Positions 1-64,000 of a stretch of DNA of 64,000 nucleotides are shown in pieces. The stretch lies in sequence record OL362041.1, one strand, 5' to 3'. Under the pieces are notes generated by a model. That model ran no database searches. It was given only the letters and a program-made list of their open reading frames with translations, and had not been told where the DNA came from. How positions within the stretch are numbered: the first letter of the stretch is position 1; every line of letters begins with the position of its first letter. This DNA is from Escherichia phage vB_Eco_OMNI12. The translations under genes were made by a program, and so were the position numbers.

Positions 1-825
1 AATGAAATGGGCTTCCGTATCGATAAGCAAGTTATCGAAGCTAAATCTCGTCAGCTGAAAGCTGCTTACTCTATTGAATTAGCACAAGACCTCCGCGCTG
101 TTCACGGTATGGATGCTGATGCTGAACTGTCTGGTATTCTGGCTACCGAAATCATGCTGGAAATCAACCGTGAAGTTGTTGATTGGATTAACTACTCCGC
201 ACAGGTTGGTAAATCTGGTATGACCCTGACTCCGGGTTCTAAAGCTGGTGTATTTGACTTCCAGGATCCGATTGATATTCGTGGTGCTCGCTGGGCGGGT
301 GAATCCTTTAAAGCTCTGTTGTTCCAGATTGACAAAGAAGCAGTTGAAATTGCTCGTCAGACCGGTCGTGGTGAAGGTAACTTCATTATCGCTTCCCGTA
401 ACGTAGTTAACGTTCTGGCTTCAGTTGATACCGGCATTTCTTATGCTGCACAGGGTCTGGCTACCGGCTTTAACACTGATACTACCAAGTCAGTATTTGC
501 TGGTGTTCTGGGTGGTAAATACCGCGTATATATCGACCAGTATGCTAAACAAGATTATTTCACTGTAGGTTATAAAGGTCCGAACGAAATGGATGCTGGT
601 ATTTACTATGCTCCATATGTAGCTCTGACTCCGCTGCGTGGTTCCGATCCGAAGAACTTCCAACCAGTAATGGGATTCAAAACTCGTTACGGTATCGGTA
701 TCAACCCATTTGCAGAATCCGCTGCTCAGGCTCCGGCTTCTCGCATCCAGAGCGGTATGCCTTCTATCCTGAACAGCCTTGGTAAAAACGCTTACTTCCG
801 CCGTGTATATGTTAAAGGTATCTAA
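1..825 (+). CDS. gp23: Major capsid protein gp23, C-terminal part (5' end outside window)
   Basis: Open frame runs from position 1; paralogous to the downstream gp24 ORF (shared ELAQDL...LATE motif); followed by hairpin terminator and late promoter as in T4. Confidence 0.88.
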   Translation, partial: NEMGFRIDKQVIEAKSRQLKAAYSIELAQDLRAVHGMDADAELSGILATEIMLEINREVVDWINYSAQVGKSGMTLTPGSKAGVFDFQDPIDIRGARWAGESFKALLFQIDKEAVEIARQTGRGEGNFIIASRNVVNVLASVDTGISYAAQGLATGFNTDTTKSVFAGVLGGKYRVYIDQYAKQDYFTVGYKGPNEMDAGIYYAPYVALTPLRGSDPKNFQPVMGFKTRYGIGINPFAESAAQAPASRIQSGMPSILNSLGKNAYFRRVYVKGI

Positions 826-840
826 TCTTTGACGATTTAA

Positions 841-869
841 GGGACCTTCGGGTCCCTTTAGTTGTTTTT
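841..869 (+). terminator. Rho-independent terminator after gene 23
   Basis: GGGACC-TTCG-GGTCCC hairpin followed by TTTAGTTGTTTTT. Confidence 0.7.
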
Positions 870-873
870 ATGG

Positions 874-881
874 TATAAATA
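874..881 (+). promoter_or_regulatory. Late promoter (TATAAATA) for gene 24
   Basis: Exact TATAAATA about 28 nt upstream of the gene 24 start. Confidence 0.6.
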
Positions 882-908
882 AATCATATAAACCAAAAGG
901 AAAGCGCA

Positions 909-2192
909 ATGGCTAAAATCAACGAACTTCTGCGCGAATCAACCACAACGAATAGCAACTCAATCGGTCGCCCAAATCTCGTTGCTTTGACTCGCGCTAC
1001 CACTAAATTAATATATTCTGACATTGTAGCAACGCAAAGAACTAATCAACCTGTTGCTGCTTTTTATGGTATCAAATACCTTAACCCAGACAATGAATTT
1101 ACATTTAAAACTGGTGCTACTTATGCTGGCGAAGCTGGATATGTAGACCGAGAACAAATCACAGAATTAACAGAAGAGTCTAAATTAACTCTCAATAAGG
1201 GCGATTTATTCAAATATAATAATATCGTTTATAAAGTATTAGAAGATACACCATTTGCTGATATTGAAGAAAGCGATTTAGAATTAGCTCTTCAGATTGC
1301 AATTGTTCTTTTAAAGGTTCGTCTATTTTCTGACGCAGCGTCAACAAGCAAATTTGAAAGCTCTGATAGTGAAATTGCGGATGCTAGATTCCAGATTAAT
1401 AAATGGCAAACCGCAGTTAAATCTCGTAAACTTAAAACTGGTATCACAGTTGAATTAGCACAAGATTTAGAAGCAAATGGATTCGATGCTCCTAATTTCT
1501 TGGAAGATTTGCTTGCAACTGAAATGGCAGATGAAATCAATAAAGATATTCTGCAGTCTTTGATTACAGTGTCAAAACGCTATAAAGTTACAGGAATTAC
1601 TGATACTGGATTCATCGATTTGAGTTATGCATCTGCACCTGAAGCTGGTCGTTCATTATACCGAATGGTATGTGAAATGGTTTCGCATATCCAAAAAGAA
1701 TCAACTTATACAGCAACGTTCTGTGTTGCTTCAGCTCGTGCTGCTGCGATTCTTGCTGCATCAGGTTGGTTAAAACATAAACCAGAAGATGATAAATATC
1801 TTTCACAAAATGCCTATGGGTTCTTAGCTAATGGTTTACCGCTTTATTGCGATACTAACAGCCCATTAGATTATGTAATCGTTGGCGTAGTAGAAAATAT
1901 CGGTGAAAAAGAAATTGTTGGATCAATTTTCTATGCTCCGTATACAGAAGGTCTTGACTTAGATGACCCTGAACATGTAGGTGCATTTAAAGTTGTAGTT
2001 GATCCAGAAAGTTTGCAGCCATCTATCGGTTTATTAGTTAGATATGCTTTATCTGCAAATCCTTACACCGTAGCAAAAGATGAAAAAGAAGCAAGAGTAA
2101 TTGATGGTGGAGACATGGATAAAATGGCGGGTCGTTCAGATTTGTCTGTTTTATTAGGTGTTAAATTACCAAAAATTATCGTTGATGAATAA
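909..2192 (+). CDS. gp24: Head vertex protein gp24
   Basis: 427 aa, capsid-protein paralog of gp23, position immediately after gene 23. Confidence 0.9.
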   Translation: MAKINELLRESTTTNSNSIGRPNLVALTRATTKLIYSDIVATQRTNQPVAAFYGIKYLNPDNEFTFKTGATYAGEAGYVDREQITELTEESKLTLNKGDLFKYNNIVYKVLEDTPFADIEESDLELALQIAIVLLKVRLFSDAASTSKFESSDSEIADARFQINKWQTAVKSRKLKTGITVELAQDLEANGFDAPNFLEDLLATEMADEINKDILQSLITVSKRYKVTGITDTGFIDLSYASAPEAGRSLYRMVCEMVSHIQKESTYTATFCVASARAAAILAASGWLKHKPEDDKYLSQNAYGFLANGLPLYCDTNSPLDYVIVGVVENIGEKEIVGSIFYAPYTEGLDLDDPEHVGAFKVVVDPESLQPSIGLLVRYALSANPYTVAKDEKEARVIDGGDMDKMAGRSDLSVLLGVKLPKIIVDE

Positions 2193-2196
2193 AACA

Positions 2197-2214
2197 AAGG
2201 GACCAAAAGGTCCC
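2197..2214. terminator. Bidirectional hairpin between convergent genes 24 and rnlB
   Basis: AGGGACC-AAAA-GGTCCCT, A-run upstream and T-run downstream. Confidence 0.6.
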
Positions 2215-2221
2215 TTTTTAT

Positions 2222-3226
2222 TTAACTTACCAATTCAATCCAAGCCGGACGAAGTACATCTTGTACCATTTTAACTAATTCCTTCTTAATCAAAGAAGGA
2301 TTATCCGCTTGAGCTAAAGTAATACCTTCACGAGAAGTTTCTTCCAAAATATCTTGAACAGTTAGTCCCATCACCTTTCCAAAATCCTTCGGACCAATTT
2401 CACCAATTTTAGAAATAACGTTATTTACTCGGTTCAGTGTAACGTAACAAGCTAAAATTCCAACCAATTTGTTATCAGCTTCTGACAGTTCAACTTTAGC
2501 TTTAATAGGCTTATCAGACTTTTTCTTTTCACTAAATTTAGAGTTCTTGCATTTGATAGCTACGCGATTGCCATTAGGCATCCAAGAAGGATAACAAGGT
2601 TTCAATACATATCCTTCAGCGGTAAATACTTCGCCTTTTACTTCAGCATTCCAAACGCATTTATTTGCATCAACTAATCCAGCATGGTCTACCGTAAAAT
2701 TATAATCCTGGACGACAGAATCTAAATCATTTGGCAATTTAATAAGTTCTTCAAATTTACCACGACCTAAAAGTGGAGCCATTTTAAATTTAAATGTATT
2801 ACAGAATGATTCCATCATATAATCATCGACATAAGTCACATCACCACTTTCGGTAGTAACAATAATGTCAAATACATAAAAATCTTTATCACCATAATCG
2901 ACATTCTTCTGAATGCCAGGTCCAGCGAATTCGCCAAAGACTTGATAAGATACAACCGCTGAAGTTTCCATAATATCTTGTACTGCTTTAATAGAATCAG
3001 CGTAATTCTTCAAAATAATTTCATACCCAAAGAAATCTTCAGCAGGAAGAATAGGACCAGTGCGTTTAGCGCAAGTTACTTTATCACGCTCAATAATCAA
3101 TGAGAAATTTGTGCCGTGAATCTTTTCACGAGCTACCCACTCCCCACCAGTCAATCCCAAGCTATAAAGTTTTTCAATAAATTTAGAGTTGTAATGATTT
3201 TCAAGACTGCTATACTTTTTAAACAT
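2222..3226 (-). CDS. rnlB: RNA ligase 2
   Basis: 334 aa; N-terminal nucleotidyltransferase motif KIHGTN; T4 Rnl2 size and position. Confidence 0.85.
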
Positions 3227-3235
3227 AATTAATCC

Positions 3236-3514
3236 TCAAAATGTAATTTCTAACCAATCACCATCACGCTGATCACTATTGACTTTAAAGCTAAATCCTT
3301 CTTTTCTCAGCCAATCACCAATTTCTTCAGTAATCAATTTATCGCGAGCAGTACAATAATAACTAAAATATGTTTTACCTTGTTCAGCTGCTTTATTAGC
3401 AAGTTCCGAAAAATCTTTAATAAAACACTCTAGCTTAAACTGTTTACTTTTAAGTGCTTTTTCGCGTAATCGATTAGCAAAAGATTCATTTTCATAAAGA
3501 TCATACTGTTCCAT
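3236..3514 (-). CDS. Hypothetical protein (T4 24.2 position)
   Basis: 92 aa ORF, tight packing with neighbours. Confidence 0.55.
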   Translation of the reverse strand: MEQYDLYENESFANRLREKALKSKQFKLECFIKDFSELANKAAEQGKTYFSYYCTARDKLITEEIGDWLRKEGFSFKVNSDQRDGDWLEITF

Positions 3515-3517
3515 TTT

Positions 3518-3715
3518 TCACCTTTTATTAATATGTCTTTTTCTATAGACAACTTTTTCTCGAGTTTCAAATTTATTCTTAGCAGTCATAGCTCGAGCCC
3601 ATAATACAGCCACTTCTTTCGCCTGTAAGTTTAATTCACGAGCAATTTCAATGAATGACTTTCCAGACTCATGAAGAGTAAACACCACAACCTCAGTTCT
3701 CATAATCAATCTCAT
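3518..3715 (-). CDS. Hypothetical protein (T4 24.3 position)
   Basis: 65 aa ORF. Confidence 0.5.
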   Translation of the reverse strand: MRLIMRTEVVVFTLHESGKSFIEIARELNLQAKEVAVLWARAMTAKNKFETREKVVYRKRHINKR

Positions 3716-3784
3716 GTTATCGAGTTGATGCCATTATATACATCATTTTCTGAGTATGTTTTGTGTGCTTTCAAAATGAAGAAA

Positions 3785-3798
3785 GGGGCCGAAGCCCC
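3785..3798 (-). terminator. Hairpin downstream of hoc
   Basis: GGGGC-TTCG-GCCCC on the - strand followed by TTTCTT. Confidence 0.45.
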
Positions 3799-3810
3799 TT
3801 ATGATTATGA

Positions 3811-5517
3811 TTATGGATAGGTATAGATGATACCAGTTTCTAAAGCAGTTTTATGAATGATGTATCCATTGCGTGATTCTTGAACATCAACTTCTGGATA
3901 GTCTTTAATCATCTTCTGAAGAGTGTAACGATGCAGGTAGTATTTACTATCTGGGTCGTCAGTTTTCCAATCTTTACCTTCTTCGGTCATTTTTTGGATT
4001 TCATCCATAACCCACCAACCGCACCAGATATAAGCTGAAGTACGATGTGGAAGAGGATGAACATAAGGCAATTCACCTTCTGGTTCTGGAGCAACTTTAT
4101 CAGTTACCTGAACTTGACCTTCTGCTGTAATAGTTTTGCTATCGTAATCAGTTGCAGTAACGACAGCAGTAACTTCAATAGTTTGACTTCCAACAGATGA
4201 GGTATCGACAGTATATACGTTAGTTGACCCTTCTACAGGAGAAGAATCTTTCTTCCATGAGTAAGTAATTTGTGCTTCTTCTGGAGCACCCGTAACATTA
4301 GCCGTAAATGTAGCCGAAGCATCTTGCTGAACGTTAATAGAAGGAGGAGTCAATGTAACCTGTGGATTCATTGTTTTCTTATTAACAGTCAATGATACTT
4401 CATTAGAAGTAACTTCCTTTTCATTGTAATTTTCTGCAGTTACTTGCGCTACACACTTAACTGTTTTAGCTCCAACTGTGGTAGGAGTATAGTTAAATGT
4501 AGTAGTAGTTTCTCCATCGACCAGAGAACCGTCAACATACCACTGATACGTAGCAGACGCTCCTGGTGGCTGTGAATCCAAGGCAGCAGTAAATTGAACT
4601 GGGGTTCCAATTACTCCGGCAGCAGGATTAGCAGGAGTTACGGCTAACGTAGTTGTCTGTGTCTTCTTATTAACTGTTAATGATACTTCATTAGAAGTAA
4701 CGCTTAGTGCATCATAATCTGTTGCTGTTACTTGCGCTACGCATTTAATTCTTTTTACTCCACTTGTAGTTGGAGTATAGCTAAATGTAGCAGAAGTCGC
4801 TTCACCAATTTGAGAATCATCTACATACCACTGATACGTAGCAGATGCCCCATCAGGTTGAGAAGCTAAGGCAGCAGTAAATTCAACGGCTGTTCCAATC
4901 ACTCCAGCTGGAGGACTATCAGGAGTTACTGCCAAGGTAGTCGTCTGCGTCTTTTTATTAACAGTCAATGATACTTCATTAGAAGTAACGCTTAGTGCAT
5001 CATAATCTGCCGCAGTTACTTGAGCTACACACTTGATTTTTTTAACTCCGCTTGTGTCAGGAGTGTAATTGAATGTAGCGTCAGTTGCTTCGTCTACAGG
5101 AGAACCGTCAACGTGCCATTGATACGTAGCGTTTGCACCTGATGGCTGTGAAGCTAAGGCAGCGGTAAATTCAATTGGAGTTCCAATCACTCCAGCATCA
5201 GGGCTACCAGGAGTTACTGCCAAAGTAGTTGTTTGTGTCTTATTTTGAACTGTGATAGTTGTACTAATTTCAGCTGTTTCAGGTTCAGATTCTGCAACTT
5301 GATTGGTTGCAACTACTTTAATAGTCTTTTGACCGGCAGGTCCTTTTAGTACATAACTAAAAGTTGCTGACGTTTCTTCCTGTGGAGCGTCGTCTACAGT
5401 CCAAGCATATGTAATAGGTCCATCTCCAGTTTGACCACTGGGTGTAGCAGTAAACTGCTTAGTTTCATCAATAACCCCTGTCGGTGTTTTAGGAGTTATA
5501 TCAACTGTAAAAGTCAT
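3811..5517 (-). CDS. hoc: Hoc outer capsid decoration protein, expanded (568 aa) with extra Ig-like domains
   Basis: Ser/Thr-rich Ig-like repeats plus C-terminal capsid-binding region; position after 24.x as in T4. Confidence 0.85.
   Translation of the reverse strand: MTFTVDITPKTPTGVIDETKQFTATPSGQTGDGPITYAWTVDDAPQEETSATFSYVLKGPAGQKTIKVVATNQVAESEPETAEISTTITVQNKTQTTTLAVTPGSPDAGVIGTPIEFTAALASQPSGANATYQWHVDGSPVDEATDATFNYTPDTSGVKKIKCVAQVTAADYDALSVTSNEVSLTVNKKTQTTTLAVTPDSPPAGVIGTAVEFTAALASQPDGASATYQWYVDDSQIGEATSATFSYTPTTSGVKRIKCVAQVTATDYDALSVTSNEVSLTVNKKTQTTTLAVTPANPAAGVIGTPVQFTAALDSQPPGASATYQWYVDGSLVDGETTTTFNYTPTTVGAKTVKCVAQVTAENYNEKEVTSNEVSLTVNKKTMNPQVTLTPPSINVQQDASATFTANVTGAPEEAQITYSWKKDSSPVEGSTNVYTVDTSSVGSQTIEVTAVVTATDYDSKTITAEGQVQVTDKVAPEPEGELPYVHPLPHRTSAYIWCGWWVMDEIQKMTEEGKDWKTDDPDSKYYLHRYTLQKMIKDYPEVDVQESRNGYIIHKTALETGIIYTYP
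4381..5244 (-). repeat. Three tandem ~288 bp coding repeats (Ig-like domain triplication) inside hoc
   Basis: Protein repeat KKTQTTTLAVTP...SNEVSLTVN occurs three times at about 90 percent identity; DNA repeats visible near 4372, 4660 and 4940. Confidence 0.85.
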
Positions 5518-5526
5518 AAGTTATCC

Positions 5527-6207
5527 TTATTTTAATGTTACGAAAGAAGAGTTGCGTGTTTCACGAATTAGAACTGATCCGTCACGGTTAATGTAATAAA
5601 TTAAGCTAAATAAAGTTTGGTGTGCTGACGCATGTTCAAAACTAGTTGGGTGAGATTTCCAATCAGGAGTTTCAGCAATCCATTGATAAATCCACCAAGG
5701 AACAGTACAGAATCCTGGATTTTTTCCAATCAACTGAAGATTCGGGCTAAAGTTTTCCGGAAGAGTAAATACAGACTGCTTTTCAGATTCAATAATCTCA
5801 GCTACAGCCTGTTCAAATTTTTCTTCAACAAATGGAGTATCTTCAATCAAAACATCGGTATTTTCAGGAATTTTATCTGTTTCTACTACTTCAATTTTAA
5901 TGTCAGATTTAACCGGAGAATCAATCAAAAGTGCTGCTTCTGGATTGACTTCTTCATCGTCATATTTTAACCCCTCTGCAGCATCAGCAGCATCAATTAA
6001 GTCTTTAATAGATAACCCATCAGTCTCCGGCATAGGTTCACTAGCGAGCTTCTGGAGAGCTTCTTCAATATCATTAACGATATTATCAAAAGATTTATTC
6101 TTTTTGACCTTTATACCAAACTGTTCAGCATATTCAGCTAATTTAGCTTTAGCTTCTTTATTATCATCAAGAGCCTTCAGCTCTGCAATATAATCTTTAT
6201 CTATCAT
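5527..6207 (-). CDS. inh: Acidic protein at T4 inh position (putative prohead protease inhibitor)
   Basis: 226 aa, highly acidic, located between hoc and uvsW. Confidence 0.5.
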   Translation of the reverse strand: MIDKDYIAELKALDDNKEAKAKLAEYAEQFGIKVKKNKSFDNIVNDIEEALQKLASEPMPETDGLSIKDLIDAADAAEGLKYDDEEVNPEAALLIDSPVKSDIKIEVVETDKIPENTDVLIEDTPFVEEKFEQAVAEIIESEKQSVFTLPENFSPNLQLIGKNPGFCTVPWWIYQWIAETPDWKSHPTSFEHASAHQTLFSLIYYINRDGSVLIRETRNSSFVTLK

Positions 6208-6220
6208 AATATTTCCTCAG

Positions 6221-6228
6221 TATAAATA
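6221..6228 (+). promoter_or_regulatory. Late promoter (TATAAATA) upstream of uvsW
   Basis: Exact TATAAATA about 30 nt before the uvsW start. Confidence 0.6.
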
Positions 6229-6257
6229 TAGATATATTTATTACATGGTATTTAGAC

Positions 6258-7769
6258 ATGACTGACATTAAAGTACATTTTTATGATTTTAGTCACGTGA
6301 GAATTGATTGCGAAGAAAGTACATTTCATGAACTCCGTGATTTCTTTAGCTTTGAAGCTGATGGGTATCGTTTTAATCCGAAGTACAAATATGGCCACTG
6401 GGATGGACGAATTCGTCTTTTAGATTATAATCGCCTTCTTCCATTCGGTTTAGTCGGGCAAATTAAAAAGTTCTGCGATAACTTTGGCTATAAAGCCTGG
6501 ATTGACCCACAGATTAACGAAAAAGAAGAATTATCAAGAAAAGATTTTGATGAATGGCTTTCTAAATTAGAAATCTATTCAGGAAATAAAAGAATTGAAC
6601 CGCATTGGTATCAAAAAGATGCAGTGTTCGAAGGATTAGTTAATCGTCGTAGAATTCTTAATCTTCCAACATCCGCTGGTAAATCGTTAATTCAAGCTTT
6701 GCTTGCGCGATATTATTTGGAAAATTATGAAGGTAAAATTCTTATCATTGTTCCAACAACTGCTCTAACAACTCAGATGGCTGATGACTTCGTTGACTAT
6801 CGTTTATTCAGTCATGCAATGATAAAGAAAATTGGTGGCGGAGCATCAAAAGATGATAAATATAAAAATGATGCACCGGTCGTTGTTGGTACATGGCAAA
6901 CTGTAGTAAAACAACCGAAAGAATGGTTCTCACAGTTTGGAATGATGATGAATGATGAATGCCATCTTGCTACAGGAAAAAGTATTTCATCTATCATATC
7001 AGGTTTAAATAACTGCATGTTCAAATTTGGTCTATCTGGTTCATTACGTGATGGCAAAGCCAATATCATGCAGTATGTTGGAATGTTTGGTGAAATATTT
7101 AAGCCAGTAACGACTTCTAAATTAATGGAAGATGGACAAGTAACTGAGTTAAAAATTAATAGTATTTTTCTTCGCTATCCCGATGAGTTCACTACTAAAT
7201 TAAAGGGAAAAACTTACCAAGAAGAAATAAAAATTATTACTGGGCTTAGTAAAAGAAATAAATGGATCGCTAAATTAGCTATTAAGCTTGCACAAAAAGA
7301 TGAAAACGCTTTTGTCATGTTTAAACACGTATCGCACGGTAAAGCTATTTTCGATTTAATTAAAAATGAATACGATAAAGTTTATTACGTATCAGGGGAA
7401 GTTGATACCGAAACCCGCAATATAATGAAAACCTTAGCTGAAAACGGTAAAGGAATAATTATAGTAGCTAGTTATGGTGTATTTTCTACTGGTATTTCAG
7501 TTAAAAATCTGCATCACGTTGTTTTAGCACACGGTGTTAAATCTAAAATTATTGTATTGCAAACAATAGGTCGCGTATTACGTAAACATGGTTCTAAAAC
7601 AATCGCAACAGTCTGGGACCTCATAGATGACTGTGGTGTCAAGCCAAAATCTGCTAATACTAAAAAGAAATATGTTCACTTGAACTATCTTTTAAAACAC
7701 GGCATTGATCGTATTCAGCGCTACGCAGATGAAAAATTTAATTACGTAATGAAAACAGTTAATTTATAA
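6258..7769 (+). CDS. uvsW: UvsW DNA helicase
   Basis: 503 aa; Walker A (PTSAGKS) and DECH box (MMNDECHLATGKS) helicase motifs. Confidence 0.9.
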   Translation: MTDIKVHFYDFSHVRIDCEESTFHELRDFFSFEADGYRFNPKYKYGHWDGRIRLLDYNRLLPFGLVGQIKKFCDNFGYKAWIDPQINEKEELSRKDFDEWLSKLEIYSGNKRIEPHWYQKDAVFEGLVNRRRILNLPTSAGKSLIQALLARYYLENYEGKILIIVPTTALTTQMADDFVDYRLFSHAMIKKIGGGASKDDKYKNDAPVVVGTWQTVVKQPKEWFSQFGMMMNDECHLATGKSISSIISGLNNCMFKFGLSGSLRDGKANIMQYVGMFGEIFKPVTTSKLMEDGQVTELKINSIFLRYPDEFTTKLKGKTYQEEIKIITGLSKRNKWIAKLAIKLAQKDENAFVMFKHVSHGKAIFDLIKNEYDKVYYVSGEVDTETRNIMKTLAENGKGIIIVASYGVFSTGISVKNLHHVVLAHGVKSKIIVLQTIGRVLRKHGSKTIATVWDLIDDCGVKPKSANTKKKYVHLNYLLKHGIDRIQRYADEKFNYVMKTVNL

Positions 7770-7794
7770 GGGCTTCGGCCCTTTGGAGAAAAAG

Positions 7795-8025
7795 ATGTTA
7801 CTAGAATTTAAACAATTTCTTTATGAAGCTTCTATTGATGAATTTATGGGTAAAATTGCCTCTTGTCAAACATTAGAAGGTTTAGAAGAACTTGAAGCTT
7901 ATTATAAGAAAAGAGTTAAAGAAACTGAATTAAAAGATACTGATGACATCTCAGTCAGAGATGCTTTGGCAGGAAAAAGAGCTGAATTAGAAGATTCAGA
8001 CGATGAAGTAGAAGAAAGCTTTTAA
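7795..8025 (+). CDS. Small acidic protein (UvsW.1-like)
   Basis: ATG at 7795 preceded by GGAG; ORF-track start at 7783 is a TTG. Confidence 0.55.
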   Translation: MLLEFKQFLYEASIDEFMGKIASCQTLEGLEELEAYYKKRVKETELKDTDDISVRDALAGKRAELEDSDDEVEESF

Positions 8026-8080
8026 ATTAAAAAAGGCCCAACCAAAAAGGAAGGGCCAAAACTATAGACTAAAGGTCACA

Positions 8081-8248
8081 CTATAGCAAAAGTTGCGTTT
8101 CATTTAATTGTTCTTCCGAACTTTCTGAAACTGGTAGTTCTTTAATGTAATTATAGCAAGGCCCAGGATGTACAGGACCTTTGTCTGTTTCAACAACCAA
8201 TGCAGAATCGATTGGAGTTTTACAGACAACACAAATCTTATCTGACAT
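8081..8248 (-). CDS. Small Cys-containing protein (55 aa), below ORF-track threshold
   Basis: ATG at 8248 preceded by GAGGAG; translation MSDKICVVCKTP...HPGPCYNY suggests a zinc-ribbon-like CxxC...C. Confidence 0.4.
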   Translation of the reverse strand: MSDKICVVCKTPIDSALVVETDKGPVHPGPCYNYIKELPVSESSEEQLNETQLLL

Positions 8249-8276
8249 GATTGTCTCCTCTGAATTATATATCTAT

Positions 8277-8501
8277 TTATACAACTCTCATATGCATATC
8301 AATGCCCATATCTTTAGAATAAAAATATTCATCAAGATATCCGGCAAATTTTCCTTTAATATAAAGAACATCTTCACCGCACGGGTGGTCGGCCAGGATA
8401 CGAATATCCTGACGCTTAAGATTATGCTTTTTCATTAAGAATTGAATTTCCGTTTCAAATTCTTCTTCATAATTAAAAGCATCATCAATGTTATATCTCA
8501 T
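8277..8501 (-). CDS. Hypothetical protein (uvsY.-2 position)
   Basis: 74 aa ORF abutting uvsY. Confidence 0.55.
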   Translation of the reverse strand: MRYNIDDAFNYEEEFETEIQFLMKKHNLKRQDIRILADHPCGEDVLYIKGKFAGYLDEYFYSKDMGIDMHMRVV

Positions 8502-8914
8502 TATTTTCCAGCCTCAAATGCTCGCATGTCTTGAATATGCTTAATAGCAAATCCACGTGATTTAATAGCATCAAGAGCTCCGCTACAGAAATCTAATAAA
8601 ATCCCCCAATACTGTAACGAGGTATCAACCTTTAAAACATCCTTATCAGCTGATAGAACTGTCTTCATTTCTGATTTCTCGTAACGATCCATACTAAATT
8701 CATCACCATCTCCTCGTCCCGAGTAGTAGTCTAATTTAGCTTTAAGAGCAACTTTTTTCTGTGCATCAATTCTAAGCATTTCCTTTTTAATACTTGAATG
8801 CTTATTAAGCCATTTACTATATAACATCACATTATTAGCTGCTTCATACTGTAATTTAGTCGAATCTATAAACACATCTTTCTTCAATTCTTCTTGAAGA
8901 TCTTCTAATCTCAT
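8501..8914 (-). CDS. uvsY: UvsY recombination mediator
   Basis: 137 aa, size and position as in T4. Confidence 0.85.
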   Translation of the reverse strand: MRLEDLQEELKKDVFIDSTKLQYEAANNVMLYSKWLNKHSSIKKEMLRIDAQKKVALKAKLDYYSGRGDGDEFSMDRYEKSEMKTVLSADKDVLKVDTSLQYWGILLDFCSGALDAIKSRGFAIKHIQDMRAFEAGK

Positions 8915-8954
8915 ATTGTTCTCTATTCAATTGTTATTGGATGGACTTAGATTC

Positions 8955-8981
8955 ATTATACCACGTTTATACGTGAAGCAT
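8955..8981 (-). promoter_or_regulatory. Middle (MotA-dependent) promoter for uvsY
   Basis: On the - strand a MotA box ATGCTTCA, 13 nt spacer, then TATAAT. Confidence 0.45.
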
Positions 8982-9379
8982 TATACTCTATTACTGGAAG
9001 CCAGTTGTAGTTTTATCTGCTCAATATCATCAGGGTTATCGATGACTGAAAAGCGTATTTCTACTATCAAAGTATAATCATCATAAACCGGTATTACATT
9101 AACTGCTAATTTATCAATACGTGGCTCATAGTTTCTTACTGCGCTTTCGATATTACGCTCAACCGTGTCAGCAGTAAGAGGAGTCATATTCTCAAAAAGT
9201 TGGTCAGATAAATCGCATCCAAATTCAGGGTCAAACGGTCTTGAACCTTTTCTTGTTGTAATAATTCCTAAAAGACTATTTTTAATTGACCTTAATCCAA
9301 GTGATCTTGAAACGTCTTTGTTCCAATCCATTTTCATCTCTGGGTCAATATCAGAATAAAGCTTATTAATATTTGCCAT
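8981..9379 (-). CDS. gp25: Baseplate wedge protein gp25
   Basis: 132 aa, gp25/GPW family. Confidence 0.9.
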   Translation of the reverse strand: MANINKLYSDIDPEMKMDWNKDVSRSLGLRSIKNSLLGIITTRKGSRPFDPEFGCDLSDQLFENMTPLTADTVERNIESAVRNYEPRIDKLAVNVIPVYDDYTLIVEIRFSVIDNPDDIEQIKLQLASSNRV

Positions 9380-10005
9380 TACAATAGCTCAAAGAATTCT
9401 TTGAGTCCTCTTATTACATGAGCGTGAGTTTTTCCACACTCTGGACATTTAATTGGAACAGCCAAATAAACAGTAGGCTTTAAAAGCATATCTTTTATAG
9501 CTACAATATCTGACTCTGTGATGATAGAATATAAATCTTCTAGTTCCTTTTCATTTAAGTCTTCAACTGGAATGCTTTCCCCGTTAGCATGAATCGTTTC
9601 TATACATGATACTATCATGTGGGCTATATTTTTATCATCAAAAATTTTAGGGTATCGGAATTTAATTTTAATGTCACCCAGTGTATACCAAAGGTCTTCT
9701 GGTGCATCTATTTGTGTATGTAATAGATTTATATGGGTTGGTATTTCAGTTCCGCAGGTGCACTTCCAGGAGTTTTCGTGATTAACTTCTCCAAGAGAAT
9801 GCGCCCATAAATGAATCAACAATAGTTCTGATTCTTGGCGATTTAAATCTTTTGCATTTGTGCAGTCTTTGATTAGCTTTTTAACAATTACTTCTACAGA
9901 ACCATTATTTTTGGCAGTAATAAGTTCTAGATATTCTTTAAGAGTAAATGCGCGACAGTTGATTATTTTAGAACCAACTCTCACATCAAATTTGTATTCA
10001 TACAT
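9379..10005 (-). CDS. gp26: Baseplate hub protein gp26
   Basis: 208 aa, position between 25 and 51. Confidence 0.8.
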
Positions 10006-10030
10006 ATTTAGCTCCTTTATTTATCATATT

Positions 10031-10038
10031 TATAAATA
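10031..10038 (+). promoter_or_regulatory. Late promoter (TATAAATA) in divergent 26/51 intergenic region
   Basis: TATAAATA on + strand 18 nt before gene 51; near-palindromic so a - strand copy also reads TATAAATA toward gene 26. Confidence 0.6.
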
Positions 10039-10055
10039 GAATAAAAGGAGCATCT

Positions 10056-10805
10056 ATGGCAAACATTATTCGTTGTAAATTACCAGATGGTGTTCATCGT
10101 TTTAAACCATTTACGGTAGAAGATTATCGAGATTTTTTGTTAGTTCGAAACGATATAGAACATCGGTCACCACAAGAACAAAAAGAAATAATTACTGATT
10201 TAATTGATGATTATTTTGGAGACTATCCGAAGACTTGGCAACCATTTATATTTTTGCAGGTATTTGTAGGTTCAATAGGTAAAACTAAAGTACCAGTCAC
10301 ATTTGTATGTCCAAAATGTAAAAAAGAAAAGACAGTTCCATTTGAAATATATCAAAAAGAATTAAAGGAACCTATTTTTGATGTAGCTAATGTTAAAATT
10401 AAATTAAATTTTCCTTCTGAGTTTTATGAAAATAAAGCAAAGATGATTACTGAAAATATTCATTCTGTTCAAGTAGATGAAATGTGGTATGATTGGAAGG
10501 AAATTAGTGAATCGAGTCAAATAGAACTTGTTGACGCCATCGAGATAGAAACATTAGAAAAAATTCTCGATGCAATGAATCCTATTAATTTAACATTGCA
10601 CATGTCGTGTTGTGATAAGTACATTAAAAAATACACTGATATAGTAGATGTGTTTAAGCTATTAGTTAATCCAGATGAGATATTTACTTTTTATCAAATT
10701 AATCACACGCTTGTAAAAAGTAATTATAGCTTAAATTCAATAATGAAAATGATTCCTGCCGAGCGCGGATTCGTATTAAAACTGATTGAGAAGGATAAAC
10801 AATAA
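10056..10805 (+). CDS. gp51: Baseplate hub assembly protein gp51
   Basis: 249 aa, first gene of the hub operon. Confidence 0.8.
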
Positions 10806-11977
10806 TGAGTATGTTGCAACGCCCCGGATATCCAAATCTCAGCGTTAAATTATTTGAGAGTTATGACGCTTGGAGTAATAATAGATTTGTTGAATTAGCT
10901 GCTACTATTACCACATTAACTATGCGGGATTCTCTTTATGGTCGAAATGAAGGAATGCTACAATTTTATGATTCTAAAAATATCCATACAAAAATGGATG
11001 GAAATGAAATAATTCAGATTTCTGTAGCTAATGCAAACGATATTAATAATGTTAAAACAAGAATTTATGGATGTAAGCATTTTTCTGTATCTGTAGATTC
11101 AAAAGGTGATAACATCATTGCTATTGAATTGGGAACTATTCATTCTATAGAAAATCTTAAATTTGGTAGACCATTTTTCCCTGATGCAGGTGAATCTATA
11201 AAAGAAATGCTTGGTGTCATTTATCAAGACCGCACATTATTAACTCCAGCAATAAATGCTATAAATGCTTATGTTCCTGATATTCCATGGACTAGCACAT
11301 TTGAAAACTATTTGTCATATGTAAGAGAAGTTGCTCTAGCGGTAGGAAGCGATAAGTTCGTATTTGTATGGCAAGACATCATGGGAGTTAACATGATGGA
11401 CTATGATATGATGATAAATCAAGAACCATATCCAATGATTGTAGGTGAGCCAACTTTAATAGGTCAATTCGTCCAAGAATTGAAATATCCATTAGCATAT
11501 GATTTTGTTTGGTTGACTAAATCAAACCCGCATAAACGTGATCCAATGAAAAATGCTACTATCTATGCTCATTCATTTTTAGATTCTTCATTACCAATGA
11601 TTACTACAGGAAAGGGTGAAAACTCTATTGTAGTGTCAAGGTCAGGTGCTTATTCTGAAATGACTTATAGAAATGGATATGAAGAAGCTATTCGTCTTCA
11701 GACTATGGCGCAATATGACGGCTATGCTAAATGTTCTACTGTCGGTAATTTTAACTTGACTCCTGGCGTTAAAATTATTTTTAATGATAGTAAAAACCAA
11801 TTTAAAACAGAATTTTACGTTGATGAAGTTATTCACGAATTATCAAATAATAATTCCGTAACTCATCTATATATGTTCACTAATGCAACGAAACTGGAAA
11901 CAATCGACCCAGTTAAGGTTAAAAATGAATTTAAAACTGATACTACCACTGAAGAAAGTAGTTCTTCCGATAAGTAA
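10805..11977 (+). CDS. gp27: Baseplate hub protein gp27
   Basis: 390 aa. Confidence 0.85.
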
Positions 11978-12458
11978 TAAAGAAGTTTCTATTCCTAAGA
12001 TGGGTCTTAAACATTATAACATTTTAAAAGATGTTAAAGGTCCTGATGAAAATTTAAAGCTTCTTATTGATTCTATTTGTCCAAATTTATCACCGGCAGA
12101 AGTTGATTTCGTTTCTATTCATTTATTGGAATTTAATGGAAAGATTAAATCTCGTAAAGAAATAGATGGCTATACTTATGACATTAATGATGTTTATGTA
12201 TGCCAAAGATTAGAATTTCAATACCAAGGAAATACATTTTATTTTAGACCTCCTGGAAAATTTGAACAATTTTTAACGGTGAGCGATATGTTATCTAAAT
12301 GCTTGCTTAAGGTCAACGATGAAGTTAAAGAAATTAATTTTCTTGAGATGCCAGCATTCGTTTTAAAATGGGCAAATGATATTTTTACAACTTTAGCAAT
12401 TCCTGGCCCTAATGGTCCAATAACTGGAATTGGCAATATTATTGGATTATTTGAATGA
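11922..12458 (+). CDS. gp28: Baseplate hub distal protein gp28
   Basis: Overlaps the 3' end of gene 27 in another frame; start at the internal ATG (MNLKLILP...) gives 178 aa. Confidence 0.7.
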
Positions 12459-14227
12459 AAAAGCCACAAGAAATGCAAACGATGCGTAGAAAAGTTATTT
12501 CAGATAATAAACCAACACAGGAAGCGGCTAAATCCGCTTCCAATACTTTATCTGGACTTAATGACATTTCTACAAAATTGGATGATGCTCAAGCTGCTTC
12601 TGAATTAATAGCTCAAACCGTTGAAGAAAAATCGAATGAAATAATTGGAGCAATTGACAATGTAGAAAGCGCAGTGAGTGATACTACTGCTGGTTCTGAG
12701 TTAATTGCTGAAACTGTCGAAATTGGCAATAATATTAATAAAGAAATCGGTGAATCGCTCGGAAGTAAATTAGATAAATTAACGAGTTTACTCGAGCAAA
12801 AAATCCAGACAGCCGGAATTCAACAAACAGGAACTAGTTTAGCTACGGTTGAAAGCGCTATTCCTGTTAAAGTTGTTGAGGACGATACAGCTGAATCCGT
12901 GGGTCCTTTATTACCAGCTCCTGAAGCAGTTAATAATGATCCTGACGCTGATTTTTTCCCTGCCCCTCAACCAGTTGAACCTAAGCGAGAGTCACCGGAA
13001 GAAAAACAGAAAAAAGAAGCATTTAATTTAAAATTATCTCAAGCTTTAGATAAATTAACAAAGACTGTTGATTTTGGATTTAAAAAATCCATTTCAATTA
13101 CTGATAAAATATCAAGCATGCTATTTAAGTATACTGTCAGTGCTGCTATTGAAGCTGCTAAAATGGTTGCATTAATAATGGCTGTTGTTATTGGAATAGA
13201 CCTACTGATGGTTCATTTTAAATATTGGTCAGATAAATTTTCAAAAGCCTGGGATTTGTTTAGCACTGATTTTAAAACTTTTTCAAGCGAAACCGGAACT
13301 TGGGGTCCTTTATTACAGAGCATCTTTGAATCTATTGATGAAATTAAAAAGTTCTGGGAAGCGGGAGATTGGGGCGGTTTGACGGTAGCTATTGTAGAAG
13401 GGCTTGGAAAGGTTCTTTATAATTTAGGAGAACTTATTCAGCTTGGAATGGCTAAATTATCAGCAGCAATTCTTCGAGTTATTCCTGGTATGAAAGATAC
13501 TGCTGACGAAGTAGAAGGAAGAGCACTGGAAAATTTCCAAAATTCTACTGGAGCATCTCTCAATAAAGAAGACCAGGAAAAAGTTGCGAATTATCAAGAT
13601 AAACGAATGAATGGAGACCTTGGTCCGATAGCAGAAGGACTAGACAAAATTGCGAACTGGAAAACTCGTGCATCTAACTGGATTCGTGGTGTTGATAATA
13701 AAGAAGCATTGACAACTGATGAAGAACGCGCAGCAGAAGAAGAAAAATTAAAGCAGCTTTCACCAGAAGAAAGAAAAAATGCTTTAATGAAGGCTAATGA
13801 AGCCCGTGCCGCGATGATTCGTTTTGAAAAATATGCTGATTCAGCTGATATGAGTAAAGACTCAACGGTTAAATCAGTTGAAGCTGCCTATGAAGACCTT
13901 AAAAAACGAATGGATGACCCGGATTTAAATAATTCACCGGCAGTTAAAAAAGAACTTGCTGCTAGATTTTCTAAAATTGATGCTACTTATCAAGAGCTCA
14001 AGAAAAATCAGCCTAATGCCAAACCTCAAACTTCTGCTAAATCGCCAGAAGCAAAACAAGTCCAGGTAATAGAAAAGAACAAAGCACAGCAAGCTCCTAT
14101 TCAACAAGCATCTCCTTCAATCAATAATACTAATAATGTTATTAAGAAAAATACTGTCGTTCATAATATGACACCCGTAACGAGCACGACTGCTCCTGGT
14201 GTATTTGATGCGACTGGAGTTAATTAA
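12455..14227 (+). CDS. gp29: Baseplate hub / tail length determinant gp29
   Basis: 590 aa, coiled-coil-rich. Confidence 0.85.
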   Translation: MKKPQEMQTMRRKVISDNKPTQEAAKSASNTLSGLNDISTKLDDAQAASELIAQTVEEKSNEIIGAIDNVESAVSDTTAGSELIAETVEIGNNINKEIGESLGSKLDKLTSLLEQKIQTAGIQQTGTSLATVESAIPVKVVEDDTAESVGPLLPAPEAVNNDPDADFFPAPQPVEPKRESPEEKQKKEAFNLKLSQALDKLTKTVDFGFKKSISITDKISSMLFKYTVSAAIEAAKMVALIMAVVIGIDLLMVHFKYWSDKFSKAWDLFSTDFKTFSSETGTWGPLLQSIFESIDEIKKFWEAGDWGGLTVAIVEGLGKVLYNLGELIQLGMAKLSAAILRVIPGMKDTADEVEGRALENFQNSTGASLNKEDQEKVANYQDKRMNGDLGPIAEGLDKIANWKTRASNWIRGVDNKEALTTDEERAAEEEKLKQLSPEERKNALMKANEARAAMIRFEKYADSADMSKDSTVKSVEAAYEDLKKRMDDPDLNNSPAVKKELAARFSKIDATYQELKKNQPNAKPQTSAKSPEAKQVQVIEKNKAQQAPIQQASPSINNTNNVIKKNTVVHNMTPVTSTTAPGVFDATGVN

Positions 14228-14235
14228 GGAATAAT

Positions 14236-15330
14236 ATGGCAATTGTTAAAGAAATAACTGCTGATTTAATTAAAAAGTCCGGTGAGAAAATTTCAGCCGG
14301 ACAGAGTACTAAATCAGAAGTAGCAACTAAAACATACACTGCCCAGTTTCCAACTGGGCGTGCTAGTGGTAATGACACTACAGGGGACTTCCAGGTAACA
14401 GATCTATATAAGAATGGATTATTATTTACTGCATACAATATGTCATCTAGGGATTCTGGAAGTCTTAGAACGATGAGATCTAACTACTCTTCTTCATCTT
14501 CGAGTATTTTACGTACAGCCAGAAACACTATCAGTAATACAGTATCAAAACTATCAAATGGACTAATATCAGATAATAATTCAGGAACAATAAGTAAAGT
14601 TCCTGTTGCAAATATTCTTTTACCTAGATCTAAATCTGACGTCGATACGTCATCACATAGATTTAATGATGTTCAAGATAGTCTTATTACAAAAGGTGGA
14701 GGTACTGCTACTGGTGTGCTAAGCAATATGGCTTCAACCGCAGTATTTGGAGCGCTGGAAAGTATAACACAAGGTATAATGGCTGATAATAATGAACAGA
14801 TTTATACGACAGCCAGAAGCATGTACGGCGGTGCTGAAAATAGAACTAAAGTGTTCACTTGGGATTTGACTCCGCGCTCAACAGAAGATTTAATGGCTAT
14901 TATTAATATCTATCAGTATTTTAACTATTTTTCTTACGGTGAAACTGGTAAATCTCAATATGCTGCTGAAATAAAAGGATATCTAGATGAGTGGTACCGT
15001 TCTACTTTTATTGAGCCGTTAACTCCAGAAGATGCAGTTAAAAATAAGACGTTATTTGAGAAAATGACATCGAGTTTAACTAACGTTCTTGTAGTTTCAA
15101 ACCCGACAATTTGGATGGTGAAAAACTTTGGTGCAACATCTAAGTTTGATGGAAAAACGGAAATATTCGGTCCATGTCAAATCCAGAGTATCAGATTTGA
15201 TAAAACACCTAATGGTAACTTTAACGGATTAGCTATTGCTCCAAATCTCCCTAGTACATTTACTCTCGAGATTACTATGAGAGAAATTATCACGTTAAAC
15301 CGTGCTTCTTTATATGCGGGGACTTTTTAA
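14236..15330 (+). CDS. gp48: Baseplate tail-tube junction protein gp48
   Basis: 364 aa. Confidence 0.85.
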   Translation: MAIVKEITADLIKKSGEKISAGQSTKSEVATKTYTAQFPTGRASGNDTTGDFQVTDLYKNGLLFTAYNMSSRDSGSLRTMRSNYSSSSSSILRTARNTISNTVSKLSNGLISDNNSGTISKVPVANILLPRSKSDVDTSSHRFNDVQDSLITKGGGTATGVLSNMASTAVFGALESITQGIMADNNEQIYTTARSMYGGAENRTKVFTWDLTPRSTEDLMAIINIYQYFNYFSYGETGKSQYAAEIKGYLDEWYRSTFIEPLTPEDAVKNKTLFEKMTSSLTNVLVVSNPTIWMVKNFGATSKFDGKTEIFGPCQIQSIRFDKTPNGNFNGLAIAPNLPSTFTLEITMREIITLNRASLYAGTF

Positions 15331-16295
15331 TGTATTCTTTAGAGGAATTTAATAATCAAGCAATAAACGCAGATTTCCAACGTAATAATATGTTCAGCTG
15401 TGTTTTTGCTACAACTCCATCAACTAAAAGCTCTTCGTTGATAAGTTCAATTAGCAACTTTTCTTATAATAACTTGGGCCTAAATTCAGATTGGTTAGGA
15501 TTAACTCAAGGCGATATTAATCAGGGAATTACTACGCTAATTACAGCTGGCACACAAAAACTGATAAGAAAATCAGGGGTTAGTAAATATCTTATTGGTG
15601 CCATGAGTCAACGTACAGTTCAAAGTTTATTAGGCTCATTTACAGTTGGTACATATTTAATTGACTTCTTTAACATGGCATATAACTCATCTGGATTGAT
15701 GATATACTCTGTAAAAATGCCAGAGAATAGATTATCCTATGAAACTGACTGGAACTATAATTCTCCTAATATTCGTATAACTGGGAGAGAATTAGACCCT
15801 TTGGTTATTTCATTCAGAATGGATTCAGAAGCTTGTAACTATCGTGCAATGCAAGACTGGGTTAACGCTGTTCAAGACCCAGTAACTGGATTGCGTGCTT
15901 TGCCGCAAGATGTCGAGGCTGATATTCAGGTTAATCTTCATTCTCGCAATGGATTACCACATACTGCGGTGATGTTCACTGGATGCATTCCAGTGTCCGT
16001 AAGCGCTCCTGAGTTATCATATGATGGAGATAACCAAATAACTACATTTGATGTTACTTTTGCGTATAGAGTCATGCAGGCTGGAGCAGTTGATAGACAA
16101 GCTGCGCTTGAATGGCTTGAATCTGCTGCTATAAATGGTATTCAAAGCGTTCTCGGAAATAGTGGAGGTGTCACTGGACTATCTAATTCGCTTTCACGAC
16201 TTAGTAGATTAGGGGGAACTGCAGGAAGCATTTCAAATATTAACACTATGACAGGAATTGTCAATTCGCAAAGTAAAATATTAGGAGCAATATAA
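15330..16295 (+). CDS. gp54: Baseplate tail-tube initiator gp54
   Basis: 321 aa. Confidence 0.85.
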   Translation: MYSLEEFNNQAINADFQRNNMFSCVFATTPSTKSSSLISSISNFSYNNLGLNSDWLGLTQGDINQGITTLITAGTQKLIRKSGVSKYLIGAMSQRTVQSLLGSFTVGTYLIDFFNMAYNSSGLMIYSVKMPENRLSYETDWNYNSPNIRITGRELDPLVISFRMDSEACNYRAMQDWVNAVQDPVTGLRALPQDVEADIQVNLHSRNGLPHTAVMFTGCIPVSVSAPELSYDGDNQITTFDVTFAYRVMQAGAVDRQAALEWLESAAINGIQSVLGNSGGVTGLSNSLSRLSRLGGTAGSISNINTMTGIVNSQSKILGAI

Positions 16296-16297
16296 CA

Positions 16298-16328
16298 ATG
16301 GGGACCTTTCGGTCCCCATATTTTTATT
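16298..16328. terminator. Bidirectional terminator between gene 54 and the alt cluster
   Basis: TGGGGACC-TTTC-GGTCCCCA followed by TATTTTTATTT. Confidence 0.65.
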
Positions 16329-16614
16329 TACGGAATGAAATGAAAGCAGCAACTGAAGCAACTAAACTGTCTTCAATATAAACTTCAATTTTTACCGGAG
16401 CTTCTGACTCAAATTTACCTGTTACTACACCCTGAAAAATACTTTCAGTCTGTTCTGGCTTTGAAAAATTTTCAGAAGGAAAAATTCCGAACTTTTTATC
16501 TGTTCCAAAAATTTTGATAAATTCATCGTAAACTGCTTCATTAAAAGCATTATCAGCAGGAATAACGCCTTCAACTACAAGTTCTTGACCTAAAAAGCGC
16601 AAAGAAGATTTCAT
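16324..16614 (-). CDS. Hypothetical protein (alt.-3 position)
   Basis: 96 aa ORF with GAGGAA Shine-Dalgarno, preceded by an early promoter. Confidence 0.6.
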   Translation of the reverse strand: MKSSLRFLGQELVVEGVIPADNAFNEAVYDEFIKIFGTDKKFGIFPSENFSKPEQTESIFQGVVTGKFESEAPVKIEVYIEDSLVASVAAFISFRK

Positions 16615-16645
16615 TTTGTGTTCCTCATGTTATGTCAGTAAGACT

Positions 16646-16674
16646 ACTATAACACAACACGAGGGACTTGTAAA
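16646..16674 (-). promoter_or_regulatory. Early promoter (TTTACA-N17-TATAGT)
   Basis: Read on the - strand; a near-identical ~55 bp copy lies at 32568-32622. Confidence 0.6.
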
Positions 16675-18732
16675 CTACATCTTGAACTTTTTAGACATTC
16701 CGTTGATGTTAACCAAAGAAGCTAAGATTTGAGAAACTTCGTTTTCCTCTTCTTTTGATTCTTCTACAAGGAATTGATTAAATCCAGCCATTGGACGAAC
16801 TTCACCAGTTTCCATTAGATGGTCGCCATCATATACTGATTCTTCTAATTGTTCAGAAGGAGGAACGATTGTACCTTCGATTAGATACTTGTTATAAGCA
16901 GTTTCTTTCATAAAGTAAGTACTTACTTTATTAATCTTCAGTAAAATTCCACGTGGTAGAATAACTTCAGCTTCTGACGGAAATCCTGATAAATGACCCG
17001 GAACGATAACTTTGATTCGCTCAGCTCCTTTAATTACCATACCCACGCTAGTTTCAGCATCTTCATTAGCATATGTAGAATGACTACCCATATGCATCAA
17101 ATCTTCTGCATCAACGGAACCTTCTCCTTCACCAGAAAATACTGCGCCGGAATCATCTAGAGCCATATAGTTTTTACCATGCTCACCGAAGATATTTGGT
17201 TTAAGCGATGTGGATACGAAGTTCTTGAAATAGAACATTTTATTTTCAATGTTATGACGCAAAGTTTTAAAGGTAACTTCTTGTCCACGGTAAAGTGTAG
17301 TTCCTGGAGGAAGAACTGAACCTTTAGCGAATGCAGAATCAAGCGTCTCAATATGTTTAATAGCTCGTTCCATATATTCTTCACGGGTAGAATCTGGTTT
17401 ACCCAAAAGGAACGAGTTCATTTCAACATATGAATCTGCACAATAATCTTCAATTACATCAGATTCAGCTTGAGTTAATCCTTTTGGAGTTACTTCAGTG
17501 CTTGCGTATTCATATGCCTGAGCAGCAGATTCATTAATCAATTTATAAATGCCATTCATGACAAATTGAATAATAGCTGTCTTTTCATCTGGCGTAGCTT
17601 TAGAACCTTTAACCAAATCATTGATAATTTTCTTAATAACATCAAAGCTATTAGAAATATTAATATCAGCAAGATCGCTTAAAATTTTATCAGTCTTATA
17701 ATCAAAGAATTCTTTATTCTTTAAATATTCTTGAGAACCTTGATATGTTATATCGCTCTGTAACTTGATAGATGGATCACGTAAACGTGCATGGGCTAAT
17801 GCAATATGATTTCGGAAGCTTTCGAGTTCATAATCACTAGATTTAAAACGAGAAGCGCTTCTCATACCGCCTATAGCTCCTTTGCTGAAGTTTGAACCAA
17901 TTTGAATAACGCCAGAGTTCATTGGTCCTTCTGCTTTATACACCGGAACTTTAGATTCAAACTCTTGATATTTCTTAGCAGCGAAGCTATCACCCTGAAG
18001 TGAAGCATCAACAGTAGAATATTGAGCTTGTGCTGCTAATCGACGACTAATTTTAGTTTTCTGAATAACAGCTTGGTCCGTGCGCTTATCATTTTCTAAA
18101 GCAATAGAAGCAGCAACAGCAACAGCTTTAGGAACAGCATTACCTGTTTTAACATCTACATAAACATCACCAACCTTTGATTCAACTTTTGTGAATAACT
18201 CAGTTGAAATAGGAGGTACACCTGGAATGTCTTCTAAATTGGCATTTTTACGATAAACCATAATATATGCGTACTTTTTATCATAATCCCAGATTTCCTT
18301 TAAAAGAACATATCGACCTGCTCCTTTAGTACGTACTAAACGGTCAGCAATAACTTGCATTTGACGAGCAGCGCCATTTGTTTTACTCTTTAGTACGCGG
18401 AATAAGCATGCATCAATTTTATACTGTTTCATTGTTTGAAGAGCAGTATCAAAAACAGCGTTAATGACGCCAATTGGATTTCCACCCAAGTTTCTAAGTT
18501 TAACCAGTGATAATTTCTCGTTGACACCTATCATTACGATATGCATCATTTTATCGCCTGGCTTAACGTTTTTATTCGTATCACCACCAGAGGTGTATGT
18601 ACAAAATCTAAATCCAGGAAGCACGCTTTCTTCGCCGGCTTGAATAGCAAAAATTTGTGGTATTTTATGCTTAGGATTTAAGTTAACAACCGGCGCCGAA
18701 GCGCCGTCAAATAATTCTGTAATAAGTTCCAT
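16675..18732 (-). CDS. Alt-family ADP-ribosyltransferase, second paralog
   Basis: 685 aa; N-terminus MELITELFD like Alt; C-terminal LYRG...FVSTS...EAEVILP (R-S-ExE ART motifs). Confidence 0.8.
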   Translation of the reverse strand: MELITELFDGASAPVVNLNPKHKIPQIFAIQAGEESVLPGFRFCTYTSGGDTNKNVKPGDKMMHIVMIGVNEKLSLVKLRNLGGNPIGVINAVFDTALQTMKQYKIDACLFRVLKSKTNGAARQMQVIADRLVRTKGAGRYVLLKEIWDYDKKYAYIMVYRKNANLEDIPGVPPISTELFTKVESKVGDVYVDVKTGNAVPKAVAVAASIALENDKRTDQAVIQKTKISRRLAAQAQYSTVDASLQGDSFAAKKYQEFESKVPVYKAEGPMNSGVIQIGSNFSKGAIGGMRSASRFKSSDYELESFRNHIALAHARLRDPSIKLQSDITYQGSQEYLKNKEFFDYKTDKILSDLADINISNSFDVIKKIINDLVKGSKATPDEKTAIIQFVMNGIYKLINESAAQAYEYASTEVTPKGLTQAESDVIEDYCADSYVEMNSFLLGKPDSTREEYMERAIKHIETLDSAFAKGSVLPPGTTLYRGQEVTFKTLRHNIENKMFYFKNFVSTSLKPNIFGEHGKNYMALDDSGAVFSGEGEGSVDAEDLMHMGSHSTYANEDAETSVGMVIKGAERIKVIVPGHLSGFPSEAEVILPRGILLKINKVSTYFMKETAYNKYLIEGTIVPPSEQLEESVYDGDHLMETGEVRPMAGFNQFLVEESKEEENEVSQILASLVNINGMSKKFKM

Positions 18733-18735
18733 GAT

Positions 18736-20793
18736 TTATCCTTGAACGAACTTGTAAGGCATGTTTGCAATATCTATACAAGACGCAATAATTCCAAGAG
18801 ATGATTCTACTTTCTGTTTAACATTTGATGAAACAAATGATGCAAAATCAACTCTGTCTTCTATTTCAATATCACCTGTCATTGTAACTACTTCGCCGGT
18901 TTCCATTAGACGGTCACCGTCATAAATTACCGATTCGGTGAGTTCTTCTGTGGTCATAACTTCAGCTTGAATAAGCTTGTTGTTAGTTTTAACTGTTCCA
19001 TCATTGTAAGATGCATCGGTTATTTTATTAACTTTGACCATTAATCCACGTGGCAAAATGACTTCCATTTCATTTGAAGGTGCTAAACTTCCACCTGGTA
19101 AAACAACATTGACTTTATCAGCCCCAGTAATAACCCATCCAATTCCAACTAAATTATCGCTAGAATTTACTAGTCCTTCATCAGTTTTATCAATAGAAAC
19201 ACTTAAACGCTTTTCGTCTGGTAAAACACCCACAGATGAATCAGTCATCCAGGTACCAAAAATATTTGGATATAATGATGTTGACACAAAATTTCTAAAA
19301 TAAAAAACTCGATTTTTTACCAGTGCTTCATATATTGAAGGTAACATTCGTTGTGAACGATACAAAGTAATACCTTTTGGTAATCGTTCACCATTTTTAA
19401 AGGCAGAATCTAAATTATCAATAGCTTTTTCTATATCAGATGCTGTCAAAATACTTGTACGCTCATCTGGATTATATAATCCCAAAAGAGCGTTATTTAT
19501 GTCTACATATCCTGAACTTACGTATTCACGAATTCCGCGTTTTTGTGCCGGTGTGTATTTAGATGAATCTTTATTTTCGACTATAGGATGTAGTGACCAT
19601 CCAGCGGTAAGAGCATATCCACGCAATTCTCTTCGAATAATCTTTGTTTTTATTGCATTCCAAGAATTTTGTACTAACTCATTCGCAGCATCTTGATTTA
19701 AATGCGAATGCTTGTTAATGTTTCTTTCTAACCAAGCACCTTTATATTTTTCTAAAGTATCATCAACTATAGAAGCAATAGTTTCTAAAGTTTTTATTGA
19801 AGTAATAGATTCTTTTCGTAATCTTTCTAAAGCTTTATTTTTTATTTCTGCATTAACATCAGATTCTTTATCTTCAGGAATTATAGAAGCTTCTCTGAAT
19901 GCCATTCCAGCTGTAACACTACTAAGAGCATTCTCTAATGCAAATCCTGAAGTAGAAATAACAGTTAATTCATTAGCGTCAGAAATTAAAGGAGCGTCAG
20001 CAGGTTTATTTAATTCTGCTGCTGAAGCCTCAAATTTTTGAAACATCGGCGTTTCAAATCTAGAAGATTCCAATGATTGACTTTGCGCAATTGCTCTACG
20101 GGAAATTTTAACTTTAACGATTACAGCTTGGTCAGAACGTTTATCATTTTCTTGTGCAATAGATGCTGCAATTGCCTCATTTTTGGTTACTTGAACTCCG
20201 GTATCTTTATTGATATAAACATCACCGACCTTCGATTCAACTTTAGTAAAGAGCTCGGTACTAATTTCCGGAACTCCTGGAATGTCTTCTAGTGATACAT
20301 TTTTGCGATGTATAAGAATATATGCATACTTTTTATCATAATCCCAGAGTTCCTTAAGAAGGACGTATCTGCCACCTGAACGACTACGGATAAGTCTATC
20401 AGCAATAACTTGAATTTGTCGAGCTTGACCAGCGGTTTTAGACTTAAGAATACGAAGCATACAAGCATCAATTTTATACTGACGCATTGTTTGCATTGCA
20501 ACAGTAAAAACTGAATTGATATAATTAATTGGGCTTGGACCAAGACCTTTTAATTTAGCAATTGAACCTTTAGCAGTTAATGTAAAAGGAACAATATGCA
20601 TCATTTTATCGCCCATCTTTAAATCGCGATTAGTATCACCTCCAGATGTATAGGTACATAAACGAAAACCTGGTTGTTCAATTGCATCATCAACATGAAC
20701 TGAAAAAATTTGTGGTATTTTCTTCTTTGGATTTAAGTTTGTAATCGGAAGAGTAGTATCTTCGTCAAATAATTCTGTAATAAGTTCCATCAT
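18736..20793 (-). CDS. alt: Alt ADP-ribosyltransferase (virion-packaged, modifies host RNA polymerase)
   Basis: 685 aa; LYRS...FVSTS...EMEVILP motifs; position next to gene 30. Confidence 0.85.
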   Translation of the reverse strand: MMELITELFDEDTTLPITNLNPKKKIPQIFSVHVDDAIEQPGFRLCTYTSGGDTNRDLKMGDKMMHIVPFTLTAKGSIAKLKGLGPSPINYINSVFTVAMQTMRQYKIDACMLRILKSKTAGQARQIQVIADRLIRSRSGGRYVLLKELWDYDKKYAYILIHRKNVSLEDIPGVPEISTELFTKVESKVGDVYINKDTGVQVTKNEAIAASIAQENDKRSDQAVIVKVKISRRAIAQSQSLESSRFETPMFQKFEASAAELNKPADAPLISDANELTVISTSGFALENALSSVTAGMAFREASIIPEDKESDVNAEIKNKALERLRKESITSIKTLETIASIVDDTLEKYKGAWLERNINKHSHLNQDAANELVQNSWNAIKTKIIRRELRGYALTAGWSLHPIVENKDSSKYTPAQKRGIREYVSSGYVDINNALLGLYNPDERTSILTASDIEKAIDNLDSAFKNGERLPKGITLYRSQRMLPSIYEALVKNRVFYFRNFVSTSLYPNIFGTWMTDSSVGVLPDEKRLSVSIDKTDEGLVNSSDNLVGIGWVITGADKVNVVLPGGSLAPSNEMEVILPRGLMVKVNKITDASYNDGTVKTNNKLIQAEVMTTEELTESVIYDGDRLMETGEVVTMTGDIEIEDRVDFASFVSSNVKQKVESSLGIIASCIDIANMPYKFVQG

Positions 20794-20813
20794 AGCCTCT
20801 CTAGTGTTTATTC

Positions 20814-20821
20814 TATTTATA
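20814..20821 (-). promoter_or_regulatory. Late promoter (TATAAATA) upstream of alt
   Basis: TATAAATA on the - strand about 20 nt before the alt start. Confidence 0.5.
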
Positions 20822-20843
20822 AAATTAAAGGCCCGAAGGCCTT
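20822..20843 (-). terminator. Hairpin terminator upstream of alt
   Basis: AAAGGCC-TTCG-GGCCTTT on the - strand followed by a T-rich run. Confidence 0.45.
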
Positions 20844-21031
20844 TAGTAATCTAGTGGTAAGAGAGTACGATATATTTCAAACTTTGGTCCTTTTTCATAG
20901 GCATCAAATGTTTCTGTAAATTTATTATAAGCGTATGCATCTACAAATTCGAGAATGACTTGTGATACAGAAGTAGAAACATCTCCACCTTCTTTTTGAG
21001 CAATGACAATTGTTTCTAAGTAAGCTTTCAT
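20843..21031 (-). CDS. Hypothetical protein (62 aa)
   Basis: ORF between ligase and alt, overlapping the ligase stop. Confidence 0.45.
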   Translation of the reverse strand: MKAYLETIVIAQKEGGDVSTSVSQVILEFVDAYAYNKFTETFDAYEKGPKFEIYRTLLPLDY

Positions 21032-22491
21032 AAACCAGTTACCTCATGAAAATCACCAAATACATCCTCGAATGTATTAGCTTTAGTTTTATCTTCACGT
21101 AAACGAATCGCAATCGGAAGAAATAATTTAACGTAATCAGTGCGGCCATCAGATTTTAACCAACCGTTGCATTCGCACTCTAGAATTTTTCCAATATAAT
21201 AATTTTGGTTTTCCATAATGCGAGTACGGTCAAGTTCATGCGATTTTACACCGGCTTTATCTTTTAAGCCTGAACCAGCATTTACCTTAATTTTTCCACA
21301 CTCTGATTCAAGAATAAATCCACCCGCTTTAGTAGGGTCTTTACGGTGAGGATAAATTCCTACAATTTTTAAATCAACATCAATTACTTCTTTAAATTTA
21401 TAGAGATTTTTTGAACGAGCATTTTCCCACAATCCATCGGTATTTTTGAGAATAATACCTTCAAGACCTTGGTCAATATACTTTTTATAAATTACCTTAG
21501 CTTCATCTAGGTTATTTACTACCTGGTTTTCAATTAAAATTACTTTATCATAACCTGATGTCATTTGTTCTAGTTTAGAAAAACGTACATCATATTTCAA
21601 ACGAAATGCAGGAAGACCGTATATTTCTACCAACGGGACATAATCCCAGACCTGAAACTTCATGCATTGAGCTTCTTTTTCAGAAATGGTTCCCTTTAAA
21701 GATTTATTGGCGATGCCATTAGATGCAGTACGTGATTCAGCTACTTCGGCGAATTCTTTAGCTTTACTAATTTCAGGATAAGCATCAAAAAGAAAATCTA
21801 GGCCTTCTGGCTCCTTTTCAACTTGCTCATGGTATACCAATTCGCCATCAATTAACACACCTTCTGGATGAATCTGGCGGGCTTCAGCAGTCATTTTGAT
21901 TAACTCTTCCTTAAGAAGATCTAATCCTAGATATTCATTACCAGCTCGTGATAAAAGACGAACATCATCTAATTCATCACCTCTGACTTCAGCAAAACAC
22001 CGAGCTCCATCAGCTTTTAACTGGGCAAAGGCTGGAAATTTGATATTCTTACTAATGCCTTTTTCATCATAAGAACTTGCAAGCATTTGAGGTTGTTCAG
22101 GAATTAAACCTGGCCAAACTTTGTTTGCAATAGATACTGAAGCACCGCATTCAAGGTCTCGCATCATCACCCGACGCAAAACTTCAACATCATCTTTTTT
22201 ACCGTCAGTAATATATCCAGTTAATTCCTCAATTGCCGCATTTCCAGTCAATTTCCGAGTAGCTAACGTGAATTCAATGAAGTCAAGCATATCGGTAAGA
22301 GTCAACATTCCAAAACTCTGGGTAGCAATACCCGGTTTAGGCCATTTCTTGATATAATACTGTAACCCACGAGAATAAGTCAGACGATATACTCGTTTAA
22401 GCAATTCATTATCTTTATTCTTTTCAAGAATTGCTTGCTTCTGCTTAGTTGAACCAATAGATGCTATTTCGCTCAGAATTTTAAGAATCAT
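21028..22491 (-). CDS. gp30: ATP-dependent DNA ligase
   Basis: 487 aa; adenylation motif AQLKADGARC (KxDG). Confidence 0.95.
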   Translation of the reverse strand: MILKILSEIASIGSTKQKQAILEKNKDNELLKRVYRLTYSRGLQYYIKKWPKPGIATQSFGMLTLTDMLDFIEFTLATRKLTGNAAIEELTGYITDGKKDDVEVLRRVMMRDLECGASVSIANKVWPGLIPEQPQMLASSYDEKGISKNIKFPAFAQLKADGARCFAEVRGDELDDVRLLSRAGNEYLGLDLLKEELIKMTAEARQIHPEGVLIDGELVYHEQVEKEPEGLDFLFDAYPEISKAKEFAEVAESRTASNGIANKSLKGTISEKEAQCMKFQVWDYVPLVEIYGLPAFRLKYDVRFSKLEQMTSGYDKVILIENQVVNNLDEAKVIYKKYIDQGLEGIILKNTDGLWENARSKNLYKFKEVIDVDLKIVGIYPHRKDPTKAGGFILESECGKIKVNAGSGLKDKAGVKSHELDRTRIMENQNYYIGKILECECNGWLKSDGRTDYVKLFLPIAIRLREDKTKANTFEDVFGDFHEVTGL

Positions 22492-22757
22492 TGTTCATCC
22501 TTTAGAGTTTGGTTTACAGCTCTATTATAAATCAATTCATCATTAAGCTCAGTCAAAGACCTGTGGTACGTGGTTCTAACTTTATTTCCTTGCATCCAGT
22601 GCTTGACGTAAATGAAACCTTGCTCTACACATTTTTTAAAAATTCGTTCGTCTTTTTGAGCTCGGAATTCTGGATTGCATCTAAAAAATTGATTTACGTG
22701 ACCGTAATCACGTGTAGTATTACCTTCATTTTCATAAATAGTATGAACAACAAACAT
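22488..22757 (-). CDS. Hypothetical protein (30.1 position)
   Basis: 89 aa ORF. Confidence 0.55.
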   Translation of the reverse strand: MFVVHTIYENEGNTTRDYGHVNQFFRCNPEFRAQKDERIFKKCVEQGFIYVKHWMQGNKVRTTYHRSLTELNDELIYNRAVNQTLKDEQ

Positions 22758-23611
22758 TAGAATGCTCCTTGGAAAATATTATCACCACTACCACTAGTAA
22801 GTCTATTAAAATACCCTGCATCGCCAGGCTTAATATAACTCCATGTATGAAATGGATGCACATGATATGGATGTGTATAATATGGATGATATGGATTATA
22901 AGGATTAAATCCAGGAGTTCTCCAAGTAGTGTTCCAACGAAAAGAATCGTTTTTAATCATCTTTTCAATTACATCTTTTATAGCTTTTTCACTATCAAAA
23001 CTTTCTTTATTTTCCTTTGGTGAAAAAAGCTTATTTTCTACATCATTCCATGTATAAACTCGCTGTGCAGTTTTTGGAATACTGTCACGCTCCCCTCGAG
23101 CCATCCAATAAACTGGAACATTTAATATTTCACTCGCATGATCGCAGTGGTGAGCGAGATCGTCAATATAACAAATCACGTTATATTTCTCTTTTGCCTT
23201 TTTGAACAACTCTTCTTTTGAAGAATCATGACCACACATCATTACTTCTGAGAAGGCACCAGGAAAAAGAGCATTCAAATTAAATTGACGATTCAACAGA
23301 GCGTCAATAGAATCACCCAGCGCTGTAACAGCTACAAAATTATAATCTTCTTTTAATTTGTTAATTACACACAGGGCATCTTTATATGGAGACAAGTAAC
23401 GAATAAAATCTGAACGATTGTATTTTTCAATTAACTTGACGCCAAGTTCTTCATCACAATTAAAGAGTTTACCAGGAGAAATAAATTTCTCATCTTGGAT
23501 CATTTTTAAAATATGTTCTAACGGAAGATTATATTTCTGAGCAAAATAAGGAAGGCCTGATTGCCAGCTTAAACATACTCCATCAATATCAGTTAAAATA
23601 GTAGGCTTCAT
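22757..23611 (-). CDS. HAD-like hydrolase candidate with C-terminal Pro/Tyr/His-rich tail (30.2 position)
   Basis: N-terminal ILTDIDGV resembles HAD motif I; C-terminal NPYNPYHPYYTHPYHVHPFH low-complexity tail. Confidence 0.55.
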   Translation of the reverse strand: MKPTILTDIDGVCLSWQSGLPYFAQKYNLPLEHILKMIQDEKFISPGKLFNCDEELGVKLIEKYNRSDFIRYLSPYKDALCVINKLKEDYNFVAVTALGDSIDALLNRQFNLNALFPGAFSEVMMCGHDSSKEELFKKAKEKYNVICYIDDLAHHCDHASEILNVPVYWMARGERDSIPKTAQRVYTWNDVENKLFSPKENKESFDSEKAIKDVIEKMIKNDSFRWNTTWRTPGFNPYNPYHPYYTHPYHVHPFHTWSYIKPGDAGYFNRLTSGSGDNIFQGAF

Positions 23612-24072
23612 AGAGAGTCTCTTAATAGGTTTAACACATCAATAAATTCAGCTTCGGTTAATATTGTATCATCTTTTGTTAGACCACTAGCCATGCTGTG
23701 CTTCAAAACTTTTCCTTTCGAGGCGTGTAATGCATCACGAAAGCCCTTGTTTTGGATCGCTGCTTCAAAATATGCATTTGTGTATAATTCTTTCCATGCT
23801 GGGGAGTATCTTGAAAACGGAACTCCAAGCCAGAAGAGGGTCCCACGGTCCTGAGCTCTAGCATAAGACCTTCCAGCTTGTTGGGCGGCAAGCCCGGATA
23901 ACCCAAATATACGACGTTGTTGTTCAGCATTTTTCACCTTGCATCCTTGGAAGAATCCTTCAAGACCTCCGAATTGAATACCATCCATGACGAAAGGCCA
24001 TTGGGCGAAATTACTTAATGCACACGATGGCCATCTAAAATTGCTTCTAATCTCTAACTCAGACATTTTCAA
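23608..24072 (-). CDS. NADAR (YbiA-like) domain protein (30.3 position)
   Basis: 154 aa; LSNFAQWPF...DG...EGFFQGCK matches the NADAR signature. Confidence 0.7.
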   Translation of the reverse strand: MKMSELEIRSNFRWPSCALSNFAQWPFVMDGIQFGGLEGFFQGCKVKNAEQQRRIFGLSGLAAQQAGRSYARAQDRGTLFWLGVPFSRYSPAWKELYTNAYFEAAIQNKGFRDALHASKGKVLKHSMASGLTKDDTILTEAEFIDVLNLLRDSL

Positions 24073-24265
24073 TACTTATAATTTCAACATCAGCCCAATG
24101 ACCATAGCAAGGAAGACGAAATTCAACTGGCCAGTTAGGGTCCTTTTCTAATATAATAGACTTAACTTGTGGTTCTTCATGTTCATCAGTATATGGATTT
24201 TTATCTGTTACTTTATATGTGACCTTAATGTACTGAATTCCAAAAATCTTATTAATTATATTCAT
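24059..24265 (-). CDS. Hypothetical protein
   Basis: 68 aa ORF in early operon. Confidence 0.5.
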   Translation of the reverse strand: MNIINKIFGIQYIKVTYKVTDKNPYTDEHEEPQVKSIILEKDPNWPVEFRLPCYGHWADVEIISIENV

Positions 24266-24459
24266 ACTAATTCCTTTAATCCGTAGATAGGAGATAATTC
24301 ATCGCCCATACGAAGGTCTTCATTTCCATCTACCCAAGAAACAATATAAGCCTCTTTTATTTGAATACCACTCCATTTAAACGGAGGTAGAACCTTAGAA
24401 ATTAATCCAGGTATACCAACTCCCTTTAATTCAACAGTTTGACCTAAAAAGAATTTCAT
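24262..24459 (-). CDS. Hypothetical protein
   Basis: 65 aa ORF. Confidence 0.5.
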   Translation of the reverse strand: MKFFLGQTVELKGVGIPGLISKVLPPFKWSGIQIKEAYIVSWVDGNEDLRMGDELSPIYGLKELV

Positions 24460-24746
24460 TAAAACCTCATCTGAAAACCGTGCGATTTAACATTACCGCC
24501 ATTAATATCAGAACTATTAATTTCACGTGCAATTGAGGGATCAATGTCAATTTCGCGATTGAGTTTAGTGATAGCTAAAGTATCGCGCCCATTTACAGTA
24601 CGGAACTCTAAAGGGCAGACTACATTAACGTAGTTTTTAATCGATTCACTGGTAGGTTGCAAATGTGCAGGAAGGTCTTTAGGCGCCTTTGAGAAAACTA
24701 CTTCGCAGAAGTTTTTACGGGTATCAAAATAAGTAGTCATAAACAT
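24459..24746 (-). CDS. Hypothetical protein (95 aa from internal ATG)
   Basis: ORF-track N-terminus overlaps a terminator hairpin; GAGGAAAATGTT-ATG at 24746 is the likely start. Confidence 0.5.
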   Translation of the reverse strand: MFMTTYFDTRKNFCEVVFSKAPKDLPAHLQPTSESIKNYVNVVCPLEFRTVNGRDTLAITKLNREIDIDPSIAREINSSDINGGNVKSHGFQMRF

Positions 24747-24762
24747 AACATTTTCCTCAGTA

Positions 24763-24778
24763 AGGGGCCAAAGCCCCT
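24763..24778 (-). terminator. Hairpin between early genes
   Basis: AGGGGC-TTTG-GCCCCT on the - strand just after the stop at 24787. Confidence 0.45.
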
Positions 24779-24786
24779 CATTTATT

Positions 24787-25164
24787 TTAAATATCAAATT
24801 CGTTAAGAACTACATCAAAGATTGCTTCAAGATGCTCAGGTTTAGCTCTGTTACTCAGAATATGACGAATCCAAGTTTTAACCAAAAGCTTGCGATTAAC
24901 GCCATTCCAGCAAGGATGAGTCCCTAAATCGCGTTCACGGAAATCATCATCCAGAGCGATTTTAAAGTTGGAACCTTCCATCGTGATTGAAACCGTGATA
25001 CCGTTTTCAAATCGCATATAAACGTAATTAGGAGTCATATACTGCTCAATTTCGCATACTGATCCATTTTGATGTTTCCAAAGGCAAATAGTATCAATAG
25101 AACCTGCAATACTATTAGAAACATATTTACGTTCAAAGTTGATGTAGTTCATTTTATTCTCCAA
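24787..25164 (-). CDS. Hypothetical protein
   Basis: 125 aa ORF. Confidence 0.55.
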   Translation of the reverse strand: MENKMNYINFERKYVSNSIAGSIDTICLWKHQNGSVCEIEQYMTPNYVYMRFENGITVSITMEGSNFKIALDDDFRERDLGTHPCWNGVNRKLLVKTWIRHILSNRAKPEHLEAIFDVVLNEFDI

Positions 25165-25219
25165 GATGTTTAATTGCGGTACAGGTATATAATATCATAT
25201 CCTGTACCAAAGTAAACAA

Positions 25220-25552
25220 TTATTTTACTACTTTCCAATGCTGCATGTCAAGTTTACCAACTTTTTTCATCTTCTCAATTAAGCGTTCGGCACGTTGGCG
25301 AGCTGTAACATAATACCATTCACCTAATTCATTTTGTTCAATTTTTCCAACGATTACTGTATTCAATTCATAAATCCAACCAGTAAAGAAATTATGAACT
25401 TGAATTGTAAAGGTGAAATCTGTTCCCATACCTTCTGTTGTTTCTACTTCAATAATATCACCTTCAACTGCCATTAAGAACCACATAGTTTCATCATATT
25501 TACCATTGAAGCATTTAGTTTTAACTGCAGCGTTCAGATTAATCGTTTTCAT
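25220..25552 (-). CDS. Hypothetical protein
   Basis: 110 aa ORF with GGAG upstream. Confidence 0.55.
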   Translation of the reverse strand: MKTINLNAAVKTKCFNGKYDETMWFLMAVEGDIIEVETTEGMGTDFTFTIQVHNFFTGWIYELNTVIVGKIEQNELGEWYYVTARQRAERLIEKMKKVGKLDMQHWKVVK

Positions 25553-25627
25553 TTTATTCTCCTTTGTTTGTGTAAGATAATACTATCACAAAGGAACCAT
25601 ACTGTAAACAACTTTATGCAATCTTTG

Positions 25628-25658
25628 GAAAATAAAAAAGGACTCCCGAAGGAGTCCT
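25628..25658 (-). terminator. Rho-independent terminator
   Basis: AGGACTCC-TTCG-GGAGTCCT on the - strand followed by TTTTTTATTTT. Confidence 0.65.
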
Positions 25659-25662
25659 CAAC

Positions 25663-25839
25663 TTATGCTTTCTGCTTACCAAAACGAGAAGCATCATCTC
25701 GAAGAACCGCACGTGCTCGGCGCATGATCTTCTCAACAGTTTGATTGATACGAGAGTTCGACCCACGCTTGTAGCCAGCGCGTTTAGAATCACCAACTTT
25801 CTTTTCAACTGCTTTCTTTGCTTTAGCTTGTTTTGCCAT
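25663..25839 (-). CDS. Small highly basic protein (58 aa from internal ATG)
   Basis: MAKQAKAKKAVEKK...; Lys/Arg-rich. Confidence 0.45.
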   Translation of the reverse strand: MAKQAKAKKAVEKKVGDSKRAGYKRGSNSRINQTVEKIMRRARAVLRDDASRFGKQKA

Positions 25840-26237
25840 TATAAATTCTCTTTTAAATGAAAATGCAGGACTTATTGGCATTGCCTGCGCAAGCCCTCAA
25901 GGGGAACATAGGTTTTTTGATATTTAACGACCAGGATAACCATAAACCCGTCATCATACCTTATAGCTCTTATCTGTTGCACACCGTTAGCTTAAAGGTT
26001 CCGGGTTCGATTTCTCGAGGATAAGATATATACTGATGGATATATAGGCCTTGAGGCGTACTCCCGATTGGCCATCACCTCGGGGTAGCATGCACTTGCC
26101 GCTATAAGAATAACATTCAAGAGGTACACCGTAAAACTGCCGGGGTCTTAAAACTATAATGATTCGCAAATCATTAATCAGACAGTTCGACGGCTCCTCG
26201 TTTTAACTTCACACTAAGGCAGTGACTCTCCAATAAA

Positions 26238-26486
26238 TTACTTCAGTGTTACCACAAAGTGACGAACTGCTTTTCGTGCAGCAGAAGCCAGAGGCTTAGC
26301 ATATTTAAGTTCATCTTTTTCCTGAAGCTCAGCAGCTAATGCAGTTTGAGCAGGATTCAGATGTTTGAAATAACGCAGGATTTCAAGAGCTTCGGCTTCA
26401 ACATCAATAGATGCGCCATAGTTTTCGTGACCATTATTCCATGCGTTTCGTTGCAGTTCAAGAGCGTGTTGTAATTGTTTAATCAT
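26238..26486 (-). CDS. 82 aa protein adjacent to gene 31; possibly rIII (lysis inhibition accessory)
   Basis: Size and position next to gene 31; the assignment rests on map position only. Confidence 0.4.
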   Translation of the reverse strand: MIKQLQHALELQRNAWNNGHENYGASIDVEAEALEILRYFKHLNPAQTALAAELQEKDELKYAKPLASAARKAVRHFVVTLK

Positions 26487-26633
26487 TTAAAAATTCTCGT
26501 TAGAGATTAAAACTCGGTAGTCACGTTCTTCTGAATTTCATCTTCTTTCGACAGATCTCTCAGTTGTAGACTACCACATAGAATTGTTCGGTTAACTTAT
26601 TATTCCGACACCCAATTCATATTATTATTTATA

Positions 26634-26969
26634 TCACTTATAAAGACATGGAATAGCTTTATAGTGACAGGTAACGAATTTTTGTTTAATTTCTTTTGGC
26701 TGCTTAAGACCCAGAGCTACAAAAGGGTGTGGAACGTTTCGAATTTGACCAACTGGAAGAGAAGTCAAATCACCAACTTCACAGAAACCTTCAGGAACAT
26801 CAGGACCGACAGAGTGAACTACACACAGTTCAGGAACTTCACCTTGAACACGTTTACCGATAATAAGTCCTGATTCTGTAACTTCTTCATCACCGGCTTG
26901 TGCAGGTTCAGAAACTAAAATAACATATTCACCGACAGCACGAATTGGTAGCTGTTGTACTTCAGACAT
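26634..26969 (-). CDS. gp31: Co-chaperonin gp31 (GroES functional analogue)
   Basis: 111 aa; [19 protein letters not shown]... recognised as gp31. Confidence 0.9.
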
Positions 26970-26999
26970 CGTTTTTCCTTTTTGTTAACAGATGAATTA

Positions 27000-27024
27000 A
27001 TAATAACAAATAATTCTTAAAGCA
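27000..27024 (-). promoter_or_regulatory. Middle promoter (MotA box) upstream of gene 31
   Basis: On the - strand AAATGCTTTA, 12 nt spacer, TATTAT. Confidence 0.45.
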
Positions 27025-27025
27025 T

Positions 27026-27334
27026 TTATTTACCAATAAATTGGAGCAAATGCTCAACTTTCATACCATTAACGGAAATCAATTTGTCAATAGAAAAACC
27101 TCGCCATGCACCAAGTTCAACATCAAATACTGGAATCATATCAGTAGATTCTTTCCGAGTAGATTCAGTCAATTTACCAGTTTGCATGGTTGGCATAAAG
27201 TCAGCATCGCGAGTACCTTTCATAACACGAATAGTACCATCAGACTTTTCAAAAACTACGTTTGAAACACCCATGGACAATTTAGTTTTCAAAATTTCAC
27301 GAATTGCTACTTTTTGTTCAGTCGTCAGTTTCAT
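27026..27334 (-). CDS. Hypothetical protein (31.1 position)
   Basis: 102 aa ORF. Confidence 0.55.
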   Translation of the reverse strand: MKLTTEQKVAIREILKTKLSMGVSNVVFEKSDGTIRVMKGTRDADFMPTMQTGKLTESTRKESTDMIPVFDVELGAWRGFSIDKLISVNGMKVEHLLQFIGK

Positions 27335-27571
27335 TTATTTACCTATTACAGTTTTAATATGAGTTGTTCCACGTTCTTTAAGAGTGGAAAGTAATTTTTG
27401 GCATTTTTCTAAATCAGATTTCCAACTATGTGGTCTATCAATACAAACCCAGTTTGACTTATAATACTGCTTCCATTTAGAGAAAAAATACTTCTTATAC
27501 TCTACAGCAAATGAAATGTTCTCATTGGAATAAGAACTAATTGCTGTGAGCTGTACCAAACGAAATTTCAT
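27335..27571 (-). CDS. Hypothetical protein (31.2 position)
   Basis: 78 aa ORF. Confidence 0.5.
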   Translation of the reverse strand: MKFRLVQLTAISSYSNENISFAVEYKKYFFSKWKQYYKSNWVCIDRPHSWKSDLEKCQKLLSTLKERGTTHIKTVIGK

Positions 27572-28152
27572 TATTCACCACAGAATTCGTTGATATTTTC
27601 CCAGTTTAACTTATTTAAGTTTTTCTTAGGAACATTAAACACTTCAATACCTGCATTTCGCAGAATATCATCCCAGCCAGGTTTATTTTTATCGTATGTT
27701 TCACAATAAACCAGCTTTTTAATTCCAGATTGAGCTATTGCTTTTGCACAATCTGGGCAAGGAGAAAGTGTTACATACATAGTAGCACCTTCAATTGAAG
27801 AACCGTTTCGTGCAGCAAACAAAATCGCATTTAGTTCAGCATGAATTTCATTTTTAGACGACCATTCAGAGTGCGCGCTACGATGTTCTTTCGCCAATAC
27901 AAAACGATCAGTTGAACCAAATGATACACATTCAGGCTTATGACCTTGAATGATAGTATGTTTAGGTTTATTCAGCAACCAACCTTGCTCAGCAGCATAA
28001 TCACAACAGTTCACACCACCTGCAGGTGAACCATTATATCCAGTAGAAATAATACGTCCATTCTTTTCAATTACTGCTCCTACTTTCCAGGAGCAACATT
28101 TTGATTCTTGTGATACTAAATATGCAATTTGAAGTACTGTACTCGCTTTCAT
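27571..28152 (-). CDS. cd: dCMP deaminase
   Basis: 193 aa; zinc-binding HAELNA...PCPDC deaminase motifs. Confidence 0.9.
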   Translation of the reverse strand: MKASTVLQIAYLVSQESKCCSWKVGAVIEKNGRIISTGYNGSPAGGVNCCDYAAEQGWLLNKPKHTIIQGHKPECVSFGSTDRFVLAKEHRSAHSEWSSKNEIHAELNAILFAARNGSSIEGATMYVTLSPCPDCAKAIAQSGIKKLVYCETYDKNKPGWDDILRNAGIEVFNVPKKNLNKLNWENINEFCGE

Positions 28153-28487
28153 TTCATAATCACCAGATAAGCAGATTTAGCAGTTTCAACACGATAAATT
28201 TCGTGACGAAGTTTAGTTATACTTTTAATAACAGAACTAATTATATTCTGCCCATCTTTAAAGCGGTTTTTCTTATCAATAAAAATTGCACCAGCCATCT
28301 TTTTGTGAAGCTCAACTGGATACTTCGTCACAATAATAGCATCATACACAGAAGGATGAATACTATTCACTAGAGTATCGTTCATTAAAGTTATTCTAAT
28401 GAACTGTGCTGTTTCAGAGTCAAGCGCTCTATGATCGCCAGTATCATTTTCAAGACAATTATCAATTATATCAGTTAAATTCATCAT
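28149..28487 (-). CDS. Hypothetical protein (cd.1 position)
   Basis: 112 aa ORF. Confidence 0.5.
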   Translation of the reverse strand: MMNLTDIIDNCLENDTGDHRALDSETAQFIRITLMNDTLVNSIHPSVYDAIIVTKYPVELHKKMAGAIFIDKKNRFKDGQNIISSVIKSITKLRHEIYRVETAKSAYLVIMK

Positions 28488-28720
28488 AGTACGCCATACA
28501 CCCTTTGTGCTTCAACTAATCCATCAAAATCCAATTTGAGATGTGTTATTTGGTCACCATCACCTGGATTCACAATTACTAATACCGAACGAGGAGTTTC
28601 GGTAATAACACGAACCGACGTTTCAGGAAATCGTTCAGAAACCTTATTTACCAATTCTTGAGCAAATAGTTTAACTTTTTCTTGGAATTCTTTAACAGTA
28701 ATTGGTTTTTCGCTTAGCAT
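28484..28720 (-). CDS. Hypothetical protein (cd.2 position)
   Basis: 78 aa ORF. Confidence 0.5.
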   Translation of the reverse strand: MLSEKPITVKEFQEKVKLFAQELVNKVSERFPETSVRVITETPRSVLVIVNPGDGDQITHLKLDFDGLVEAQRVYGVL

Positions 28721-29241
28721 GTTGATCCTAGCTCCTTACTTTCAACATTTTTAACTAATTTGACAGAAACTAATTCAGCATCTTGGGTAATCATTACCGG
28801 ACCTTCTTCATGCTCTTCAAGATATTCTAGAGCTTTCTTTTTAGCTTCTTCCTTCGTATCAGTTTGAGCATAGATATAGAACATACAACCAGTAATACCT
28901 ACTACTTTCCACTTAATTTCTTTATCAGTTTTAATTTCAAATTTACTTACAGAATCATCTTTTTGAACTTCTTCGAAAAAAGAATATTCTAACATATAAG
29001 CAATTGAAAATAACGGGCTAACTTTATAGGATTCACCCATTACATCAACAGCTTTATACCAACAATCATCAATTTCACGTTTAATGCTAATAACATTTTT
29101 CGCAGGATCTATTTTTACTTTAAATGAATTTTCCCCAATAAACTGGGCAATTCGTTTATTAGCCCCGCAAGTTTCATTAAAAATATCTTTATATCCAGCT
29201 TTAAAGCGATAAACCTTATCTTCTTCAAACCATTCGCTCAT
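28714..29241 (-). CDS. Hypothetical protein (cd.3 position)
   Basis: 175 aa ORF. Confidence 0.55.
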   Translation of the reverse strand: MSEWFEEDKVYRFKAGYKDIFNETCGANKRIAQFIGENSFKVKIDPAKNVISIKREIDDCWYKAVDVMGESYKVSPLFSIAYMLEYSFFEEVQKDDSVSKFEIKTDKEIKWKVVGITGCMFYIYAQTDTKEEAKKKALEYLEEHEEGPVMITQDAELVSVKLVKNVESKELGSTC

Positions 29242-29303
29242 TTCAATTTCCTCATTTGTTTTGGTAGAGCTATAATATCACAACTCTACCGTAAAGTAAA
29301 CTA

Positions 29304-29609
29304 TTAAATTGCTTTGAATTCTGATGTCTGTGATTCAAAGCGAATGTCGCCTTTGATAACTAGCTCAGCATCAAGACCAAATACAACAATGATATGCGCG
29401 GAACCTGGATACAACGTAATGGCAATAGAATCCACCTGGTCTGGAAGCAAAGCGTTCAATACATGAGTCACTTGAGCGTGGATTCGAAGTTCAGCTGCAT
29501 TATCAAGCTTTTCAAACATGTTATTAGCGATAATTTGGCTAAACACTACTTCTACGATTTTAGAGTAAGTCGGAAACATATTTACCTCACATAATTTTCT
29601 TCGAGCCAA
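29304..29609 (-). CDS. Hypothetical protein (cd.4 position)
   Basis: 101 aa ORF. Confidence 0.5.
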   Translation of the reverse strand: MARRKLCEVNMFPTYSKIVEVVFSQIIANNMFEKLDNAAELRIHAQVTHVLNALLPDQVDSIAITLYPGSAHIIVVFGLDAELVIKGDIRFESQTSEFKAI

Positions 29610-29782
29610 TCAATAACATCCAAAGCGTTATCAAAAGTTGCGCCATCTACTTTGTCTTCTGTTTCATAATCAAGAACATCTAGGCCTACTCTTCCGTCAA
29701 CAATAGGCCATAGACAAAATAGATATTTCTTTTCTTTTTCAATTTTATCACAAAGACGATAAATCTTTTCTAGGTTATTCAT
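29582..29782 (-). CDS. Hypothetical protein (cd.5 position)
   Basis: 66 aa ORF. Confidence 0.45.
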   Translation of the reverse strand: MNNLEKIYRLCDKIEKEKKYLFCLWPIVDGRVGLDVLDYETEDKVDGATFDNALDVIDWLEENYVR

Positions 29783-29971
29783 ACGTTTTCCATGGTAAAG
29801 GCAGTTTAGTTTTCTTTACTACTAGTTCAACATCAGGATTCTTTTCTCTTAATTTAAGGCATTCCTCCCATGCTCTATTTTCACTAGTAAATACACAAAA
29901 TTGCCCATTACTAGTACCAACTAAACCGCTATTTACAATAACAATAGCCCAAGTTTCATGGTGCCAAGCCA

Positions 29972-29972
<1 letters not shown>
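29775..29972 (-). CDS. Hypothetical protein (65 aa from internal ATG)
   Basis: ATG overlaps the pseT stop by one base (TAATG). Confidence 0.4.
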
Positions 29973-31190
<1,218 letters not shown>

Positions 31191-31194
<4 letters not shown>

Positions 31195-31421
31195 TTATTT
31201 TTCTCAACTAATGATTGAATATAATCATGCAGGTCTTTAGATGCTTTACCCCACTTATTTTGATATTCATTTTTGAGATTAGCACGGGATTGAGCTAATA
31301 AAACATCATTAGTTGGAGGTAAAGATTCTAACCGCTGAATCTGGCGTCCATAAATCATTGCAGCCATCTCGGATTCATAAATCAATCCTTTGAGATGTTC
31401 AAATTGATGCCATGAAATCAT
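31191..31421 (-). CDS. Hypothetical protein
   Basis: 76 aa ORF. Confidence 0.5.
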
Positions 31422-31717
31422 TTACATTTATCCTCTTTTAACTCTTGACGATAATAACATATCATAGTTTTTTGGTCATGTACATATCGTTTTACATCAT
31501 TAAGCCAAATACGAAATTCCTGAGAATCTTCAAATGGCATACCGACCCAAGCTTTACCATCAATAACTTTAACTTGCCAAGATAGTTTAGCTTCATCATA
31601 TGACTTTATCTGTACAGGCCAATTAGGATGAACTGTTTCTTTCTTTACTTCTAGAGGCTTTGTCGAACAACCAGCTAGAAGACCGATAGATAATATTACT
31701 GCTGATAGTCTAATCAT
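31418..31717 (-). CDS. Outer-membrane spanin (Rz1-like lipoprotein)
   Basis: Signal peptide with lipobox LLAGC near the N-terminus; follows the i-spanin gene. Confidence 0.65.
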   Translation of the reverse strand: MIRLSAVILSIGLLAGCSTKPLEVKKETVHPNWPVQIKSYDEAKLSWQVKVIDGKAWVGMPFEDSQEFRIWLNDVKRYVHDQKTMICYYRQELKEDKCK

Positions 31718-32067
31718 TTAGAAAGGTCCTGGATGTCTTCTGCGAACTTGTTGAAGGAGTTGTTGATTTGTTTTTCAACCAATCCTGGCTTACGAGCCAC
31801 CACATCCGCCTTCTTTGCATCTTTGCGCAGTTTTTCATTTTCACGCTCAATAGCAGCAATCGCCTCACGATTTTTATTATTCATCGCATCAATATAATTA
31901 TACTGAATTCGCAAATTATTTAATGCTAAGGCGTTTTCATTGGCCGTTTTTGTAATTTCTACAACAGACGTTTCTAATCTTTCAATTTTATTTTTTAAAA
32001 TTAAAGAAGTTCCGCCTAATGCAATTACAATTAATAGCAAACCTGCTGTCGTATTACTTAATTGCAT
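31714..32067 (-). CDS. Inner-membrane spanin (Rz-like)
   Basis: N-terminal transmembrane segment then charged coiled-coil region, 117 aa. Confidence 0.65.
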   Translation of the reverse strand: MQLSNTTAGLLLIVIALGGTSLILKNKIERLETSVVEITKTANENALALNNLRIQYNYIDAMNNKNREAIAAIERENEKLRKDAKKADVVARKPGLVEKQINNSFNKFAEDIQDLSK

Positions 32068-32564
32068 AAAGTTTTAATAACCTCTATAATATCGTCTTGA
32101 GAAAGACCGTTAATTAAAATATGATGTTCAGCCGGAGATTTAGAAATTTTAAAGCATGCCTCAACATCTTCTGCCATATCCGATGCACTACGATTTGGAT
32201 TACTAATTCCAAGACGATGCTTTCCAGTCAAAGGATTAACGATGATATAGCATTTACAACTATTGATATGAACATTAGGTTGAGTCTGATTAATAAATAC
32301 ATCACAATCATATTTCGCAAGCTGATTTTCTAAAAAGACTTTCATCTCTTCAACCGCATCAGGAAGCATATCACGGGCTTGCTCAAGACGACGATTTCGA
32401 TATTCTTTAATGGTCGTTTTCCGCTTGACTTGCTTAGCTAAATCTTTCTTAAGATCGGTGATATATCCAACTCGACGGTTTCCTTTAAATACAGAAATCC
32501 CATCTGTAGTATCACCGTATGCTTCAACGACCATTTCAGTAGTAATGAGCTGCAAATCCATCAT
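32058..32564 (-). CDS. alc: Alc-like inhibitor of host transcription
   Basis: 168 aa, position between rnlA and the spanins as in T4. Confidence 0.65.
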   Translation of the reverse strand: MMDLQLITTEMVVEAYGDTTDGISVFKGNRRVGYITDLKKDLAKQVKRKTTIKEYRNRRLEQARDMLPDAVEEMKVFLENQLAKYDCDVFINQTQPNVHINSCKCYIIVNPLTGKHRLGISNPNRSASDMAEDVEACFKISKSPAEHHILINGLSQDDIIEVIKTLCN

Positions 32565-32592
32565 AAAGTCCTCATGTTATGTCAGTAAGACT

Positions 32593-32621
32593 ACTGTAAC
32601 ACAACACGAGGGACTTGTAAA
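32593..32621 (-). promoter_or_regulatory. Early promoter (TTTACA-N17-TACAGT)
   Basis: Near-identical ~55 bp copy of the element at 16622-16676. Confidence 0.6.
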
Positions 32622-32625
32622 CAGC

Positions 32626-34213
<1,588 letters not shown>

Positions 34214-34220
34214 AATAAAA

Positions 34221-34236
34221 TGGGCCTTGCGGCCCA
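34221..34236 (-). promoter_or_regulatory. GNRA-tetraloop hairpin between the Shine-Dalgarno and the denA start codon
   Basis: - strand reads TAAGGAG-TGGGCC-GCAA-GGCCCA-TTTTATT-ATG. Confidence 0.5.
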
Positions 34237-34240
34237 CTCC

Positions 34241-35419
34241 TTAAAAGTATTTTTTAAAACTCATCATAACTTTATCATCAACATCATTATCAATCTGTGC
34301 AACAAGATAAGATGACAGTTCTACTTCTTGTGGCGCTGATTGAACATTATCAGAATTAAGATATTCACGAATCCAAGGATATGGATGTTTAACCGGAGCA
34401 TCGGTAATTGGGCATGGAAGACCACACTGTTTCATACGAGATACAGTTAAGTAATCAATAAAGCTCCACATGCTATTTGTATTTAATCCAGGAACATCGC
34501 CATCTTTAAATAAATGAACTGCCCAATCTTTTTCTTGGCGGTTAACTTCCATGAAAATATCAACTGCTTCTTGCTCGCACTCTTGAGCAATTTTAACCCA
34601 TTCATCGCCATCAGTACCAGATTGAAGTTGACGAATAATATATTGTGTACCTTTAAGATGAAGCTGCTCATCACGTGCAATGAACTTCATAATCTTGGCA
34701 TTACCTTCCATGATTTCCATGTTTTTATGGAAGTTAAAGGTACACGCAAAGGATACATAAAAACGAATAGCTTCTAATGCATTGATTACATGCAAACAGA
34801 GGTAAAGAGATTTCATTAGCTCACGCTTCCAATATGTCTCATGCTCAATAGCATCTTCAATAACGTCTTCGTCTGCATTAATTTCTTTTTGGTATTCGAT
34901 ATCAGCTTTAGCGTTTTCCCAATAACGAGTTTTAATCAGAACATCATCATAATAACGTCCAATGGATTCAGCACGTTTCATAATAGCTTCATCTAATACA
35001 ATCTCATCAAATACCTTTGACGGATCAGTATAAAGATTTCGCATGATATGAGTGTATGAACGACTGTGAATAGTTTCACTAAAAGTCCATGTAGCAACCC
35101 ATGTATCAAGGCTTGGGTCTGAAATTAACGACATAAGTACAGCAGATGGTGCACGACCCTGAATGCTATCCAAAAGTGATTGATACTTCAAGTTGTTAGT
35201 AAAAATATTTTGCTGATACTGAGGAAGCTTATTAAACTGTGCAGCATCCATCATTAAGTTTACTTCTTCCGGGCGCCAGAAAAATGATAAGGACTTTTCT
35301 GTAAGTTCTTCAAATACTCGATGCCGTTGAATATCATAACGCGCAATACCAAGACCTGAACCAAAAAACATAGGTTCTTTTAAAACATCAACTGGATTTG
35401 TATTAAAAACTGTGCTCAT
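34241..35419 (-). CDS. nrdB: Ribonucleotide reductase small subunit, uninterrupted
   Basis: 392 aa continuous ORF with ferritin-like di-iron core. Confidence 0.9.
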   Translation of the reverse strand: MSTVFNTNPVDVLKEPMFFGSGLGIARYDIQRHRVFEELTEKSLSFFWRPEEVNLMMDAAQFNKLPQYQQNIFTNNLKYQSLLDSIQGRAPSAVLMSLISDPSLDTWVATWTFSETIHSRSYTHIMRNLYTDPSKVFDEIVLDEAIMKRAESIGRYYDDVLIKTRYWENAKADIEYQKEINADEDVIEDAIEHETYWKRELMKSLYLCLHVINALEAIRFYVSFACTFNFHKNMEIMEGNAKIMKFIARDEQLHLKGTQYIIRQLQSGTDGDEWVKIAQECEQEAVDIFMEVNRQEKDWAVHLFKDGDVPGLNTNSMWSFIDYLTVSRMKQCGLPCPITDAPVKHPYPWIREYLNSDNVQSAPQEVELSSYLVAQIDNDVDDKVMMSFKKYF

Positions 35420-35470
35420 AAATTTTCCGCTTAGTTAATAGTTGGTGACTCGTCCGTGAGTCAAATTATA

Positions 35471-37735
35471 TCATAATTTACAGGATGAACAATCTTCAGC
35501 TTTTGGAGTTTCTATTTCATAATCATCAGTACCAGAACCATCACGGGTATTATGATAATAGAAATTTTTAATGCCATAATACCATCCGTATAGCATGTCA
35601 TCAATCATTATTGACATTGGAACCTTTCCTTTTGGAAAAATCTGCGGGTCATAGTATGTATTCGCTGAAGCTGATTGACATACCCATTTCAGCATAATAG
35701 CTACCTGCGTAAGATAAGGTTTATTACCTTTCTTAGCTAATTTCCATGTATAATCATAGAGGTCTATGTTATGCTCAATATTGGGCACGACTTGATTAAA
35801 GGAGCCCTCTTTTGATTCTTTAACAGAGACTGGTCCACGTGGAGGCTCGATACCGTTTGTACTGTTAGAAACTTGGGAAGATGACTCACATGGCATAAGT
35901 GCTGATAATGTGCTATTACGGATGCCAAAGAGCTTAAGGTCTTCCCGCAGCGCCGACCAGTCACAAACGTATTTTGGAGCTGCGATTTGGTCAATCTTTT
36001 TATTGTACCAGTCGATAGGTAATTCGCCTCGAGACCAACGAGTGTCTGAATAATATTCGCAAGGTCCTTTTTCTTTGGCGAGCTTAATGGATGCTTTAAT
36101 GAGCCCATACTGTAATCTCTCAAATAGTTCATGTGTTAAATCGTTAGCATCTTCATAAGAAGCAAAGTTACTTGCCAGCCAAGCTGCATAGTTGGTAACA
36201 CCTACACCGAGGTTACGGCGCTTTTTAGCTTTTTCTGCTTCAGGAACTGGATATCCTTGGTAATCCAAAAGATTATCAAGAGCACGAACTTGAACTTCTG
36301 CCAATTCATTAATTTTATCTTGGTCTTGCCAGTCAAAATTATCTAGTACGAATGCAGAGAGAGTACACAATCCAATTTCAGCATCAGGACTATTCACATC
36401 ATTTGTTGGAATAGCAATTTCACAACACAAGTTGCTCTGACGAATAGGTGCCTTTTCACGAATAAACGGAGTATAGTTATTCGTATTATCTATGAACTGT
36501 ACATAAATCCTTGCTGTTCCTGAGCGTTCAGTCATGAGTAATTCAAACAGTTCACGGGCTTTAATACGCTTTTTACGAATATTAGGGTCTTTTTCTGCGG
36601 CTTCGTATAATTCACGGAAACGGTCTTGGTCTTTAAAATAAGAATAATAAAGCTCGCCACCCATTTCATGCGGACTGAACAAAGTAATGTAATCGTTCTT
36701 TCCAAAACGTTCCATCATCAAATCATTCAGCTGAACACCATAATCCATATGACGAATGCGGTTTTCTTCTACGCCTTTGTTATTTTTCAAAACGAGAAGA
36801 TTTTCAACTTCCAAATGCCAAATAGGATAATAAGCAGTAGCAGCGCCGCCACGAATTCCGCCCTGTGAACATGATTTAACAGCAGTCTGAAAATGTTTCC
36901 AAAAAGGAATAACACCAGTATGGCGTACTTCACCCATGCCAATCTTAGAACCTTCAGCACGAATCATACCAACGTTAATACCAATTCCAGCACGTTTGGA
37001 GATATATTCAACAATTGAAGCAGAAGCCTTATTAATAGACTTTAATGAATCACCTGCCTCAATAACAACGCATGAACTAAACTGCCGAGTTGGAGTACGG
37101 CAACCAGCCATAATAGGAGTTGGTAATGAAATCTGTCGAGTAGATACTGCTTCATAAAAACGAATAACATGTTTTAATCTATCAACAGGTTCATCTTGAT
37201 GCAATGCCATTCCAATAGTCATAAATGCAAACTGTGGAGTTTCATAAATTTGACCAGTGGTTTTATCTTTAACTAGATATTTTTCTTTTAATTGCATCGC
37301 CCCGGAATAAGTAAATTCCATATCCCGCTCGTGCTTAATTTTTGATTCTAAAAATGTAATTTCTTCTGCTGAATATTTTGACAATAATTCAGGGTCATAT
37401 TTACCTTCATTTACACAGTAAGAAATATGGTCAATAAATGAACGTGGTTCATACTGCCCATAAACATGCTTACGAAGAGCAAACATTAAACAGCGTGCAG
37501 CTACATATTGATAATCAGGTTCTTCAACCGAAATAGAATTCGCAGCGGCCTTAATGACAATAGTCTGAATATCATCAGTTGTCATTCCATCACGGAGATA
37601 AGATTTAATATTTTCATATAATTCATAAGGATCTACTGATGTTCCCTCAGCTGCCCAAGATAAAACTTTAATAATTTTTTGTGGGTCAAAGCTCTGAGAA
37701 ACACCACTACTTTTGATAACATTAATTAATTGCAT
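35471..37735 (-). CDS. nrdA: Ribonucleotide reductase large subunit
   Basis: 754 aa; ATP-cone N-terminus and active-site NLCCEI region. Confidence 0.95.
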   Translation of the reverse strand: MQLINVIKSSGVSQSFDPQKIIKVLSWAAEGTSVDPYELYENIKSYLRDGMTTDDIQTIVIKAAANSISVEEPDYQYVAARCLMFALRKHVYGQYEPRSFIDHISYCVNEGKYDPELLSKYSAEEITFLESKIKHERDMEFTYSGAMQLKEKYLVKDKTTGQIYETPQFAFMTIGMALHQDEPVDRLKHVIRFYEAVSTRQISLPTPIMAGCRTPTRQFSSCVVIEAGDSLKSINKASASIVEYISKRAGIGINVGMIRAEGSKIGMGEVRHTGVIPFWKHFQTAVKSCSQGGIRGGAATAYYPIWHLEVENLLVLKNNKGVEENRIRHMDYGVQLNDLMMERFGKNDYITLFSPHEMGGELYYSYFKDQDRFRELYEAAEKDPNIRKKRIKARELFELLMTERSGTARIYVQFIDNTNNYTPFIREKAPIRQSNLCCEIAIPTNDVNSPDAEIGLCTLSAFVLDNFDWQDQDKINELAEVQVRALDNLLDYQGYPVPEAEKAKKRRNLGVGVTNYAAWLASNFASYEDANDLTHELFERLQYGLIKASIKLAKEKGPCEYYSDTRWSRGELPIDWYNKKIDQIAAPKYVCDWSALREDLKLFGIRNSTLSALMPCESSSQVSNSTNGIEPPRGPVSVKESKEGSFNQVVPNIEHNIDLYDYTWKLAKKGNKPYLTQVAIMLKWVCQSASANTYYDPQIFPKGKVPMSIMIDDMLYGWYYGIKNFYYHNTRDGSGTDDYEIETPKAEDCSSCKL

Positions 37736-38052
37736 AAGTCCTCAACTTGAAAATCGTCTTTAAACAATCGGTTAACTATATGAGCTATTATATCACCATG
37801 ACACGGCTTTGGTTTACATGTGCATCCTAGCCTCATTCCACGTAAAGGCTCTAAATGTGCTTTAGTTATTTCTCCGGATTTAATTCGACGTATAAAATCT
37901 TTTTTGAATAATTCAATGGCAGCCTCCCGGCTGCCAGCATCTTTACCGACGTAATTTCCCCAAAATGTACCACGGTGAATATTAACATCAAAGTCGGATT
38001 TGTATTTATTCACTACCCGACATAGACGGCCCGCGCGGTGATAATTCGGCAT
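37726..38052 (-). CDS. Hypothetical protein
   Basis: 108 aa ORF. Confidence 0.5.
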
Positions 38053-38269
38053 ATTGTTTTTCCGTTAAAACAGTAATATCGTAGTAACAGTCAGAAGAAG
38101 TTTTAACTGTGGAAATTTTATTATCAAAATACTCACGAGTCATTTTATGAGTATAATATTTTTTGCCATAAATGATAATAGGCTGATTTGGTCCTGGAAC
38201 TTCTAGCTCACTTGGATTAGGAAGTGTAAAAAGAACTACACCAGAAGTATCTTTAAATCGTAAAATCAT
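38006..38269 (-). CDS. Hypothetical protein
   Basis: 87 aa ORF, overlaps the previous one in another frame. Confidence 0.4.
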
Positions 38270-39126
38270 ATTGCCATTTTCCCTTTAATTGCTGGATGCG
38301 ATTCATAATTTTCAAGGATAAAATCTTTCGGTTTCATGTATTCAGTTAACCAGTAAAGCTGTGTTTCGGTGTCACAATTTCCAAACTCTATAGGCCAATC
38401 AATTTTAAGTTCACATAGTTCTTTAGGCTCACGACGTAAAATTTCTTTACATTGCTCAGTATGATTCATATAGATGTGAGTATTACCACCAGAAAATATC
38501 AAATCTCCTGGGATAAGATTACACATCTTAGCCACAATATGCGTCAAGGCAGCGTACGAGGCAATGTTGAATGGCAATCCCAAGAAAACATCTACACTTC
38601 TTTGGTACCATTGTAAATCAAGATAACCATTACGCACATTAAACTGATAGAACATATGACAGGGCGGTAATGCCATTTGATTGATTTCAGCTGGATTCCA
38701 TGCTGAAACGATTTGACGTCGATCAGTTGGTAATTTTTTAATACGATCAATAGTTTCAACTAATTGATCCACACCGCCGAAATCACGCCATTGTTTACCG
38801 TATATAGGACCAAGTTCACCACTATGATATCCTAGGTCTTTAGCCTGGTTTTCATAGTTATCGTCCCAAATAGTTTTACCTTGAATAAGACTACCATGTG
38901 TGCGAAGACGTAAATCATTAACATTGGTAGAACCGGAAATAAACCATAGAAGCTCAGCAATGCATGCATTCCATGCAAGCTTCTTAGTTGTTACCGCAGG
39001 AAAACCTTTAGTTAAATCCCAACGTAATTTAGTACCGAACAAAGCAATTGTTCCTGTGCCTGTTCGGTCATCGGTTTCATAGCCATTTTCAAAAATGTCT
39101 TTAATTAAATCTTGGTATTGTTTCAT
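38266..39126 (-). CDS. td: Thymidylate synthase, uninterrupted
   Basis: 286 aa continuous ORF including active-site PPCHMFYQF. Confidence 0.95.
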
Positions 39127-39171
39127 TTAGTACCTTATATAAATTATAATACATTTTATGAAGCTAAATAA

Positions 39172-39519
39172 TCAATACGGTTTAGCATCAAATTTTCTCT
39201 CAATTTCAGGCGTGAAATATAATTCTTTACCGCGTTTGGAAAAGCGACCAATAATATGATAATTATTCTCATCAAACGTGATATTACCAATATCCATAGC
39301 TTTCAACCAAATATCGATATTTCTATCCAGCTTTATGTCAAAATTCCAATACGGAGAACTATTACCGAAAATACTGCAAGCGGATTCAGTGAAACAACTG
39401 CTATAAATCTTGTCTTTAGGAACTACTAATTGATAGACACCTTTAATAAACTGAGGACCCTGCCACTTTGGCTGTTTCGTGTCTTTTTCTAATAGAATAG
39501 GGTAATAATTAAAATTCAT
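39172..39519 (-). CDS. Hypothetical protein (115 aa) between frd and td
   Basis: ORF with no recognisable motif; occupies a junction that is contiguous in T4 as I recall it. Confidence 0.5.
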   Translation of the reverse strand: MNFNYYPILLEKDTKQPKWQGPQFIKGVYQLVVPKDKIYSSCFTESACSIFGNSSPYWNFDIKLDRNIDIWLKAMDIGNITFDENNYHIIGRFSKRGKELYFTPEIERKFDAKPY

Positions 39520-39538
39520 ATTTCCGCCACGCGTTATT

Positions 39539-40365
<827 letters not shown>

Positions 40366-40375
40366 ATTATTTTCC

Positions 40376-40618
40376 TTAAACAGACTTTTTCACAATTTTC
40401 CAATCAGCTTTAAACTGATCGACGTCAGAGTGATAAATCCAAAATCCTGCGCTTTCACCGTCTTCATAAAGCGGACACCCATCACATTCATCTTCCCATC
40501 CCATGCCACGTAAAAGGTGTTCAGCTTTTTCAACAAGTTCAGAATCTTTACCGATGATATTAAAATACCATTTACCTCTAACTTCTGAATCTTTGATGCT
40601 CTGGCGTTGTAATCTCAT
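40376..40618 (-). CDS. Hypothetical protein
   Basis: 80 aa ORF with GGAG upstream. Confidence 0.5.
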   Translation of the reverse strand: MRLQRQSIKDSEVRGKWYFNIIGKDSELVEKAEHLLRGMGWEDECDGCPLYEDGESAGFWIYHSDVDQFKADWKIVKKSV

Positions 40619-40727
40619 TTTATTCTCCTTAGCAAGCTTTAATCAAAAGATATAAACAGACCAACATAACTGCTGCCATAATATAAGGTGCGAACATTTT
40701 CTTTTCTCCATTAGTTTTGATAGGGTA

Positions 40728-40756
40728 ATAGTATCACACTACTACCCTTCTGTAAA
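40728..40756 (-). promoter_or_regulatory. Early promoter (TTTACA-N17-TACTAT)
   Basis: Read on the - strand. Confidence 0.55.
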
Positions 40757-41122
40757 CTACTTTTTGAAAGTTTTTCGCAAAAGTTCAATGATTTCATCTA
40801 CATTGTTTTCGTCAACAATGCAGTGAATTTTTGTTACGCCAGAAACTTTGTCTTTGACTTCATCTTCTTCAGAAGTCGGTTCTTTATACTCACGAAAACA
40901 ATGAAATTCGTCTTCACAAACGTTAAAGTAAAAATGCTTTCCATTTGCGCATTCAATGTGTTTTATTACTCTAAATCCATCAACAAAGAAAGCTTCTTTA
41001 ACTTCAAACCATCCGCCATTTTCTTGAATAATTTTAACTATTGCTGAATTAGAACGTGGGCGATAATTAATAAATGTATCAATAAGTCTTGGAACAAGTT
41101 CATACTTTTTACCGATATACAT
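40757..41122 (-). CDS. Hypothetical protein
   Basis: 121 aa ORF. Confidence 0.5.
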   Translation of the reverse strand: MYIGKKYELVPRLIDTFINYRPRSNSAIVKIIQENGGWFEVKEAFFVDGFRVIKHIECANGKHFYFNVCEDEFHCFREYKEPTSEEDEVKDKVSGVTKIHCIVDENNVDEIIELLRKTFKK

Positions 41123-41166
41123 TATGTTTTCCTCATTTTAACGGGGCTGTAATAGCCCCTTGATAA

Positions 41167-41397
41167 TTATTGTTCAATCAATCCCATGTAAAATTCTGCG
41201 TCTTCAGAATCCATACCATCACAATATTCATTAGCCATAAAGCGGGTGAGGTCTTCAAGAGGACCTTCAATGACAATAGAAAAATTGCAATAATTGGGAT
41301 CATCGTGAATACTTGTGATACTAAGTTCAGGATAACGATTACGAATAATTTCTTCGATATATTCAAAATCAACGATGTCAATATCAACTTTAGCCAT
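41167..41397 (-). CDS. Hypothetical acidic protein (76 aa from internal ATG)
   Basis: AGAGGAAAATAAT-ATG downstream of the early promoter at 41441-41469. Confidence 0.5.
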
Positions 41398-41440
41398 ATT
41401 ATTTTCCTCTTTAATCATCAGCAGTATTGCCGATAGTTGT

Positions 41441-41469
41441 ATAGTACCATGGAAGGACAAGGATGTAAA
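41441..41469 (-). promoter_or_regulatory. Early promoter (TTTACA-N17-TACTAT) with A/T-rich upstream element
   Basis: The ~40 bp upstream segment is identical to that at 58318-58360. Confidence 0.6.
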
Positions 41470-41490
41470 CCGTTTTGTGAAAAAATTTTT

Positions 41491-41520
41491 GAAATAAAAA
41501 AGGGGACCTCTAGGGTCCCC
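41491..41520 (-). terminator. Rho-independent terminator after gene 32
   Basis: GGGGACC-CTAGA-GGTCCCC on the - strand followed by TTTTTTATTTC. Confidence 0.7.
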
Positions 41521-41542
41521 AATTAATTAGTAATATAATCTG

Positions 41543-42451
41543 TTAAAGGTCATTCAAAAGGTCATCTAGATCCGTGTCATCAGCACTAGATGAACTGCCA
41601 GAGCTTGAGCTCATAAAATCATCTTCAGTTTTTGTTTTGAAGTCATCAACATTGAATGCATCCAAATCATCAGCAACTTTATCAGCTTTCTTAGCGGCAG
41701 TTGCAGCGGCACCACCCATTGCAGCAGTTCCCATAACTTGACTGAACTTAGTGCTCAGTTCTTCAAATGATTTGAATTTATCTTTAGAAGTCATTTCAGA
41801 AAGGTCAACCATTTGTTCGAACAGTTCTTTCTGGAAAGATTCATCGTCAATGTTTGGAATCGCAGATTGATTCAGGAATTTAGATTCGTCGTAGTTACTA
41901 AAACCAGAAACTTGTTTAACTTTCAGTACAAAGTTAGCACCTTCCCACGGACAAGTTACATCAACCGGAGTTTCACCCATTTCAACATCAACCGCAATCA
42001 TTGCATTGATTTTATCCCAGATTTTCTTACCGAAACGATATTTAAATACTTTACCTTCGTTTTCTGGAGCAGCTGGGTCTTTTACAACAAGAATGTTAGC
42101 CCAGTAAGAAGTTTTACGTTTAACAAGACTGTACTCTTTATTGTCAGTGTTGTACAAATCATTTTTACTGATATACTGACATACTGGACAAGAATCGTAA
42201 TCACCGTGGGTAGATGAACATGTTTCAATATACCATTTACCATTTTTCTTGAAACCGTGATTTACAAGAATTGCGAATGGTGCTTGTTCATCATTTTTAG
42301 ACGGAAGAAAACGAATTACTGCTTGACCGTTACCCGCATTATCGAGTTTCAGTTTCCACTCGCCTTTATCTTCAGAAGAAAAACCACCTTTATTTCCAGC
42401 CAGTTTAGCCATTTGTGCAGCGAGTTCAGCAGTAGATTTACGTTTAAACAT
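41543..42451 (-). CDS. gp32: Single-stranded DNA-binding protein gp32
   Basis: 302 aa; zinc-binding H...C...C...C region and acidic Ser/Asp-rich C-terminal tail. Confidence 0.95.
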
Positions 42452-42550
42452 TTTTATTTCCTTTTTAATTTAATTAACAGTTGGTGCTATGACGATGTAT
42501 GACCTCATAGCTGGTCAGTGAGATAATTATAATCTATTTATAATAAGCAA

Positions 42551-43204
42551 TTAATACTTGCAAGATTTCACAGTTTCAATGAAAACATTTTTAGCTTTCT
42601 GTGAATCAATATTTAAAATTTTTCTATAAGCCTTTAACTTTATAGAATAATTATTCCAGACTAAATTATCAGTCTGTTCATCATGTTTATCAATTATATT
42701 TAAAAACGAATCAAGCAAGATAAACGTCTCAAACGAAATTATGTTCGATTGCAGAAGTTTAAAAATATAACTTGACTGAACCTTTGGATTATATTCAAAG
42801 ATTTCTTTAAAAGCAGAAACTTCAACTTTTTTACTAAAATAATAAATGTTGCGAATATCTTCTTCAAACTTAAATTTAATTTGCTTTAAGCGTCCGATAT
42901 ATTCACGATAAAACACAAGTGCATCAGCGTCAGAGATGTCACCAATCCAAGCATCTTGGTTAGCAACCAAATTACTTATAAAAATTAAAGCAAGTTCCTT
43001 TAATTTATATTTTTCTGATAACTTCTGGAAAAAATACTTATCCCTTCGCCTTTGATAAGCGGCATCAGACACCCGCATGCACCAATTATACTTAATAACA
43101 TCATACTTTCCATTCATATGTTGTTTTATCATTAAGTATAATTTATAAACTGATTTACCATCAATGTATCTTTCACCACCAGCAGGCATGCGGAGTTTAA
43201 TCAT
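42551..43204 (-). CDS. gp59: Helicase loader gp59
   Basis: 217 aa, position between 32 and 33. Confidence 0.85.
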   Translation of the reverse strand: MIKLRMPAGGERYIDGKSVYKLYLMIKQHMNGKYDVIKYNWCMRVSDAAYQRRRDKYFFQKLSEKYKLKELALIFISNLVANQDAWIGDISDADALVFYREYIGRLKQIKFKFEEDIRNIYYFSKKVEVSAFKEIFEYNPKVQSSYIFKLLQSNIISFETFILLDSFLNIIDKHDEQTDNLVWNNYSIKLKAYRKILNIDSQKAKNVFIETVKSCKY

Positions 43205-43539
43205 AGCAGAAAATCTAATGTATTAGTTTTTTCACAACGAACAACAGAAGGACGTAAAAGATTTTCGTCAATGGCTTCTGACTGAATTTTTTCAATTATA
43301 CCCGAAGGAATAAATTTAGCAAATTGAGTTTCAGGAATAGAGTTTTCTTCCAAGAATGCTGTCGTAGCTTCAAGATAACTCATTCCAAATTCTTCTACCA
43401 TTTTTTCAATAATAAATCCATTTTCTTGACGATCAAGAAGCTTTGCTATTTCATCCTTTTCTTTCTTGATTGAAAGTTCTTTTTCTGAAAGACCGGTCTC
43501 ATCGACCGGACGAATGTCATTTAGAGAAAACTGTGTCAT
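43201..43539 (-). CDS. gp33: Late transcription co-activator gp33
   Basis: 112 aa from the internal ATG (MTQFSLN...). Confidence 0.75.
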   Translation of the reverse strand: MTQFSLNDIRPVDETGLSEKELSIKKEKDEIAKLLDRQENGFIIEKMVEEFGMSYLEATTAFLEENSIPETQFAKFIPSGIIEKIQSEAIDENLLRPSVVRCEKTNTLDFLL

Positions 43540-43786
43540 AAAGTTCAACTACCTCTTCAGTTTCAGCTTCAAACACATCACGGTTATCTTTATGATACAA
43601 AGCTAATAGACGATTAAACATCTTACCATCAACGCCAAGTTCATCTTTAGCACGAATTCGAATATCTTTAATCAGTTCATTATAACCGGAAATTTTCAGT
43701 TTATGATCAGATGCTTCTTTAATAAATTTAGCCAAGTCTTCGCCATGGATAGCTTCATCAAATTCAACCATTTCTTTTTTAGCCAT
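43517..43786 (-). CDS. dsbA: DsbA double-stranded DNA-binding protein
   Basis: 89 aa, between rnh and 33. Confidence 0.65.
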   Translation of the reverse strand: MAKKEMVEFDEAIHGEDLAKFIKEASDHKLKISGYNELIKDIRIRAKDELGVDGKMFNRLLALYHKDNRDVFEAETEEVVELYDTVFSK

Positions 43787-43794
43787 TATTCACC

Positions 43795-44712
43795 TCAAAA
43801 TTCATTAATGCTATTAGTTAATTTAGAAAGACCCGCTTTTACAAAATATGAATAAATTTTGCCACGCGGTGGTAATTTATATGAATTATAGTAATTCACA
43901 ATGTTTGAAGCAATATTATCAGGAATATAATCAAAATCAATTAGAACTAAATTTTCTTTATAACGATTATATTCAGATTCTGTGAGAAGCACCTTAGCTT
44001 GCTCACGGTCATTAGCAATAGCTTCAACGATTGAAGTTTTCATTGAAGGAGTCCGTTCACCTTCAACTCTGGTAAACCAAAAGTCAGAACGTACTTTAAC
44101 TGAAGCAACGTTATCCTTTTTGTCACCCTTAAGAATTTTAGTCATACAATCAATTTCAGCAGAACCGCTTTTAATTTTAACCCATTTCTTGTGCATCGGT
44201 GACCATTGCTTAACATTTGGATATTTGTGAAGCTGTGTAAAGTCACCGTCCGATGAAATGATTAAAATCTTGTGTCCTTCTAAAGAGAACTTTTTAACAA
44301 GAACAGCAATGTGATCATCTGCTTCATACTTATCAATATCCATAACAATGTATGGCATATAAGCTTTCAATTCATCTATAACTTTATGACTGGATTCAAA
44401 ATAACCTTCCCAGTCCCAAGTAGATTCTTCTCGTGCTTTTCCACGGTTTTTCTTGTAATAGTAAGCAAAATCACGACGCCAGTATCCAGATTTCGCGTTA
44501 TCAATACACAGCACAATTTTAGTGTATCCAAGCGTTTTTGCTTTTTTGACATTAAACTTAATTGAGTTCAATATCAAATGACGAACCATCGATAAATTAA
44601 TTTTTTCTTTATCTGGGAAGTTTACCAGAGCAGTTGAAAGAGCAATTTGACTAAAGTCAATAAAGCAAATTCCTTCTTTGTAATCTTCATCCAGCATCAT
44701 TTCTAAATCCAT
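43795..44712 (-). CDS. rnh: RNase H (5'-3' exonuclease, FEN family)
   Basis: 305 aa from the internal ATG (MDLEMMLDEDYKEG...). Confidence 0.85.
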   Translation of the reverse strand: MDLEMMLDEDYKEGICFIDFSQIALSTALVNFPDKEKINLSMVRHLILNSIKFNVKKAKTLGYTKIVLCIDNAKSGYWRRDFAYYYKKNRGKAREESTWDWEGYFESSHKVIDELKAYMPYIVMDIDKYEADDHIAVLVKKFSLEGHKILIISSDGDFTQLHKYPNVKQWSPMHKKWVKIKSGSAEIDCMTKILKGDKKDNVASVKVRSDFWFTRVEGERTPSMKTSIVEAIANDREQAKVLLTESEYNRYKENLVLIDFDYIPDNIASNIVNYYNSYKLPPRGKIYSYFVKAGLSKLTNSINEF

Positions 44713-44774
44713 ATGAACCTCGTTCAATTAGTGAGATTTCTATTATATACTATCTAAATCTTAAAGTAAACAGG

Positions 44775-44782
44775 TATAAATA
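44775..44782 (+). promoter_or_regulatory. Late promoter (TATAAATA) for the tail fibre operon
   Basis: TATAAATA about 35 nt upstream of gene 34. Confidence 0.6.
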
Positions 44783-44816
44783 CTTATTATTGAAAACACA
44801 ATAGGAGCCCGGGAGA

Positions 44817-47800
44817 ATGGCCGAGATTAAAAGAAAGTTCAGAGCAGAAGATGGTCTGGACGCAGGTGGCGATAAAATAATCAACGTAGCTTTAGCTGAT
44901 CGTACCGTAGGAACTGACGGTGTTAACGTTGATTACTTAATTCAAGAAAACACAGTTCAGCAATATGATCCAACTCGTGGATATTTAAAAGATTTTGTAA
45001 TCATTTATAATAATCGTTTTTGGGCAGCAACGGATAATATTCCAAAACCTGCTGGAAATTTTAATAGAATTCGTTGGAAAGCATTACGTACTGATGCCGT
45101 ATATACAACCGTATCATCTGGACCATATCAATTAAAATCCGGAGAAGCAATTTCAGTAGATACATCAGTTGGCAATGACATTGAGTTTACTTTACCACCT
45201 TCTCCGCTTGATGGAGAAACCGTAATAATTCAAGATATCGGTGGAAAACCTGGCATAAATCAGGTTAAAATAAATTCTTCAAATCAGAGTATTGTCAATT
45301 TTAGAGGTGAACAAGTACGTTCAGTTTTAATGACTCATCCAAAGTCACAGATGATATTCATTTTTAATAATCGTTTGTGGCAAATGTATGTTGCTGATTA
45401 TAGCAGAGAAGCTGCGATTGTTACTCCATCGACTGCGTATCAAGCACAATCTAATGATTTTATCGTACGTAGATTTACTTCTGCTGCACCAATTAATGTT
45501 AAACTTCCGAGATTTGCTAATCATGGCGATATTATTAATTTCGTCGATTTGGACAAATTAAATCCACTTTATCATACAATTGTTACTACATACGATGAAA
45601 CAACTTCAGTACAAGAAGTTGGAACTCATTCCATTGAAGGTCGTACATCGATTGATGGTTTCTTAATGTATGATGATAATGAAAAATTGTGGAGATTGTT
45701 TGACGGGGATAGTAAAGCACGTTTACGTATTATAACAACTAATTCTAGTATTCGTCCAAATGAAGAAGTTATGGTATTTGGAGCGAATAACGGAACAACC
45801 CAAACAATTGAACTTCAGCTTCCAACTGATATTTCTATTGGTGATACTGTTAAAATTTCCATGAATTACATGAGAAAAGGACAAACAGTTAAAATCAAAG
45901 CTGCTGGTGAAGATAAAATTGCTTCTTCAGTTCAATTGCTGCAATTCCCAAAACGTTCAGAATATCCGCCTGAAGCTGAATGGGTAACAGTTCAAGAATT
46001 AGTTTTTAATGGTGAAACTAATTATGTTCCAGTTTTACAACTTGCTTATATAGAAGATTCTGATGGAAAATACTGGGTTGTACAGCAAAACGTTCCAACT
46101 GTAGAAAGAGTAGACTCTTTAAATGCTTCTACTAGAGCAAGATTAGGCGTAATTGCTTTAGCTACGCAAGCTCAAGCAAATGCTGATTTAGAAAATTCTC
46201 CACAAAAAGAATTGGCAATTACTCCAGAAACGTTAGCTAATCGTACTGCTACAGAAACTCGCAGAGGTATTGCAAGAATAGCAACTACTGCTCAAGTGAA
46301 TCAGAACACCACATTCTCTTTTGCAGATGACCTTATCATCACTCCTAAAAAGCTGAATGAAAGAACTGCTACAGAAACTCGCAGAGGTGTCGCTGAAATT
46401 GCTACGCAGCAGGAAACTAATACAGGTACTGATGATACTACAATCATTACTCCTAAAAAGCTTCAAGCTCGCCAAGGTTCTGAATCATTATCTGGTATTG
46501 TAACTTTTGTATCTACCGCAGGAGCTACTCCAGCTTCTAGTCGTGAATTAAATGGTACGAATGTTTATAATAAAAACACTAATAATTTAGTTGTTTCACC
46601 TAAAGCTTTGGATCAGTATAAAGCTACTCCAACGCAACAAGGCGCAGTAATTTTAGCAGTTGAAAGTGAAGTAATTGCTGGACAAAGCCAAGAAGGATGG
46701 GCAAATGCGGTTGTAACACCAGAAACGTTACATAAAAAGACATCAACTGATGGAAGAATTGGTTTAATTGAAATTGCTACGCAAAGCGAAGTTAATACAG
46801 GAACTGATTATACTCGCGCAGTCACTCCTAAAACTTTAAATGACCGTAGAGCAACTGAAAGTTTAAGTGGTATAGCTGAAATTGCTACACAGGTTGAATT
46901 CGACGCAGGCGTCGACGATACTCGTATCTCTACACCATTAAAAATTAAAACCAGATTTAATAGTACTGATCGTACTTCTGTTGTTGCTCTATCTGGATTA
47001 GTTGAATCAGGAACTCTCTGGGACCATTATACCCTTAATATTCTTGAAGCAAATGAGACACAGCGTGGTACACTTCGTGTAGCTACACAAGTTGAAGCTG
47101 CTGCAGGAACATTAGATAATGTTTTAATAACTCCTAAAAAGCTTTTAGGTACTAAATCTACCGAATCGCAAGAAGGTGTTATTAAAGTTGCAACTCAGTC
47201 TGAAACTGTGACTGGAACGTCAGCAAATACTGCTGTATCTCCAAAAAATTTAAAATGGATTGTACAGAGTGAACCTACTTGGGCAGCTACTACTTTGGTA
47301 AGAGGTTTTGTTAAAACTTCATCTGGTTCAATTACATTCGTTGGTAATGATACGGTAGGTTCAACACAGTCATTAGAATTATATGAGAAAAATAGCTATG
47401 CAGTATCGCCATATGAATTAAACCGCGTATTAGCAAATTATTTGCCGTTAAAAGCAAAAGCTGTAGATAGTAATTTATTAGATGGTCTAGATTCGCTCCA
47501 GTTCATTCGTAGGGACATTGCACAAACAGTTAATGGTTCACTAACCTTAACCCAACAAACGAATCTGAGTGCCCCTCTTGTATCATCTAGTACTGCTACA
47601 TTCGGTGGATCAGTTTCAGCAAATAGTACATTAACTATTTCTAATACTGGAACGGCAACTCGTCTGATTTTTGAGAAAGGACCTCAAACTGGAACAAACC
47701 CAGCTCAAACGATGACAGTCAGAGTGTGGGGAAATCAATTTAGTGGGGAATCAGACACAACACGTTCTACCGTATTTGAAGTTAGTGATGAAACGTCTAG

Positions 47801-48686
47801 TCATTTTTATTCTCAGCGTAATAAAGCTGGAAATATAACATTTAATATCAACGGTACAGTAACACCGATAAATGTTAATGCTTCAGGAACATTGAATGCA
47901 AATGGTGTAGCAACATTTGGTAATTCAGTCACTGCAACTGGTGAAATTATTTCTCGAAGCGCAAATGCTTTCCGTGCTATTAGCGGAAATTATGGTTTCA
48001 TTGTTCGCAATGACGGGTCAGTAACGAATTTTATGCTTACTGCATCGGGTGATCAGACTGGCGGATTTAATGGATTGCGTCCTTTAGCTATTAATAATGC
48101 ATCTGGCCAAGTAACGATTGGTGAAAGCTTAATCATTGCAAAAGGTGCTACTATAAGTTCGGGTGGTTTGACTGTTAACTCGAGAATTCGTTCTCAGGGT
48201 ACTAAAACCTCTGATTTATATACCCGTGCGCCAACATCTGATACAGTAGGATTCTGGTCAATCGATATTAATGATTCAGCCACTTATAACCAGTTCCCGG
48301 GTTATTTTAAAATGGTTGAAAAAACTAATGAAGTGACTGGACTTCCATACTTAGAACGTGGTGAAGAAGTTAAATCTCCTGGTACATTGACTCAGTTTGG
48401 TAACACACTTGATTCACTTTACCAAGATTGGATTACTTATCCAACGACCCCAGAAGCACGTACCACTCGCTGGACACGTACATGGCAGAAAACCAAAAAC
48501 TCTTGGTCAAGTTTTGTTCAGGTATTTGACGGAGGTAACCCTCCTCAACCTTCAGATATAGGAGCGATCCCATCTGATAATGGAATAATAGGTAATCTTA
48601 CTATTCGCGATTTCTTGCGAATTGGTAATGTTCGCATTATTCCTGACCCAGTGAATAAAACTGTTAAATTTGAGTGGATTGAATAA
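44817..48686 (+). CDS. gp34: Long tail fibre proximal subunit gp34
   Basis: 1289 aa with repetitive fibre segments. Confidence 0.9.
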   Translation: MAEIKRKFRAEDGLDAGGDKIINVALADRTVGTDGVNVDYLIQENTVQQYDPTRGYLKDFVIIYNNRFWAATDNIPKPAGNFNRIRWKALRTDAVYTTVSSGPYQLKSGEAISVDTSVGNDIEFTLPPSPLDGETVIIQDIGGKPGINQVKINSSNQSIVNFRGEQVRSVLMTHPKSQMIFIFNNRLWQMYVADYSREAAIVTPSTAYQAQSNDFIVRRFTSAAPINVKLPRFANHGDIINFVDLDKLNPLYHTIVTTYDETTSVQEVGTHSIEGRTSIDGFLMYDDNEKLWRLFDGDSKARLRIITTNSSIRPNEEVMVFGANNGTTQTIELQLPTDISIGDTVKISMNYMRKGQTVKIKAAGEDKIASSVQLLQFPKRSEYPPEAEWVTVQELVFNGETNYVPVLQLAYIEDSDGKYWVVQQNVPTVERVDSLNASTRARLGVIALATQAQANADLENSPQKELAITPETLANRTATETRRGIARIATTAQVNQNTTFSFADDLIITPKKLNERTATETRRGVAEIATQQETNTGTDDTTIITPKKLQARQGSESLSGIVTFVSTAGATPASSRELNGTNVYNKNTNNLVVSPKALDQYKATPTQQGAVILAVESEVIAGQSQEGWANAVVTPETLHKKTSTDGRIGLIEIATQSEVNTGTDYTRAVTPKTLNDRRATESLSGIAEIATQVEFDAGVDDTRISTPLKIKTRFNSTDRTSVVALSGLVESGTLWDHYTLNILEANETQRGTLRVATQVEAAAGTLDNVLITPKKLLGTKSTESQEGVIKVATQSETVTGTSANTAVSPKNLKWIVQSEPTWAATTLVRGFVKTSSGSITFVGNDTVGSTQSLELYEKNSYAVSPYELNRVLANYLPLKAKAVDSNLLDGLDSLQFIRRDIAQTVNGSLTLTQQTNLSAPLVSSSTATFGGSVSANSTLTISNTGTATRLIFEKGPQTGTNPAQTMTVRVWGNQFSGESDTTRSTVFEVSDETSSHFYSQRNKAGNITFNINGTVTPINVNASGTLNANGVATFGNSVTATGEIISRSANAFRAISGNYGFIVRNDGSVTNFMLTASGDQTGGFNGLRPLAINNASGQVTIGESLIIAKGATISSGGLTVNSRIRSQGTKTSDLYTRAPTSDTVGFWSIDINDSATYNQFPGYFKMVEKTNEVTGLPYLERGEEVKSPGTLTQFGNTLDSLYQDWITYPTTPEARTTRWTRTWQKTKNSWSSFVQVFDGGNPPQPSDIGAIPSDNGIIGNLTIRDFLRIGNVRIIPDPVNKTVKFEWIE

Positions 48687-48694
48687 GAGGTATT

Positions 48695-49810
48695 ATGGAA
48701 AAATTTATGGCAGAGTTTGGACAAGGATATGTCCAAACGCCATTTTTATCGGAAAGCAATTCAGTAAGATATAAAATAAGCATAGCGGGTTCTTGCCCGC
48801 TTTCTACTGCGGGGCCATATGTTAAATTTCAGGATAATCCCGTTGGAAATCAAACATTTAGTGCAGGTCTTCATTTAAGAGTTTTTGACCCTTCTACGGG
48901 AGCATTAGTTGATAGCAAGTCATATGCTTTTTCTGCTTCAAACAATACAACATCTGCCGCTTTTGTCAGTTTCATGAATTCTTTGTCAAACAATAGACTT
49001 GTTGCTATATTAACTAGCGGAAAGGTTAATTTTCCTCCTGAAGTGGTATCTTGGTTAAGGGGAGCAGGAACTTCAGTTTTTCCATCAGATTCAGTATTGT
49101 CAAGATTTGACGTATCATATGCTGCTTTTTATACTTCTTCTAAAAGAGCTATTGCATTAGAGCATGTTAAACTAAGTAATAGAAAAAGCACAGATGATTA
49201 TCAAACTATTTTAGATGTTGTATTTGATAGTTTAGAAGACGTCGGAGCGACAGGATTTCCAAAAAGAACTTATGAAAGTGTCGAGCAATTCATGTCAGCA
49301 GTTGGTGGAACTAATAACGAAATTGCGCGATTGCCAACTTCAGCTGCTATAAGTAAACTTTCTGACTATAATTTAATTCCTGGTGATGTTCTTTATCTTA
49401 AAGCACAGTTATATGCTGATGCTGATTTACTTGATCTTGGAACTACAAACATATCCATTCGTTTTTATGATGCATCAAATGGATATATTTCCTCTACCCA
49501 AGCTGAGTTTACTGGGCAAGCTGGGTCTTGGGAATTAAAAGAAGACTATGTAGTTGTTCCTGAAAATGCAGTAGGATTTACGATATATGCACAAAGAACT
49601 GCCCAAGCAGGTCAAGGCGGCATGAGAAATTTAAGCTTTTCTGAAGTATCAAGAAATGGCGGCATTTCAAAACCTGCCGAATTTGGCGTCAACGGTATTC
49701 GCGTTAATTATGTCTGCGAATCGGCTTCACCTCCAGATATAATGGTACTTCCTACACAAGCCTCTTCTAAAAATGGCAAAGTGTTTGGACAGGAATTTAG
49801 AGAAGTTTAA
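48695..49810 (+). CDS. gp35: Long tail fibre hinge protein gp35
   Basis: 371 aa. Confidence 0.8.
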   Translation: MEKFMAEFGQGYVQTPFLSESNSVRYKISIAGSCPLSTAGPYVKFQDNPVGNQTFSAGLHLRVFDPSTGALVDSKSYAFSASNNTTSAAFVSFMNSLSNNRLVAILTSGKVNFPPEVVSWLRGAGTSVFPSDSVLSRFDVSYAAFYTSSKRAIALEHVKLSNRKSTDDYQTILDVVFDSLEDVGATGFPKRTYESVEQFMSAVGGTNNEIARLPTSAAISKLSDYNLIPGDVLYLKAQLYADADLLDLGTTNISIRFYDASNGYISSTQAEFTGQAGSWELKEDYVVVPENAVGFTIYAQRTAQAGQGGMRNLSFSEVSRNGGISKPAEFGVNGIRVNYVCESASPPDIMVLPTQASSKNGKVFGQEFREV

Positions 49811-49815
49811 ACTGA

Positions 49816-49838
49816 GGGAGCCTTCGGGTTCCCTTTTT
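49816..49838 (+). terminator. Terminator after gene 35
   Basis: GGGAGCC-TTCG-GGTTCCC followed by TTTTT. Confidence 0.6.
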
Positions 49839-49841
49839 CTT

Positions 49842-49849
49842 TATAAATA
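49842..49849 (+). promoter_or_regulatory. Late promoter (TATAAATA) for genes 36-37-38
   Basis: TATAAATA about 24 nt upstream of gene 36. Confidence 0.6.
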
Positions 49850-49872
49850 ATATTAAAATAAAGGGGCATATA

Positions 49873-50523
49873 ATGGCTGATTTAAAAGTAGGTTCAACTG
49901 TAGGTGGATCTGTCATTTGGCATCAAGGAAATTTTCCATTGAATTCAGCCGGTGACGATGTACTCTACAAATCATTTAAAATATATTCAGAATATAATAA
50001 ACCGCAGGCAGCTGATAACGATTTCGTTTCTAAAGCTAATGGTGGTACTTACGCCGGTCCAATTACTATTAATTACGGGGTAAATAGTTATCTTCAATTA
50101 AGTAATAATGAAACCCCTATCCGAATTCGTTCTGGTGGCGGCACTGGTAATACTCTTGTAGTTGGCGGCTCTTCCGGTGGTATTAGTTTTAGACCTGCAG
50201 GTAGTGAAATCACTACTGGACAAATTACTATTACGCCAGAAGGTTTGACAACATTTACCAGGGCTGTAACGGCTCCATCGGTAACTGTTACATCTACTCC
50301 TTCCGCAGCATCTGATGTTACTCGCAAAGATTATGTTGATGGAGCAATAAATACTGTTACAGCAAATGCAAACTCTAGGGTATTACGCTCTGGAGACACT
50401 ATGACAGGAAATTTAACTGCGCCAAACCTTTTTTCACAGAATCCTGCATCTCAACCTTCACACGTTCCACGATTTGACCAAATCGTAATTAAGGATTCTG
50501 TTCAAGATTTCGGCTATTATTAA
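49873..50523 (+). CDS. gp36: Long tail fibre distal connector gp36
   Basis: 216 aa. Confidence 0.8.
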
Positions 50524-50531
50524 GAGGACTT

Positions 50532-53498
50532 ATGGCTACTTTAAAACAAATACAATTTAAAAGAAGCAAAACTGCAGGAGCACGTCCTGCCGCTTCAGTA
50601 TTAGCCGAAGGTGAATTGGCTATAAACTTAAAAGATAAAACAATTTTCACAAAAGATGACTCAGGTAGTGTTATAGAATTAGGTTTAAAATATGGAGGAA
50701 CTATAAATGGGTCTTTAGAGGTTACAGAAAATATAACTGGAACTTTAATTGGAAATTCTAGCACAGCTACTAAATTGCAAACACCTAGGAAAATTAATGG
50801 TATATCTTTTGATGGGTCAAAGGACATTACCTTAACTCCATCTGACATAAATGTCAATAGCACAACATTTATAAAAAATAATGGCGAATTACCTACTGAT
50901 GCTAATTTAGATACGTATGGGCCCATTGAAGAATATCTTGGTGTTTGGTCGAAATCTACTTCAACAAATGCGCAACCAGCAAATAAATTCCCAGAAGAAA
51001 ATGCCGTAGGTGTACTAGAAGTGTTTGTGGCCGGCCAATTTGCTGGCACTCAGCGTTATACTGTAAGATCTGGTAACGTCTATATTCGTTCCTTATCTGC
51101 TAAATGGAATGGCGTCGATGGTCCATGGGGTGTGTGGCGTAATGTTCAAGCGTCAACTCGTCCACTTTCACAAACGATTGACCTTGATAGCTTGGGAGAA
51201 TTAGAACATTGCGGCTTATGGCGAAACAGTTCAAGCGCAATCGCATCATTTGATCGCCATTATCCAGAAGAAGGATCAGCCGCACAAGGATTTTTAGAAA
51301 TATTTGAAGGTGGTTTATACACGAGAACTCAGCGTTATACTACCCGAATGGGTGTTGTATATGTTCGTTGTCTTGCTGGTGCATGGGATCCAGAAGCTCC
51401 GAATTGGGGACCGTGGCAACAAGTAGGTATGGTTACTCCCAACACATTCTATGACGGGGATCTTAATAATTTTCGTTCTCCTGGCTTATATAATATTTTA
51501 GGCACTGATGCCGTTATTAACCGTCCAGTTGCAGAAGGTGTTCCGGTTGAGATGACCGGATTGCTTGAGGTTAAACAGCGTGCTTCCGGTGCCGCTATTT
51601 TCCAACGTTTCACTACCGCAGGAACGGGTGCAACTACGCGATCTCGCGTGTTTGAACGTGCGATGACAAATAACATCTGGGGAAATTGGTACGAAGTATA
51701 TACGTCCTATTCTATGCCGATCACTCTGGGTATGGGTGGTGTTAAATCTCAATTAGCGGAGCTAGACTGGCAAACCTTTGATTTTGTCCCTGGTAGTATG
51801 TTTAGTGTTCCTTTGAACAAAATAAAGAATATGCCAGCAAATATGGATTGGGGGACGATTGACGGAAACTTGGTTATGTTTTCTGTCGGTCCTAGCGAAC
51901 ATACCGGAACGGGTCGAACTGTTCAAGTGTGGCGCGGTACTGTATCTCAGGCGAACTATCGTTATTTCGTTGTTCGTATCGCTGGTAATCCAGGAAGTAG
52001 GACTAATACTTGTCGTCGTGTTGTTGTGGAAGATGGTCGCCACACATGGACAGCACAGCAAGATTTTAATGGTGCTGTCAACTTTGGTGGTTCGACAACT
52101 TTTAAGTCCACTACAACTTTTAACACAGAAGTTAAATTCCGTTCATCCAATGCATTTAAAATGTATGGCGGTAATTTTGGCACAATTTTCCGTAATGATG
52201 GTGAAAGTCTTTATATTCTTTCCACCGACGAAGATGATCAAGATGGAAACTTTAATACAAATAGACCTTTCCGTTATGAATTAAGAACTGGTGATGTTAC
52301 TTTAGGTGGTACTAGTGGTGCTAACGTTTTAAAATTAAAACGTGATTCTCTCACCGCATTTTTTGGTGGTGATATTAACATGAAAGGCTTGATGACTTTT
52401 GACGCCGGACGTTTAGGATCACGAGATTATTTTAAATTTAACCATTGGGGTGATAGTAATAATGCGCGCGATAACATTATTCAGTTAGAAGACAGCAAAG
52501 GCGTTCATTTTTCCACTGAACGTACTTTAGCGACAGGTGCAATTAAGACTAAATTTTTTGGTGAAATTGAATCCGATGGTAAATTGATTATTAAACGTCC
52601 GGGCGATTCTATTGTATTATCAACAACTGCTAGTAATTCTTTGCATATTCGCGGTGATATAGACGGGACTGGTAACTGGTATATTGGTAAAGGTGGTGCT
52701 GATAATGGATTAGCGTTCTATAGTTATGCTACTAATGCTGGTGTATACATTACAAACGCAGGAGATATCTCGCTAAGTCCAAAGGGTGCCGAAATGGCTC
52801 AGGTCAATAACGTTCGATTATATGTTCATGGTGAACGTTGGACCGCTAGTCAACCAGGTGATTGGGGCAGTCAGTGGCAAGTGGAAGCGCCAATATTCGT
52901 CGATCATGGTTATGTTGGACCAGATAGCTATTATCCAATTATTAAAGGAAGAAGTGTAGTCACCAATCAAGGGTTTGTAACTGCCGTCGATCTTGGTATT
53001 CGTCGTGTCCCTAACAATTGGGGGCAAGCAATTATTCGTGTTGGATCTGCAGAGGCATCGCCAGCGGCTGGACACCCTAACGCGGTATTTGAATTTCATT
53101 ACGACGGTACTTTCTATTCTCCTGGTAATGGTAACTTTAACGATGTGTATATTCGTTCCGATGGTCGTCTTAAGATTAATAAAAAAGAGCTAGAAAACGG
53201 AGCACTTGAAAAAGTATGTCGACTGAAAGTTTATACATACGATAAGGTTAAGTCTATTAAAGATCGTAGTGTTATTAAACGTGAAGTTGGTATTATTGCT
53301 CAGGATCTTGAAAAAGAATTATCAGAAGCTGTATCTAAAGTTGAAGTTGATGGATCTGATGTTCTGACAATTTCTAACTCCGCTGTAAATGCTCTTTTAA
53401 TTAAGGCTATCCAAGAAATGAGCGAAGAAATTAAAGAATTGAAAACGCCTTTCTTCACTAAAATTGCTCGCAAAATTGGTAAATACTTTAAATTCTAA
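50532..53498 (+). CDS. gp37: Long tail fibre distal subunit gp37 with C-terminal intramolecular chaperone domain
   Basis: 988 aa; C-terminal ~113 aa matches the S74-type autoproteolytic chaperone domain (SDGRLK ... [11 protein letters not shown]). Confidence 0.9.
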
Positions 53499-53531
53499 TA
53501 ACAAGGGGCATTGCCCCTTTGGAGATAAATT

Positions 53532-54332
53532 ATGGCAGTAGTTGGTGTTCCTGGTTGGATTGGAAGTTCATCCGTAAATGAAACAGGGCAACGATGGATG
53601 AGTCAAGCGGCTGGTCAATTAAGATTGGGTGTTCCTTGCTGGATGAGTCAATTTGCAGGTCGCTCGCGAGAAATTATTCACACGCTTGGAGCAGACCATA
53701 ACTTCAATGGTCAATGGTTCCGAGATAGATGTTTTGAGGCAGGTAGTGCACCTATAGTGTTTAATATTACAGGTGATTTAGTATCATATTCTAAAGATGT
53801 TCCTTTATTCTTCATGTACGGGGATACGCCTAATGAATATGTTGTTCTTAATATTCATGGCGGTGTTCATATGTGGGGTCGTGGTGGTAATGGTGGATAC
53901 ACTCACTCAGGAGGCGACGGTAACGGTACACAAGGCGGTCATGTTATTCAAAATGATATCGGTGGACGGCTTCGTATTTGGAACTACGGTGTTATAGCTG
54001 CTGGCGGTGGCGGCGGTGGTGGTATTGCATATCGTCCACACTCAGGGGCAAACTGGCAAGATATCGGTGGCGGTGGTGGTCGACCTTTCGGTGCCGCGGG
54101 CGGTGGCGGTTATTCCGGTGGTGCTGCTTCGTATGAAGGTCCGGGTGGTGGTTATGACTATGGTAACGCACACTCCGGCGCAGGTGGTAATGCTGGTGCT
54201 GCTGGTCAGAATGCATGGTCTGACGGCGGTAAAGTTCTTAAAGTTGGTGTTGGTGGTGCGTCTGGTCATGCAGTGTTTGGGTCTTCTCCAACTTGGGGTG
54301 CTGTTGGAACAATTTACGGACCAAGAGTATAA
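53532..54332 (+). CDS. gp38: Tail fibre adhesin gp38, T2-type with glycine-rich motifs
   Basis: 266 aa; poly-Gly blocks separated by short variable segments; conserved N-terminus [13 protein letters not shown]. Confidence 0.8.
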
Positions 54333-54362
54333 TGTGAATAAATACCCTTAAAAGGAGGGTCT

Positions 54363-55019
54363 ATGGCAGCACCTAGAATATCATTTTCGCCCTCTGATAT
54401 TCTGTTTGGTGTTCTAGATCGCTTGTTCAAAGATAACGCTACCGGGAAGGTTCTTGCTTCCCGAGTAGCTGTCGTAATTCTTTTATTTATGATGGCGATT
54501 GTTTGGTATAGGGGAGATAGTTTCTTTGAGTACTATAAGCAATCAAAGTATGAAACATACAGTGAAATTATTGAAAAGGAAAGAAATGCACGCTTTGAAT
54601 CTGTCGCCCTGGAACAACTCCAGATAGTTCATATATCATCTGAGGCAGACTTTAGTGCGGTGTATTCTTTCCGCCCTAAAAACTTAAACTATTTTGTTGA
54701 TATTATAGCATATGAAGGAAAATTACCTTCAACAATAAGTGAAAAATCACTTGGAGGATATCCTGTTGATAAAACTATGGATGAATATACAGTTCATTTA
54801 AATGGACGTCATTATTATTCCGACTCAAAATTTGCTTTTTTACCAACTAAAAAGCCTACTCCCGAAATAAACTACATGTACAGTTGTCCATATTTTAATT
54901 TGGATAATATCTATGCTGGAACAATAACCATGTACTGGTATAGAAATGATCATATAAGTAATGACCGCCTTGAATCAATATGTGCTCAGGCGGCCAGAAT
55001 ATTAGGAAGGGCTAAATAA
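54363..55019 (+). CDS. t: Holin T
   Basis: 218 aa; single N-terminal TM (VAVVILLFMMAIVWY) and large periplasmic domain. Confidence 0.85.
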   Translation: MAAPRISFSPSDILFGVLDRLFKDNATGKVLASRVAVVILLFMMAIVWYRGDSFFEYYKQSKYETYSEIIEKERNARFESVALEQLQIVHISSEADFSAVYSFRPKNLNYFVDIIAYEGKLPSTISEKSLGGYPVDKTMDEYTVHLNGRHYYSDSKFAFLPTKKPTPEINYMYSCPYFNLDNIYAGTITMYWYRNDHISNDRLESICAQAARILGRAK

Positions 55020-55292
55020 TTATTTGTTCGTATACATCTCTAGATATCGATATACACCCTCAAAACCCTCGTTGAATTCGTCGATGAGGGTTTTCTTATC
55101 TTCTTGAGTTAATTCAGAAACAATTTTACGGAATGAATTCTGATTTAACTTTCTACCTTCATGTGTTACTCCAATCTCATTCAGAAATGCAATAAAATTA
55201 GCACGATTTTCAACAATATCTTCTCTGGAAAATTTAATCAAAATAGACGCAACAGTAATAATTTCACGAACTGTATCAATGTTTTTATTCAT
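55020..55292 (-). CDS. asiA: Anti-sigma-70 factor AsiA
   Basis: 90 aa; MNKNIDTVREIITVASILIKFSRE... recognised as AsiA. Confidence 0.9.
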   Translation of the reverse strand: MNKNIDTVREIITVASILIKFSREDIVENRANFIAFLNEIGVTHEGRKLNQNSFRKIVSELTQEDKKTLIDEFNEGFEGVYRYLEMYTNK

Positions 55293-55453
55293 TAACTATA
55301 CCACTCAATTAGTTGACTTTATTATAATATCATCAGACGCTTGATTTGTAAACTGATCTGTGTTGTTTTCTTCAAAAATTTTTTCTACGAATTCCTTGAA
55401 CGACTCGCGTTCCTGAGCTACATTATGCTCGATTACCTTTTCAAGATTATGAC

Positions 55454-55732
55454 TCATTCGAAATAATCTTCAATTTCATAATCATGGACATAAATCATTA
55501 TAGTTTTTAATACATCATCAATACTTTTTCCTGGAGCTGGAATTACGTAGAAATATCCTGCTTTTGAGAGGTCTTTATAAGTTCCAATCAAGAAATCATT
55601 ATTCTCGAGATGTAGTTCTTCAACCAATTCATTAACAATTGAATGGTATAGGTTTGGTAGAAACTTATATAGCTTTTCTAGAATATCAATTTTGATTGTA
55701 TATTGAACCACAGATTGAGAATCAATAATCAT
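55454..55732 (-). CDS. Acidic 92 aa protein, possibly Arn (anti-restriction DNA mimic)
   Basis: Size, acidity and position next to asiA; assignment by position only. Confidence 0.45.
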   Translation of the reverse strand: MIIDSQSVVQYTIKIDILEKLYKFLPNLYHSIVNELVEELHLENNDFLIGTYKDLSKAGYFYVIPAPGKSIDDVLKTIMIYVHDYEIEDYFE

Positions 55733-55815
55733 AGACCTTCCCCTTATGTTTCTGTTTGCGATTAGATTCTTTAAACGCTTTCTTCTTATCCTTATGAACA
55801 GAAGCTTTATTAAAA

Positions 55816-56034
55816 TTATGCTTTGCGACTAAATTGTTCATAGTGCTGAATTACCTCTCTTAAACATTTGCATGTGAATGAAAACTTTTTAGCTACACCA
55901 CATTCAAATATATGTTCTCTTAAATCACGTGTATCAGTATATCCCATCTCAACAATAAAATGCCTTATTAGATTTTTATCTTTATCATTGAGAGAATTAA
56001 AATAATCAGATTTTGAATTAATTTCCCTGGCCAA
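55816..56034 (-). CDS. Hypothetical protein
   Basis: 72 aa ORF. Confidence 0.45.
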   Translation of the reverse strand: MAREINSKSDYFNSLNDKDKNLIRHFIVEMGYTDTRDLREHIFECGVAKKFSFTCKCLREVIQHYEQFSRKA

Positions 56035-56314
56035 ATTGAATCACCTTCAGTTGACGTTTTAGCTCTTTTATCATCTCTTCGTTCATCGCAATATAAAGAT
56101 CGCGTAAAGCAGGTTTTATCATTCCATTTATTGGGGAACTAAATGGGCATACATAATCTTTTCCTACGAGCTTTTTAGTGAATTCCATATCACAAAACTG
56201 AAATGCAGGTTCATTAGCATAAATTCCCCAATTGGTTGACATCATTTTATTGGCATATTCCAATGCTTGGATTTGATTAGTAATTCCATCAATTTGAAAC
56301 TTTTTAATATTCAT
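56018..56314 (-). CDS. Hypothetical protein
   Basis: 98 aa ORF. Confidence 0.5.
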   Translation of the reverse strand: MNIKKFQIDGITNQIQALEYANKMMSTNWGIYANEPAFQFCDMEFTKKLVGKDYVCPFSSPINGMIKPALRDLYIAMNEEMIKELKRQLKVIQFGQGN

Positions 56315-56781
56315 TAGTAAAGGTCCTCAGAGTAAAGTTCTTTTTCACTACCACCACGTTCAATACGCACTTGTCCAGCGTAAGTTGCAATAATCATTGC
56401 TTCTTCACGTGTCCAGTAATTGCTATACTGGTCAATAAATCCTTGGTCTTCACCACAAACATGGTCTGATACAAGTTTATCACTTACCTGGTCAAGAACT
56501 TCAGCCATATCTTTAGAATAATGACGAGCACCAGGAATAACCAGAGTCCCACCATCTTTTAACTTAAAGCGGTTGGCTGCACACACAATTCGACGTTGAT
56601 ATTTTTCATTATTGTTCCAATGAGCTACTTGCCAACAGATTTCAGGAACCTCTTCTAAAACATCCTCTTCCGTATATTCGGTGTAGTCGCCATAGGCCTG
56701 TAATTTAGCTGCTAGACTTTCTGGAGTTTCACGTAATAAAGCCAGGTCTAATAATTCAAGACGCTCTTTGAAGGTTTTCAT
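56314..56781 (-). CDS. Hypothetical protein
   Basis: 155 aa ORF. Confidence 0.55.
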
Positions 56782-56929
56782 TTGGTTTCCTCAACACTTT
56801 TAATTTTTATAGCTTGTTTAGAACTTTCAAAGCATTGACAATATACTCTTACCGCATCAAACTGGTTGGCCGCTTTAAGATGGACTACACCTTCGTCGTT
56901 ATAAAATTCTACGACAATTTTAAATGTTT

Positions 56930-57259
56930 TCATTTAAACCATCCTTTAATACGTTGCCATAAAGTTTTCTGTTGAGCTTTGTTAACACCAATTGAACGAA
57001 TAACTGGTTGAGATTCCTGAAATTCTTTATAATCAGCAAGGTAAATTTCGTAAGCTGCATCCGTAAATGAACTTATCGCTGCCATAAAATTATTGCGAAT
57101 ACCTACTGGAGCATCTTTACTTTCACGAATAATCATGTATTTACCAGTCTTAATTTTTACAATAGTTCCAAGATAAGCTCCGTGGTACCAAATATCCCAA
57201 CCCTCTTGAGTAGGTTCTGCACAACGACGAAGTTCATTAACAATTTCTAACTTGTTCAT
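56930..57259 (-). CDS. Hypothetical protein
   Basis: 109 aa ORF. Confidence 0.5.
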   Translation of the reverse strand: MNKLEIVNELRRCAEPTQEGWDIWYHGAYLGTIVKIKTGKYMIIRESKDAPVGIRNNFMAAISSFTDAAYEIYLADYKEFQESQPVIRSIGVNKAQQKTLWQRIKGWFK

Positions 57260-57269
57260 TATTTATTCC

Positions 57270-57905
57270 TCACAGTTCAGATGCTACAGTGATTACAGCT
57301 TCAATGTTTTCTGCCGAGCGTTTAATGTCAAGATACACATTACCGTTTTTAGCGATTTTACATGACATTCCGATGTCAGTAAATTTCTGAATATGATGTT
57401 CCATCATTTTGTATCCAAAAATTCGCATATTTCCATTGTTGTTAATTTCAAAATTACGAATTCCGTGAGTGCGTTTTTCTAAAATAGCGAGATAGTTACT
57501 GCGGTAAGTTTCAACCTTTTTAAGAACAAATCCATTTTCATCTAAAAGTTTTAACATGAAGTCTTTATCTTCTTCCATATCAGAAGTAATTTCGCGAGCT
57601 TTACGAGTTGCTCGTTTTTTCAGTAGTTCCGGAGCGTTTTCCTGTGCGTATAAAGTTGCTGCATTTGAAATAATATCCTGAGCTTCACCAGTAATGATTA
57701 ATCCATCACCAGATTTCTCCACCAGGCCTTTTTTAATCAATACCCCAATATTACTATTAACTACTGCATTACCTAAATCTGGATGCACCTCACGAACTTC
57801 TGCGGCTGTAATGAAATCTTTCTTAGCAATGGTAATTAAAATCGCAGCAGTTTTTTCATTCAGAACATCGTTAGAAGCTTTGATGATGTAAGTTACTTTA
57901 GACAT
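57270..57905 (-). CDS. motA: MotA middle-transcription activator
   Basis: 211 aa, position next to gene 52. Confidence 0.85.
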   Translation of the reverse strand: MSKVTYIIKASNDVLNEKTAAILITIAKKDFITAAEVREVHPDLGNAVVNSNIGVLIKKGLVEKSGDGLIITGEAQDIISNAATLYAQENAPELLKKRATRKAREITSDMEEDKDFMLKLLDENGFVLKKVETYRSNYLAILEKRTHGIRNFEINNNGNMRIFGYKMMEHHIQKFTDIGMSCKIAKNGNVYLDIKRSAENIEAVITVASEL

Positions 57906-57942
57906 TTTAATCTCCGTTTCAGTTCATTTATTTGATAGGTCT

Positions 57943-57971
57943 ATAGTATCATGTTTAAAGCAGAAGTAAAC
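57943..57971 (-). promoter_or_regulatory. Early promoter upstream of motA
   Basis: GTTTAC ... TACTAT on the - strand, then a leader shared with the 58262-58300 element. Confidence 0.5.
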
Positions 57972-58010
57972 ACTTTTTTGCACTCTTTTTCAAGAGCTCT
58001 AATAAAGTAC

Positions 58011-58238
58011 TTACTTAATGTTCAGATTACGAACTTCGATTTCGTCTTCATGGGCAAAATCAAACTGTTTGAATTCTGTGTCACCTTTAAATTTAAAAAT
58101 CATTGTGAAGAAAGTCAGAACACCAGGTTTTTCTTCACGAACTCCACAGATATCATATTCAATACCATCTACAACCAGTTTGTTAGCAGTCAGAGCATTT
58201 TTAGCTTTAACGATTTCGTTTTCGATTTTAAATTTCAT
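58011..58238 (-). CDS. Hypothetical protein
   Basis: 75 aa ORF. Confidence 0.5.
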   Translation of the reverse strand: MKFKIENEIVKAKNALTANKLVVDGIEYDICGVREEKPGVLTFFTMIFKFKGDTEFKQFDFAHEDEIEVRNLNIK

Positions 58239-58287
58239 TTTTTGTATCTCCGGGTTGTTTGTTTCAGTTCATTTATTTGATAGTTGT

Positions 58288-58316
58288 ATAGTACCACAGT
58301 ATGCTTTGGTTGTAAA
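58288..58316 (-). promoter_or_regulatory. Early promoter (TTTACA-N17-TACTAT)
   Basis: Read on the - strand; upstream A/T element identical to 41468-41510. Confidence 0.6.
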
Positions 58317-58340
58317 CCGTTTTGTGAAAAAATTTTTGAA

Positions 58341-58368
58341 ATAAAAAAGGGAGAGCCGAGGCTCTCCC
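58341..58368 (-). terminator. Rho-independent terminator
   Basis: GGGAGAGC-CTCG-GCTCTCCC on the - strand followed by TTTTTTATTTC. Confidence 0.65.
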
Positions 58369-58373
58369 TAAAA

Positions 58374-58523
58374 TTACTGCATGACTGTGATAACTGTCAT
58401 GATAACACGTTGAATTCCGAACGCAAGAAGACCTCCTGCTACGGCAGGAACAACACCTAAACCCGCCAGTAAAATGCCACCAGATACTAATGCAGCGCTT
58501 GTGATACCAATGAATGGACTCAT
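58374..58523 (-). CDS. Small hydrophobic membrane peptide (49 aa), below ORF-track threshold
   Basis: ATG overlaps the gene 52 stop (ATGA); GAGG upstream; translation MSPFIGITSAALVSGGILLAGLGVVPAVAGG... Confidence 0.4.
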   Translation of the reverse strand: MSPFIGITSAALVSGGILLAGLGVVPAVAGGLLAFGIQRVIMTVITVMQ

Positions 58524-59848
58524 TTGATTTCCTCTAAATCTTTGGTGTATTCTGTAACTACATCAGTAGTTTTCCAATATTCGTTTTCTTCTTTTTTGGC
58601 TTTAGCTTCTTCAGCAAGTTTCTTTGCTTCGTCGGAAGTCATATGAAAAATGTTCATTCCAACTAGTTTATCAACATAAGAAGAATACATATCAATTTTA
58701 GAAAGTTCTTCGGTCAGTTCTTTGCGAGTTTTACCTTGTACAACAATTTCACCTGAAATTACTTTCTTAATGAAATGTGCCTTGGCAAAAGCTAAACGAA
58801 ATGCTGATTCAGTTTCTTTGATTTTGTTATCAATTCGTTTTTGGACATAAGTTTTACGAACTTCAACGAAGTCTTTGATTAAATCAACTACATTATCGTA
58901 AACTTGCAGCTTTCCTTTCTCATTAATGACGGTAATATTCTGGGAACGACGCTCAATCAACCCGAAGTCTTTCATAATTTTTGCATGGCGTTCTTCTTCA
59001 TTATCGCTCAAAGAGTATTCTTTTCGGAATTTAACTTTGAAGCCAAAGCCATGCTCACCACAAGCATCATCCCATGTAATGAAGCCTTTATCTTCAAGCG
59101 GGTCTAAGATTTTACTCACATAAGTTTCACGATCATACTTATATGGAATCTCAGTGATATGCATTTGAGTTCGTGAAGTAAACTTATATGTTCCACGAAT
59201 TTCATATTGCCCATCAATTTCAACGACTTCACCACGAAATTCTGGGAATTCTACCTTCGGTTTAGTTACTTTCTTTCCTTGAAGAGCTTGCAGTACAGCT
59301 TTCTTGACAGAAGAAACACTATGAGGAAGAATGTAAGTTGCATAACCAGTTGCAATACCGGAAACGCCATTAAGAAGAACAGTAGGAATAATAGGCAAAT
59401 AGAAAGCAGGCGGAATGTGTTCTTTATCTTGATGTACTGGAGCATATTCAGTATCTTTATATACGTTATAGAAATTTTTACTTACACGAGCAAAAATATA
59501 ACGACTTGCTGCTGCCTTTTGGACAGTACGAGAACCAAAGTTTCCTTGACCGTCTAACAGAGGAAAGTTATTATTCCAAGTGTTAGCCATCAAAGCACCT
59601 GCGTCTTGCGCAGAGTTTTCACCATGATGATATCCAAGGTCCGCTACACCGCCTGCGATAGAAGCGAGTTTGTGAAACTTATCTTTATTTCCTCGTGCCA
59701 AATCAAGAGCTCGAGCAATAACAAATCGTTGAACTGGCTTAAATCCGTCAATCATATTTGGAATGGCACGATTTTCAACCGTGTACATAGCATAAGCCAA
59801 TGCTTCATTATCAATGATACTTTTTAAATCACGATTATTCAGTTGCAT
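58520..59848 (-). CDS. gp52: DNA topoisomerase II medium subunit gp52
   Basis: 442 aa; topo II DNA-cleavage domain region. Confidence 0.9.
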   Translation of the reverse strand: MQLNNRDLKSIIDNEALAYAMYTVENRAIPNMIDGFKPVQRFVIARALDLARGNKDKFHKLASIAGGVADLGYHHGENSAQDAGALMANTWNNNFPLLDGQGNFGSRTVQKAAASRYIFARVSKNFYNVYKDTEYAPVHQDKEHIPPAFYLPIIPTVLLNGVSGIATGYATYILPHSVSSVKKAVLQALQGKKVTKPKVEFPEFRGEVVEIDGQYEIRGTYKFTSRTQMHITEIPYKYDRETYVSKILDPLEDKGFITWDDACGEHGFGFKVKFRKEYSLSDNEEERHAKIMKDFGLIERRSQNITVINEKGKLQVYDNVVDLIKDFVEVRKTYVQKRIDNKIKETESAFRLAFAKAHFIKKVISGEIVVQGKTRKELTEELSKIDMYSSYVDKLVGMNIFHMTSDEAKKLAEEAKAKKEENEYWKTTDVVTEYTKDLEEIK

Positions 59849-59852
59849 AAAT

Positions 59853-59993
59853 TTACCATACTAGTGAATGTAGTGCCATAATAACATCAGAAATGAAAAG
59901 CACGACTTGAATTAATCCGAACATTATTCCGTAATATAATGCTATCAATAAAATAGCAAGGGCTAATGAATAGCCCAAGATTTTCTTAATCAT
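59853..59993 (-). CDS. Small membrane peptide (46 aa), below ORF-track threshold
   Basis: Start overlaps the stop of the upstream ac-like gene (ATGATTAA); hydrophobic. Confidence 0.35.
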   Translation of the reverse strand: MIKKILGYSLALAILLIALYYGIMFGLIQVVLFISDVIMALHSLVW

Positions 59994-60144
59994 TAGTAGA
60001 TAACAACACAAATGTTAAATATGCACACATACCCTGAGCTAAAGCTTGCGAAAACACACTGCTGGCATCAATACAGATAGTTAAAACACATGCTACTATC
60101 CAACAAATAAATGAAATAACTCCTAATAATTTTGCGATATTCAT
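59986..60144 (-). CDS. ac: Ac-like small membrane protein (52 aa)
   Basis: GAGGAAAAT-ATG; hydrophobic 52 aa; position between stp and gene 52. Confidence 0.5.
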   Translation of the reverse strand: MNIAKLLGVISFICWIVACVLTICIDASSVFSQALAQGMCAYLTFVLLSTND

Positions 60145-60151
60145 ATTTTCC

Positions 60152-60232
60152 TCACTGGCGTCCGAAGACGCCTTTAGTTTTAAGATTATTACGATAGAAC
60201 TGCATCACGTGTTCGTTGTGGAAATTACTCAT
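60152..60232 (-). CDS. stp: Stp peptide (26 aa)
   Basis: Translation [26 protein letters not shown]; start overlaps the ndd stop (TAATG). Confidence 0.6.
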
Positions 60233-60690
60233 TAATATGCCTGCAAAACGAATTTAAAATTATCAGCCAACATACGGTTCATTTCTTCAAGTGTTTGATA
60301 CTCAGAATGATGATTACGAGTAAACGCTAAAGCTAACTGTCCTTTTCCAAATCCCGTCGTCAGAGGTTTCATCTTAGAAGCAGGCAGATAAAATACTGCG
60401 TATGGAACATTGTTATTTGCAATAGTACGTGCAAGCTGAGACCGACGTTGACGAATATGACTTAGAACTGCACTGAATCCTTGCTTAGAACGCTGATTAC
60501 CTACATAAAATCGTGCAGACACACATGGATTACTAAATGGACGACCATCTAATTTACTTACTAAAAAATAAAATCCAGGTTTAGATAAAATATCTTTATG
60601 CGGAGTTCCCAAAAACCACTCACCACCCTTGATTGTACCAATAACAGTAGCGCCTGCATTATTCAGATCAGTAACAGTCATGTATTTCAT
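60232..60690 (-). CDS. ndd: Ndd nucleoid disruption protein
   Basis: 152 aa from the internal ATG with GAGGAA upstream. Confidence 0.7.
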
Positions 60691-60750
60691 ATTAATTTCC
60701 TCTAAATTATTTTCTACTCCAAGGCCGCATGAATACACGCGGCCATTAAA

Positions 60751-60966
60751 TTAATCGTCGCAGTCGACGCTCAATTCCCAAAACTCTTCTACGGTATAAG
60801 TTTCAGTATCATTTTCAATACAGAAACGTTCATTACTGTTATTTGCTAAAGTAGCATTAACTGTCATTTTTTCGCTAGTGCTCTTAAGAGGTGAAATACG
60901 AATTAACTGATCACCGTTATCTAAACAAAAAATTTCACCAACTTTTACATCTTTAAAACTTTTCAT
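60751..60966 (-). CDS. Hypothetical protein
   Basis: 71 aa ORF. Confidence 0.5.
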   Translation of the reverse strand: MKSFKDVKVGEIFCLDNGDQLIRISPLKSTSEKMTVNATLANNSNERFCIENDTETYTVEEFWELSVDCDD

Positions 60967-61081
60967 AATTCACCTCAAGGAGTATAAAATCCAAACGCAG
61001 TTGTTGACCATCCCATCCAATATGGAAAATTTGCACCAATGTAAAACATAAGAATATAAAACCAACCGCTCAGCAAATTCA

Positions 61082-61279
61082 TCATTTTACACCGTTCCAA
61101 ATTGTTTCAACTACGGATTTTAAACCATTTTGATGAATATCAATTCCGACTACTGTCATCAAATAGATTCCAACTACAACTGAACCTAAGGCAAAAATCA
61201 GCATGAAAATGAATAAAGCCGGAAAAATATTATCGAAAAACCATTCAATAAATGTAAAAGCACTGCGTTTACGCTTCAT
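61082..61279 (-). CDS. Small membrane protein (65 aa from internal ATG)
   Basis: GAGGAAAAT-ATG; hydrophobic core FPALFIFMLIFALGSVVVGIYLM. Confidence 0.45.
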   Translation of the reverse strand: MKRKRSAFTFIEWFFDNIFPALFIFMLIFALGSVVVGIYLMTVVGIDIHQNGLKSVVETIWNGVK

Positions 61280-61286
61280 ATTTTCC

Positions 61287-61400
61287 TCACATAAATCCAA
61301 AGTAAGCGTTTAATACATCAATCATTAAAACGATTGGGAATATACTCAAAACTATTAGTATTATAACTACATTCCATATAGCTTTAACAATCTTTTTCAT
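61287..61400 (-). CDS. Small membrane peptide (37 aa from internal ATG)
   Basis: GGAGGAACAGAAA-ATG directly after the early promoter; MKKIVKAIWNVVIILIVLSIFPIVLM... Confidence 0.4.
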   Translation of the reverse strand: MKKIVKAIWNVVIILIVLSIFPIVLMIDVLNAYFGFM

Positions 61401-61428
61401 TTTCTGTTCCTCCGTAGTTGATAGGGTA

Positions 61429-61457
61429 ATAGTACCACGGAAGAACAGTCTTGTAAA
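61429..61457 (-). promoter_or_regulatory. Early promoter (TTTACA-N17-TACTAT)
   Basis: Read on the - strand. Confidence 0.6.
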
Positions 61458-61643
61458 CAACTTTTTTAAAAATATTCGTAATAAATGTGAATACCAATCA
61501 CTACTGCCGAAACTTGTGCAACCCACCACGCACAAGCAATAAGCACAGAATTCAAAATTTTCATAATAACCTCATCACAAAAGTAAATGTTAAACAAATT
61601 AATGGAATACTAATTAACCAAACGAAACACCAACATAATGAAC

Positions 61644-61907
61644 TCATAGTTCAATCTCAACGATTTCCAAGTGTTTTTGTTTTATTGCCTTTTTAACACA
61701 ATCATGGACTAAATATGACCATGAATCATTATATTCTCCATTAACTAATCGTTGGAGATCTTCACGTGATGATAAGTAAGGTTGATCTGATTCCCATTTT
61801 GATAAAAATACTGCAGTAAAAATATCTCCTTCATCTGTAGTTGAAGTCGTAAATGCAATAAATTCACCGGTAATTTTATGTTTAGCGTAATAAAATTTAA
61901 ATTTCAT
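61644..61907 (-). CDS. Hypothetical protein (87 aa from internal ATG)
   Basis: GGAGGAGTAAAA-ATG after the early promoter at 61935-61963. Confidence 0.5.
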   Translation of the reverse strand: MKFKFYYAKHKITGEFIAFTTSTTDEGDIFTAVFLSKWESDQPYLSSREDLQRLVNGEYNDSWSYLVHDCVKKAIKQKHLEIVEIEL

Positions 61908-61934
61908 TTTTACTCCTCCGTAGCTGATAGTTGT

Positions 61935-61963
61935 ATAGTACCACGGTCCTTGTGGTATGTAAA
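61935..61963 (-). promoter_or_regulatory. Early promoter (TTTACA-N17-TACTAT)
   Basis: Read on the - strand, lies inside the 3' end of the denB ORF. Confidence 0.55.
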
Positions 61964-61981
61964 CTGTTTTGTGAAAATTTT

Positions 61982-62539
61982 TTAAATGGAAAGATACCAT
62001 CCATTGTAGTTGCTTTTTCTTACAACCTTACGAAGGTCTTCTCTGTCACCGATGAACTTCGGAGTGTACTGGATGACACCTGGATGAATTTCTTTAGTGT
62101 TGAATATAATTATACAGTCAGCGACTTGATGATTTAGAATGGGCCCTAGATTTATTCCAGAACCGTATGGATACTCTCCGCTGCATCCTGTTGTTACAGA
62201 AATCCAACGTGAGCCAGTTTGATGTGTCTTAACTTCTACACGAAGCCCACAGTATTTTGGATGTGCTAAAACATCCCACGCGTATGTATATGGATCATCG
62301 ACATCTTCTTGACCTTTATTAACATACCCGCTTAGCCAATCTGCTACAAAAAACTCTGCGTATACAGCAATACGACATCTTTCAATAACTTCTGCTTTAT
62401 CCTGGTTCGGGTTTTGTTTTAAAGAGTATCTTGCAGTATCAGCAATTTTGACCTTCATTTCACTAGTCAAGTCACTGTTCGATAGGGTAAATGTCGGAAT
62501 CTGAAATAGTCTCTGTAAACCCGGATTCGTTTTCTGCAT
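61982..62539 (-). CDS. denB: 185 aa protein at denB position (endonuclease IV candidate)
   Basis: Size and map position between rIIB and ndd. Confidence 0.5.
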   Translation of the reverse strand: MQKTNPGLQRLFQIPTFTLSNSDLTSEMKVKIADTARYSLKQNPNQDKAEVIERCRIAVYAEFFVADWLSGYVNKGQEDVDDPYTYAWDVLAHPKYCGLRVEVKTHQTGSRWISVTTGCSGEYPYGSGINLGPILNHQVADCIIIFNTKEIHPGVIQYTPKFIGDREDLRKVVRKSNYNGWYLSI

Positions 62540-62801
62540 TTAGACTTTCCTTTTTACCACTGAGATAAGCGTTATATACTTTAAGAGTGCCGTAATAAAT
62601 TCGGTCATTTTCATCTAAAGACTCGCGGTCAAGTTCATCGAGCTCCTTTTTATCCATGACTATAACATCATTACAGTAAAGAAACCCAAGTTTTTCGTGA
62701 CCAAACTCAAATTTATTACAGTACACAATATTAGCGTGATGATTTCCGTGCAGTTTAATCTCTTTTATGTCGGAATCACCGATATTCATACAATAAATCA
62801 T
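62472..62801 (-). CDS. Hypothetical acidic protein
   Basis: 109 aa ORF; its 3' end overlaps the denB-like start in another frame. Confidence 0.45.
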   Translation of the reverse strand: MIYCMNIGDSDIKEIKLHGNHHANIVYCNKFEFGHEKLGFLYCNDVIVMDKKELDELDRESLDENDRIYYGTLKVYNAYLSGKKESLNAENESGFTETISDSDIYPIEQ

Positions 62802-62818
62802 AATTTCTCTTAAAACAA

Positions 62819-62834
62819 AAGGGCCGAAGCCCTT
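62819..62834 (-). repeat. GGGC-TTCG-GCCC hairpin, copy 1
   Basis: The ~20 bp AAGGGCCGAAGCCCTTATTT is repeated at 63047. Confidence 0.4.
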
Positions 62835-62837
62835 ATT

Positions 62838-63032
62838 TTATTTGAATTGTGCAATTCTTTTCTCTAGACATTCAGCATAAGATTTCATTGAGATAAACTG
62901 CGAAAGTAACAGTTCTTGCTCAACTGCATTAACTGTTAGAAACTTTGCGCTTTCTAAAAATTTACTCAGTGCATTAATTTTGAGCATTAATTGATCGTAT
63001 TCTTCTTTTACTCGTGCTTGATAACCTAACAT
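62838..63032 (-). CDS. Hypothetical protein (64 aa)
   Basis: ORF flanked on both sides by the same hairpin. Confidence 0.5.
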   Translation of the reverse strand: MLGYQARVKEEYDQLMLKINALSKFLESAKFLTVNAVEQELLLSQFISMKSYAECLEKRIAQFK

Positions 63033-63046
63033 AATTTTCCTCAGTT

Positions 63047-63062
63047 AAGGGCCGAAGCCCTT
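63047..63062 (-). repeat. GGGC-TTCG-GCCC hairpin, copy 2
   Basis: Immediately downstream of the rIIB stop. Confidence 0.4.
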
Positions 63063-63999
63063 ATTTAAATTGTTCAGTAACGTCTTCAACTACTTCGTAT
63101 TGGCAGGTACGCATTTTAGCATCGTTGTAATCAATCGGAATTGATACTACATCACGCGGATGTACTTTAACTTTTACAACTCGGCTAGTTGAACTGCCAA
63201 AGTGACGAATATAAGATTTAGAACACACATGCAGACCGCGAGAACAAGTTTGTGTATCATCGTCATTCACACGAGTACGTGGCATTTTAACTACTTTACC
63301 AGGGCTGTTATCAAAAGTATTTGAATGACAGTCAAAGTAATTACTGCGAACTACTTTCCAAGCATAGAAGTAACCGTCTTCTGTAATTTCAATATCGTTT
63401 GCTACCAAGAAATCAAAGAGTCGAGATACCGCTTTTTGGCTTGGGTTTTCCAACAGATTTTCCAAGAACGGAAAATAGAATTCAAAGTTTTCGCCTTTTT
63501 CCATCGAGTCAAGAATACGATCAACCAAACCAGATCGCAATTCAATATTTTGATAGAACAAGCTTCCACCTTCAATTCGAACATCGCCGGAAATATATTT
63601 TTCAACAGCGCGACGAACATTAATTTTTTGTGCCGCTTCTTCCAACTTATCCGCTACAAGCAGATTAAGAATTTCCTGGAAGTTTGAATGAGTATTAGGA
63701 GTTGCGTTATAAGTTACACCGTCAACAGTAATTGAAATGAATTTTTTAGATGCATTCCAAATAATGTCAGATTTAGCAACTGGAGCAATAACTGCATCGC
63801 TATTAACTTTAACTGTAATATCACCACTAATAGTAACTTTAGGGCGTTTAGCTTCTTCAGCATTTTTCAAAACACGACGGATTGTGTCAACCGATACACC
63901 TTGCCAATCAGCCAATTCCTGCTGGGTGTAATTACCACTTGAATACAGTTTAACAATTTCAGCTTGTTCGTTTTTGGTCAGGCATTTAATATTGTACAT
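63061..63999 (-). CDS. rIIB: rIIB protein
   Basis: 312 aa; MYNIKCLTKNEQAEIVKLYSSGNYTQQELADWQG... recognised as rIIB. Confidence 0.85.
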   Translation of the reverse strand: MYNIKCLTKNEQAEIVKLYSSGNYTQQELADWQGVSVDTIRRVLKNAEEAKRPKVTISGDITVKVNSDAVIAPVAKSDIIWNASKKFISITVDGVTYNATPNTHSNFQEILNLLVADKLEEAAQKINVRRAVEKYISGDVRIEGGSLFYQNIELRSGLVDRILDSMEKGENFEFYFPFLENLLENPSQKAVSRLFDFLVANDIEITEDGYFYAWKVVRSNYFDCHSNTFDNSPGKVVKMPRTRVNDDDTQTCSRGLHVCSKSYIRHFGSSTSRVVKVKVHPRDVVSIPIDYNDAKMRTCQYEVVEDVTEQFK

Positions 64000-64000
64000 A

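Follow-up and report, generated by a model that had tools for sequence, protein, structure and literature searches.

A previously uncatalogued family of structured RNAs, carried as an accessory cassette between genes rIII and 30.9 of T4-like phages

What does a T4-like phage keep in a spacer of 398 bp that separates two small genes? The window analysed here, a stretch of 64,000 nucleotides from Escherichia phage vB_Eco_OMNI12 (OL362041.1), comes from a Tequatrovirus, and its positions 25840-26237 lie between rIII and 30.9, both on the minus strand. A first-pass annotation had placed here a gap of about 350-400 bp, between a gene for a basic protein and a gene of 82 aa, and it saw in it an island rich in GC; it thought of a structured small RNA, of a regulatory or processing region, or of the scar of a mobile element, perhaps related to an HNH gene at this place in T4. 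The gap is as described. The neighbouring gaps, put at 0-60 bp, are not all that short: 110 bp separate 30.8 from 30.9, and 147 bp separate rIII from gene 31. The island stands out as claimed, with a GC content of 0.50-0.52 at 26000-26149 against 0.29-0.40 in most 100-bp segments between 23000 and 29000, and the two strings quoted as GC-rich are found at 26078-26102 (CCTCGGGGTAGCATGCACTTGCCGC) and 26137-26147 (CTGCCGGGGTC). Rather than being diffuse, the GC-rich part forms a block of 153 bp, 25958-26110, that is missing from T4. A hairpin with a stem of 8 bp, announced at about 26154-26180, is present at 26157-26176 (TAATGATT/AATCATTA, loop CGCA); it belongs to the flank shared with T4, outside the conserved RNA that we now describe.

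In T4 the spacer between rIII and 30.9 is gene-free and measures 244 bp. Aligned with it, the spacer of the window carries 153 bp more, with sharp borders and flanks about 99% identical. T2 and T6 harbour a different cassette, of 44 bp, at the same site, which thus exists as three alleles: empty in T4, 44 bp in T2 and T6, 153 bp in the window; the same alternative is seen among JS98-like phages. Comparison of the junctions with T4 reveals no target-site duplication. As it is absent from T4, and as another insert takes its place in T2 and T6, the element is accessory, a discrete cassette. A scar of a mobile element, or an HNH gene sitting here in T4, finds no counterpart in these spacers, which are gene-free at 244-288 bp in T4, T2 and T6. 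Nor does a homing-endonuclease remnant: no gene occupies the site in any relative examined, and none of the reading frames stays open across the homologues. The mobE gene lies between nrdA and nrdB in T6, not at the rIII/30.9 site.

The element recurs in 407 phage records, at 80-100% identity, in at least five genera of Tevenvirinae (the loci examined come from Tequatrovirus, Moonvirus, Karamvirus, Jiaodavirus and Roskildevirus). Each genome carries a single copy, which in all cases sits on the gene strand between rIII and 30.9 and precedes 30.9 by 105-180 nt; in Moonvirus, Karamvirus and Roskildevirus no more than about 25 nt separate its start from the stop codon of rIII. A covariance model of the element, R1, gives it 188 bits and finds no second copy in the window. 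Hosts and plasmids hold none: BLAST against 5,426 E. coli genomes gave no match at E <= 1, and plasmids gave only chance matches of 30 nt. A match in an Acidobacteriota MAG (L040) was discarded, as it falls inside an ORF of 368 aa and the helices are all missing; by our estimate, chance would yield about 0.1 such matches. Between genera the element is 76-94% identical, whereas the DNA of rIII, 30.9 and gene 31 is mostly 59-77% identical. Judged from these identities, the element is under purifying selection and is not decaying, which goes against the idea of a coding sequence that has simply decayed here. What adjoins it is less constant. The sequences next to its closing stem vary between genera, and a GUAUGAUG-hairpin module flanks the element on the 3' side in some lineages and on the 5' side in others, including Jiaodavirus-type loci. 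PG7 and PS49, with flanking genes 96-97% identical and elements only 84.5% identical, point to exchange of the cassette.

The structure was derived by hand and scored on 25 distinct sequences (Table 1). It comprises eight helices, arranged as a perfect four-way junction (P1, P1b-P2, P3, P4) with a kissing loop between L2 and L3, and an inner three-way junction (P4, P5, P6). In the closing stem P1 the inner five pairs are formed in 88-100% of sequences, with AU/GC/UA/CG exchanges (GC/GC, AC/GU, UC/GA), and the outer three in only about 50%; in JS98, L021, Merlin, PG7 and PS49 (numbers with an L are our labels for homologues) its 3' strand overlaps a conserved UAUGAUG motif. P1b is invariant save for a compensatory change in L057 (GGU/ACC). 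P2, paired in 98% of cells, has double-sided changes at seven of its ten pairs (CCCAA/UUGGG, CCUGA/UCAGG, CUCUA/UAGAG, CGGAU/AUCCG, GACAC/GUG(C)UC), and the segment J1b/2 may provide the turn that would allow this arm to fold back. The kissing loop is paired in every cell of the 25 sequences, with covariation at three of its six pairs (CGAUGG/CCAUCG, UGAUGG/CCAUCA, CAAUGA/UCAUUG, CUAUGG/CCAUAG). P3 (UAUACA/UGUAUA, UACACA/UGUGUA, UAUUCA/UGAAUA, GCGUA/UACGU) and P4 (UCAUC/GAUGA in L024 and L026, UUCUAUC/GAUAGAA in L025 and L057) are likewise 100% paired, with three covarying pairs each. So is P5, whose stem reads CCGA/UCGG, CUGA/UCAG, UCGA/UCGA, CAGA/UCUG or UAGA/UCUA under a loop mostly of GNRA type (GAAA, GUAA), sometimes UAAA or UAAU. 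P6 is invariant, again with a compensatory exception in L057 (CCA/UGG), and encloses L6, GAACC-UUUAAG-GCUAA, conserved except at its variable centre, where L025 has a hairpin inserted (AGCCUAUGGCC). Three unpaired sets are almost invariant: GAACC...GCUAA of L6, the junction segment J6/4 (UGUGCAACA), and the internal loop that separates P1b from P2 (AAGUGCAU / CUCAAG). J6/4 and L6 make up the best-conserved part of the whole element, a candidate binding core.

Table 1. Features of the rIII-30.9 region of OL362041.1, numbered along the 64,000-nucleotide window
Feature	Position	Strand	Description
Late promoter TATAAATA	26633->26626		upstream of rIII; promoter motif
rIII	26238-26486	minus	82 aa; lysis-inhibition accessory protein; PHROG phrog_1457, E = 4.7e-44; T4 annotation; upstream gene
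Upstream spacer	26111-26237	minus	common to T4, T2 and T6, about 99% identical (alignments)
Conserved structured RNA element	25960-26108	minus	149 nt, from P1 5' strand to P1 3' strand
P1	26101-26108 CUUAUAGC with 25960-25967 GCUAUAAG	minus	closing stem
P1b	26098-26100 GGC with 26047-26049 GCC	minus	
J1b/2 AAGUGCAU	26090-26097	minus	5' side of P1b/P2 internal loop; nearly invariant alignment columns
CUCAAG	26050-26055	minus	opposite side of P1b/P2 internal loop
P2 hairpin	26056-26089	minus	5' strand GCUACCCCGA 26080-26089; 3' strand UCGGGAGUACGC 26056-26067, two bulges
L2 loop	26068-26079	minus	
Kissing-loop pseudoknot	L2 UGAUGG 26072-26077 with L3 CCAUCA 26034-26039	minus	6 bp
P3 hairpin	26027-26046	minus	UAUAUA / UAUAUA, 6 bp; loop L3 of 8 nt
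P4	26020-26026 UCUUAUC with 25968-25974 GAUAAGA	minus	
P5 hairpin	26007-26018	minus	UCGA-GAAA-UCGA
P6	25984-26004	minus	CCG 26002-26004 with CGG 25984-25986; encloses L6
J6/4 UGUGCAACA	25975-25983	minus	single-stranded, inner three-way junction; almost invariant columns
Downstream spacer	25840-25959	minus	common to T4; cross-genus alignment and pattern search
GUAUGAUG-hairpin-CGUUAAAUAU module	25923-25958	minus	in downstream spacer
Hairpin CCCCUUGAGGG	25894-25904	minus	in downstream spacer
Hairpin GCAGG...CCUGC, then AUUUUCAUUU	25865-25888	minus	in downstream spacer
30.9 ribosome-binding region	within 25840-25959	minus	in downstream spacer
30.9 homologue	25663-25839	minus	58 aa, basic; T4 annotation; PHROG phrog_1427; downstream gene
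Intrinsic terminator, strong	25659-25638		3' of 30.9; terminator scan

Taken together, 96.4% of 1172 cells are paired in the 25 sequences, compared with 29-42% in controls with shifted partners; compensatory double-sided changes affect 27 of the 47 pairs, and none of 500 shuffles reached any of the five measures used. Many of these sequences are close kin, which brings the number of independent compensatory events below the cell counts, to roughly 20 by eye. The core helices contain 17 G-U cells and no A-C cell, hence the RNA is read from the minus strand; the P5 loops, too, are of GNRA type on that strand only. Folding of single sequences gave z = -1.39, -0.98 and -0.75, no better than shuffles, so that the case for the structure rests on covariation. 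Thermodynamics alone would have missed the element. With its recurrence in 407 records and its strong covariation, the feature goes far beyond chance. Among the possibilities first raised for this spacer, the structured small RNA is thus strongly supported, for the GC-rich core: a search for covariation across relatives, proposed along with it, brings out a conserved fold with eight covarying helices, a pseudoknot and a strand fixed by its G-U pairs; it may accumulate as a small RNA of its own.

Does this RNA belong to a known family? Comparison with Rfam, also suggested at the outset, finds no catalogued family: none of the 4227 covariance models of Rfam 15, among them those for riboswitches, ribozymes, pRNA, RNase P, tmRNA and sRNAs, matches within 25960-26108 at E <= 10, in a search of 2 kb or of 176 nt alone, and four divergent homologues (L057, L054, L003, L005) give nothing at E <= 1. 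A weak match to Atu_C8 is the terminator 3' of 30.9, and matches to snoRNAs reduce to the string AUGAUGA. ARAGORN finds no tRNA or tmRNA gene in the whole window; a string resembling a T arm (GGTTCGATT) belongs to the plus strand, which the G-U test shows to be the wrong one. For self-cleaving ribozymes (hammerhead, twister, twister-sister, hatchet, pistol, hairpin and HDV-like), the models of Rfam 15 give no match either, and no CUGANGA...GAAA core is present within the element. By eye, GUGCAACAGA, and GCGGUAAGAGC in L057, match the CR-II/CR-III regions of E. coli M1 RNA. We rejected this likeness to RNase P RNA: GAUAAG is helical here (in P4, where it covaries), the motifs come in reverse order, BLAST gives no match in the 5,426 E. 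coli genomes at E <= 1 and no RNase P model matches. A likeness to helix 27 of 16S RNA, also seen by eye, was dismissed in the same way, with no E. coli BLAST match, no model match and the matching nucleotides helical in the element. A relation to rnaC and rnaD of T4 was set aside, as model R1 finds nothing in the region of the tRNA cluster where they lie and the sequences are unrelated. Searches of the literature, including searches for the literal sequence strings, found no account of the element; a catalogue of 2023, with more than 10,000 candidate viral RNAs (PMC10690425), stands outside this comparison. The element belongs to a family of structured RNAs, of about 150 nt and uncatalogued until now, that occurs in Tevenvirinae phages of Enterobacterales.

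The spacer on either side of the cassette has features of its own. Upstream, the 8-bp hairpin is followed by UAGUUUU and then by TTTACG-N17-TATTCT, the end of which coincides with the cassette junction; a generic sigma-70 scan does not call it as a promoter. PeSLs, the promoter-early stem-loop cassettes of T4-type phages (Arbiol 2010; Comeau 2014; PMC2839356, PMC4122927), form terminator/promoter composites in PST and T4, with the consensus TTTACW-N17-TAYWAT (PMC4122927), and the upstream arrangement, to judge from its motifs, resembles such a composite: a PeSL-like stem-loop lies just 5' of the element, and the cassette joins at the -10 box. Downstream, the modules listed in Table 1 are conserved, while their order relative to the RNA element changes in Jiaodavirus-type loci. 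In every genus 30.9 is preceded by a hairpin and a U-rich stretch, and its ribosome-binding site can pair with a U-rich segment upstream. With a terminator-like hairpin, the PeSL-like composite and other conserved hairpins, a regulatory or processing region – another of the roles suggested initially – is possible for the spacer at large.

How might such an RNA act? The reading that we prefer, to which we grant about an even chance, is that of a self-contained aptamer-like module with a conserved partner: an autonomous non-coding RNA, probably acting in trans or after processing, and no classical riboswitch. It would be transcribed as part of a transcript running from rIII to 30.9, started at the late promoter upstream of rIII and continued by read-through (the sole strong terminator that a scan of the region finds comes after 30.9), and it would act as RNA. 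The long P2 arm is able to fold back, bringing its loop to kiss that of P3 through 6 bp (the predicted path runs along a coaxial stack of P1b and P3), and the P4 arm opens into the junction of P4, P5 and P6; the kissing-loop scaffold would then hold the invariant junction core in a shape fit to bind a partner, which may be a macromolecule of host or phage, or a small molecule. The benefit would be of the accessory kind, for example in host takeover or counter-defence, and independent of the neighbouring genes. Autonomy is argued from the differing sequences next to P1, from the varying order of the GUAUGAUG module and from the cassette exchange suggested by PG7 and PS49. As for a promoter of its own, there are weak candidates only, the AT-rich P1 mimicking -10 boxes; a start at these mimics would remove the 5' strand of P1, in conflict with its covariation.

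The main rival to the autonomous module is a regulator of 30.9 in cis, which we hold to be rather unlikely: a riboswitch-like or protein-binding leader, its aptamer placed in the 5' untranslated region of 30.9, where formation of P1 would control either termination or translation, be it of 30.9 or of a mini-ORF that begins at the adjacent AUGAUG. The build is typical of aptamers, with a variable, covarying P1 that closes invariant junction nucleotides, as a riboswitch would have, and a peripheral clamp between loops. Three features count at once for such a leader and against autonomy: the constant site upstream of 30.9 on the same strand, which a cis-regulator would also be expected to occupy; the hairpin, U-rich stretch and sequestrable ribosome-binding site between element and gene; and the overlap of the P1 3' strand with UAUGAUG in several lineages, which could be a switch. 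However, all T4-like phages share this gene order, so that a constant neighbourhood is only a weak sign that element and gene work together. No expression platform appears to be conserved, the sequence adjoining P1 being different between genera and the GUAUGAUG module lying upstream in Jiaodavirus-type loci; T4, T2 and T6 keep 30.9 and the local hairpins without the element; no riboswitch family of Rfam 15 matches, and 30.9 suggests no ligand that one could guess. A role in the maturation of the transcript – self-cleaving ribozyme, processing signal cutting between rIII and 30.9, or stabiliser of the 3' end of the rIII mRNA – we consider improbable. It would suit the position between two cistrons, close behind rIII in three genera, as well as the compact junction fold with its invariant internal-loop nucleotides and interacting adjacent arms; ribozymes of the hairpin type have a broadly similar four-way junction with interacting arms. 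It sits badly with the lack of any Rfam 15 ribozyme match or recognisable catalytic core, with the consideration that a simple hairpin would do to protect a 3' end, and with the dispensability of the element in T4, T2 and T6.

Could the conserved object be DNA? A miniature inverted-repeat mobile element, a recombination cassette or a structure of single-stranded DNA, with no function as RNA, would make sense of P1 read as terminal inverted repeats of 8 bp (CTTATAGC / GCTATAAG), of the polymorphism of presence and absence with sharp borders, of a hotspot with three alleles adjoining a PeSL-like composite, and of a phylogeny incongruent with that of the flanks. Against this, each genome has a single copy, with no other in the window, the junctions show no target-site duplication, and the rIII-30.9 spacer is the only place where the element is met, hosts and plasmids having none. 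From genus to genus the 'inverted repeats' differ in sequence but keep their pairing, and the internal helices and the loop-loop contact covary, the G-U pairs being confined to one strand, as expected for RNA and not for sites in duplex DNA; we rate a role as DNA as very improbable. The least credible reading, to which we leave next to no chance, is that of a small protein-coding gene, or of a GC-rich spacer decayed or arisen by chance. Short hypothetical CDSs are indeed annotated here in GenBank records (Mineola_216 and G4500_00226/227, for example), and the gene strand of the gap shows an ORF of 60 aa starting with TTG and one of 45 aa, of GVG type, starting with GTG; an ATG ORF of 34 aa, 25853..25957, is frameshifted in T2. 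But no credible ORF spans the gap, as had been stated from the start, and over the conserved element nearly every homologue has stops in all six frames. There, one to five stop codons interrupt nearly every frame of 13 representative homologues, a single open frame in PG7 excepted; Cronus and L026 have indels of 1 nt, and substitutions are compensatory in stems and show no concentration at third codon positions. Decay or chance is excluded by a conservation above that of the neighbouring genes. For annotation the consequence is that spurious hypothetical proteins overlie the element in several GenBank records.

Beyond this locus, we suggest tentatively, and at somewhat less than an even chance, a new class of functional phage RNA with a complex tertiary fold, exchanged as a cassette and serving as a riboswitch or aptamer, or as a decoy or sponge acting in trans on a host factor or a signalling molecule. 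If this is true, its absence from T4, T2 and T6 explains how it escaped 70 years of T-even genetics. Its carriers are hundreds of phages considered as candidates for therapy, against E. coli, Klebsiella, Enterobacter, Citrobacter, Yersinia and Erwinia. Nature supplies controls that are nearly isogenic – the empty site of T4, the other cassette of T2 and T6, near-identical carriers – and these make the proposal directly testable. An element that binds a metabolite would be the first RNA of riboswitch type in the T-even group of coliphages; one with a host factor or an immune signal as its partner would stand for an accessory or counter-defence function based on RNA.

Which known systems does it recall? 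The lysine riboswitch has a kissing loop between L2 and L3, and the SAM-I riboswitch a four-way junction. Like the element, these aptamers, of about 150 nt, combine a P1 conserved in pairing and variable in sequence with a multi-way junction, invariant unpaired junction nucleotides, and a long arm broken by a conserved internal loop, the tip of which reaches the loop of a neighbouring hairpin; unlike them, the element has no similarity to the riboswitch families of Rfam 15, no evidently conserved expression platform, and the status of an accessory cassette absent from close relatives. The pRNA of the phi29 family is also encoded by phages, is built around a junction in about 120-170 nt, and has two complementary, covarying loops. 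In that family these loops pair between molecules to form a ring on the portal, essential for packaging; to our knowledge, packaging of the T4 type needs no RNA. The element differs in being absent from T4, T2 and T6, in matching nothing in Rfam, and in helix lengths that fit an intramolecular kiss, the 10 bp of P2 being about equal to the 3 bp of P1b plus the 6 bp of P3. The T4-like phages are among the best-studied viruses, and we know of no non-coding RNA with a complex fold in them beyond tRNAs, introns, rnaC and rnaD. The latter two (species 1 and 2 RNAs) are, like the element, small structured RNAs of T-even phages, co-directional with their neighbours and with no assigned function; they differ in lying within the tRNA cluster, in being present in T4 and in their unrelated sequence. 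PeSLs share with the element the nature of short non-coding modules of hyperplastic regions, linked to indels between close relatives; however, they are simple hairpins with a promoter, repeated many times in a genome, whereas the element occurs once, combines eight covarying helices with a pseudoknot, and lacks a promoter consensus. They may explain how the cassette is exchanged, not what it does. Finally, ROOL and GOLLD (PMC12286853) are complex folds supported by covariation, associated with phages and with no assigned function, as here; they are RNAs of 500-800 nt, from other bacterial groups, recorded in Rfam, whereas the element has 149 nt, is restricted to Tevenvirinae and is uncatalogued. 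With its four-way junction, kissing-loop pseudoknot and invariant junction core, with a conservation above that of the adjacent genes in five genera, and with hundreds of phages that carry it, it is a strong candidate for a new class of functional RNA.

The spacer that separates rIII from gene 30.9 in this Tequatrovirus, a T4-like phage, carries a conserved pseudoknotted RNA domain, held there as an exchangeable accessory cassette. The local genes are all on the minus strand, in the order of the T4 annotation, and 941 bp around the element match Yersinia phage PYPS2T and many Escherichia phages at 100% identity. The first-pass annotation, which had singled out this spacer as a GC-rich, non-coding island, was correct as a whole: GC content is 0.50-0.52 at 26000-26149 against about 0.29-0.40 in the surroundings, both of the GC-rich strings that it quoted and its 8-bp-stem hairpin are found there, and neither ORF inspection nor a check of the frames in homologues revealed a credible ORF. 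Its figure of 0-60 bp for the neighbouring gaps was slightly off, the flanking ones measuring 110 and 147 bp. As for the structured RNA that it listed as an option, covariation and a fixed strand uphold it for the GC-rich core.

Features of the locus in the window and, for the alternative cassette, in other phages
Feature	Coordinates	Strand	Remarks
cd	27571..28152	-	
Gene 31	26634..26969	-	
Canonical T4 late promoter TATAAATA	26633->26626	-	between gene 31 and rIII, upstream of rIII
rIII	26238..26486	-	
rIII-30.9 spacer (flagged interval)	25840-26237		398 bp
T4-shared 5' flank: 8-bp hairpin, UAGUUUU, TTTACG-N17-TATTCT	26157-26176 and 26111-26135	-	
Block additional to T4	25958-26110		153 bp
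Structured RNA (element)	25960-26108	-	149 nt
Module GUAUGAUG-hairpin-CGUUAAAUAU	25923-25958	-	conserved across Tevenvirinae genera and in T4
Hairpin CCCCUUGAGGG, then CUUGCG	25894-25904	-	conserved; compensatory changes (Cronus GCC/GGC)
Hairpin with U-rich stretch	25865-25888	-	after CCCCUUGAGGG; then U-rich segment able to pair with the 30.9 Shine-Dalgarno
Gene 30.9	25663..25839	-	58-aa basic protein
Strong intrinsic terminator after 30.9	25659..25638	-	9-bp stem, UUCG loop, U-tract
Alternative cassette TACTATCATGCGTCAGAAAAGTGTTATCTGTGTAAGTCTTGGTG	within T2 L083:11348-11635; T6 L082:9499-9786; JS98-like L066:1230-1505		about 44-50 nt; equivalent window site 26110/25958

Alignment to T4, where 30.9 and rIII are only 244 bp apart, delineates the cassette: the window flanks are about 99% identical on both sides, and the extra block is exactly the GC-rich part of the spacer. 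The homing-endonuclease gene once suspected at this place in T4 is not there, and a remnant of such a gene is rejected, the spacers of T4, T2 and T6 being gene-free. T2 and T6 display a different, 44-bp insert at the same junction; a JS98-like contig has this T2/T6-type insert, while JS98 itself has the 153-bp block. The site is therefore a hotspot with three alleles, where the GC-rich block acts as a discrete cassette. The alternative cassette sits exactly at the place of the 149-nt RNA and may itself encode another small RNA module; a stretch related to it lies nearer 30.9 in phage CC31. In T2 and T6, the upstream TTTACG gains a consensus -10 box (TACTAT) from the first bases of the insert. 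Comparison of Enterobacter phage PG7 with Aeromonas phage PS49 also points to cassette replacement by recombination: the element, just 84.5% identical despite flanking genes at 95.7% (rIII) and 96.9% (gene 31), has a history incongruent with that of its neighbours. In T4-type phages, the PST/T4 pair among them, terminator/early-promoter composites named PeSL (promoter-early stem-loop) have been implicated in indel formation (PMC4122927). The 5' flank shared with T4, a hairpin followed by TTTACG-N17-TATTCT, resembles these composites, and the cassette junction falls at its -10 box, so that the hotspot is plausibly explained.

With the 153-bp block as sole query, 407 phage records matched, about 135 nt of it being 80-96% identical in phages of Klebsiella, Enterobacter, Citrobacter, Erwinia and other hosts. 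Throughout the annotated Roskildevirus, Karamvirus, Jiaodavirus and Moonvirus loci, the element lies between rIII and 30.9. Of 39 loci retrieved via gp30.9, 19 contain it, in each case upstream of that gene and on the same strand. Pattern scans of IMG/VR and metagenomes returned T4-like contigs exclusively, and the E. coli genomes and plasmids searched contained no element. Across 596 Gb of bacterial genomes, a two-anchor pattern matched a single time (L040:3411-3524, an Acidobacteriota MAG contig), and this match is due to chance: none of the helices is present, and the site falls within a 368-aa ORF. Identity of the element between genera is 76-94%, against mostly 59-77% for the DNA of rIII, 30.9 and gene 31.

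The structure was modelled by hand from minus-strand alignments, with compensatory changes seen throughout. The closing stem P1 is CUUAUAGC/GCUAUAAG in the window and AUAAAC/GUUUAU, AAUC/GAUU or ACAC/GUGU in other homologues. An internal loop (AAGUGCAU facing CUCAAG) separates P1b (GGC/GCC) from the P2 hairpin of 10 bp; the P3 hairpin has 6 bp, and L2 kisses L3 through 6 bp (CGAUGG/CCAUCG, UGAUGG/CCAUCA, CAAUGA/UCAUUG, CUAUGG/CCAUAG). Inside P4 (UCUUAUC/GAUAAGA) lies the hairpin P5, whose loops are mostly of the GNRA type; P6 (CCG/CGG) surrounds a 15-nt loop, and J6/4 is the invariant segment UGUGCAACA. No linker nucleotides separate P1, P1b, P3 and P4, which therefore make a perfect four-way junction. 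Among 23 distinct sequences 95.8% of cells are paired, and 25 of the 44 pairs show compensatory changes; in 25 sequences aligned to the covariance model R1 the values are 96.4% (29-42% in slid controls) and 27 of 47, the kissing loop being 100% paired, and none of 500 shuffles reached any measure. L057, at 103 bits the most divergent member, is the sole source of compensatory changes in P1b (GGU/ACC) and P6 (CCA/UGG), support for which thus rests on one sequence each.

Judged against Rfam 15 and the searchable literature, this is a new RNA family: neither the window nor divergent homologues matched any Rfam 15 family, and literature searches, literal sequence strings included, found no description of it. 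Sub-threshold matches to Atu_C8 and Phe_leader are explained by the terminator after 30.9. The element is neither tRNA nor tmRNA, and has no relation to T4 rnaC and rnaD. A MITE is ruled out by the single copy in the window, the lack of target-site duplication and the covarying end repeats. An RNase P fragment fails on structure and statistics. Conserved regions of E. coli M1 RNA (rnpB, L081:417-793) have short strings in common with the element, namely GUGCAACAGA in all members and GCGGUAAGAGC in L057, besides GAACCCGG, CAAGGCC and CGAUGGCC; these matches are without statistical support and not structurally equivalent, and would be of use only should a shared local, T-loop-like motif ever be examined in three dimensions.

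What, then, does the element do? Stops in nearly every reading frame across homologues reject a protein-coding role; coding or chance is barely credible. Short hypothetical proteins placed here in GenBank records (L005:1504-1653, CPT_Mineola_216; L002:1813-1884 and 1928-2110, G4500_00226/227) are probably annotation artefacts, because no frame is conserved; one record calls features here 'lysis inhibition accessory protein'. The core helices comprise 17 G-U cells and no A-C cell, so that the folded strand is the minus strand, the direction of transcription; that the element would operate as DNA is very improbable. In Moonvirus, Karamvirus and Roskildevirus loci, the element starts at most about 25 nt past the rIII stop codon and has no conserved promoter of its own. 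Together with the late promoter and the terminator after 30.9, the only strong one, this suggests that the rIII-30.9 transcript includes the element, which would fold there and act as RNA. A ribozyme or processing role seems improbable.

The main rival is a riboswitch-like cis-regulator of 30.9, which we hold to be rather unlikely. In its favour are the constant position upstream of 30.9, the hairpin and U-rich stretch ahead of this gene, the sequestered ribosome-binding site there, and the overlap of the P1 3' strand with a UAUGAUG motif in several lineages. The remaining spacer is, for its part, a patchwork of small conserved hairpin modules, also present in T4, and the CCCCUUGAGGG/U-rich hairpin arrangement has an equivalent in every genus examined, which suggests that 30.9 is under translational or termination control independent of the RNA element. 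The GUAUGAUG-hairpin-CGUUAAAUAU module, whose stem shows compensatory changes, is found 3' to the element in most genera and 5' to it in Jiaodavirus-type loci (Mineola, L024, L026). An AUG, present in every case, opens mini-ORFs whose lengths vary widely, from 1 to 34 codons in those translated, with a frameshift in T2.

We give about an even chance to a self-contained, aptamer-like module functioning independently of its neighbours. This autonomous module is preferred because flanks and module order differ between lineages, because cassette exchange is independent of the adjacent genes, and because 30.9 and its local control hairpins persist in T4, T2 and T6, which lack the cassette. Since phages with and without the element occur naturally, its function is directly testable. 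The most conserved nucleotides lie outside the kissing scaffold, in L6 and J6/4 of the inner three-way junction and in the internal loop, the presumed functional core; the scaffold would present the invariant junction core to a conserved partner, be it a small molecule or a macromolecule from host or phage. The 10 bp of P2 are about the length of P1b (3 bp) plus P3 (6 bp), and if P1b and P3 stacked coaxially and the internal loop turned sharply, L2 would land on L3. The lysine and SAM-I aptamers share such a fold-back, loop-on-loop design.

Follow-up and report, generated by a model that had tools for sequence, protein, structure and literature searches.

A candidate split ribosome binding site for denA that spans a terminator-type hairpin behind nrdB in T4-like phages

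The denA gene of Escherichia phage vB_Eco_OMNI12, which encodes endonuclease II (EndoII), appears to be translated from a split ribosome binding site (RBS) in which a hairpin of terminator type, located where nrdB ends, lies between the Shine-Dalgarno (SD) sequence and the start codon, possibly helped by or combined with reinitiation by ribosomes leaving nrdB. From the comparison of sequences described below, we put the probability of this reading at roughly 55%. The DNA analyzed, referred to as the window, is a 64,000-nucleotide stretch of record OL362041.1.

In the proposed mechanism, a stable tetraloop hairpin at the 3' end of nrdB would sit within the denA translation initiation region. 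Where transcription continues past it, the 30S subunit would pair with the UAAGGAG that overlaps the nrdB stop codon. We infer that the subunit then accommodates the hairpin in its folded state, looped out, which would leave about 7 nt between SD and AUG instead of 22 to 23 nt. The same hairpin and its U-tract would probably also act as a leaky intrinsic terminator, as a stabilizer of the 3' end of the nrdA-nrdB mRNA, or as both. As a result, denA, a nuclease gene whose product is needed in small amounts, would be expressed at a lower level than ribonucleotide reductase.

The distant SD itself is not new. The 1986 record X04140 marks a distant AGGA as an RBS and an AAGG within the hairpin as a second possible RBS. 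The hairpin-bridged layout of denA and its conservation, in contrast, seem to be undescribed; a literature search, with some older T4 papers beyond its reach, returned no account of either.

Layout of the nrdB-denA junction

On the minus strand, positions 34243 to 34211 read TAA-GGAG-TGGGCC-GCAA-GGCCCA-TTTTATT-ATG (Table 1). These letters confirm the order given in the initial annotation, which was an SD overlapping the nrdB stop, a hairpin, TTTTATT, and the denA ATG, with 23 nt between the last G of AAGGAG and the A of ATG. The nrdB stop and the denA start are 27 nt apart, and rnlA is the next gene after denA. The annotation had also considered this SD to be the only one. There is indeed no SD 3' of the hairpin, but the AAGG sequestered inside the hairpin had been overlooked. 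The junction of T4 (NC_000866) is the same base for base, and over 901 bp the window, a Tequatrovirus sequence, shares 99.8% identity with phage Paracelsus.

Table 1. Features of the nrdB-denA junction, with positions counted from the first letter of the window
Feature	Position	Strand	Basis
nrdB (ribonucleotide reductase beta subunit), intron-less, 392 aa	34241..35419	-	ORF; nrdB label in matching phage records
nrdB TAA stop	34243-34241	-	
Shine-Dalgarno UAAGGAG, shares bases with nrdB stop	34237..34243	-	7 contiguous pairs to 16S 3' end, -7.8 kcal/mol
Hairpin UGGGCC-GCAA-GGCCCA	34221..34236	-	folding; core -12.2 kcal/mol
Hairpin, 5' arm	34236-34231	-	
Hairpin, GNRA loop	34230-34227	-	
Hairpin, 3' arm	34226-34221	-	
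U-rich spacer UUUUAUU from hairpin to AUG, terminator-type U-tract, without SD	34214..34220	-	
denA (endonuclease II, GIY-YIG), 136 aa from ATG 34213-34211	33803..34213	-	ORF
In-frame GTG in the 5' arm, abutting the SD; denA start in T4 RefSeq (144 aa)	34235..34237	-	
AAGG across loop and 3' arm; alternative RBS in 1986 record X04140	34225..34228	-	

The nrdB gene of the window is one continuous reading frame with neither a group I intron nor I-TevIII. With only 51 nt (35420-35470) between nrdA and nrdB, there is no mobE or nrdB.1, in contrast to T4.

Folding and energetics of the hairpin

In a 39-nt context the hairpin folds with -16.4 kcal/mol (z = -3.9), and 1 of 200 shuffled sequences folds as well. 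The 6-bp core alone contributes -12.2 kcal/mol. A further 4.2 kcal/mol comes from weak G.U and A-U pairs between GGAG and UUUU, with which the minimum free energy (MFE) fold of the T4 junction lengthens the stem and partly pairs the SD. The in silico probability of an unpaired SD is low. Exposing the SD alone would cost about 4.6 kcal/mol, compared with the -7.8 kcal/mol gained when UAAGGAG pairs with the anti-SD. Melting everything from the SD through +13 would cost about 22 kcal/mol, and it is therefore not plausible that a 30S subunit melts the structure.

Perfect hairpins of -11.6 kcal/mol or lower are found as 19 strand-instances in the window versus 0.5 on average across 20 dinucleotide shuffles. 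This excess, together with the covariation of the stem in relatives, places the denA hairpin well above chance. A search against Rfam returned no family at the gathering threshold, the best score being 24.7 bits for L20_leader, for which 58.7 are required. That sub-threshold match (E = 0.023) spans 34206-34332 on the minus strand, which includes the 3' end of nrdB and the hairpin, and it is regarded as chance.

Conservation and covariation among T4-like phages

Scanning IMG/VR twice by tblastn with EndoII yielded 49 loci. The comparison set consisted of 26 distinct nrdB-denA junction types from T4-like phages with denA 60 to 99% identical. A single layout is common to all loci in which nrdB directly precedes denA, with one exception (L029, described below). 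It consists of a stop codon (TAA, once TAG) overlapping UAAGG(A/G), a GC stem of 4 to 7 bp, 5 to 10 mostly U-rich nucleotides, and ATG. In each of the 26 junction types the SD overlaps the stop codon and precedes the hairpin on its 5' side, and in none of them is there an SD 3' of the hairpin. Loops are UUCG in most types and GCAA or GUAA in the T4 group, with UUAG, UUUG, and CUUGA also found. This variability points to a role for the hairpin that is structural rather than sequence specific.

RNAalifold, run on the junction alignment, returned exactly the same 6-bp core. Compensatory double changes are present at four of the six stem pairs. For example, one pair appears as G-C, C-G, or A-U and another as A-U, G-C, U-A, or C-G. 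The proportion of stem cells in the alignment that can pair is 93.5%, compared with 78.6% in shuffles and 63 to 69% in controls with the 3' partners shifted over by one column. In 26 cells both sides of the pair have changed, versus 7.9 +/- 2.3 in shuffles, and the observed level of covariation was reached in 0 of 500 shuffles. The lower helix formed by the SD and the U-tract is different. It can pair in 71% of cases, nearly all of the pairs are G.U or A-U, and there are no compensatory changes. Thus, the lower helix gives no sign of selection for sequestering the SD, and conserved sequestration by this part of the stem was rejected.

Spacing was measured after aligning each SD to UAAGGAGG. 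The linear distance between SD and AUG in the 26 junction types is 20 to 26 nt (mode 22). With the hairpin looped out it becomes 6 to 9 nt (mode 7) in 25 of the 26. However, the linear distance, mostly 21 to 22 nt, is conserved about as tightly as the looped-out distance, and spacing therefore does not uniquely favor bridging. The distance from the nrdB stop to the ATG is 24 to 32 nt (mode 27).

The junction element, in its sequence, fold, covariation, SD-hairpin-AUG order, and geometry, is real, strongly conserved, and structurally constrained. As expected of a split RBS, the linear SD gap at denA is greater than about 15 nt, a stable hairpin lies wholly between SD and AUG, no other SD stands at canonical spacing, and the stem has been kept by compensatory change.

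The denA start codon

In the T4 RefSeq entry (NC_000866), denA occupies 137517-137951 and begins with a GTG inside the stem, giving 144 aa. X04140, most other records, and the crystallized protein (PDB 2WSH, in which a tag is followed by MKEIATEY) take the ATG and 136 aa. The GTG reading frame is present in the window, and if the GTG were the start the hairpin would be coding sequence and a split RBS would be unneeded. The comparative data make this scarcely credible. The first G of the GTG is shared with the SD, leaving a spacing of about 0. Any in-frame upstream start is found in just 6 of the 26 junction types, several types have in-frame stops instead, and the changes in the stem are compensatory, not codon preserving. 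In relatives, tblastn matches start from the first residue of EndoII, and every aligned sequence has the ATG. Because of these matches and this invariance, the usage in the other records and in 2WSH, and the lack of conservation of the GTG, we take the ATG to be the real denA start. The initial annotation had listed a denA start at another codon as an outcome that would count against its proposal. This was checked, and the GTG annotated in RefSeq was rejected. Judged from these alignments, that GTG is probably a mis-annotated start in the reference genome.

Four junction types have a start-like triplet (GTG or ATG) immediately after the SD, in frame and exactly eight codons before the denA ATG (those of the window/L007, L011, and L044). 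This may be chance, yet it recurs in separate lineages.

Comparison with known split sites

The initial annotation had stated that T4 uses split ribosome-binding sites at a few genes, and the literature supplies two, genes 25 and 38 (PMC3014915, PMC7297116). These were the only split sites named in this review literature, and denA went unmentioned. According to the same two sources, looping out the hairpin shortens the spacing from 22 to 5 nt at gene 38 and from 27 to 11 nt at gene 25. The gene 25 site was established by mutagenesis and probing (Nivinskas et al. 1999; Malys and Nivinskas 2009; both as reviewed in PMC3014915), whereas the denA split site is proposed from sequence comparison.

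Gene 25 is present in the window with its ATG at 9379 (minus strand), and its site reads AAGAGGA-CUCAAAG-AAUU-CUUUGAG-CUAUUGUA-AUG. The spacing is 27 nt when linear and 9 nt when looped out, and the hairpin has -7.5 kcal/mol. The site forms the gene 26/25 junction (9377-9412, minus strand), where the stop codon of gene 26 ends on the A of the gene 25 ATG. The two sites are alike in having over 20 nt between SD and AUG, a hairpin wholly within that interval, a workable looped-out spacing, and a position at the junction with an upstream cistron. At gene 25 of the window the order is SD, 1 nt, an 18-nt hairpin, 8 nt, and AUG, with GAGGA before the hairpin; at denA it is UAAGGAG, a 16-nt hairpin, 7 nt, and AUG. 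The hairpins differ. That of gene 25 is AU-rich, has 7 bp, and lies inside the gene 26 coding sequence, whereas that of denA, at -12.2 kcal/mol, is GC-rich with a hyperstable tetraloop, intergenic, and followed by a U-tract. The distribution differs as well. The gene 25 arrangement is restricted to close T-evens according to PMC3014915, whereas that of denA extends to phages whose EndoII is only 60 to 75% identical.

Gene 38 offers a close parallel in spacing (Gold 1988, as cited in PMC3014915 and PMC7297116), with 22 nt reduced to about 5 nt there and 22 to 23 nt reduced to 7 nt at denA. However, gene 38 was of no use as a positive control: downstream of gene 37 the window seems to have another gene, of T2 type, whose hairpin, SD, and ATG stand in the ordinary order. 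The order hairpin, SD (GGAG or GAGG), and ATG holds for all three of the other strong intergenic hairpins next to gene starts in the window. The split RBS of Escherichia coli thrS (Sacerdot et al., as discussed in PMC3936740) is also similar in that a folded hairpin is accommodated within the ribosome binding site, but there the hairpin stands between the SD and AUG on one side and a single-stranded standby region farther upstream on the other, instead of between SD and AUG.

Terminator-like properties

The U-tract has U at 6 of 7 positions in the window, and the corresponding tails of relatives average 4.5 U per 7. By comparison, 44 ordinary SD-ATG spacers from the window consist of 49% A and average 1.95 U per 7; six or more U occur in none of them. 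The denA hairpin has the same form as the terminator-type hairpins of the window (stem, tetraloop, and U-run), and a related GenBank record labels it a terminator. A simple consensus terminator scan did not flag it despite the GC stem and UUUUAUU, probably because the G.T extension of the stem consumes the T-run. At loci L033/34 and L040, the hairpin and the SD-hairpin-AUG order are kept without a U-tract. Termination is thus not universal, and the hairpin persists at loci that are unlikely to terminate transcription.

Like intergenic rho-independent terminators of T4, for example that of mobE (PMC2790892), the denA hairpin has a GC-rich 6-bp stem, a stable 4-nt loop, and a U-run that follows at once. 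Unlike them, it lies between an SD and a start codon, so that read-through RNA is translated across it. At mobE, where the U-tract of the terminator is likewise short, only 30 to 50% of transcripts are stopped (PMC2790892), which makes a leaky terminator at the denA hairpin plausible. No T4 transcript 3'-end map or Term-seq data set was found in the searchable literature, and a T4 omics study assigns denA and nrdB to temporal classes only, which say nothing about read-through. The initial annotation had suggested a terminator or attenuator after nrdB. The U-rich tail, the label in the related record, and a hairpin after nrdB in Citrobacter phage Ci1 lend this plausibility, and the silent terminator scan and the loci without a U-tract detract from it. 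We infer that some termination occurs here, and it is plausible from the sequence features that the hairpin and U-tract form a leaky intrinsic terminator.

Perfect GC-rich tetraloop hairpins, many of them with the stem, tetraloop, and U-run of classical terminators, are about 40-fold more frequent in the window than in shuffles (for example at 58348-58369, 16298-16319, 37917-37936, 2196-2217, 25639-25658, and 41502-41520). Several are bordered on either side by A-runs and U-runs in the manner of bidirectional terminators.

Divergent and outgroup junctions

At L029 (1490-1510; EndoII 73% identical) both the hairpin and the SD have been lost, and the TGA of nrdB overlaps the ATG of denA as ATGA. 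A close relative, L025, keeps the hairpin with the unusual 5-nt CUUGA loop. Overlaps of denA with a different upstream gene, also as ATGA and with no clear SD, were found in phages Aeh1 (L054, 1489) and Ci1 (L055, 1447). An overlap of stop and start codons was seen only in L029, Aeh1, and Ci1; at denA of the window the two are 27 nt apart. The use of ATGA without an SD by these hairpin-less or distant relatives suggests that coupling alone can suffice for denA, and EndoII may therefore often be made by termination-reinitiation. Compared with such ATGA-coupled cistrons, the junction in the window is similar in that the SD overlaps the upstream stop codon and dissimilar in that a stable hairpin lies in the interval between stop and start.

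Two outgroups have the order hairpin, SD, and start codon. In Krischvirus-like loci (L046/47; EndoII 51% identical), where the upstream gene is not nrdB, a stop codon is followed by a hairpin, a U-tract, GAGGAAAGGAUA, and AUG. In Ci1 (L055, 765-797) a GGGGC-GAAA-GCCCC hairpin after nrdB precedes an unrelated gene with its GAGG SD and ATG. The presence of this hairpin after nrdB in a phage that has denA elsewhere makes a hairpin at the nrdB 3' end seem older than the split arrangement.

EndoII-like reading frames that are 40 to 42% identical (L048 to L052, about 1501-1530), on contigs of up to about 150 kb, contain an in-frame TAG. They read TDV*LDQNG where T4 has TELELDDNG with a sense codon, and may belong to TAG-recoded phages or be pseudogenes.

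Alternative explanations

The hairpin might be only a terminator or stabilizer of nrdB mRNA, and most translation of denA might come from ribosomes that had finished nrdB at its UAA immediately before. Such ribosomes, held by the overlapping SD, would shift about 27 nt to the AUG, and independent 30S loading would be minor. We consider this account somewhat doubtful, but the initial proposal that the hairpin brings SD and start codon together has in it a live rival. The overlap of SD and stop codon in every junction type and the conserved linear distance from stop to ATG are what reinitiation would favor, a ribosome that terminates on nrdB would open the hairpin's 5' arm, the Ci1 hairpin follows nrdB whatever gene comes next, and the overlaps in L029, Aeh1, and Ci1 fit coupling directly. 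However, movement over 27 nt through a refolding hairpin of -12 kcal/mol is not obviously efficient. Furthermore, a good SD (5 to 7 pairs) at a looped-out spacing of 6 to 9 nt is the prediction of a split RBS, and the validated site of gene 25 is laid out in the same way. The order of SD and hairpin, the covariation, the looped-out spacing, and the gene 25-like geometry all stand on the side of the split RBS, and a split RBS and reinitiation coupling are not mutually exclusive.

The structure could instead be repressive, with the extended GGAG:UUUU stem hiding the SD in order to keep a toxic nuclease low and translation possible only once it has opened, perhaps from the internal AAGG (34228-34225) at 11-nt spacing. 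The MFE pairing worth 4.2 kcal/mol, the SD that is seldom unpaired in silico, and the marking of AAGG as a second RBS in X04140 are consistent with this. Nevertheless, we judge repression unlikely. The lower helix shows the weak, uncompensated pairing described above, and a purine-rich segment facing a U-rich one gives such pairing by composition. Opening the core would cost more than 12 kcal/mol. The AAGG is sequestered in the hairpin and missing from all relatives with UUCG loops, and it was rejected as an SD. A further alternative concerns RegB, an endoribonuclease that cleaves GGAG within the SDs of early T4 mRNAs (PMC2988021, PMC1702504) and might inactivate the denA SD early in infection. 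The RegB target is a single-stranded 11-nt GGAGRAYARAA, and structured GGAG sites are resistant (PMC1702504). The denA site, in contrast, reads GGAGUGGGCCG, does not match this consensus, and lies beside or within a stable stem, and most relatives have GGAA, GGAU, GGAC, or GGU in place of GGAG. We therefore discarded a RegB site at the denA SD as highly improbable.

Implications

Tentatively, the split RBS can be extended to a fuller picture in which one hairpin has two opposed jobs. By folding while it is being transcribed, it would end some nrdA-nrdB transcripts and yet, on read-through RNA, be required for denA translation by bridging SD to AUG, thereby setting a fixed low ratio of EndoII to ribonucleotide reductase. 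In the same picture, the site would be older and far more widespread in the Tevenvirinae than that of gene 25, and would have arisen by compaction of an ancestral junction with the order stop, hairpin, SD, and ATG, as in Ci1 and the Krischvirus-like loci. This combination is possible, but we hold it with less than even confidence.

On the practical side, the comparative data favor correcting denA in the T4 RefSeq from the GTG (144 aa) to the ATG (136 aa). Gene finders that demand an SD 5 to 10 nt upstream would mis-annotate starts of this kind or their ribosome binding sites.

The natural sites usually cited for the order SD, hairpin, AUG are only those of T4 genes 25 and 38, and denA would be the third. 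If the split RBS is correct, it would feature a hyperstable tetraloop, covariation across several genera, and a terminator-like double role. It would then provide a cleaner model both of the accommodation by the 30S subunit of folded RNA between an SD and a start codon and of the nesting of transcription and translation signals that phages achieve in very compact junctions.

Follow-up and report, generated by a model that had tools for sequence, protein, structure and literature searches.

In the present study, the open reading frame between frd and td of Escherichia phage vB_Eco_OMNI12 (OL362041.1) was recognised, by its sequence and position, as td.1, a gene that is already annotated in hundreds of genomes. 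In the window, which is the whole stretch of 64,000 nucleotides that was analysed, td.1 very probably represents an old, small gene that belongs to the frd-td nucleotide-precursor cluster, was inherited vertically and was not inserted here. The original prediction had regarded it as an extra gene and possibly the cargo of a past mobile element. This interpretation is T4-centric and was largely not supported: the gene occupies the same position in T2, T6, the RB phages and outgroup genera, and no endonuclease lies nearby. In itself the finding is ordinary, the gene being already known.

The gene and its neighbourhood

The predicted frame of 348 bp and 115 aa between frd and td was confirmed in the ORF listing with its coordinates exact. 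The features of the interval in the window are as follows:

39172..39519, minus strand: td.1 coding sequence, ATG start, 115 codons and a TGA stop (ORF listing)
39539..40120, minus strand: frd (dihydrofolate reductase), upstream neighbour of td.1, 193 aa
38266..39126, minus strand: td (thymidylate synthase), downstream neighbour of td.1, intronless, a continuous 286-aa frame
39520..39538, minus strand: frd-td.1 spacer of 19 bp, AATAACGCGTGGCGGAAAT (sequence read directly)
39127..39171, minus strand: td.1-td spacer of 45 bp, AT-rich, with promoter-like elements (consensus scans)
39537..39544, minus strand: upstream copy of the direct repeat AAATGAAA, the end of frd including its TGA stop (window/T4 alignment)
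39121..39128, minus strand: downstream copy of the same repeat, the start of td, 416 bp from the upstream copy (window/T4 alignment)

The genes within 3 kb of td.1 are the usual small ones, namely nrdA.1 (DUF4326), nrdA.2 (DUF5496), frd.1 (DUF5417), frd.2, frd.3 and an ORF of phrog_3183. This last ORF (40120..40365, minus strand, 81 aa, no Pfam match) occupies the space between frd and frd.1, with an overlap into the start of frd. Its slot is filled in T2, G4498, G28 and fFiEco06 and empty in T4, and the site is another locus with T4 in a reduced state. The frd.3 homologue (41167..41460, minus strand) was listed from a TTG start with 97 aa; since the Pfam family Phage_FRD3 covers residues 22-97, the true start is probably an internal ATG (MAKVDI...). 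A sub-threshold RelB-like match of the same protein (E 0.0018) is probably due to chance.

A 901-bp query over the region matched 536 phage records, 355 of them covered at 80% or more, and the top matches, at 99.9% identity, were vB_EcoM_G4498 and Shigella phage JK23. By tblastn, the td.1 protein was found in 588 phage records. The identity was at least 90% in 362 of these, all Tequatrovirus-type coliphages or Shigella/Yersinia phages, and several Tequatrovirus records, e.g. DalCa and UFV-AREG1, encode a 100% identical protein. The T6 copy (ABI48938.1, GenBank AY262134.2), given the name td.1 in its record and labelled "hypothetical protein", is 99.1% identical to the window protein, the gene is named RB32ORF229c in RB14, and a 348-bp ORF (EcT2_00240) sits in the slot in T2. 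The gene was located at the frd-td position in T2, T6, RB3, RB14, RB18 and about two thirds of the Tequatrovirus records. The window ORF belongs to the T-even td.1/RB32ORF229c orthologue group on both counts, as a near-identical protein of about 115 aa and as a gene at the frd-td position on the same strand. Against PHROGs v4 it gave a full-length match to phrog_1928 (E 1e-35, td.1 residues 4-111 against profile positions 2-125/126). Full-text literature searches returned nothing relevant on td.1, RB32ORF229c or phrog_1928. The paper citing the T6 record does not discuss td.1, and the gene is mentioned neither in the reviews that cover the mobile elements of T4 and genomes related to T4 nor in the accessory-gene screen paper.

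Alleles of the frd-td junction

In T4 (NC_000866), frd spans 145109..145690 and td ends at 145112; the two meet in an ATGA overlap with no ORF between them, as the original prediction had it. Presence of the gene at this position in T4 and most relatives would have counted against that prediction; it holds for the relatives and not for T4. With the T4 junction query, the frd-td span in Tequatrovirus was 301 bp (contiguous), about 717 bp (td.1) or about 507 bp. The 507-bp class carries an unrelated 68-aa ORF (phrog_9550, here called C), whose start lies over the frd stop and whose stop lies over the td start, and which was found at 90% identity or more in 135 records. The contiguous T4 junction was detected in only 32 records with a 60-bp probe for the junction, used under settings strict enough to keep split matches out. 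About half of them are T4 stocks, and the others include RB55, RB59, vB_EcoM_112, G28, F1, FN, HY03, SG1 and a few more. The sum of the three classes (362 + 135 + 32 = 529) matches the 514-536 records holding the locus and is thus consistent with three mutually exclusive alleles, of which the T4 state makes up about 6%. The neighbourhood had been expected to be variable, and the junction is indeed polymorphic, with three alleles in Tequatrovirus. The term "accessory gene" was also a fair one, as T4-type phages live without td.1.

ORF C was seen in fFiEco06 (L012:1654-1860) and at L009:3148-3354 and L014:4670-4879. It has relatives at 40-44% in Phapecoctavirus-like phages such as phAPEC8, and its family is labelled as of unknown function in PHROGs.

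Outgroup synteny and history of the interval

Orthologues of td.1 with 29-46% identity lie directly after frd in seven further phages, usually overlapping the frd stop:

Enterobacter phage ZX14 (Kanagawavirus)
Pectobacterium PM2 (Mosugukvirus)
Klebsiella/Raoultella phage K65
Salmonella S16 (Gelderlandvirus)
Klebsiella P545 (Marfavirus)
Citrobacter CF1 (Moonvirus)
Kosakonia Kc304 (Winklervirus)

In six of the seven, this gene (A) is followed by a second ORF of about 115 aa (B), which is its paralogue (hhalign probability 99.4%, E 4e-21). The B copies lie at L005:2817-3176, L006:2808-3155, L008:2809-3159, L009:2790-3143, L010:2787-3134 and L011:2814-3188, and B is absent from the window. The order in P545 is frd-A-B-C-td, with a C 79% identical to that of Tequatrovirus, and the same five-gene order was found on a 32-kb metagenomic T4-like contig whose A shares 63% identity with the window protein. 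Among the Tequatrovirus copies of td.1, the more divergent ones of NHEP36 and F2 (92-93% aa identity) have an ATG that overlaps the frd stop (ATGA) and lie only about 15 bp from td, a compact layout that they share with the outgroups. Over eight outgroups, td.1 identity showed no significant correlation with frd/td identity.

The ancestral interval would accordingly have been a cassette frd-A-B-C-td, in which A is td.1, B its tandem paralogue and C the unrelated 68-aa gene. Differential loss would have left A only (the window, T2, T6 and most RB phages), C only, or nothing (T4 and few relatives). With the direction of change taken from the outgroups, an old cassette with differential loss appears to be the most economical history. 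The T4 state probably arose by deletion between short direct repeats, AAATGAAA in the window, made by overlapping stop/start contexts. The span is 717 bp in the window versus 301 bp in T4, and the difference of 416 bp is bounded by the repeat at 39544..39537 and 39128..39121. When the window sequence is joined across both copies, with deletion of the sequence between them, the exact T4 junction is obtained. In the divergent copies and the outgroups, td.1 stands in a tightly packed same-strand string with frd and td, with ATGA-type overlaps. Because of this packing, td.1 would, in the early or middle phase of infection, share a transcript with frd and td and be coupled to them in translation.

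Consensus scans of the minus strand found a MotA-box-like TTAGCTTCA (39167..39159) in the td.1-td spacer, followed after 12 nt by TAATTT (39146..39141), and a sigma-70-like TTGATT-18-TATTAT (39175..39146). A block of about 30 bp with the promoter-like elements is missing from the td.1-td spacers of NHEP36 and F2. These elements may provide a putative extra promoter for td; the count of promoter-like sites in the region was not above shuffle expectation. The frd stop and the 19-bp spacer hold a mini-frame ATG AAA TAA (39536..39544, minus strand), which repeats the first two codons of td (ATG AAA) and resembles a second td start, left behind by duplication at the upstream border of the td.1 segment. 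NHEP36 and F2 lack this spacer: there the ATG of td.1 and the TGA of frd overlap.

Mobile elements and homing endonucleases

Single-sequence, profile and HMMER searches, the last over 1.84 billion representative proteins, returned 3, 28 and 51 homologues of td.1, respectively. The 51 HMMER relatives are stand-alone proteins of about 95-148 aa, except four long ones. These four matches were rejected as spurious; the two that were checked belong to the SprB and CarboxypepD_reg types of repeat protein. Since all relatives stand alone, td.1 is not a domain shed by a larger nuclease.

The td gene of the window is intronless and without I-TevI, and a group I intron is present in T4, T6, KarlGJung and fFiEco06; the presence of td.1 and that of the td intron do not track each other. 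The nrdB gene (34241..35419) begins 51 bp after nrdA, with no mobE, nrdB intron or I-TevIII in 34241..35470. Gene 59 (42551..43204) comes directly after gene 32 (41543..42451), and the interval 42452..42550 contains no segG.

It was considered whether td.1 could be a recent insertion into a T4-like contiguous junction, either as cargo of a mobile element, for instance a free-standing homing endonuclease cassette, or as what such an element left behind. Three alleles occur at the junction, the window segment has 8-bp direct repeat borders, spacers of its own and a promoter-like element, and the T4 td-nrd region contains I-TevI, mobE and I-TevIII. Such borders, spacers and promoter-like elements are often seen in free-standing endonuclease cassettes. 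However, at least seven other genera have an orthologue in the same slot, with 29-46% identity and a tight overlap with frd, and compact overlapped copies also occur within Tequatrovirus, in NHEP36 and F2. No endonuclease gene or motif is found in or near the segment, and the window is without I-TevI, mobE, the nrdB intron and segG. In addition, the HMMER relatives are all small stand-alone proteins and never a domain of a larger nuclease, and the direct repeat AAATGAAA is explained by the shared TAAATGAA stop/start context. An insertion origin is thus quite improbable. No homing endonuclease gene was found within several kb of td.1, and the stretch from nrdB to gene 59 is free of them, as in T2. 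The sporadic, non-syntenic spread expected of homing endonucleases was not seen; td.1 relatives stand at this position behind frd in at least eight lineages of T4-like phages.

In the BASEL phages KarlGJung (bas37_0070, L002:3273-3620), FriedrichMiescher and AndreasVesalius, the gene is labelled "putative homing endonuclease". That td.1 is itself such an enzyme we consider hardly credible. The only points in its favour are this deposited annotation and the absence of the gene from T4, and the label has no sequence or fold support and could spread by annotation transfer. Scans of Pfam, NCBIfam and PADLOC gave no match to the protein, even when the thresholds were relaxed; the Pfam scan of the 71 family members gave no consistent match (scattered single matches with E above 0.003), and sequence and profile searches of the PDB gave nothing below E 0.07. 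There was no match to GIY-YIG, HNH, LAGLIDADG, PD-(D/E)xK or any other nuclease in Pfam, NCBIfam or PDB, with either the protein or the 71 family members, and no recognisable catalytic domain or motif of the GIY-YIG, HNH, LAGLIDADG, His-Cys box, PD-(D/E)xK or EDxHD classes in td.1. The absence of a catalytic or homing-endonuclease motif, as first noted from the letters, was therefore borne out by the Pfam and NCBIfam scans, also over the 71 family members. Moreover, there was no nuclease fold among the fold-search results, the conserved W, Y and G-R-F-x-K-x-G do not make a metal-binding catalytic motif, and the deep synteny and very low dN/dS are unlike those of selfish endonuclease genes. A degenerate endonuclease remnant was rejected along with the active enzyme.

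Selection on the reading frame

Pairwise Nei-Gojobori comparison of the Tequatrovirus td.1 copies gave dN/dS of 0.03-0.06 at dS of 0.1-0.9. For the window gene and the 63%-identical metagenomic copy, dN was 0.27 and dS was saturated. Judged from these substitution patterns, td.1 is under strong purifying selection. The original prediction had left room for a frame with no coding signature, and this was not what the substitution rates indicated. An unexpressed chance frame in AT-rich intergenic DNA is practically negligible as an explanation: besides the low dN/dS at dS up to 0.9, motifs are kept across genera in homologues at 26-66% identity, and the family alignment gave an AlphaFold2 model with a pLDDT of 93. 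This reading was rejected, the conservation pattern already refuting it.

Predicted structure and possible function

The pLDDT of the AlphaFold2 model of td.1 was 79 with a 29-sequence alignment and reached 93.3, with a pTM of 0.86, with 71 sequences. The model shows a small domain that is rich in beta structure and has a single helix. It has strands at 6-12 and 27-34 and short strands near 48-50 and 62-64, followed in the C-terminal part by the helix (68-77), a strand at 80-82 and a hairpin (86-96 and 99-104). The residues W19, G91, K95 and G97 are invariant in the family and L9, Q16, G27, Y29, F93 and F102 nearly so; the hairpin carries the conserved motif G91-R-F-x-K95-x-G97, and the median pI of the family is 8.6. 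The weak fold-search matches of the model were mostly OB folds (Teb1, HIN, S1, SSB/PriB and the MCM N-terminal domain), and Foldseek against BFVD retrieved only uncharacterised proteins of T4-like phages, Aeromonas phages included. The resemblance of the predicted model to OB folds is weak, and serves as a lead and not as a classification.

The td.1 protein would thus be mildly basic and fold as a compact beta-barrel with a single helix and a weak OB-like character. We tentatively suggest, from the predicted model, that it may be a non-enzymatic binder of nucleic acid, nucleotide or a protein partner, expressed with frd and td. It would be dispensable in the laboratory, since T4 lacks the gene.

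A host-directed accessory factor, e.g. an inhibitor of bacterial defence or of a host enzyme, which has no functional tie to frd and td and keeps its position for historical reasons, is a possible, rather doubtful alternative. The gene is small, phage-restricted and dispensable, shows presence/absence polymorphism and tandem paralogues, as is typical of arms-race genes, and has no enzyme signature. Very strong purifying selection and a fixed cross-genus position are, however, less typical of fast-evolving counter-defence genes. The PADLOC library, which returned no match, holds defence and not anti-defence proteins, and no literature link to such a role was found. We regard it as unlikely that the machinery for dNTP synthesis of T4-type phages has a so far overlooked subunit or adaptor in the phrog_1928 proteins, through which Frd or Td might be tethered to nucleic acid or the replisome. 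If this were true, T4, the phage in which the complex was defined, would happen to have deleted them.

Implications and comparison with known systems

These results call for caution in the use of T4 as a reference, as at frd-td it is the derived minority (32 of about 529 records, half of them T4 itself). An ORF that is "extra" with respect to T4 is what T2, T6 and the RB phages normally carry. The td.1 family is a strongly conserved, small, phage-borne orphan with a confident predicted structure and no solved relative. The steady place of td.1 inside the frd-td operon makes it a reasonable, low-priority knockout target.

Among known systems, the nearest structural likeness of td.1 is to the OB-fold nucleic-acid-binding domains (Teb1, HIN, S1, SSB, PriB and the MCM N-terminal OB), a weak likeness that concerns the predicted model only. 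With the seg/mob free-standing homing endonuclease cassettes of T-even phages, it shares presence or absence between conserved genes of close relatives and, in the window, short flanking spacers and a promoter-like site. It is unlike these cassettes in having no nuclease domain, deep cross-genus synteny, strong purifying selection and compact overlapped versions. The layout of the window, which lacks the td intron, I-TevI, mobE, the nrdB intron and segG, resembles that of T2. The family phrog_1928 includes both the A-type (td.1) and the B-type (second ORF) proteins of other T4-like genera. The B-type members carry an insert of about 20 residues (ALVI..PTI..YKRNP) after the invariant Trp, and the td.1 subgroup is without it. 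The closest counterparts are T6 td.1, RB32ORF229c of RB14/RB32 and T2 EcT2_00240, all recorded as hypothetical proteins, which agree with the window gene in the length of 115 aa, position and strand and show no material difference from it.

Follow-up and report, generated by a model that had tools for sequence, protein, structure and literature searches.

Twin terminator and early-promoter cassettes in a T4-like phage genome, and probable exchange of sequence among dispersed early-promoter units

The two flagged sites in the 64,000-nt stretch of DNA analysed here (the window) are very probably cassettes that join an insulating terminator to an early promoter, and whose copies recombine and occasionally provide the end-points of indels. 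One of them (cassette A) lies at gene 32 and the other (cassette B) at motA.1, and both belong to a wider set of early-promoter units (Table 1). The strongest new evidence presented here, taken directly from the sequences, concerns exchange between distant promoter copies.

The window comes from a Tequatrovirus (T4-like) genome, of which it forms the final 64 kb. It aligns collinearly, at about 95% identity, with the T4 record from 105.7 kb up to its last position (168.9 kb). Compared with T4, it is without homing-endonuclease genes and introns, has a different tail-fibre tip and shows about 12 small indels. The T4 orthologues of cassettes A and B are at 146837-146909 and 163635-163707, respectively. 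When 2-kb probes around both flagged sites (n = 2) were used as queries, several hundred Tequatrovirus genomes matched at 95-99.8% identity. Gene content was compared with about 50 kb each of SA21RB, RB51, CM8, phiD1, fFiEco06 and pSe_SNUABM_01 (pSe01) and with 64.9 kb of T4, and indels and replacements were located by chained BLAST alignments covering these seven relatives and a few IMG/VR loci. A scan of IMG/VR with MotA yielded 13 loci, too few for population statistics, and INPHARED records were used instead.

The original prediction described, at each of the two sites, a hairpin followed by an identical A/T-rich tract of about 40 bp and a TTTACA-N17-TACTAT promoter, and all of this was borne out. 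The terminator scan detected both hairpins, and the in-register identity of the two cassettes extends over 41 nt (CCCTTTTTTATTTCAAAAATTTTTTCACAAAACGGTTTACA). Within it, the 31-mer TTTCAAAAATTTTTTCACAAAACGGTTTACA has exactly two copies in the window, one at 41464-41494 and the other at 58311-58341, each of them on the minus strand. The 41-nt block is followed by a locus-specific 17-nt spacer, which in cassette A is allele S1, TCCTTGTCCTTCCATGG, and then by 18 identical nucleotides (TGGTACTATACAACTATC; also given as TGGTACTAT ACAACTATC). The promoter is on the minus strand at both sites, with TGG just upstream of the -10, and GTTTACA is found at 41464-41470 and 58311-58317. The identical A/T tract thus consists of the U-tract of the terminator (about -67 to -62, counted from the -35), a UP-element-like tract and GTTTACA, and the second identical block consists of the TGn, the -10 TACTAT and the start region. 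The UP-like tract, scored with a UP consensus that is reportedly that of Estrem et al. 1998, matches 12 of the 17 specified positions (-59 to -38), which places it in the top 0.13% of window positions. Folding of the core promoters of the two flagged units gave no significant structure (z -0.9 and -0.6), and the only stem-loop in these units is the upstream terminator.

It is next to impossible that the resemblance arose by chance in A/T-rich DNA or is an assembly artefact, for which the A/T richness of the tract speaks and nothing else. None of 100 shuffles contained a match to the 31-mer, and about 500 genomes, sequenced independently of one another, carry the pair at both loci; we therefore rejected this explanation. 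A search with the motA.1 cassette of fFiEco06 matched 970 places in 500 records, which makes the long A-type repeat a family of two copies across the genus.

Table 1. Coordinates of the cassettes, early-promoter units and neighbouring genes in the window.
Feature	Position	Strand	Remarks
Cassette A, whole	41432-41520	-	between gene 32 and frd.3
Gene 32, ssDNA-binding protein	41543-42451	-	302-aa ORF; transcription unit upstream of cassette A
Cassette A, terminator hairpin	41502-41520	-	GGGGACC-CTAGA-GGTCCCC; terminator scan, 7 pairs (6 GC)
Cassette A, T-run after hairpin	41495-41501	-	
Cassette A, shared block 1	41464-41504	-	41 nt, equal to 58311-58351; U-tract, UP-like A/T tract, -35 (G)TTTACA
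Cassette A, core promoter	41441-41469	-	-35 TTTACA 41464-41469; -10 TACTAT 41441-41446, preceded by TGG
Cassette A, shared block 2	41432-41449	-	TGGTACTATACAACTATC, equal to 58279-58296; extended -10, -10, start region
frd.3	41167-41397	-	first gene downstream of cassette A; conserved
Cassette B, whole	58279-58369	-	just downstream of motA.1
motA.1	58374-58523	-	49-aa ORF, aligns to T4 motA.1; small gene with transcript predicted to be ended by cassette B
Cassette B, terminator hairpin	58348-58369	-	AGGGAGAGCC-TCGG-GGCTCTCCCT, then T-run; terminator scan, 9 pairs
Cassette B, shared block 1	58311-58351	-	identical to 41464-41504
Cassette B, core promoter	58288-58316	-	-35 TTTACA, spacer allele S3 ACCAAAGCATACTGTGG, -10 TACTAT
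Cassette B, shared block 2	58279-58296	-	identical to 41432-41449
orf75	58011-58238	-	variable 75-aa ORF between two promoter units (cassette B and 57943)
Direct repeat flanking orf75, upstream copy	58261-58296	-	36 nt, 92% identity; -10 + leader CTATCAAATAAATGAACTGAAAC
Direct repeat flanking orf75, downstream copy	57916-57951	-	36 nt
Early promoter of motA	57943-57970	-	TTTACT, 16-nt spacer, TACTAT
motA	57270-57905		T4 orthology
Early promoter of orf87	61935-61963	-	A/B subfamily (AAAAATTTTCACAAAACAGTTTACA...GTGGTACTATACAACTATC); gene-content breakpoints 61917/61922
Early promoter of ndd.4	61429-61457	-	B-type start region TACCCTATCAA
Early promoter after frd.2	40728-40756	-	B-type start region; predicted to drive 22-aa mini-ORF + frd.1
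Early promoter between cd.3 and orf175	29272-29300	-	T4 orthologue named Pe133295 in T4 record
Third terminator + promoter cassette	25580-25659	-	30.9 hairpin 25638-25659 + T-run; early promoter of 30.8 25580-25608
Early promoter of 30.7	25189-25216	-	8-bp inverted repeat brackets -10, z -5.6
Early promoter upstream of asiA	55324-55352	-	phiD1 replaced segment starts 55292
Early promoter of rnh	44742-44770	-	annotated in SA21RB
Early promoter + leader of alt.-3	16622-16675	-	second near-identical pair; T4/pSe01 deletion edge 16694
Early promoter + leader of alc	32569-32622	-	second near-identical pair; 53/54 nt identical to alt.-3 copy

The gene 32 ORF aligns to T4 gene 32 at 146948-147853, and all relatives annotate it as single-strand DNA binding protein. 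The hairpin of cassette A (-14.3 kcal/mol, z -2.1) starts 23 nt past its stop codon, and that of cassette B (-20.6 kcal/mol, z -5.8) starts 5 nt past the stop codon of motA.1. A terminator downstream of gene 32 is conserved among T4-like genomes (PMC1524935); the intrinsic terminator of T4 gene 32 lies directly past the stop codon, as it does in cassette A, and we saw no difference between them. The cassette A hairpin is identical in T4 and the six other relatives except for CM8, in which the 3' end of the stem has one C fewer. In the cassette B hairpin of the relatives, the stem is kept and the loop varies (TC, GA or TT). The annotation of SA21RB has a rho-independent terminator at the orthologue of the cassette A hairpin, and the label 'similar to phage T4 early promoter' at the orthologue of its promoter.

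We infer the promoter and terminator activity of the cassettes from the consensus and from T4 orthology, and insulation is their most likely function. The intrinsic terminator would close the transcription unit that lies upstream, be it gene 32 or gene 52-motA.1, and stop read-through. Within about 25 nt, a putative, very strong immediate-early promoter of the T4 type, read by the host sigma70 polymerase, would restart transcription, which would then enter frd.3-frd.2 or orf75-motA. This promoter would combine a UP element, the -35 GTTTACA, a 17-nt spacer, a TGn and the -10 TACTAT. Such an architecture is known from T4, whose early promoters have been called 'uber' UP/-35/TGn/-10 promoters; they possess further conserved regions, and the arrangement gives the phage an immediate hold on the RNA polymerase of the host (Hinton 2010, PMC2988021). 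The early promoters of T4-like phages have GTTTAC at -36 to -31 and are A-rich from -40 to -44 (Nolan et al. 2006, PMC1524935). Like the T4 early promoters, the units in the window have GTTTAC, an A-rich UP region, the TGn and -10, and additional conserved positions, and they precede early genes, among them motA, cd.2, alc and rnh. They differ in that their -10 is mostly TACTAT or TATTAT instead of TATAAT.

The early-gene parts of the window contain at least 13 early-promoter units, all of them on the minus strand and all with GTTTAC. They sit 25-60 nt upstream of a Shine-Dalgarno sequence (SD) and ATG, and the genes downstream are orthologous to T4 early genes. With 0.07 matches expected, the pattern GTTTAC-N15-19-TGNTANNAT was matched 8 times in the window, always on the minus strand. 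A pattern with TAnnAT as the -10 misses the pair at 16622 and 32569 (-10 TATAGT and TACAGT), which the repeat finder recovers. The four related units of the original prediction (40728, 57943, 61429 and 61935) are real and, when aligned, share GTTTAC...TG.TACTAT...CTATCAA; its list was nevertheless incomplete, as it missed those at 25189, 25580, 29272, 44742 and 55324 and the pair 16622-16675/32569-32622. SA21RB carries annotations at orthologous sites, namely terminators and 'T4 early promoter GTTTAC(N14)gtggTAttaT'. The T4 records AF158101 and NC_000866 contain no promoter features except for one note, Pe133295. A canonical GC hairpin with a U-run is present upstream of only three units (41432-41520, 58279-58369 and 25580-25659), the third of these having a hairpin of -16.4 kcal/mol (z -4.1) that is annotated in SA21RB. 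In several of the other units, inverted repeats lie on either side of the -10, or a stem-loop is lacking.

Composite elements of this kind have been named PeSLs (promoter-early stem-loops). Arbiol et al. 2010 (PMC2839356) defined them in RB49/phi1 as an early promoter plus a stem-loop, concentrated in hyperplastic regions, and proposed, together with evidence for mini-circles, that ORFs are shuffled by recombination between them. Comeau, Arbiol and Krisch 2014 (PMC4122927) give the T4/PST form as TTTACW-N17-TAYWAT, with a stem-loop just upstream, an AT-rich region and an SD and ATG downstream, and illustrate an exchange in the ndd region (ndd.4/.5). Of the window units, both flagged units and most of the others fit this consensus; the exceptions are 57943 and 25189, which have N16, and 16622 and 32569 with their -10 sequences TATAGT and TACAGT. 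The cassettes in the window likewise have a stem-loop and early promoter, an AT-rich region upstream and an SD and ATG downstream. The window units are intergenic, on the early-gene strand and often beside indels, and the ndd/denB region illustrated by those authors contains window units 61429 and 61935. Nothing essential differs in the units of the window, and the identification of the cassettes as PeSLs in the original prediction was right. Since the units match the published consensus and are routinely annotated in relatives, the finding as such is already known. Earlier publications cover the T4 early promoters, the terminator of gene 32 and PeSLs as a concept, the T4/PST form among them, and no new kind of element is indicated.

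Some differences from the PeSL description were found. The canonical upstream hairpin is confined to the three units just named, the enrichment at breakpoints measured in the window is weaker than the qualitative description in the papers, the variable ORFs of the window look syntenic and not mobile, and the window shows exchange of sub-blocks (spacer and leader alleles) between distant copies, which is not described in the sections of PMC2839356 and PMC4122927 covered here.

Evidence for such exchange came from an alignment of both flagged cassettes from eight genomes. The spacer allele AGCATAAAGCTTTATGG is found at the gene 32 locus in T4 and SA21RB and at the motA.1 locus in fFiEco06, whose gene 32 locus has a different spacer. 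The motA.1 cassette sequence of fFiEco06 is not confined to that genome, as nine further records match it at 98.5% or more, including a48, OE5505, GADU22, KK4 and L14; most of the 500 records found in the same search match at 90-95%, and pSe01, with the usual spacer, matches at 94.2%. T4 carries a C-to-T variant (ATTTTAAAAA) in both cassette copies. A similar picture is seen in the alt.-3/alc pair (54 nt, one mismatch): RB51 has the same G-to-A change in both copies, and SA21RB and pSe01 carry another G-to-A change in both. Mosaic leaders were also found. The T4 motA promoter is composed of the core of the window promoter at 58288, a segment of the T4 ndd.6 promoter leader and the motA SD, and the start region of the other subfamily is present in the denB-proximal unit of pSe01 and in one ndd.4 unit from IMG/VR.

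Alleles shared across loci, derived bases shared by the two copies and mosaic leaders have the appearance of signatures of ectopic gene conversion among the units. Ectopic exchange between copies could be expected because the units share near-identical patches of 20-55 nt and because T4 recombination is very active. We are evenly divided on whether the early-promoter units constitute a dispersed repeat family undergoing ongoing ectopic gene conversion, in which sub-blocks, namely the UP tract, the 17-nt spacer, the start region and the leader, have been copied across 16-17 kb. The strongest form of this reading would be that a dedicated, cassette-recognising factor targets the exchange, as opposed to exchange being a by-product of general T4 recombination.

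A possible, though clearly less probable, alternative is that the units are purely regulatory and owe their likeness to common descent and to strong selection for the tightest possible binding of RNA polymerase. Such selection does not account for the identity of the U-tract and the whole UP region at only 2 of the 13 units. The regulatory explanation also leaves unaccounted for the 17-nt spacer allele at another locus, the derived substitutions that single genomes carry alike in both members of a pair, and the mosaic leaders.

A further observation of this type was made at the orf75 locus, where 36-nt direct repeats flank the variable ORF and the breakpoint relative to T4-type genomes (57951/58274) falls inside them; direct repeats exactly at a breakpoint are likewise unexplained by a purely regulatory role. 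orf75 occurs in about a quarter of relatives; CM8 and fFiEco06 have it, whereas T4, SA21RB, RB51, phiD1 and pSe01 lack it. When a 901-nt query bearing orf75 was searched, 127 of 713 matching phage records covered at least 80% of it; among the matches listed, most Tequatrovirus records cover 63-64% of the query in two pieces, as T4 does. The distant relative L012, whose MotA is 68% identical, has an orf75 homologue at the same position with 64% amino acid identity. Because of this syntenic homologue in a distant relative, orf75 is probably old and the T4 state probably a loss. A simple deletion between the flanking repeats was considered for the T4 arrangement and rejected, as the T4 leader differs over 16 nt; this 16-nt segment is common to the T4 motA leader and the leader of the T4 ndd.6 promoter.

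Breakpoints that adjoin a unit fall in a narrow zone 11-48 nt downstream of the -10, at 25532, 29239, 40717, 55292, 58274 and 61917. The breakpoint at 29239 is 33 nt downstream of the -10 of unit 29272, those of unit 40728 fall at 40629-40764 in RB51, CM8, phiD1 and pSe01, and in fFiEco06 gene 30.8 is replaced between 25234 and 25532. Deletions or replacements of neighbouring small ORFs may thus have ended at the units now and then, and we infer that the indels arose by recombination at the units themselves and not just in their vicinity. The gene 32 cassette itself (41441-41520) has no indel or gene-content boundary in any of the seven genome comparisons.

Enrichment of the elements at boundaries of variable gene content had been set as a test in the original prediction. 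Across all 77 early-region junctions, including those of the pair 16622/32569, 9 of 13 with a promoter unit are variable, against 21 of 64 without one (one-sided Fisher p=0.017). This enrichment did not hold against promoter-free gaps of at least 40 nt, of which 5 of 12 are variable (p=0.16, not significant); when the two homing-endonuclease junctions among the same gaps are counted as not variable, the comparison becomes 9/13 versus 3/12 (p=0.034). That the genes following the units are the least conserved in the window was borne out only in part. orf75, orf175, orf22 and orf87 are among the ten least conserved genes, but frd.3 has on average 95% identical positions over 7 relatives, and motA, rnh, ndd.4, alc and 30.7 are well conserved too; orf51 and the tail-fibre genes 37/38, which have no such unit, are also among the most variable stretches. 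Taken together, first downstream genes showed no significantly lower conservation than the remaining early genes (Mann-Whitney p=0.21).

These results are points in favour of the regulatory explanation. According to it, the variable ORFs near the units would be a by-product, with new or dispensable genes surviving only in roomy gaps and best of all just downstream of a promoter, and recombination at the units would have no special role; we hold this extension to be just as tentative as the explanation itself. Both the non-significant comparison with matched gaps and the similar conservation of downstream genes fit this explanation, as does the existence of several variable junctions without any promoter unit (orf51, orf106, orf115 and orf109). 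It is also favoured by the observation that orf75, orf87 and orf109 are syntenic and ancient, their homologues being syntenic even in relatives at 35-65% protein identity; therefore, most differences look like losses. The link between the units and variable gene content in the window is modest, and this, together with the gene 32 cassette lying at no gene-content boundary, tempers the original prediction. Given the exchange between copies and the placement of the breakpoints, a role of the units in gene shuffling is plausible, while it is not statistically robust in this sample.

In the strong form of the PeSL model, the units would be vehicles of horizontal transfer: a mini-circle carrying a promoter and an ORF is excised between two units and re-integrates at any unit of the same or another phage. 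We consider this unlikely for the window. The geometry that it requires does exist, as orf75 is enclosed by two tandem units whose 36-nt repeats lie 345 nt apart, and mini-circles have been demonstrated experimentally in RB49/phi1 (PMC2839356). Moreover, orf87 and 30.8 show allelic replacement between conserved promoter-bearing flanks, the two alleles of orf87, with about 56% amino acid identity, occupying one locus. Against this, ten ORFs (nine variable ones and frd.3) were searched by tblastn on all fetched loci, and homologues were found at the syntenic position only, with 0 of 10 at a second location in any fetched locus; in addition, across the 970 places in 500 records the long A-type repeat, a two-copy family, stays fixed at its two loci. 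For orf109, a 26-aa remnant is kept in T4-type genomes. Transposition of promoter-flanked ORFs was therefore rejected within the data in hand, where all homologues are syntenic. The syntenic homologues argue against hopping between promoter-bearing junctions and for variable ORFs that would represent presence/absence and allelic replacement at fixed loci instead of hopping cassettes. The proposed role in shuffling early genes consequently survives in part: sub-blocks have clearly moved between loci, but the variable ORFs are syntenic and show no sign of transposition.

Botstein linkers and lambdoid morons resemble the arrangement in the window: small ORFs come with a promoter and terminator of their own, and conserved sequences mark the boundaries of modules. 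Morons, which are promoter-ORF-terminator units, are thought to arrive by illegitimate recombination and differ in composition. In the window, unlike in morons, the boundary sequences themselves form a repeat family of a single genome, and the ORFs keep their syntenic positions in relatives.

Insulating terminators joined to early promoters, with copies that exchange sequence and at times mark the ends of indels, are thus our preferred explanation for the two flagged sites. Of the premises of the PeSL model, exchange between copies is the only one for which already sequenced genomes allow a test at scale. If the gene-conversion reading is true, the PeSL recombination hypothesis would become testable by population genomics, using the approximately 500 Tequatrovirus genomes that are available.

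The T4-type early promoter units of the window lie on the minus strand, and two of them, P alt.-3 and P alc, form a second near-identical pair, alike over 54 nt from GTTTAC to the Shine-Dalgarno (SD) sequence, with a single mismatch and with TATAGT/TACAGT as the -10 box. RB51, SA21RB and pSe01 each have a derived base that is shared by their two copies, a sign of gene conversion although the loci lie 16 kb from each other. Stem-loop modules without a promoter, in which a T-rich stretch and an SD are fused to a hairpin resembling AAGGGCCGAAGCCCTT, are present at the 30.7/30.6, orf109/denB.1 and denB.1/rIIB junctions (Table).

Features of the analyzed region
Feature	Coordinates	Strand	Remarks
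Tandem 288-nt units (3)	4373-5248		inside hoc; repeat family D1
P alt.-3 and leader	16622-16675	minus	repeat finder
alt paralogues	16681-20793	minus	two full-length, tandem
Hairpin copies, AAGGGCCGAAGCCCTT-like (3)	24750-24787, 62819-62844, 63034-63071		repeat families D10, D14
Inverted repeats bracketing -10	25165-25220, 40704-40760, 61405-61461	minus	DNA folding z -5.6, -3.2, -2.6
Variable stretch	25957-26236		apparently non-coding; between 30.9 and rIII
P alc and leader	32569-32622	minus	repeat finder
Mini-ORF, 22 aa, hydrophobic	40629-40697	minus	MFAPYIMAAVMLVCLYLLIKAC; between promoter 40728 and frd.1
orf51	56778-56933	minus	least conserved ORF of early regions
Leaders	57906-57942, 61401-61428, 61908-61934		
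orf87	61644-61907	minus	
Sites lacking T4 insertions	836-897, 6244-6264, 34743/34744, 35419-35475, 38574-38579, 42514-42550		

Gene content was compared with that of seven fetched genomes (T4, SA21RB, RB51, CM8, phiD1, fFiEco06 and pSe01). orf51, which has no promoter unit nearby, was found in none of the seven, its only match being in one IMG/VR locus. In close relatives a single locus holds either of two orf87 alleles, which share about 56% amino acid identity, and the gene was lost in T4; a homologue with 40-46% identity is kept at the equivalent position in more distant relatives. From the variable stretch, 155 nt are missing in T4, RB51, phiD1 and fFiEco06, and 277 nt in CM8 and pSe01. 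Alignment to T4 revealed that segD, segE, segG, mobE/nrdB.1 and the nrdB and td introns are absent from our phage, and all these absences are clean, at the T4 insertion point. T4 and pSe01 have a single full-length alt gene plus alt.-1/alt.-2 remnants, and four relatives carry a divergent sequence in place of a segment of about 410 nt internal to alt (19563-19976). The repeat units of hoc are 78% identical according to the repeat finder, and the BLAST pattern suggests that this gene has one more unit than T4 hoc.

The mini-ORF downstream of promoter 40728 is preceded by an SD of its own. Its sequence occurs in T4, where it is unannotated, SA21RB and fFiEco06, whereas RB51, CM8, phiD1 and pSe01 lack it.

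Several leaders contain a GGAG-type SD, such as ACGGAGATTAAAATG (motA) and CGGAGGAACAGAAAATG (ndd.4), and judged by sequence these SDs resemble GGAGRAYARAA, the target of the RegB endoribonuclease in T4 early mRNAs (PMC3014915). In three promoter units the -10 box is bracketed by inverted repeats. DNA folding of the unit at 61429, the ndd.4 promoter, pairs the left arm with the ndd.4 SD GGAGGAACA. Since this arm is located upstream of the start site, only read-through RNA could mask the SD; the ndd.4 ribosome site could thus be masked in read-through transcripts and free in those initiated at the promoter.

Follow-up and report, generated by a model that had tools for sequence, protein, structure and literature searches.

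The Peptidase_S74 domain family dates from 2007–2010, and the gp37-gp38 structure of phage S16 is said to date from 2018 (Dunne). In T2 and T6, gp37 is cleaved at its C-terminus and is then capped by gp38 (Trojet 2011, PMC3157838); a passage of the same paper credits the processing of T2 gp37 to Drexler 1986. S74-type domains have been listed for S16, T5, K1F and phi29 (PMC7289586). In S16 (6F45), a 113-residue C-terminal chaperone is autocleaved, after which gp38 docks on the exposed gp37 tip through its N-terminal tryptophans (PMC7917993). From comparison with the S16 crystal structure, and with DLNVS^SDRRIKK of S16 aligned to it, DVYIR^SDGRLKI (the caret marking the bond) has been predicted as the autocleavage site in the Tequatrovirus phages fPS-2, -65 and -90, in which cleavage between Arg and Ser would release the chaperone and expose the gp38 docking tip (PMC7917993). 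In T5 pb1, the S1264A substitution blocks autoproteolysis at the scissile bond Thr1263-Ser1264, and Lys1269 has been proposed to be the activator of the serine (PMC4690869).

The window analysed here is a 64,000-nt stretch of Escherichia phage vB_Eco_OMNI12 (OL362041.1). Its open reading frame listing reveals a long tail fibre operon of the T-even type on the + strand, followed by the holin gene:

44817-48686, + strand: g34, 1289 aa
48695-49810, + strand: g35
49873-50523, + strand: g36
50532-53498, + strand: g37, an ORF of 988 aa encoding the distal subunit of the long tail fibre
53532-54332, + strand: g38, 266 aa, starting 33 nt past the gp37 stop codon
54363-55019, + strand: holin gene t

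The backbone of the genome is that of a Tequatrovirus, positions 20000-44000 of the window being 98.7% identical to phage vB_EcoM_G4498, and the g37-g38 block finds its best match in Shigella phage Sf21, at 93.8% identity. The stretch from the gp37 stop codon to the gp38 Shine-Dalgarno sequence contains a small hairpin, GGGGC-ATT-GCCCC, which is kept in T6, MX01 and U115; its stability does not exceed that of its shuffles (z=-0.9), and terminator prediction did not report it. Over the full 64-kb window, neither the Rfam scan nor the tRNA scan gave a match.

An earlier note on this DNA had proposed that the last ~113 residues of gp37, from SDGRLK onwards, form an S74-type domain, and all of the protein strings that it quoted are found in the gp37 ORF. 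The assignment holds: the interval starts at the Ser876 codon, and Ser876-Phe988 comprises 113 residues at the extreme C-terminus of the 988-aa protein. The search that the note had suggested, with the profile PF13884 Peptidase_S74 ('chaperone of endosialidase'), aligns gp37 residues 876-934 to positions 1-57 of the 58-position profile, Ser876 occupying the first; the score on the 113-aa segment is E=3.4e-12 and 46.9 bits, well over the curated gathering cutoff of 22 bits, and full-length gp37 gives E=1e-10 and 42.2 bits. The same profile scored 60 bits on T2 gp37 (position 1 on Ser1243), 42.1 bits on T6 gp37 (position 1 on Ser882), 39.7 bits on T5 pb1 (position 1 on Ser1264) and 39.3 bits on the K1F endosialidase, where the match begins at profile position 5, four residues past Ser911; the domain studied here therefore scores at least as well as the domains in T6 gp37, T5 pb1 and K1F, and below that in T2 gp37. 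T4 gp37, the negative control, has no S74 match at E<=0.1 and carries Collar and Phage_fiber domains instead, whereas the Pfam content of the window gp37 is Gp34_trimer and S74 only. Judged by these comparisons, gp37 Ser876-Phe988 very probably (at roughly 0.9) constitutes a C-terminal intramolecular chaperone of the Peptidase_S74 family, set in a T2/T6/S16-type arrangement. The parts into which gp37 is divided on this reading are the following:

50532..53156, + strand: predicted mature gp37, residues 1-875, its chain end placed by the S74 cleavage site
53142..53156, + strand: DVYIR, residues 871-875, the last strand before the putative scissile bond and predicted gp38 docking tip
53157..53333, + strand: core Peptidase_S74 match (PF13884), residues 876-934, including GIIAQ
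53157-53159, + strand: Ser876 codon TCC, putative nucleophile, with which the released chaperone would begin, at PF13884 profile position 1
53172-53174, + strand: Lys881 codon AAG, which would supply the general base in the Ser-Lys dyad, aligned with T5 K1269 and K1F K916
53334..53444, + strand: rest of the chaperone domain, residues 935-971, a strand pair and a long C-terminal helix expected to be the trimeric coiled-coil segment, aligning with 6F45_A up to ELK
53445..53495, + strand: 17-residue tail, residues 972-988, past the terminal helix (...EEIKELK, to residue 971) and beyond the usual domain end
53496-53498, + strand: gp37 stop codon TAA

The Ser...Lys dyad spacing, SDxRxK, that the earlier note had recognised is borne out by a MAFFT alignment of the C-termini, in which S876 and K881 share columns with S1243/K1248 of T2, S882/K887 of T6, S1264/K1269 of T5 and S911/K916 of K1F. 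Four residues are invariant among the window gp37, T2, T6, T5 and K1F in this alignment: the Ser, the Lys and, within GxIAQ, Gly and Gln, the core motif being GIIAQ at gp37 residues 920-924. On the other side of the junction, VYIR is invariant in the gp37 of T6, T2, MX01, U115 and Miller, and the sequence upstream of it is divergent. The mature C-terminus of gp37 is accordingly predicted at Arg875 (...DVYIR^SDGRLK), with cleavage in this phage expected from homology; the note had placed this end near residue 875, and the identical junction, together with the same prediction, has been published for the fPS phages (PMC7917993).

Wider searches agree with the family assignment to differing degrees. 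Against an HMM of close homologues, 120 shuffled C-termini reached nothing better than E=2.3, and a chance motif match was rejected on this ground. An HMM built from the close T-even homologues gave no match to T5 pb1 or K1F endoNF, probably because of the long insertions in T5 and K1F; these two proteins are linked to the domain through the broad Pfam model and through the motif region as aligned by MAFFT. The match to S16 gp37 (6F45_A) takes in the junction and the domain in its entirety, at E=3.3e-4 when a single sequence is searched and at 3.3e-7 when a profile is. Weaker structure-database matches of the gp37 C-terminus are to 8jov, another phage tail fibre, and to 7dc3, the MyRF ICA domain, which is the known relative of this domain in eukaryotes. 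AF2, run on the 113-aa domain as a monomer with a 12-sequence alignment, gave a low-confidence model (mean pLDDT 53.5) in which a helix lies at segment residues 74-92. Foldseek with this model ranks MyRF ICA 7dc3 as the top PDB fold (E=2e-3) and the endoNF chaperone 3gw6 fourth (E=0.2); with such a model and a best Foldseek E of 2e-3, support at the level of the fold is weak. When the domain was used for tblastn against the phage collection, 1108 phage records were matched, among them T5-like fibres and hyaluronidases of streptococcal phages; 155 of the records reach >=90% identity, one of which, vB_EcoM_ESCO58, is 100% identical. A search of 5.8 billion proteins gave 17 matches only, all fragmentary close relatives, and went no further than the tblastn.

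The product of the neighbouring gene, gp38, is divided into two parts:

53532..53657, + strand: gp38 N-terminal attachment domain, residues 1-42, with Trp9, Trp22 and Trp37 (PF21721 Gp38_N, E=3.2e-19)
53658..54332, + strand: body of the gp38 adhesin, containing glycine-rich motifs as well as hypervariable loops, stop codon included (PF05268 GP38, E=2.1e-68)

In structure comparisons, gp38 matches 6F45_D (S16 gp38) at E=1.3e-43 and the GFP-gp38 fusion 9v85_A at E=1.5e-65. T4 gp38, a protein of 183 aa, matches neither adhesin family (PF05268, PF21721) and gives only Caudo_TAP, below threshold. Since gp38 here is of the adhesin type and T4 gp38 falls outside both adhesin families, the arrangement follows T2/T6/S16 and departs from T4, as the earlier note had maintained. 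Both the cleavage of the gp37 tip and its capping by the gp38 adhesin are predicted from the homologues; in S16, docking on the exposed gp37 tip proceeds through the N-terminal tryptophans of gp38 (PMC7917993).

The gene order g37-g38-t, which is as in T4, and the Tequatrovirus backbone would both suit a T4-like arrangement, with the receptor-binding tip on gp37 itself and gp38 acting only as a non-structural assembly chaperone. Such an arrangement borders on the untenable, as the window gp37 is without the Collar and Phage_fiber domains that T4 gp37 possesses, and the gp38 encoded here resembles S16 gp38 and falls into the adhesin families, where its T4 counterpart belongs to neither family. 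The T4-type arrangement was rejected on the T4 controls, gp37 having no S74 domain and gp38 no adhesin-family match. It is also very improbable that the domain is a degenerate S74 relic which no longer cleaves and would either remain part of the virion fibre or be cut away by another protease. This reading can draw on the alignment, in which no obvious counterpart of the T5 'folding-sensor' Arg1250 is identifiable upstream of Ser876; however, the Ser, the Lys and GxIAQ are all preserved without change even in divergent T-even relatives, and the profile score is on par with those of proven self-cleaving domains. Processing of gp37 is moreover known for T2 and T6 (PMC3157838), and the docking of gp38 requires an exposed tip (PMC7917993).

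A genuine self-cleaving domain may not be sufficient by itself. Trimerisation might also need gp57A, and possibly gp38, in which case the fibre's 'own chaperone' would be one part of a longer pathway; this is a serious prospect, with a chance somewhat short of even. Expression of the S16 fibre reportedly made use of gp57A co-expression. In T4, gp57A is required for the folding of gp34, gp37 and gp12 (PMC7289586), but fragments of T5 pb1 and of the K1F endosialidase fold in E. coli with the intramolecular chaperone alone (PMC4690869), and no sign of a dependence on gp57A is seen in the sequence.

With the C-terminus of gp37 taken as a self-cleaving S74 chaperone, a mechanism can be proposed by homology with the K1F endosialidase, T5 pb1 and S16 gp37. 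The C-terminal helices of the chaperone would bring three gp37 chains into register, and the chaperone would in this way template how the distal fibre tip folds. After the tip has folded correctly, Ser876 would attack the Arg875-Ser876 bond, with Lys881 as its activator, and the chaperone trimer would then be released. The flat tip exposed in this way, made of three DVYIR strands, would be capped by the tryptophan-bearing attachment domain of gp38, whose glycine-rich domain would bear the receptor-binding loops.

The S74 chaperone model leaves the 17-residue tail unexplained; these residues lie within the interval of the earlier note, which passed over them. The tail has a net charge of +5 and is amphipathic, with a helical hydrophobic moment of 0.67 vs 0.29+/-0.15 in shuffles. 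It is common to T6, MX01 (genus Dhakavirus) and U115, and absent in T2, Miller, S16, T5 and K1F. At the DNA level, the tail is near-identical across T6, MX01 and U115 (13-15 of the 17 codons identical), and its conservation may therefore simply reflect recent recombination at the g37/g38 junction. That the tail gives the released chaperone trimer a second activity, for example transient membrane association, hand-over of the freshly cleaved tip to gp38 or the timing of release, is a speculative idea with little likelihood; alternatively, it may be a passive appendage that travels with the g37/g38 junction, a site prone to recombination.

The feature itself is already known and is ordinary for phages of the T2/T6 type, the prior record reaching from the processing of T2 gp37 in 1986 to the discussion of an identical DVYIR^SDGRLKI junction in 2021. 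It matters little beyond correct annotation of the fibre as the T6 subtype of the T2/T6/S16 architecture, in which host range would be set by the gp38 loops and not by the gp37 tip. For practical work, recombinant fibre or adhesin constructs should either end gp37 at Arg875 or retain the chaperone domain for folding, and swaps of gp38 would require a matched pair of gp37 tip and Gp38_N.

Among the known systems with which the locus is compared, T5 pb1 (4UW8) and K1F (3GW6) have the Pfam family in common with gp37, align with it at the catalytic Ser and at the Lys, which again stands at +5, and likewise carry the domain at the C-terminus of a trimeric fibre or spike, where it ends in a helix. 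Their identity to the domain studied here is only 16-17%, and they contain long 'tentacle' insertions of which there are none here; their cleaved tips bind the receptor directly, without a separate adhesin cap. S16 has the same order of events, as described above; however, its junction reads DLNVS^SDRRIKK vs DVYIR^SDGRLKI here, the upstream sequence is unrelated, and its terminal helix is without the cationic tail. T2 (AP018813) has the junction NVYIR^SDIRLK and combines its 60-bit S74 domain with a gp38 adhesin downstream, yet identity is 44% over the last 140 residues and 43% for gp38, and the domain that it releases has 99 residues vs 113 here and no tail. In the Yersinia Tequatrovirus phages fPS-2, -65 and -90, DVYIR^SDGRLKI is identical, and the likeness lies in this junction (PMC7917993). 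The nearest system is T6 (AP018814), with g34-g35-g36-g37-g38-t in the same order and a gp38 whose first ~120 residues are almost identical (identical over the attachment domain). The differences from T6 are scattered substitutions in the gp37 shaft and a diverged glycine-rich, hypervariable half of gp38, which has 64% identity overall with indels; receptor specificity may consequently differ. As gp37 is 89% identical to that of T6 from end to end, with SDxRLK, the chaperone domain in its entirety and the cationic tail all shared, the fibre is assigned to the T6 subtype.

The distal long tail fibre subunit (gp37), its C-terminal Peptidase_S74 chaperone domain and the downstream adhesin gene (gp38) carry the following features:

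52104-52274 (gp37, +): Gp34_trimer (Pfam) match, residues 525-581, E=4.3e-13
53445-53495 (gp37, +): cationic amphipathic tail of 17 residues, after the terminal helix of the chaperone
53503-53524: hairpin AAGGGGC-ATT-GCCCCTT, placed directly between the stop codon of gp37 and the Shine-Dalgarno sequence of gp38
53521-53524: gp38 Shine-Dalgarno sequence GGAG
53892-54329 (gp38, +): glycine-rich, hypervariable half, strongly divergent from T6 gp38

Gp34_trimer is a module common to proximal and distal fibre subunits; T4 gp37 also matches it, but more weakly and below the cutoff. Self-cleaving chaperone domains of this kind are homologous between phages and eukaryotes, and it is this known relationship that is reflected when the gp37 domain (53157-53495) matches the ICA domain of human myelin regulatory factor (PDB 7dc3), in a sequence-profile search (E=0.028) and as the top match of a fold search with a low-confidence AF2 model.

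The tail that ends gp37 has a charge of +5 and a hydrophobic moment within the top 1% of shuffles. T6, MX01 and U115 have it too, in contrast to T2, Miller, S16, T5 and K1F, which do not; as the DNA encoding it is likewise highly conserved, selection and recombination are inseparable here. The hairpin is also kept in T6, MX01 and U115 with small changes in the loop; its stability shows no excess over shuffled sequence (z=-0.9), and it received no terminator call.

In Citrobacter phage Miller (KM236237), gp37 with an S74 domain is followed by a 174-aa protein (1523-2047 of the L008 record) annotated as a 'T4 gp38-like distal long tail fiber assembly catalyst'. Given this position and a sole domain match to the Gp38_N attachment domain (E=5.6e-22), the protein appears, from its sequence, to be a short tip-binding protein as in T2 and T6 rather than a T4-type chaperone, and its annotation is therefore probably wrong. 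The T6 gp38 CDS as deposited (AP018814; L003 record, 13711-14508) begins 4 codons ahead of the position (MAVVGVPGW...) that lines up with the starts of gp38 in the window, in T2 and in other phages; this annotated start is also probably incorrect.

T6 gp38 is near-identical to that of the window over the first ~120 residues, whereas the glycine-rich, hypervariable half diverges strongly, with indels and different loops; on this T6-type fibre tip, receptor specificity may thus differ from that of T6.
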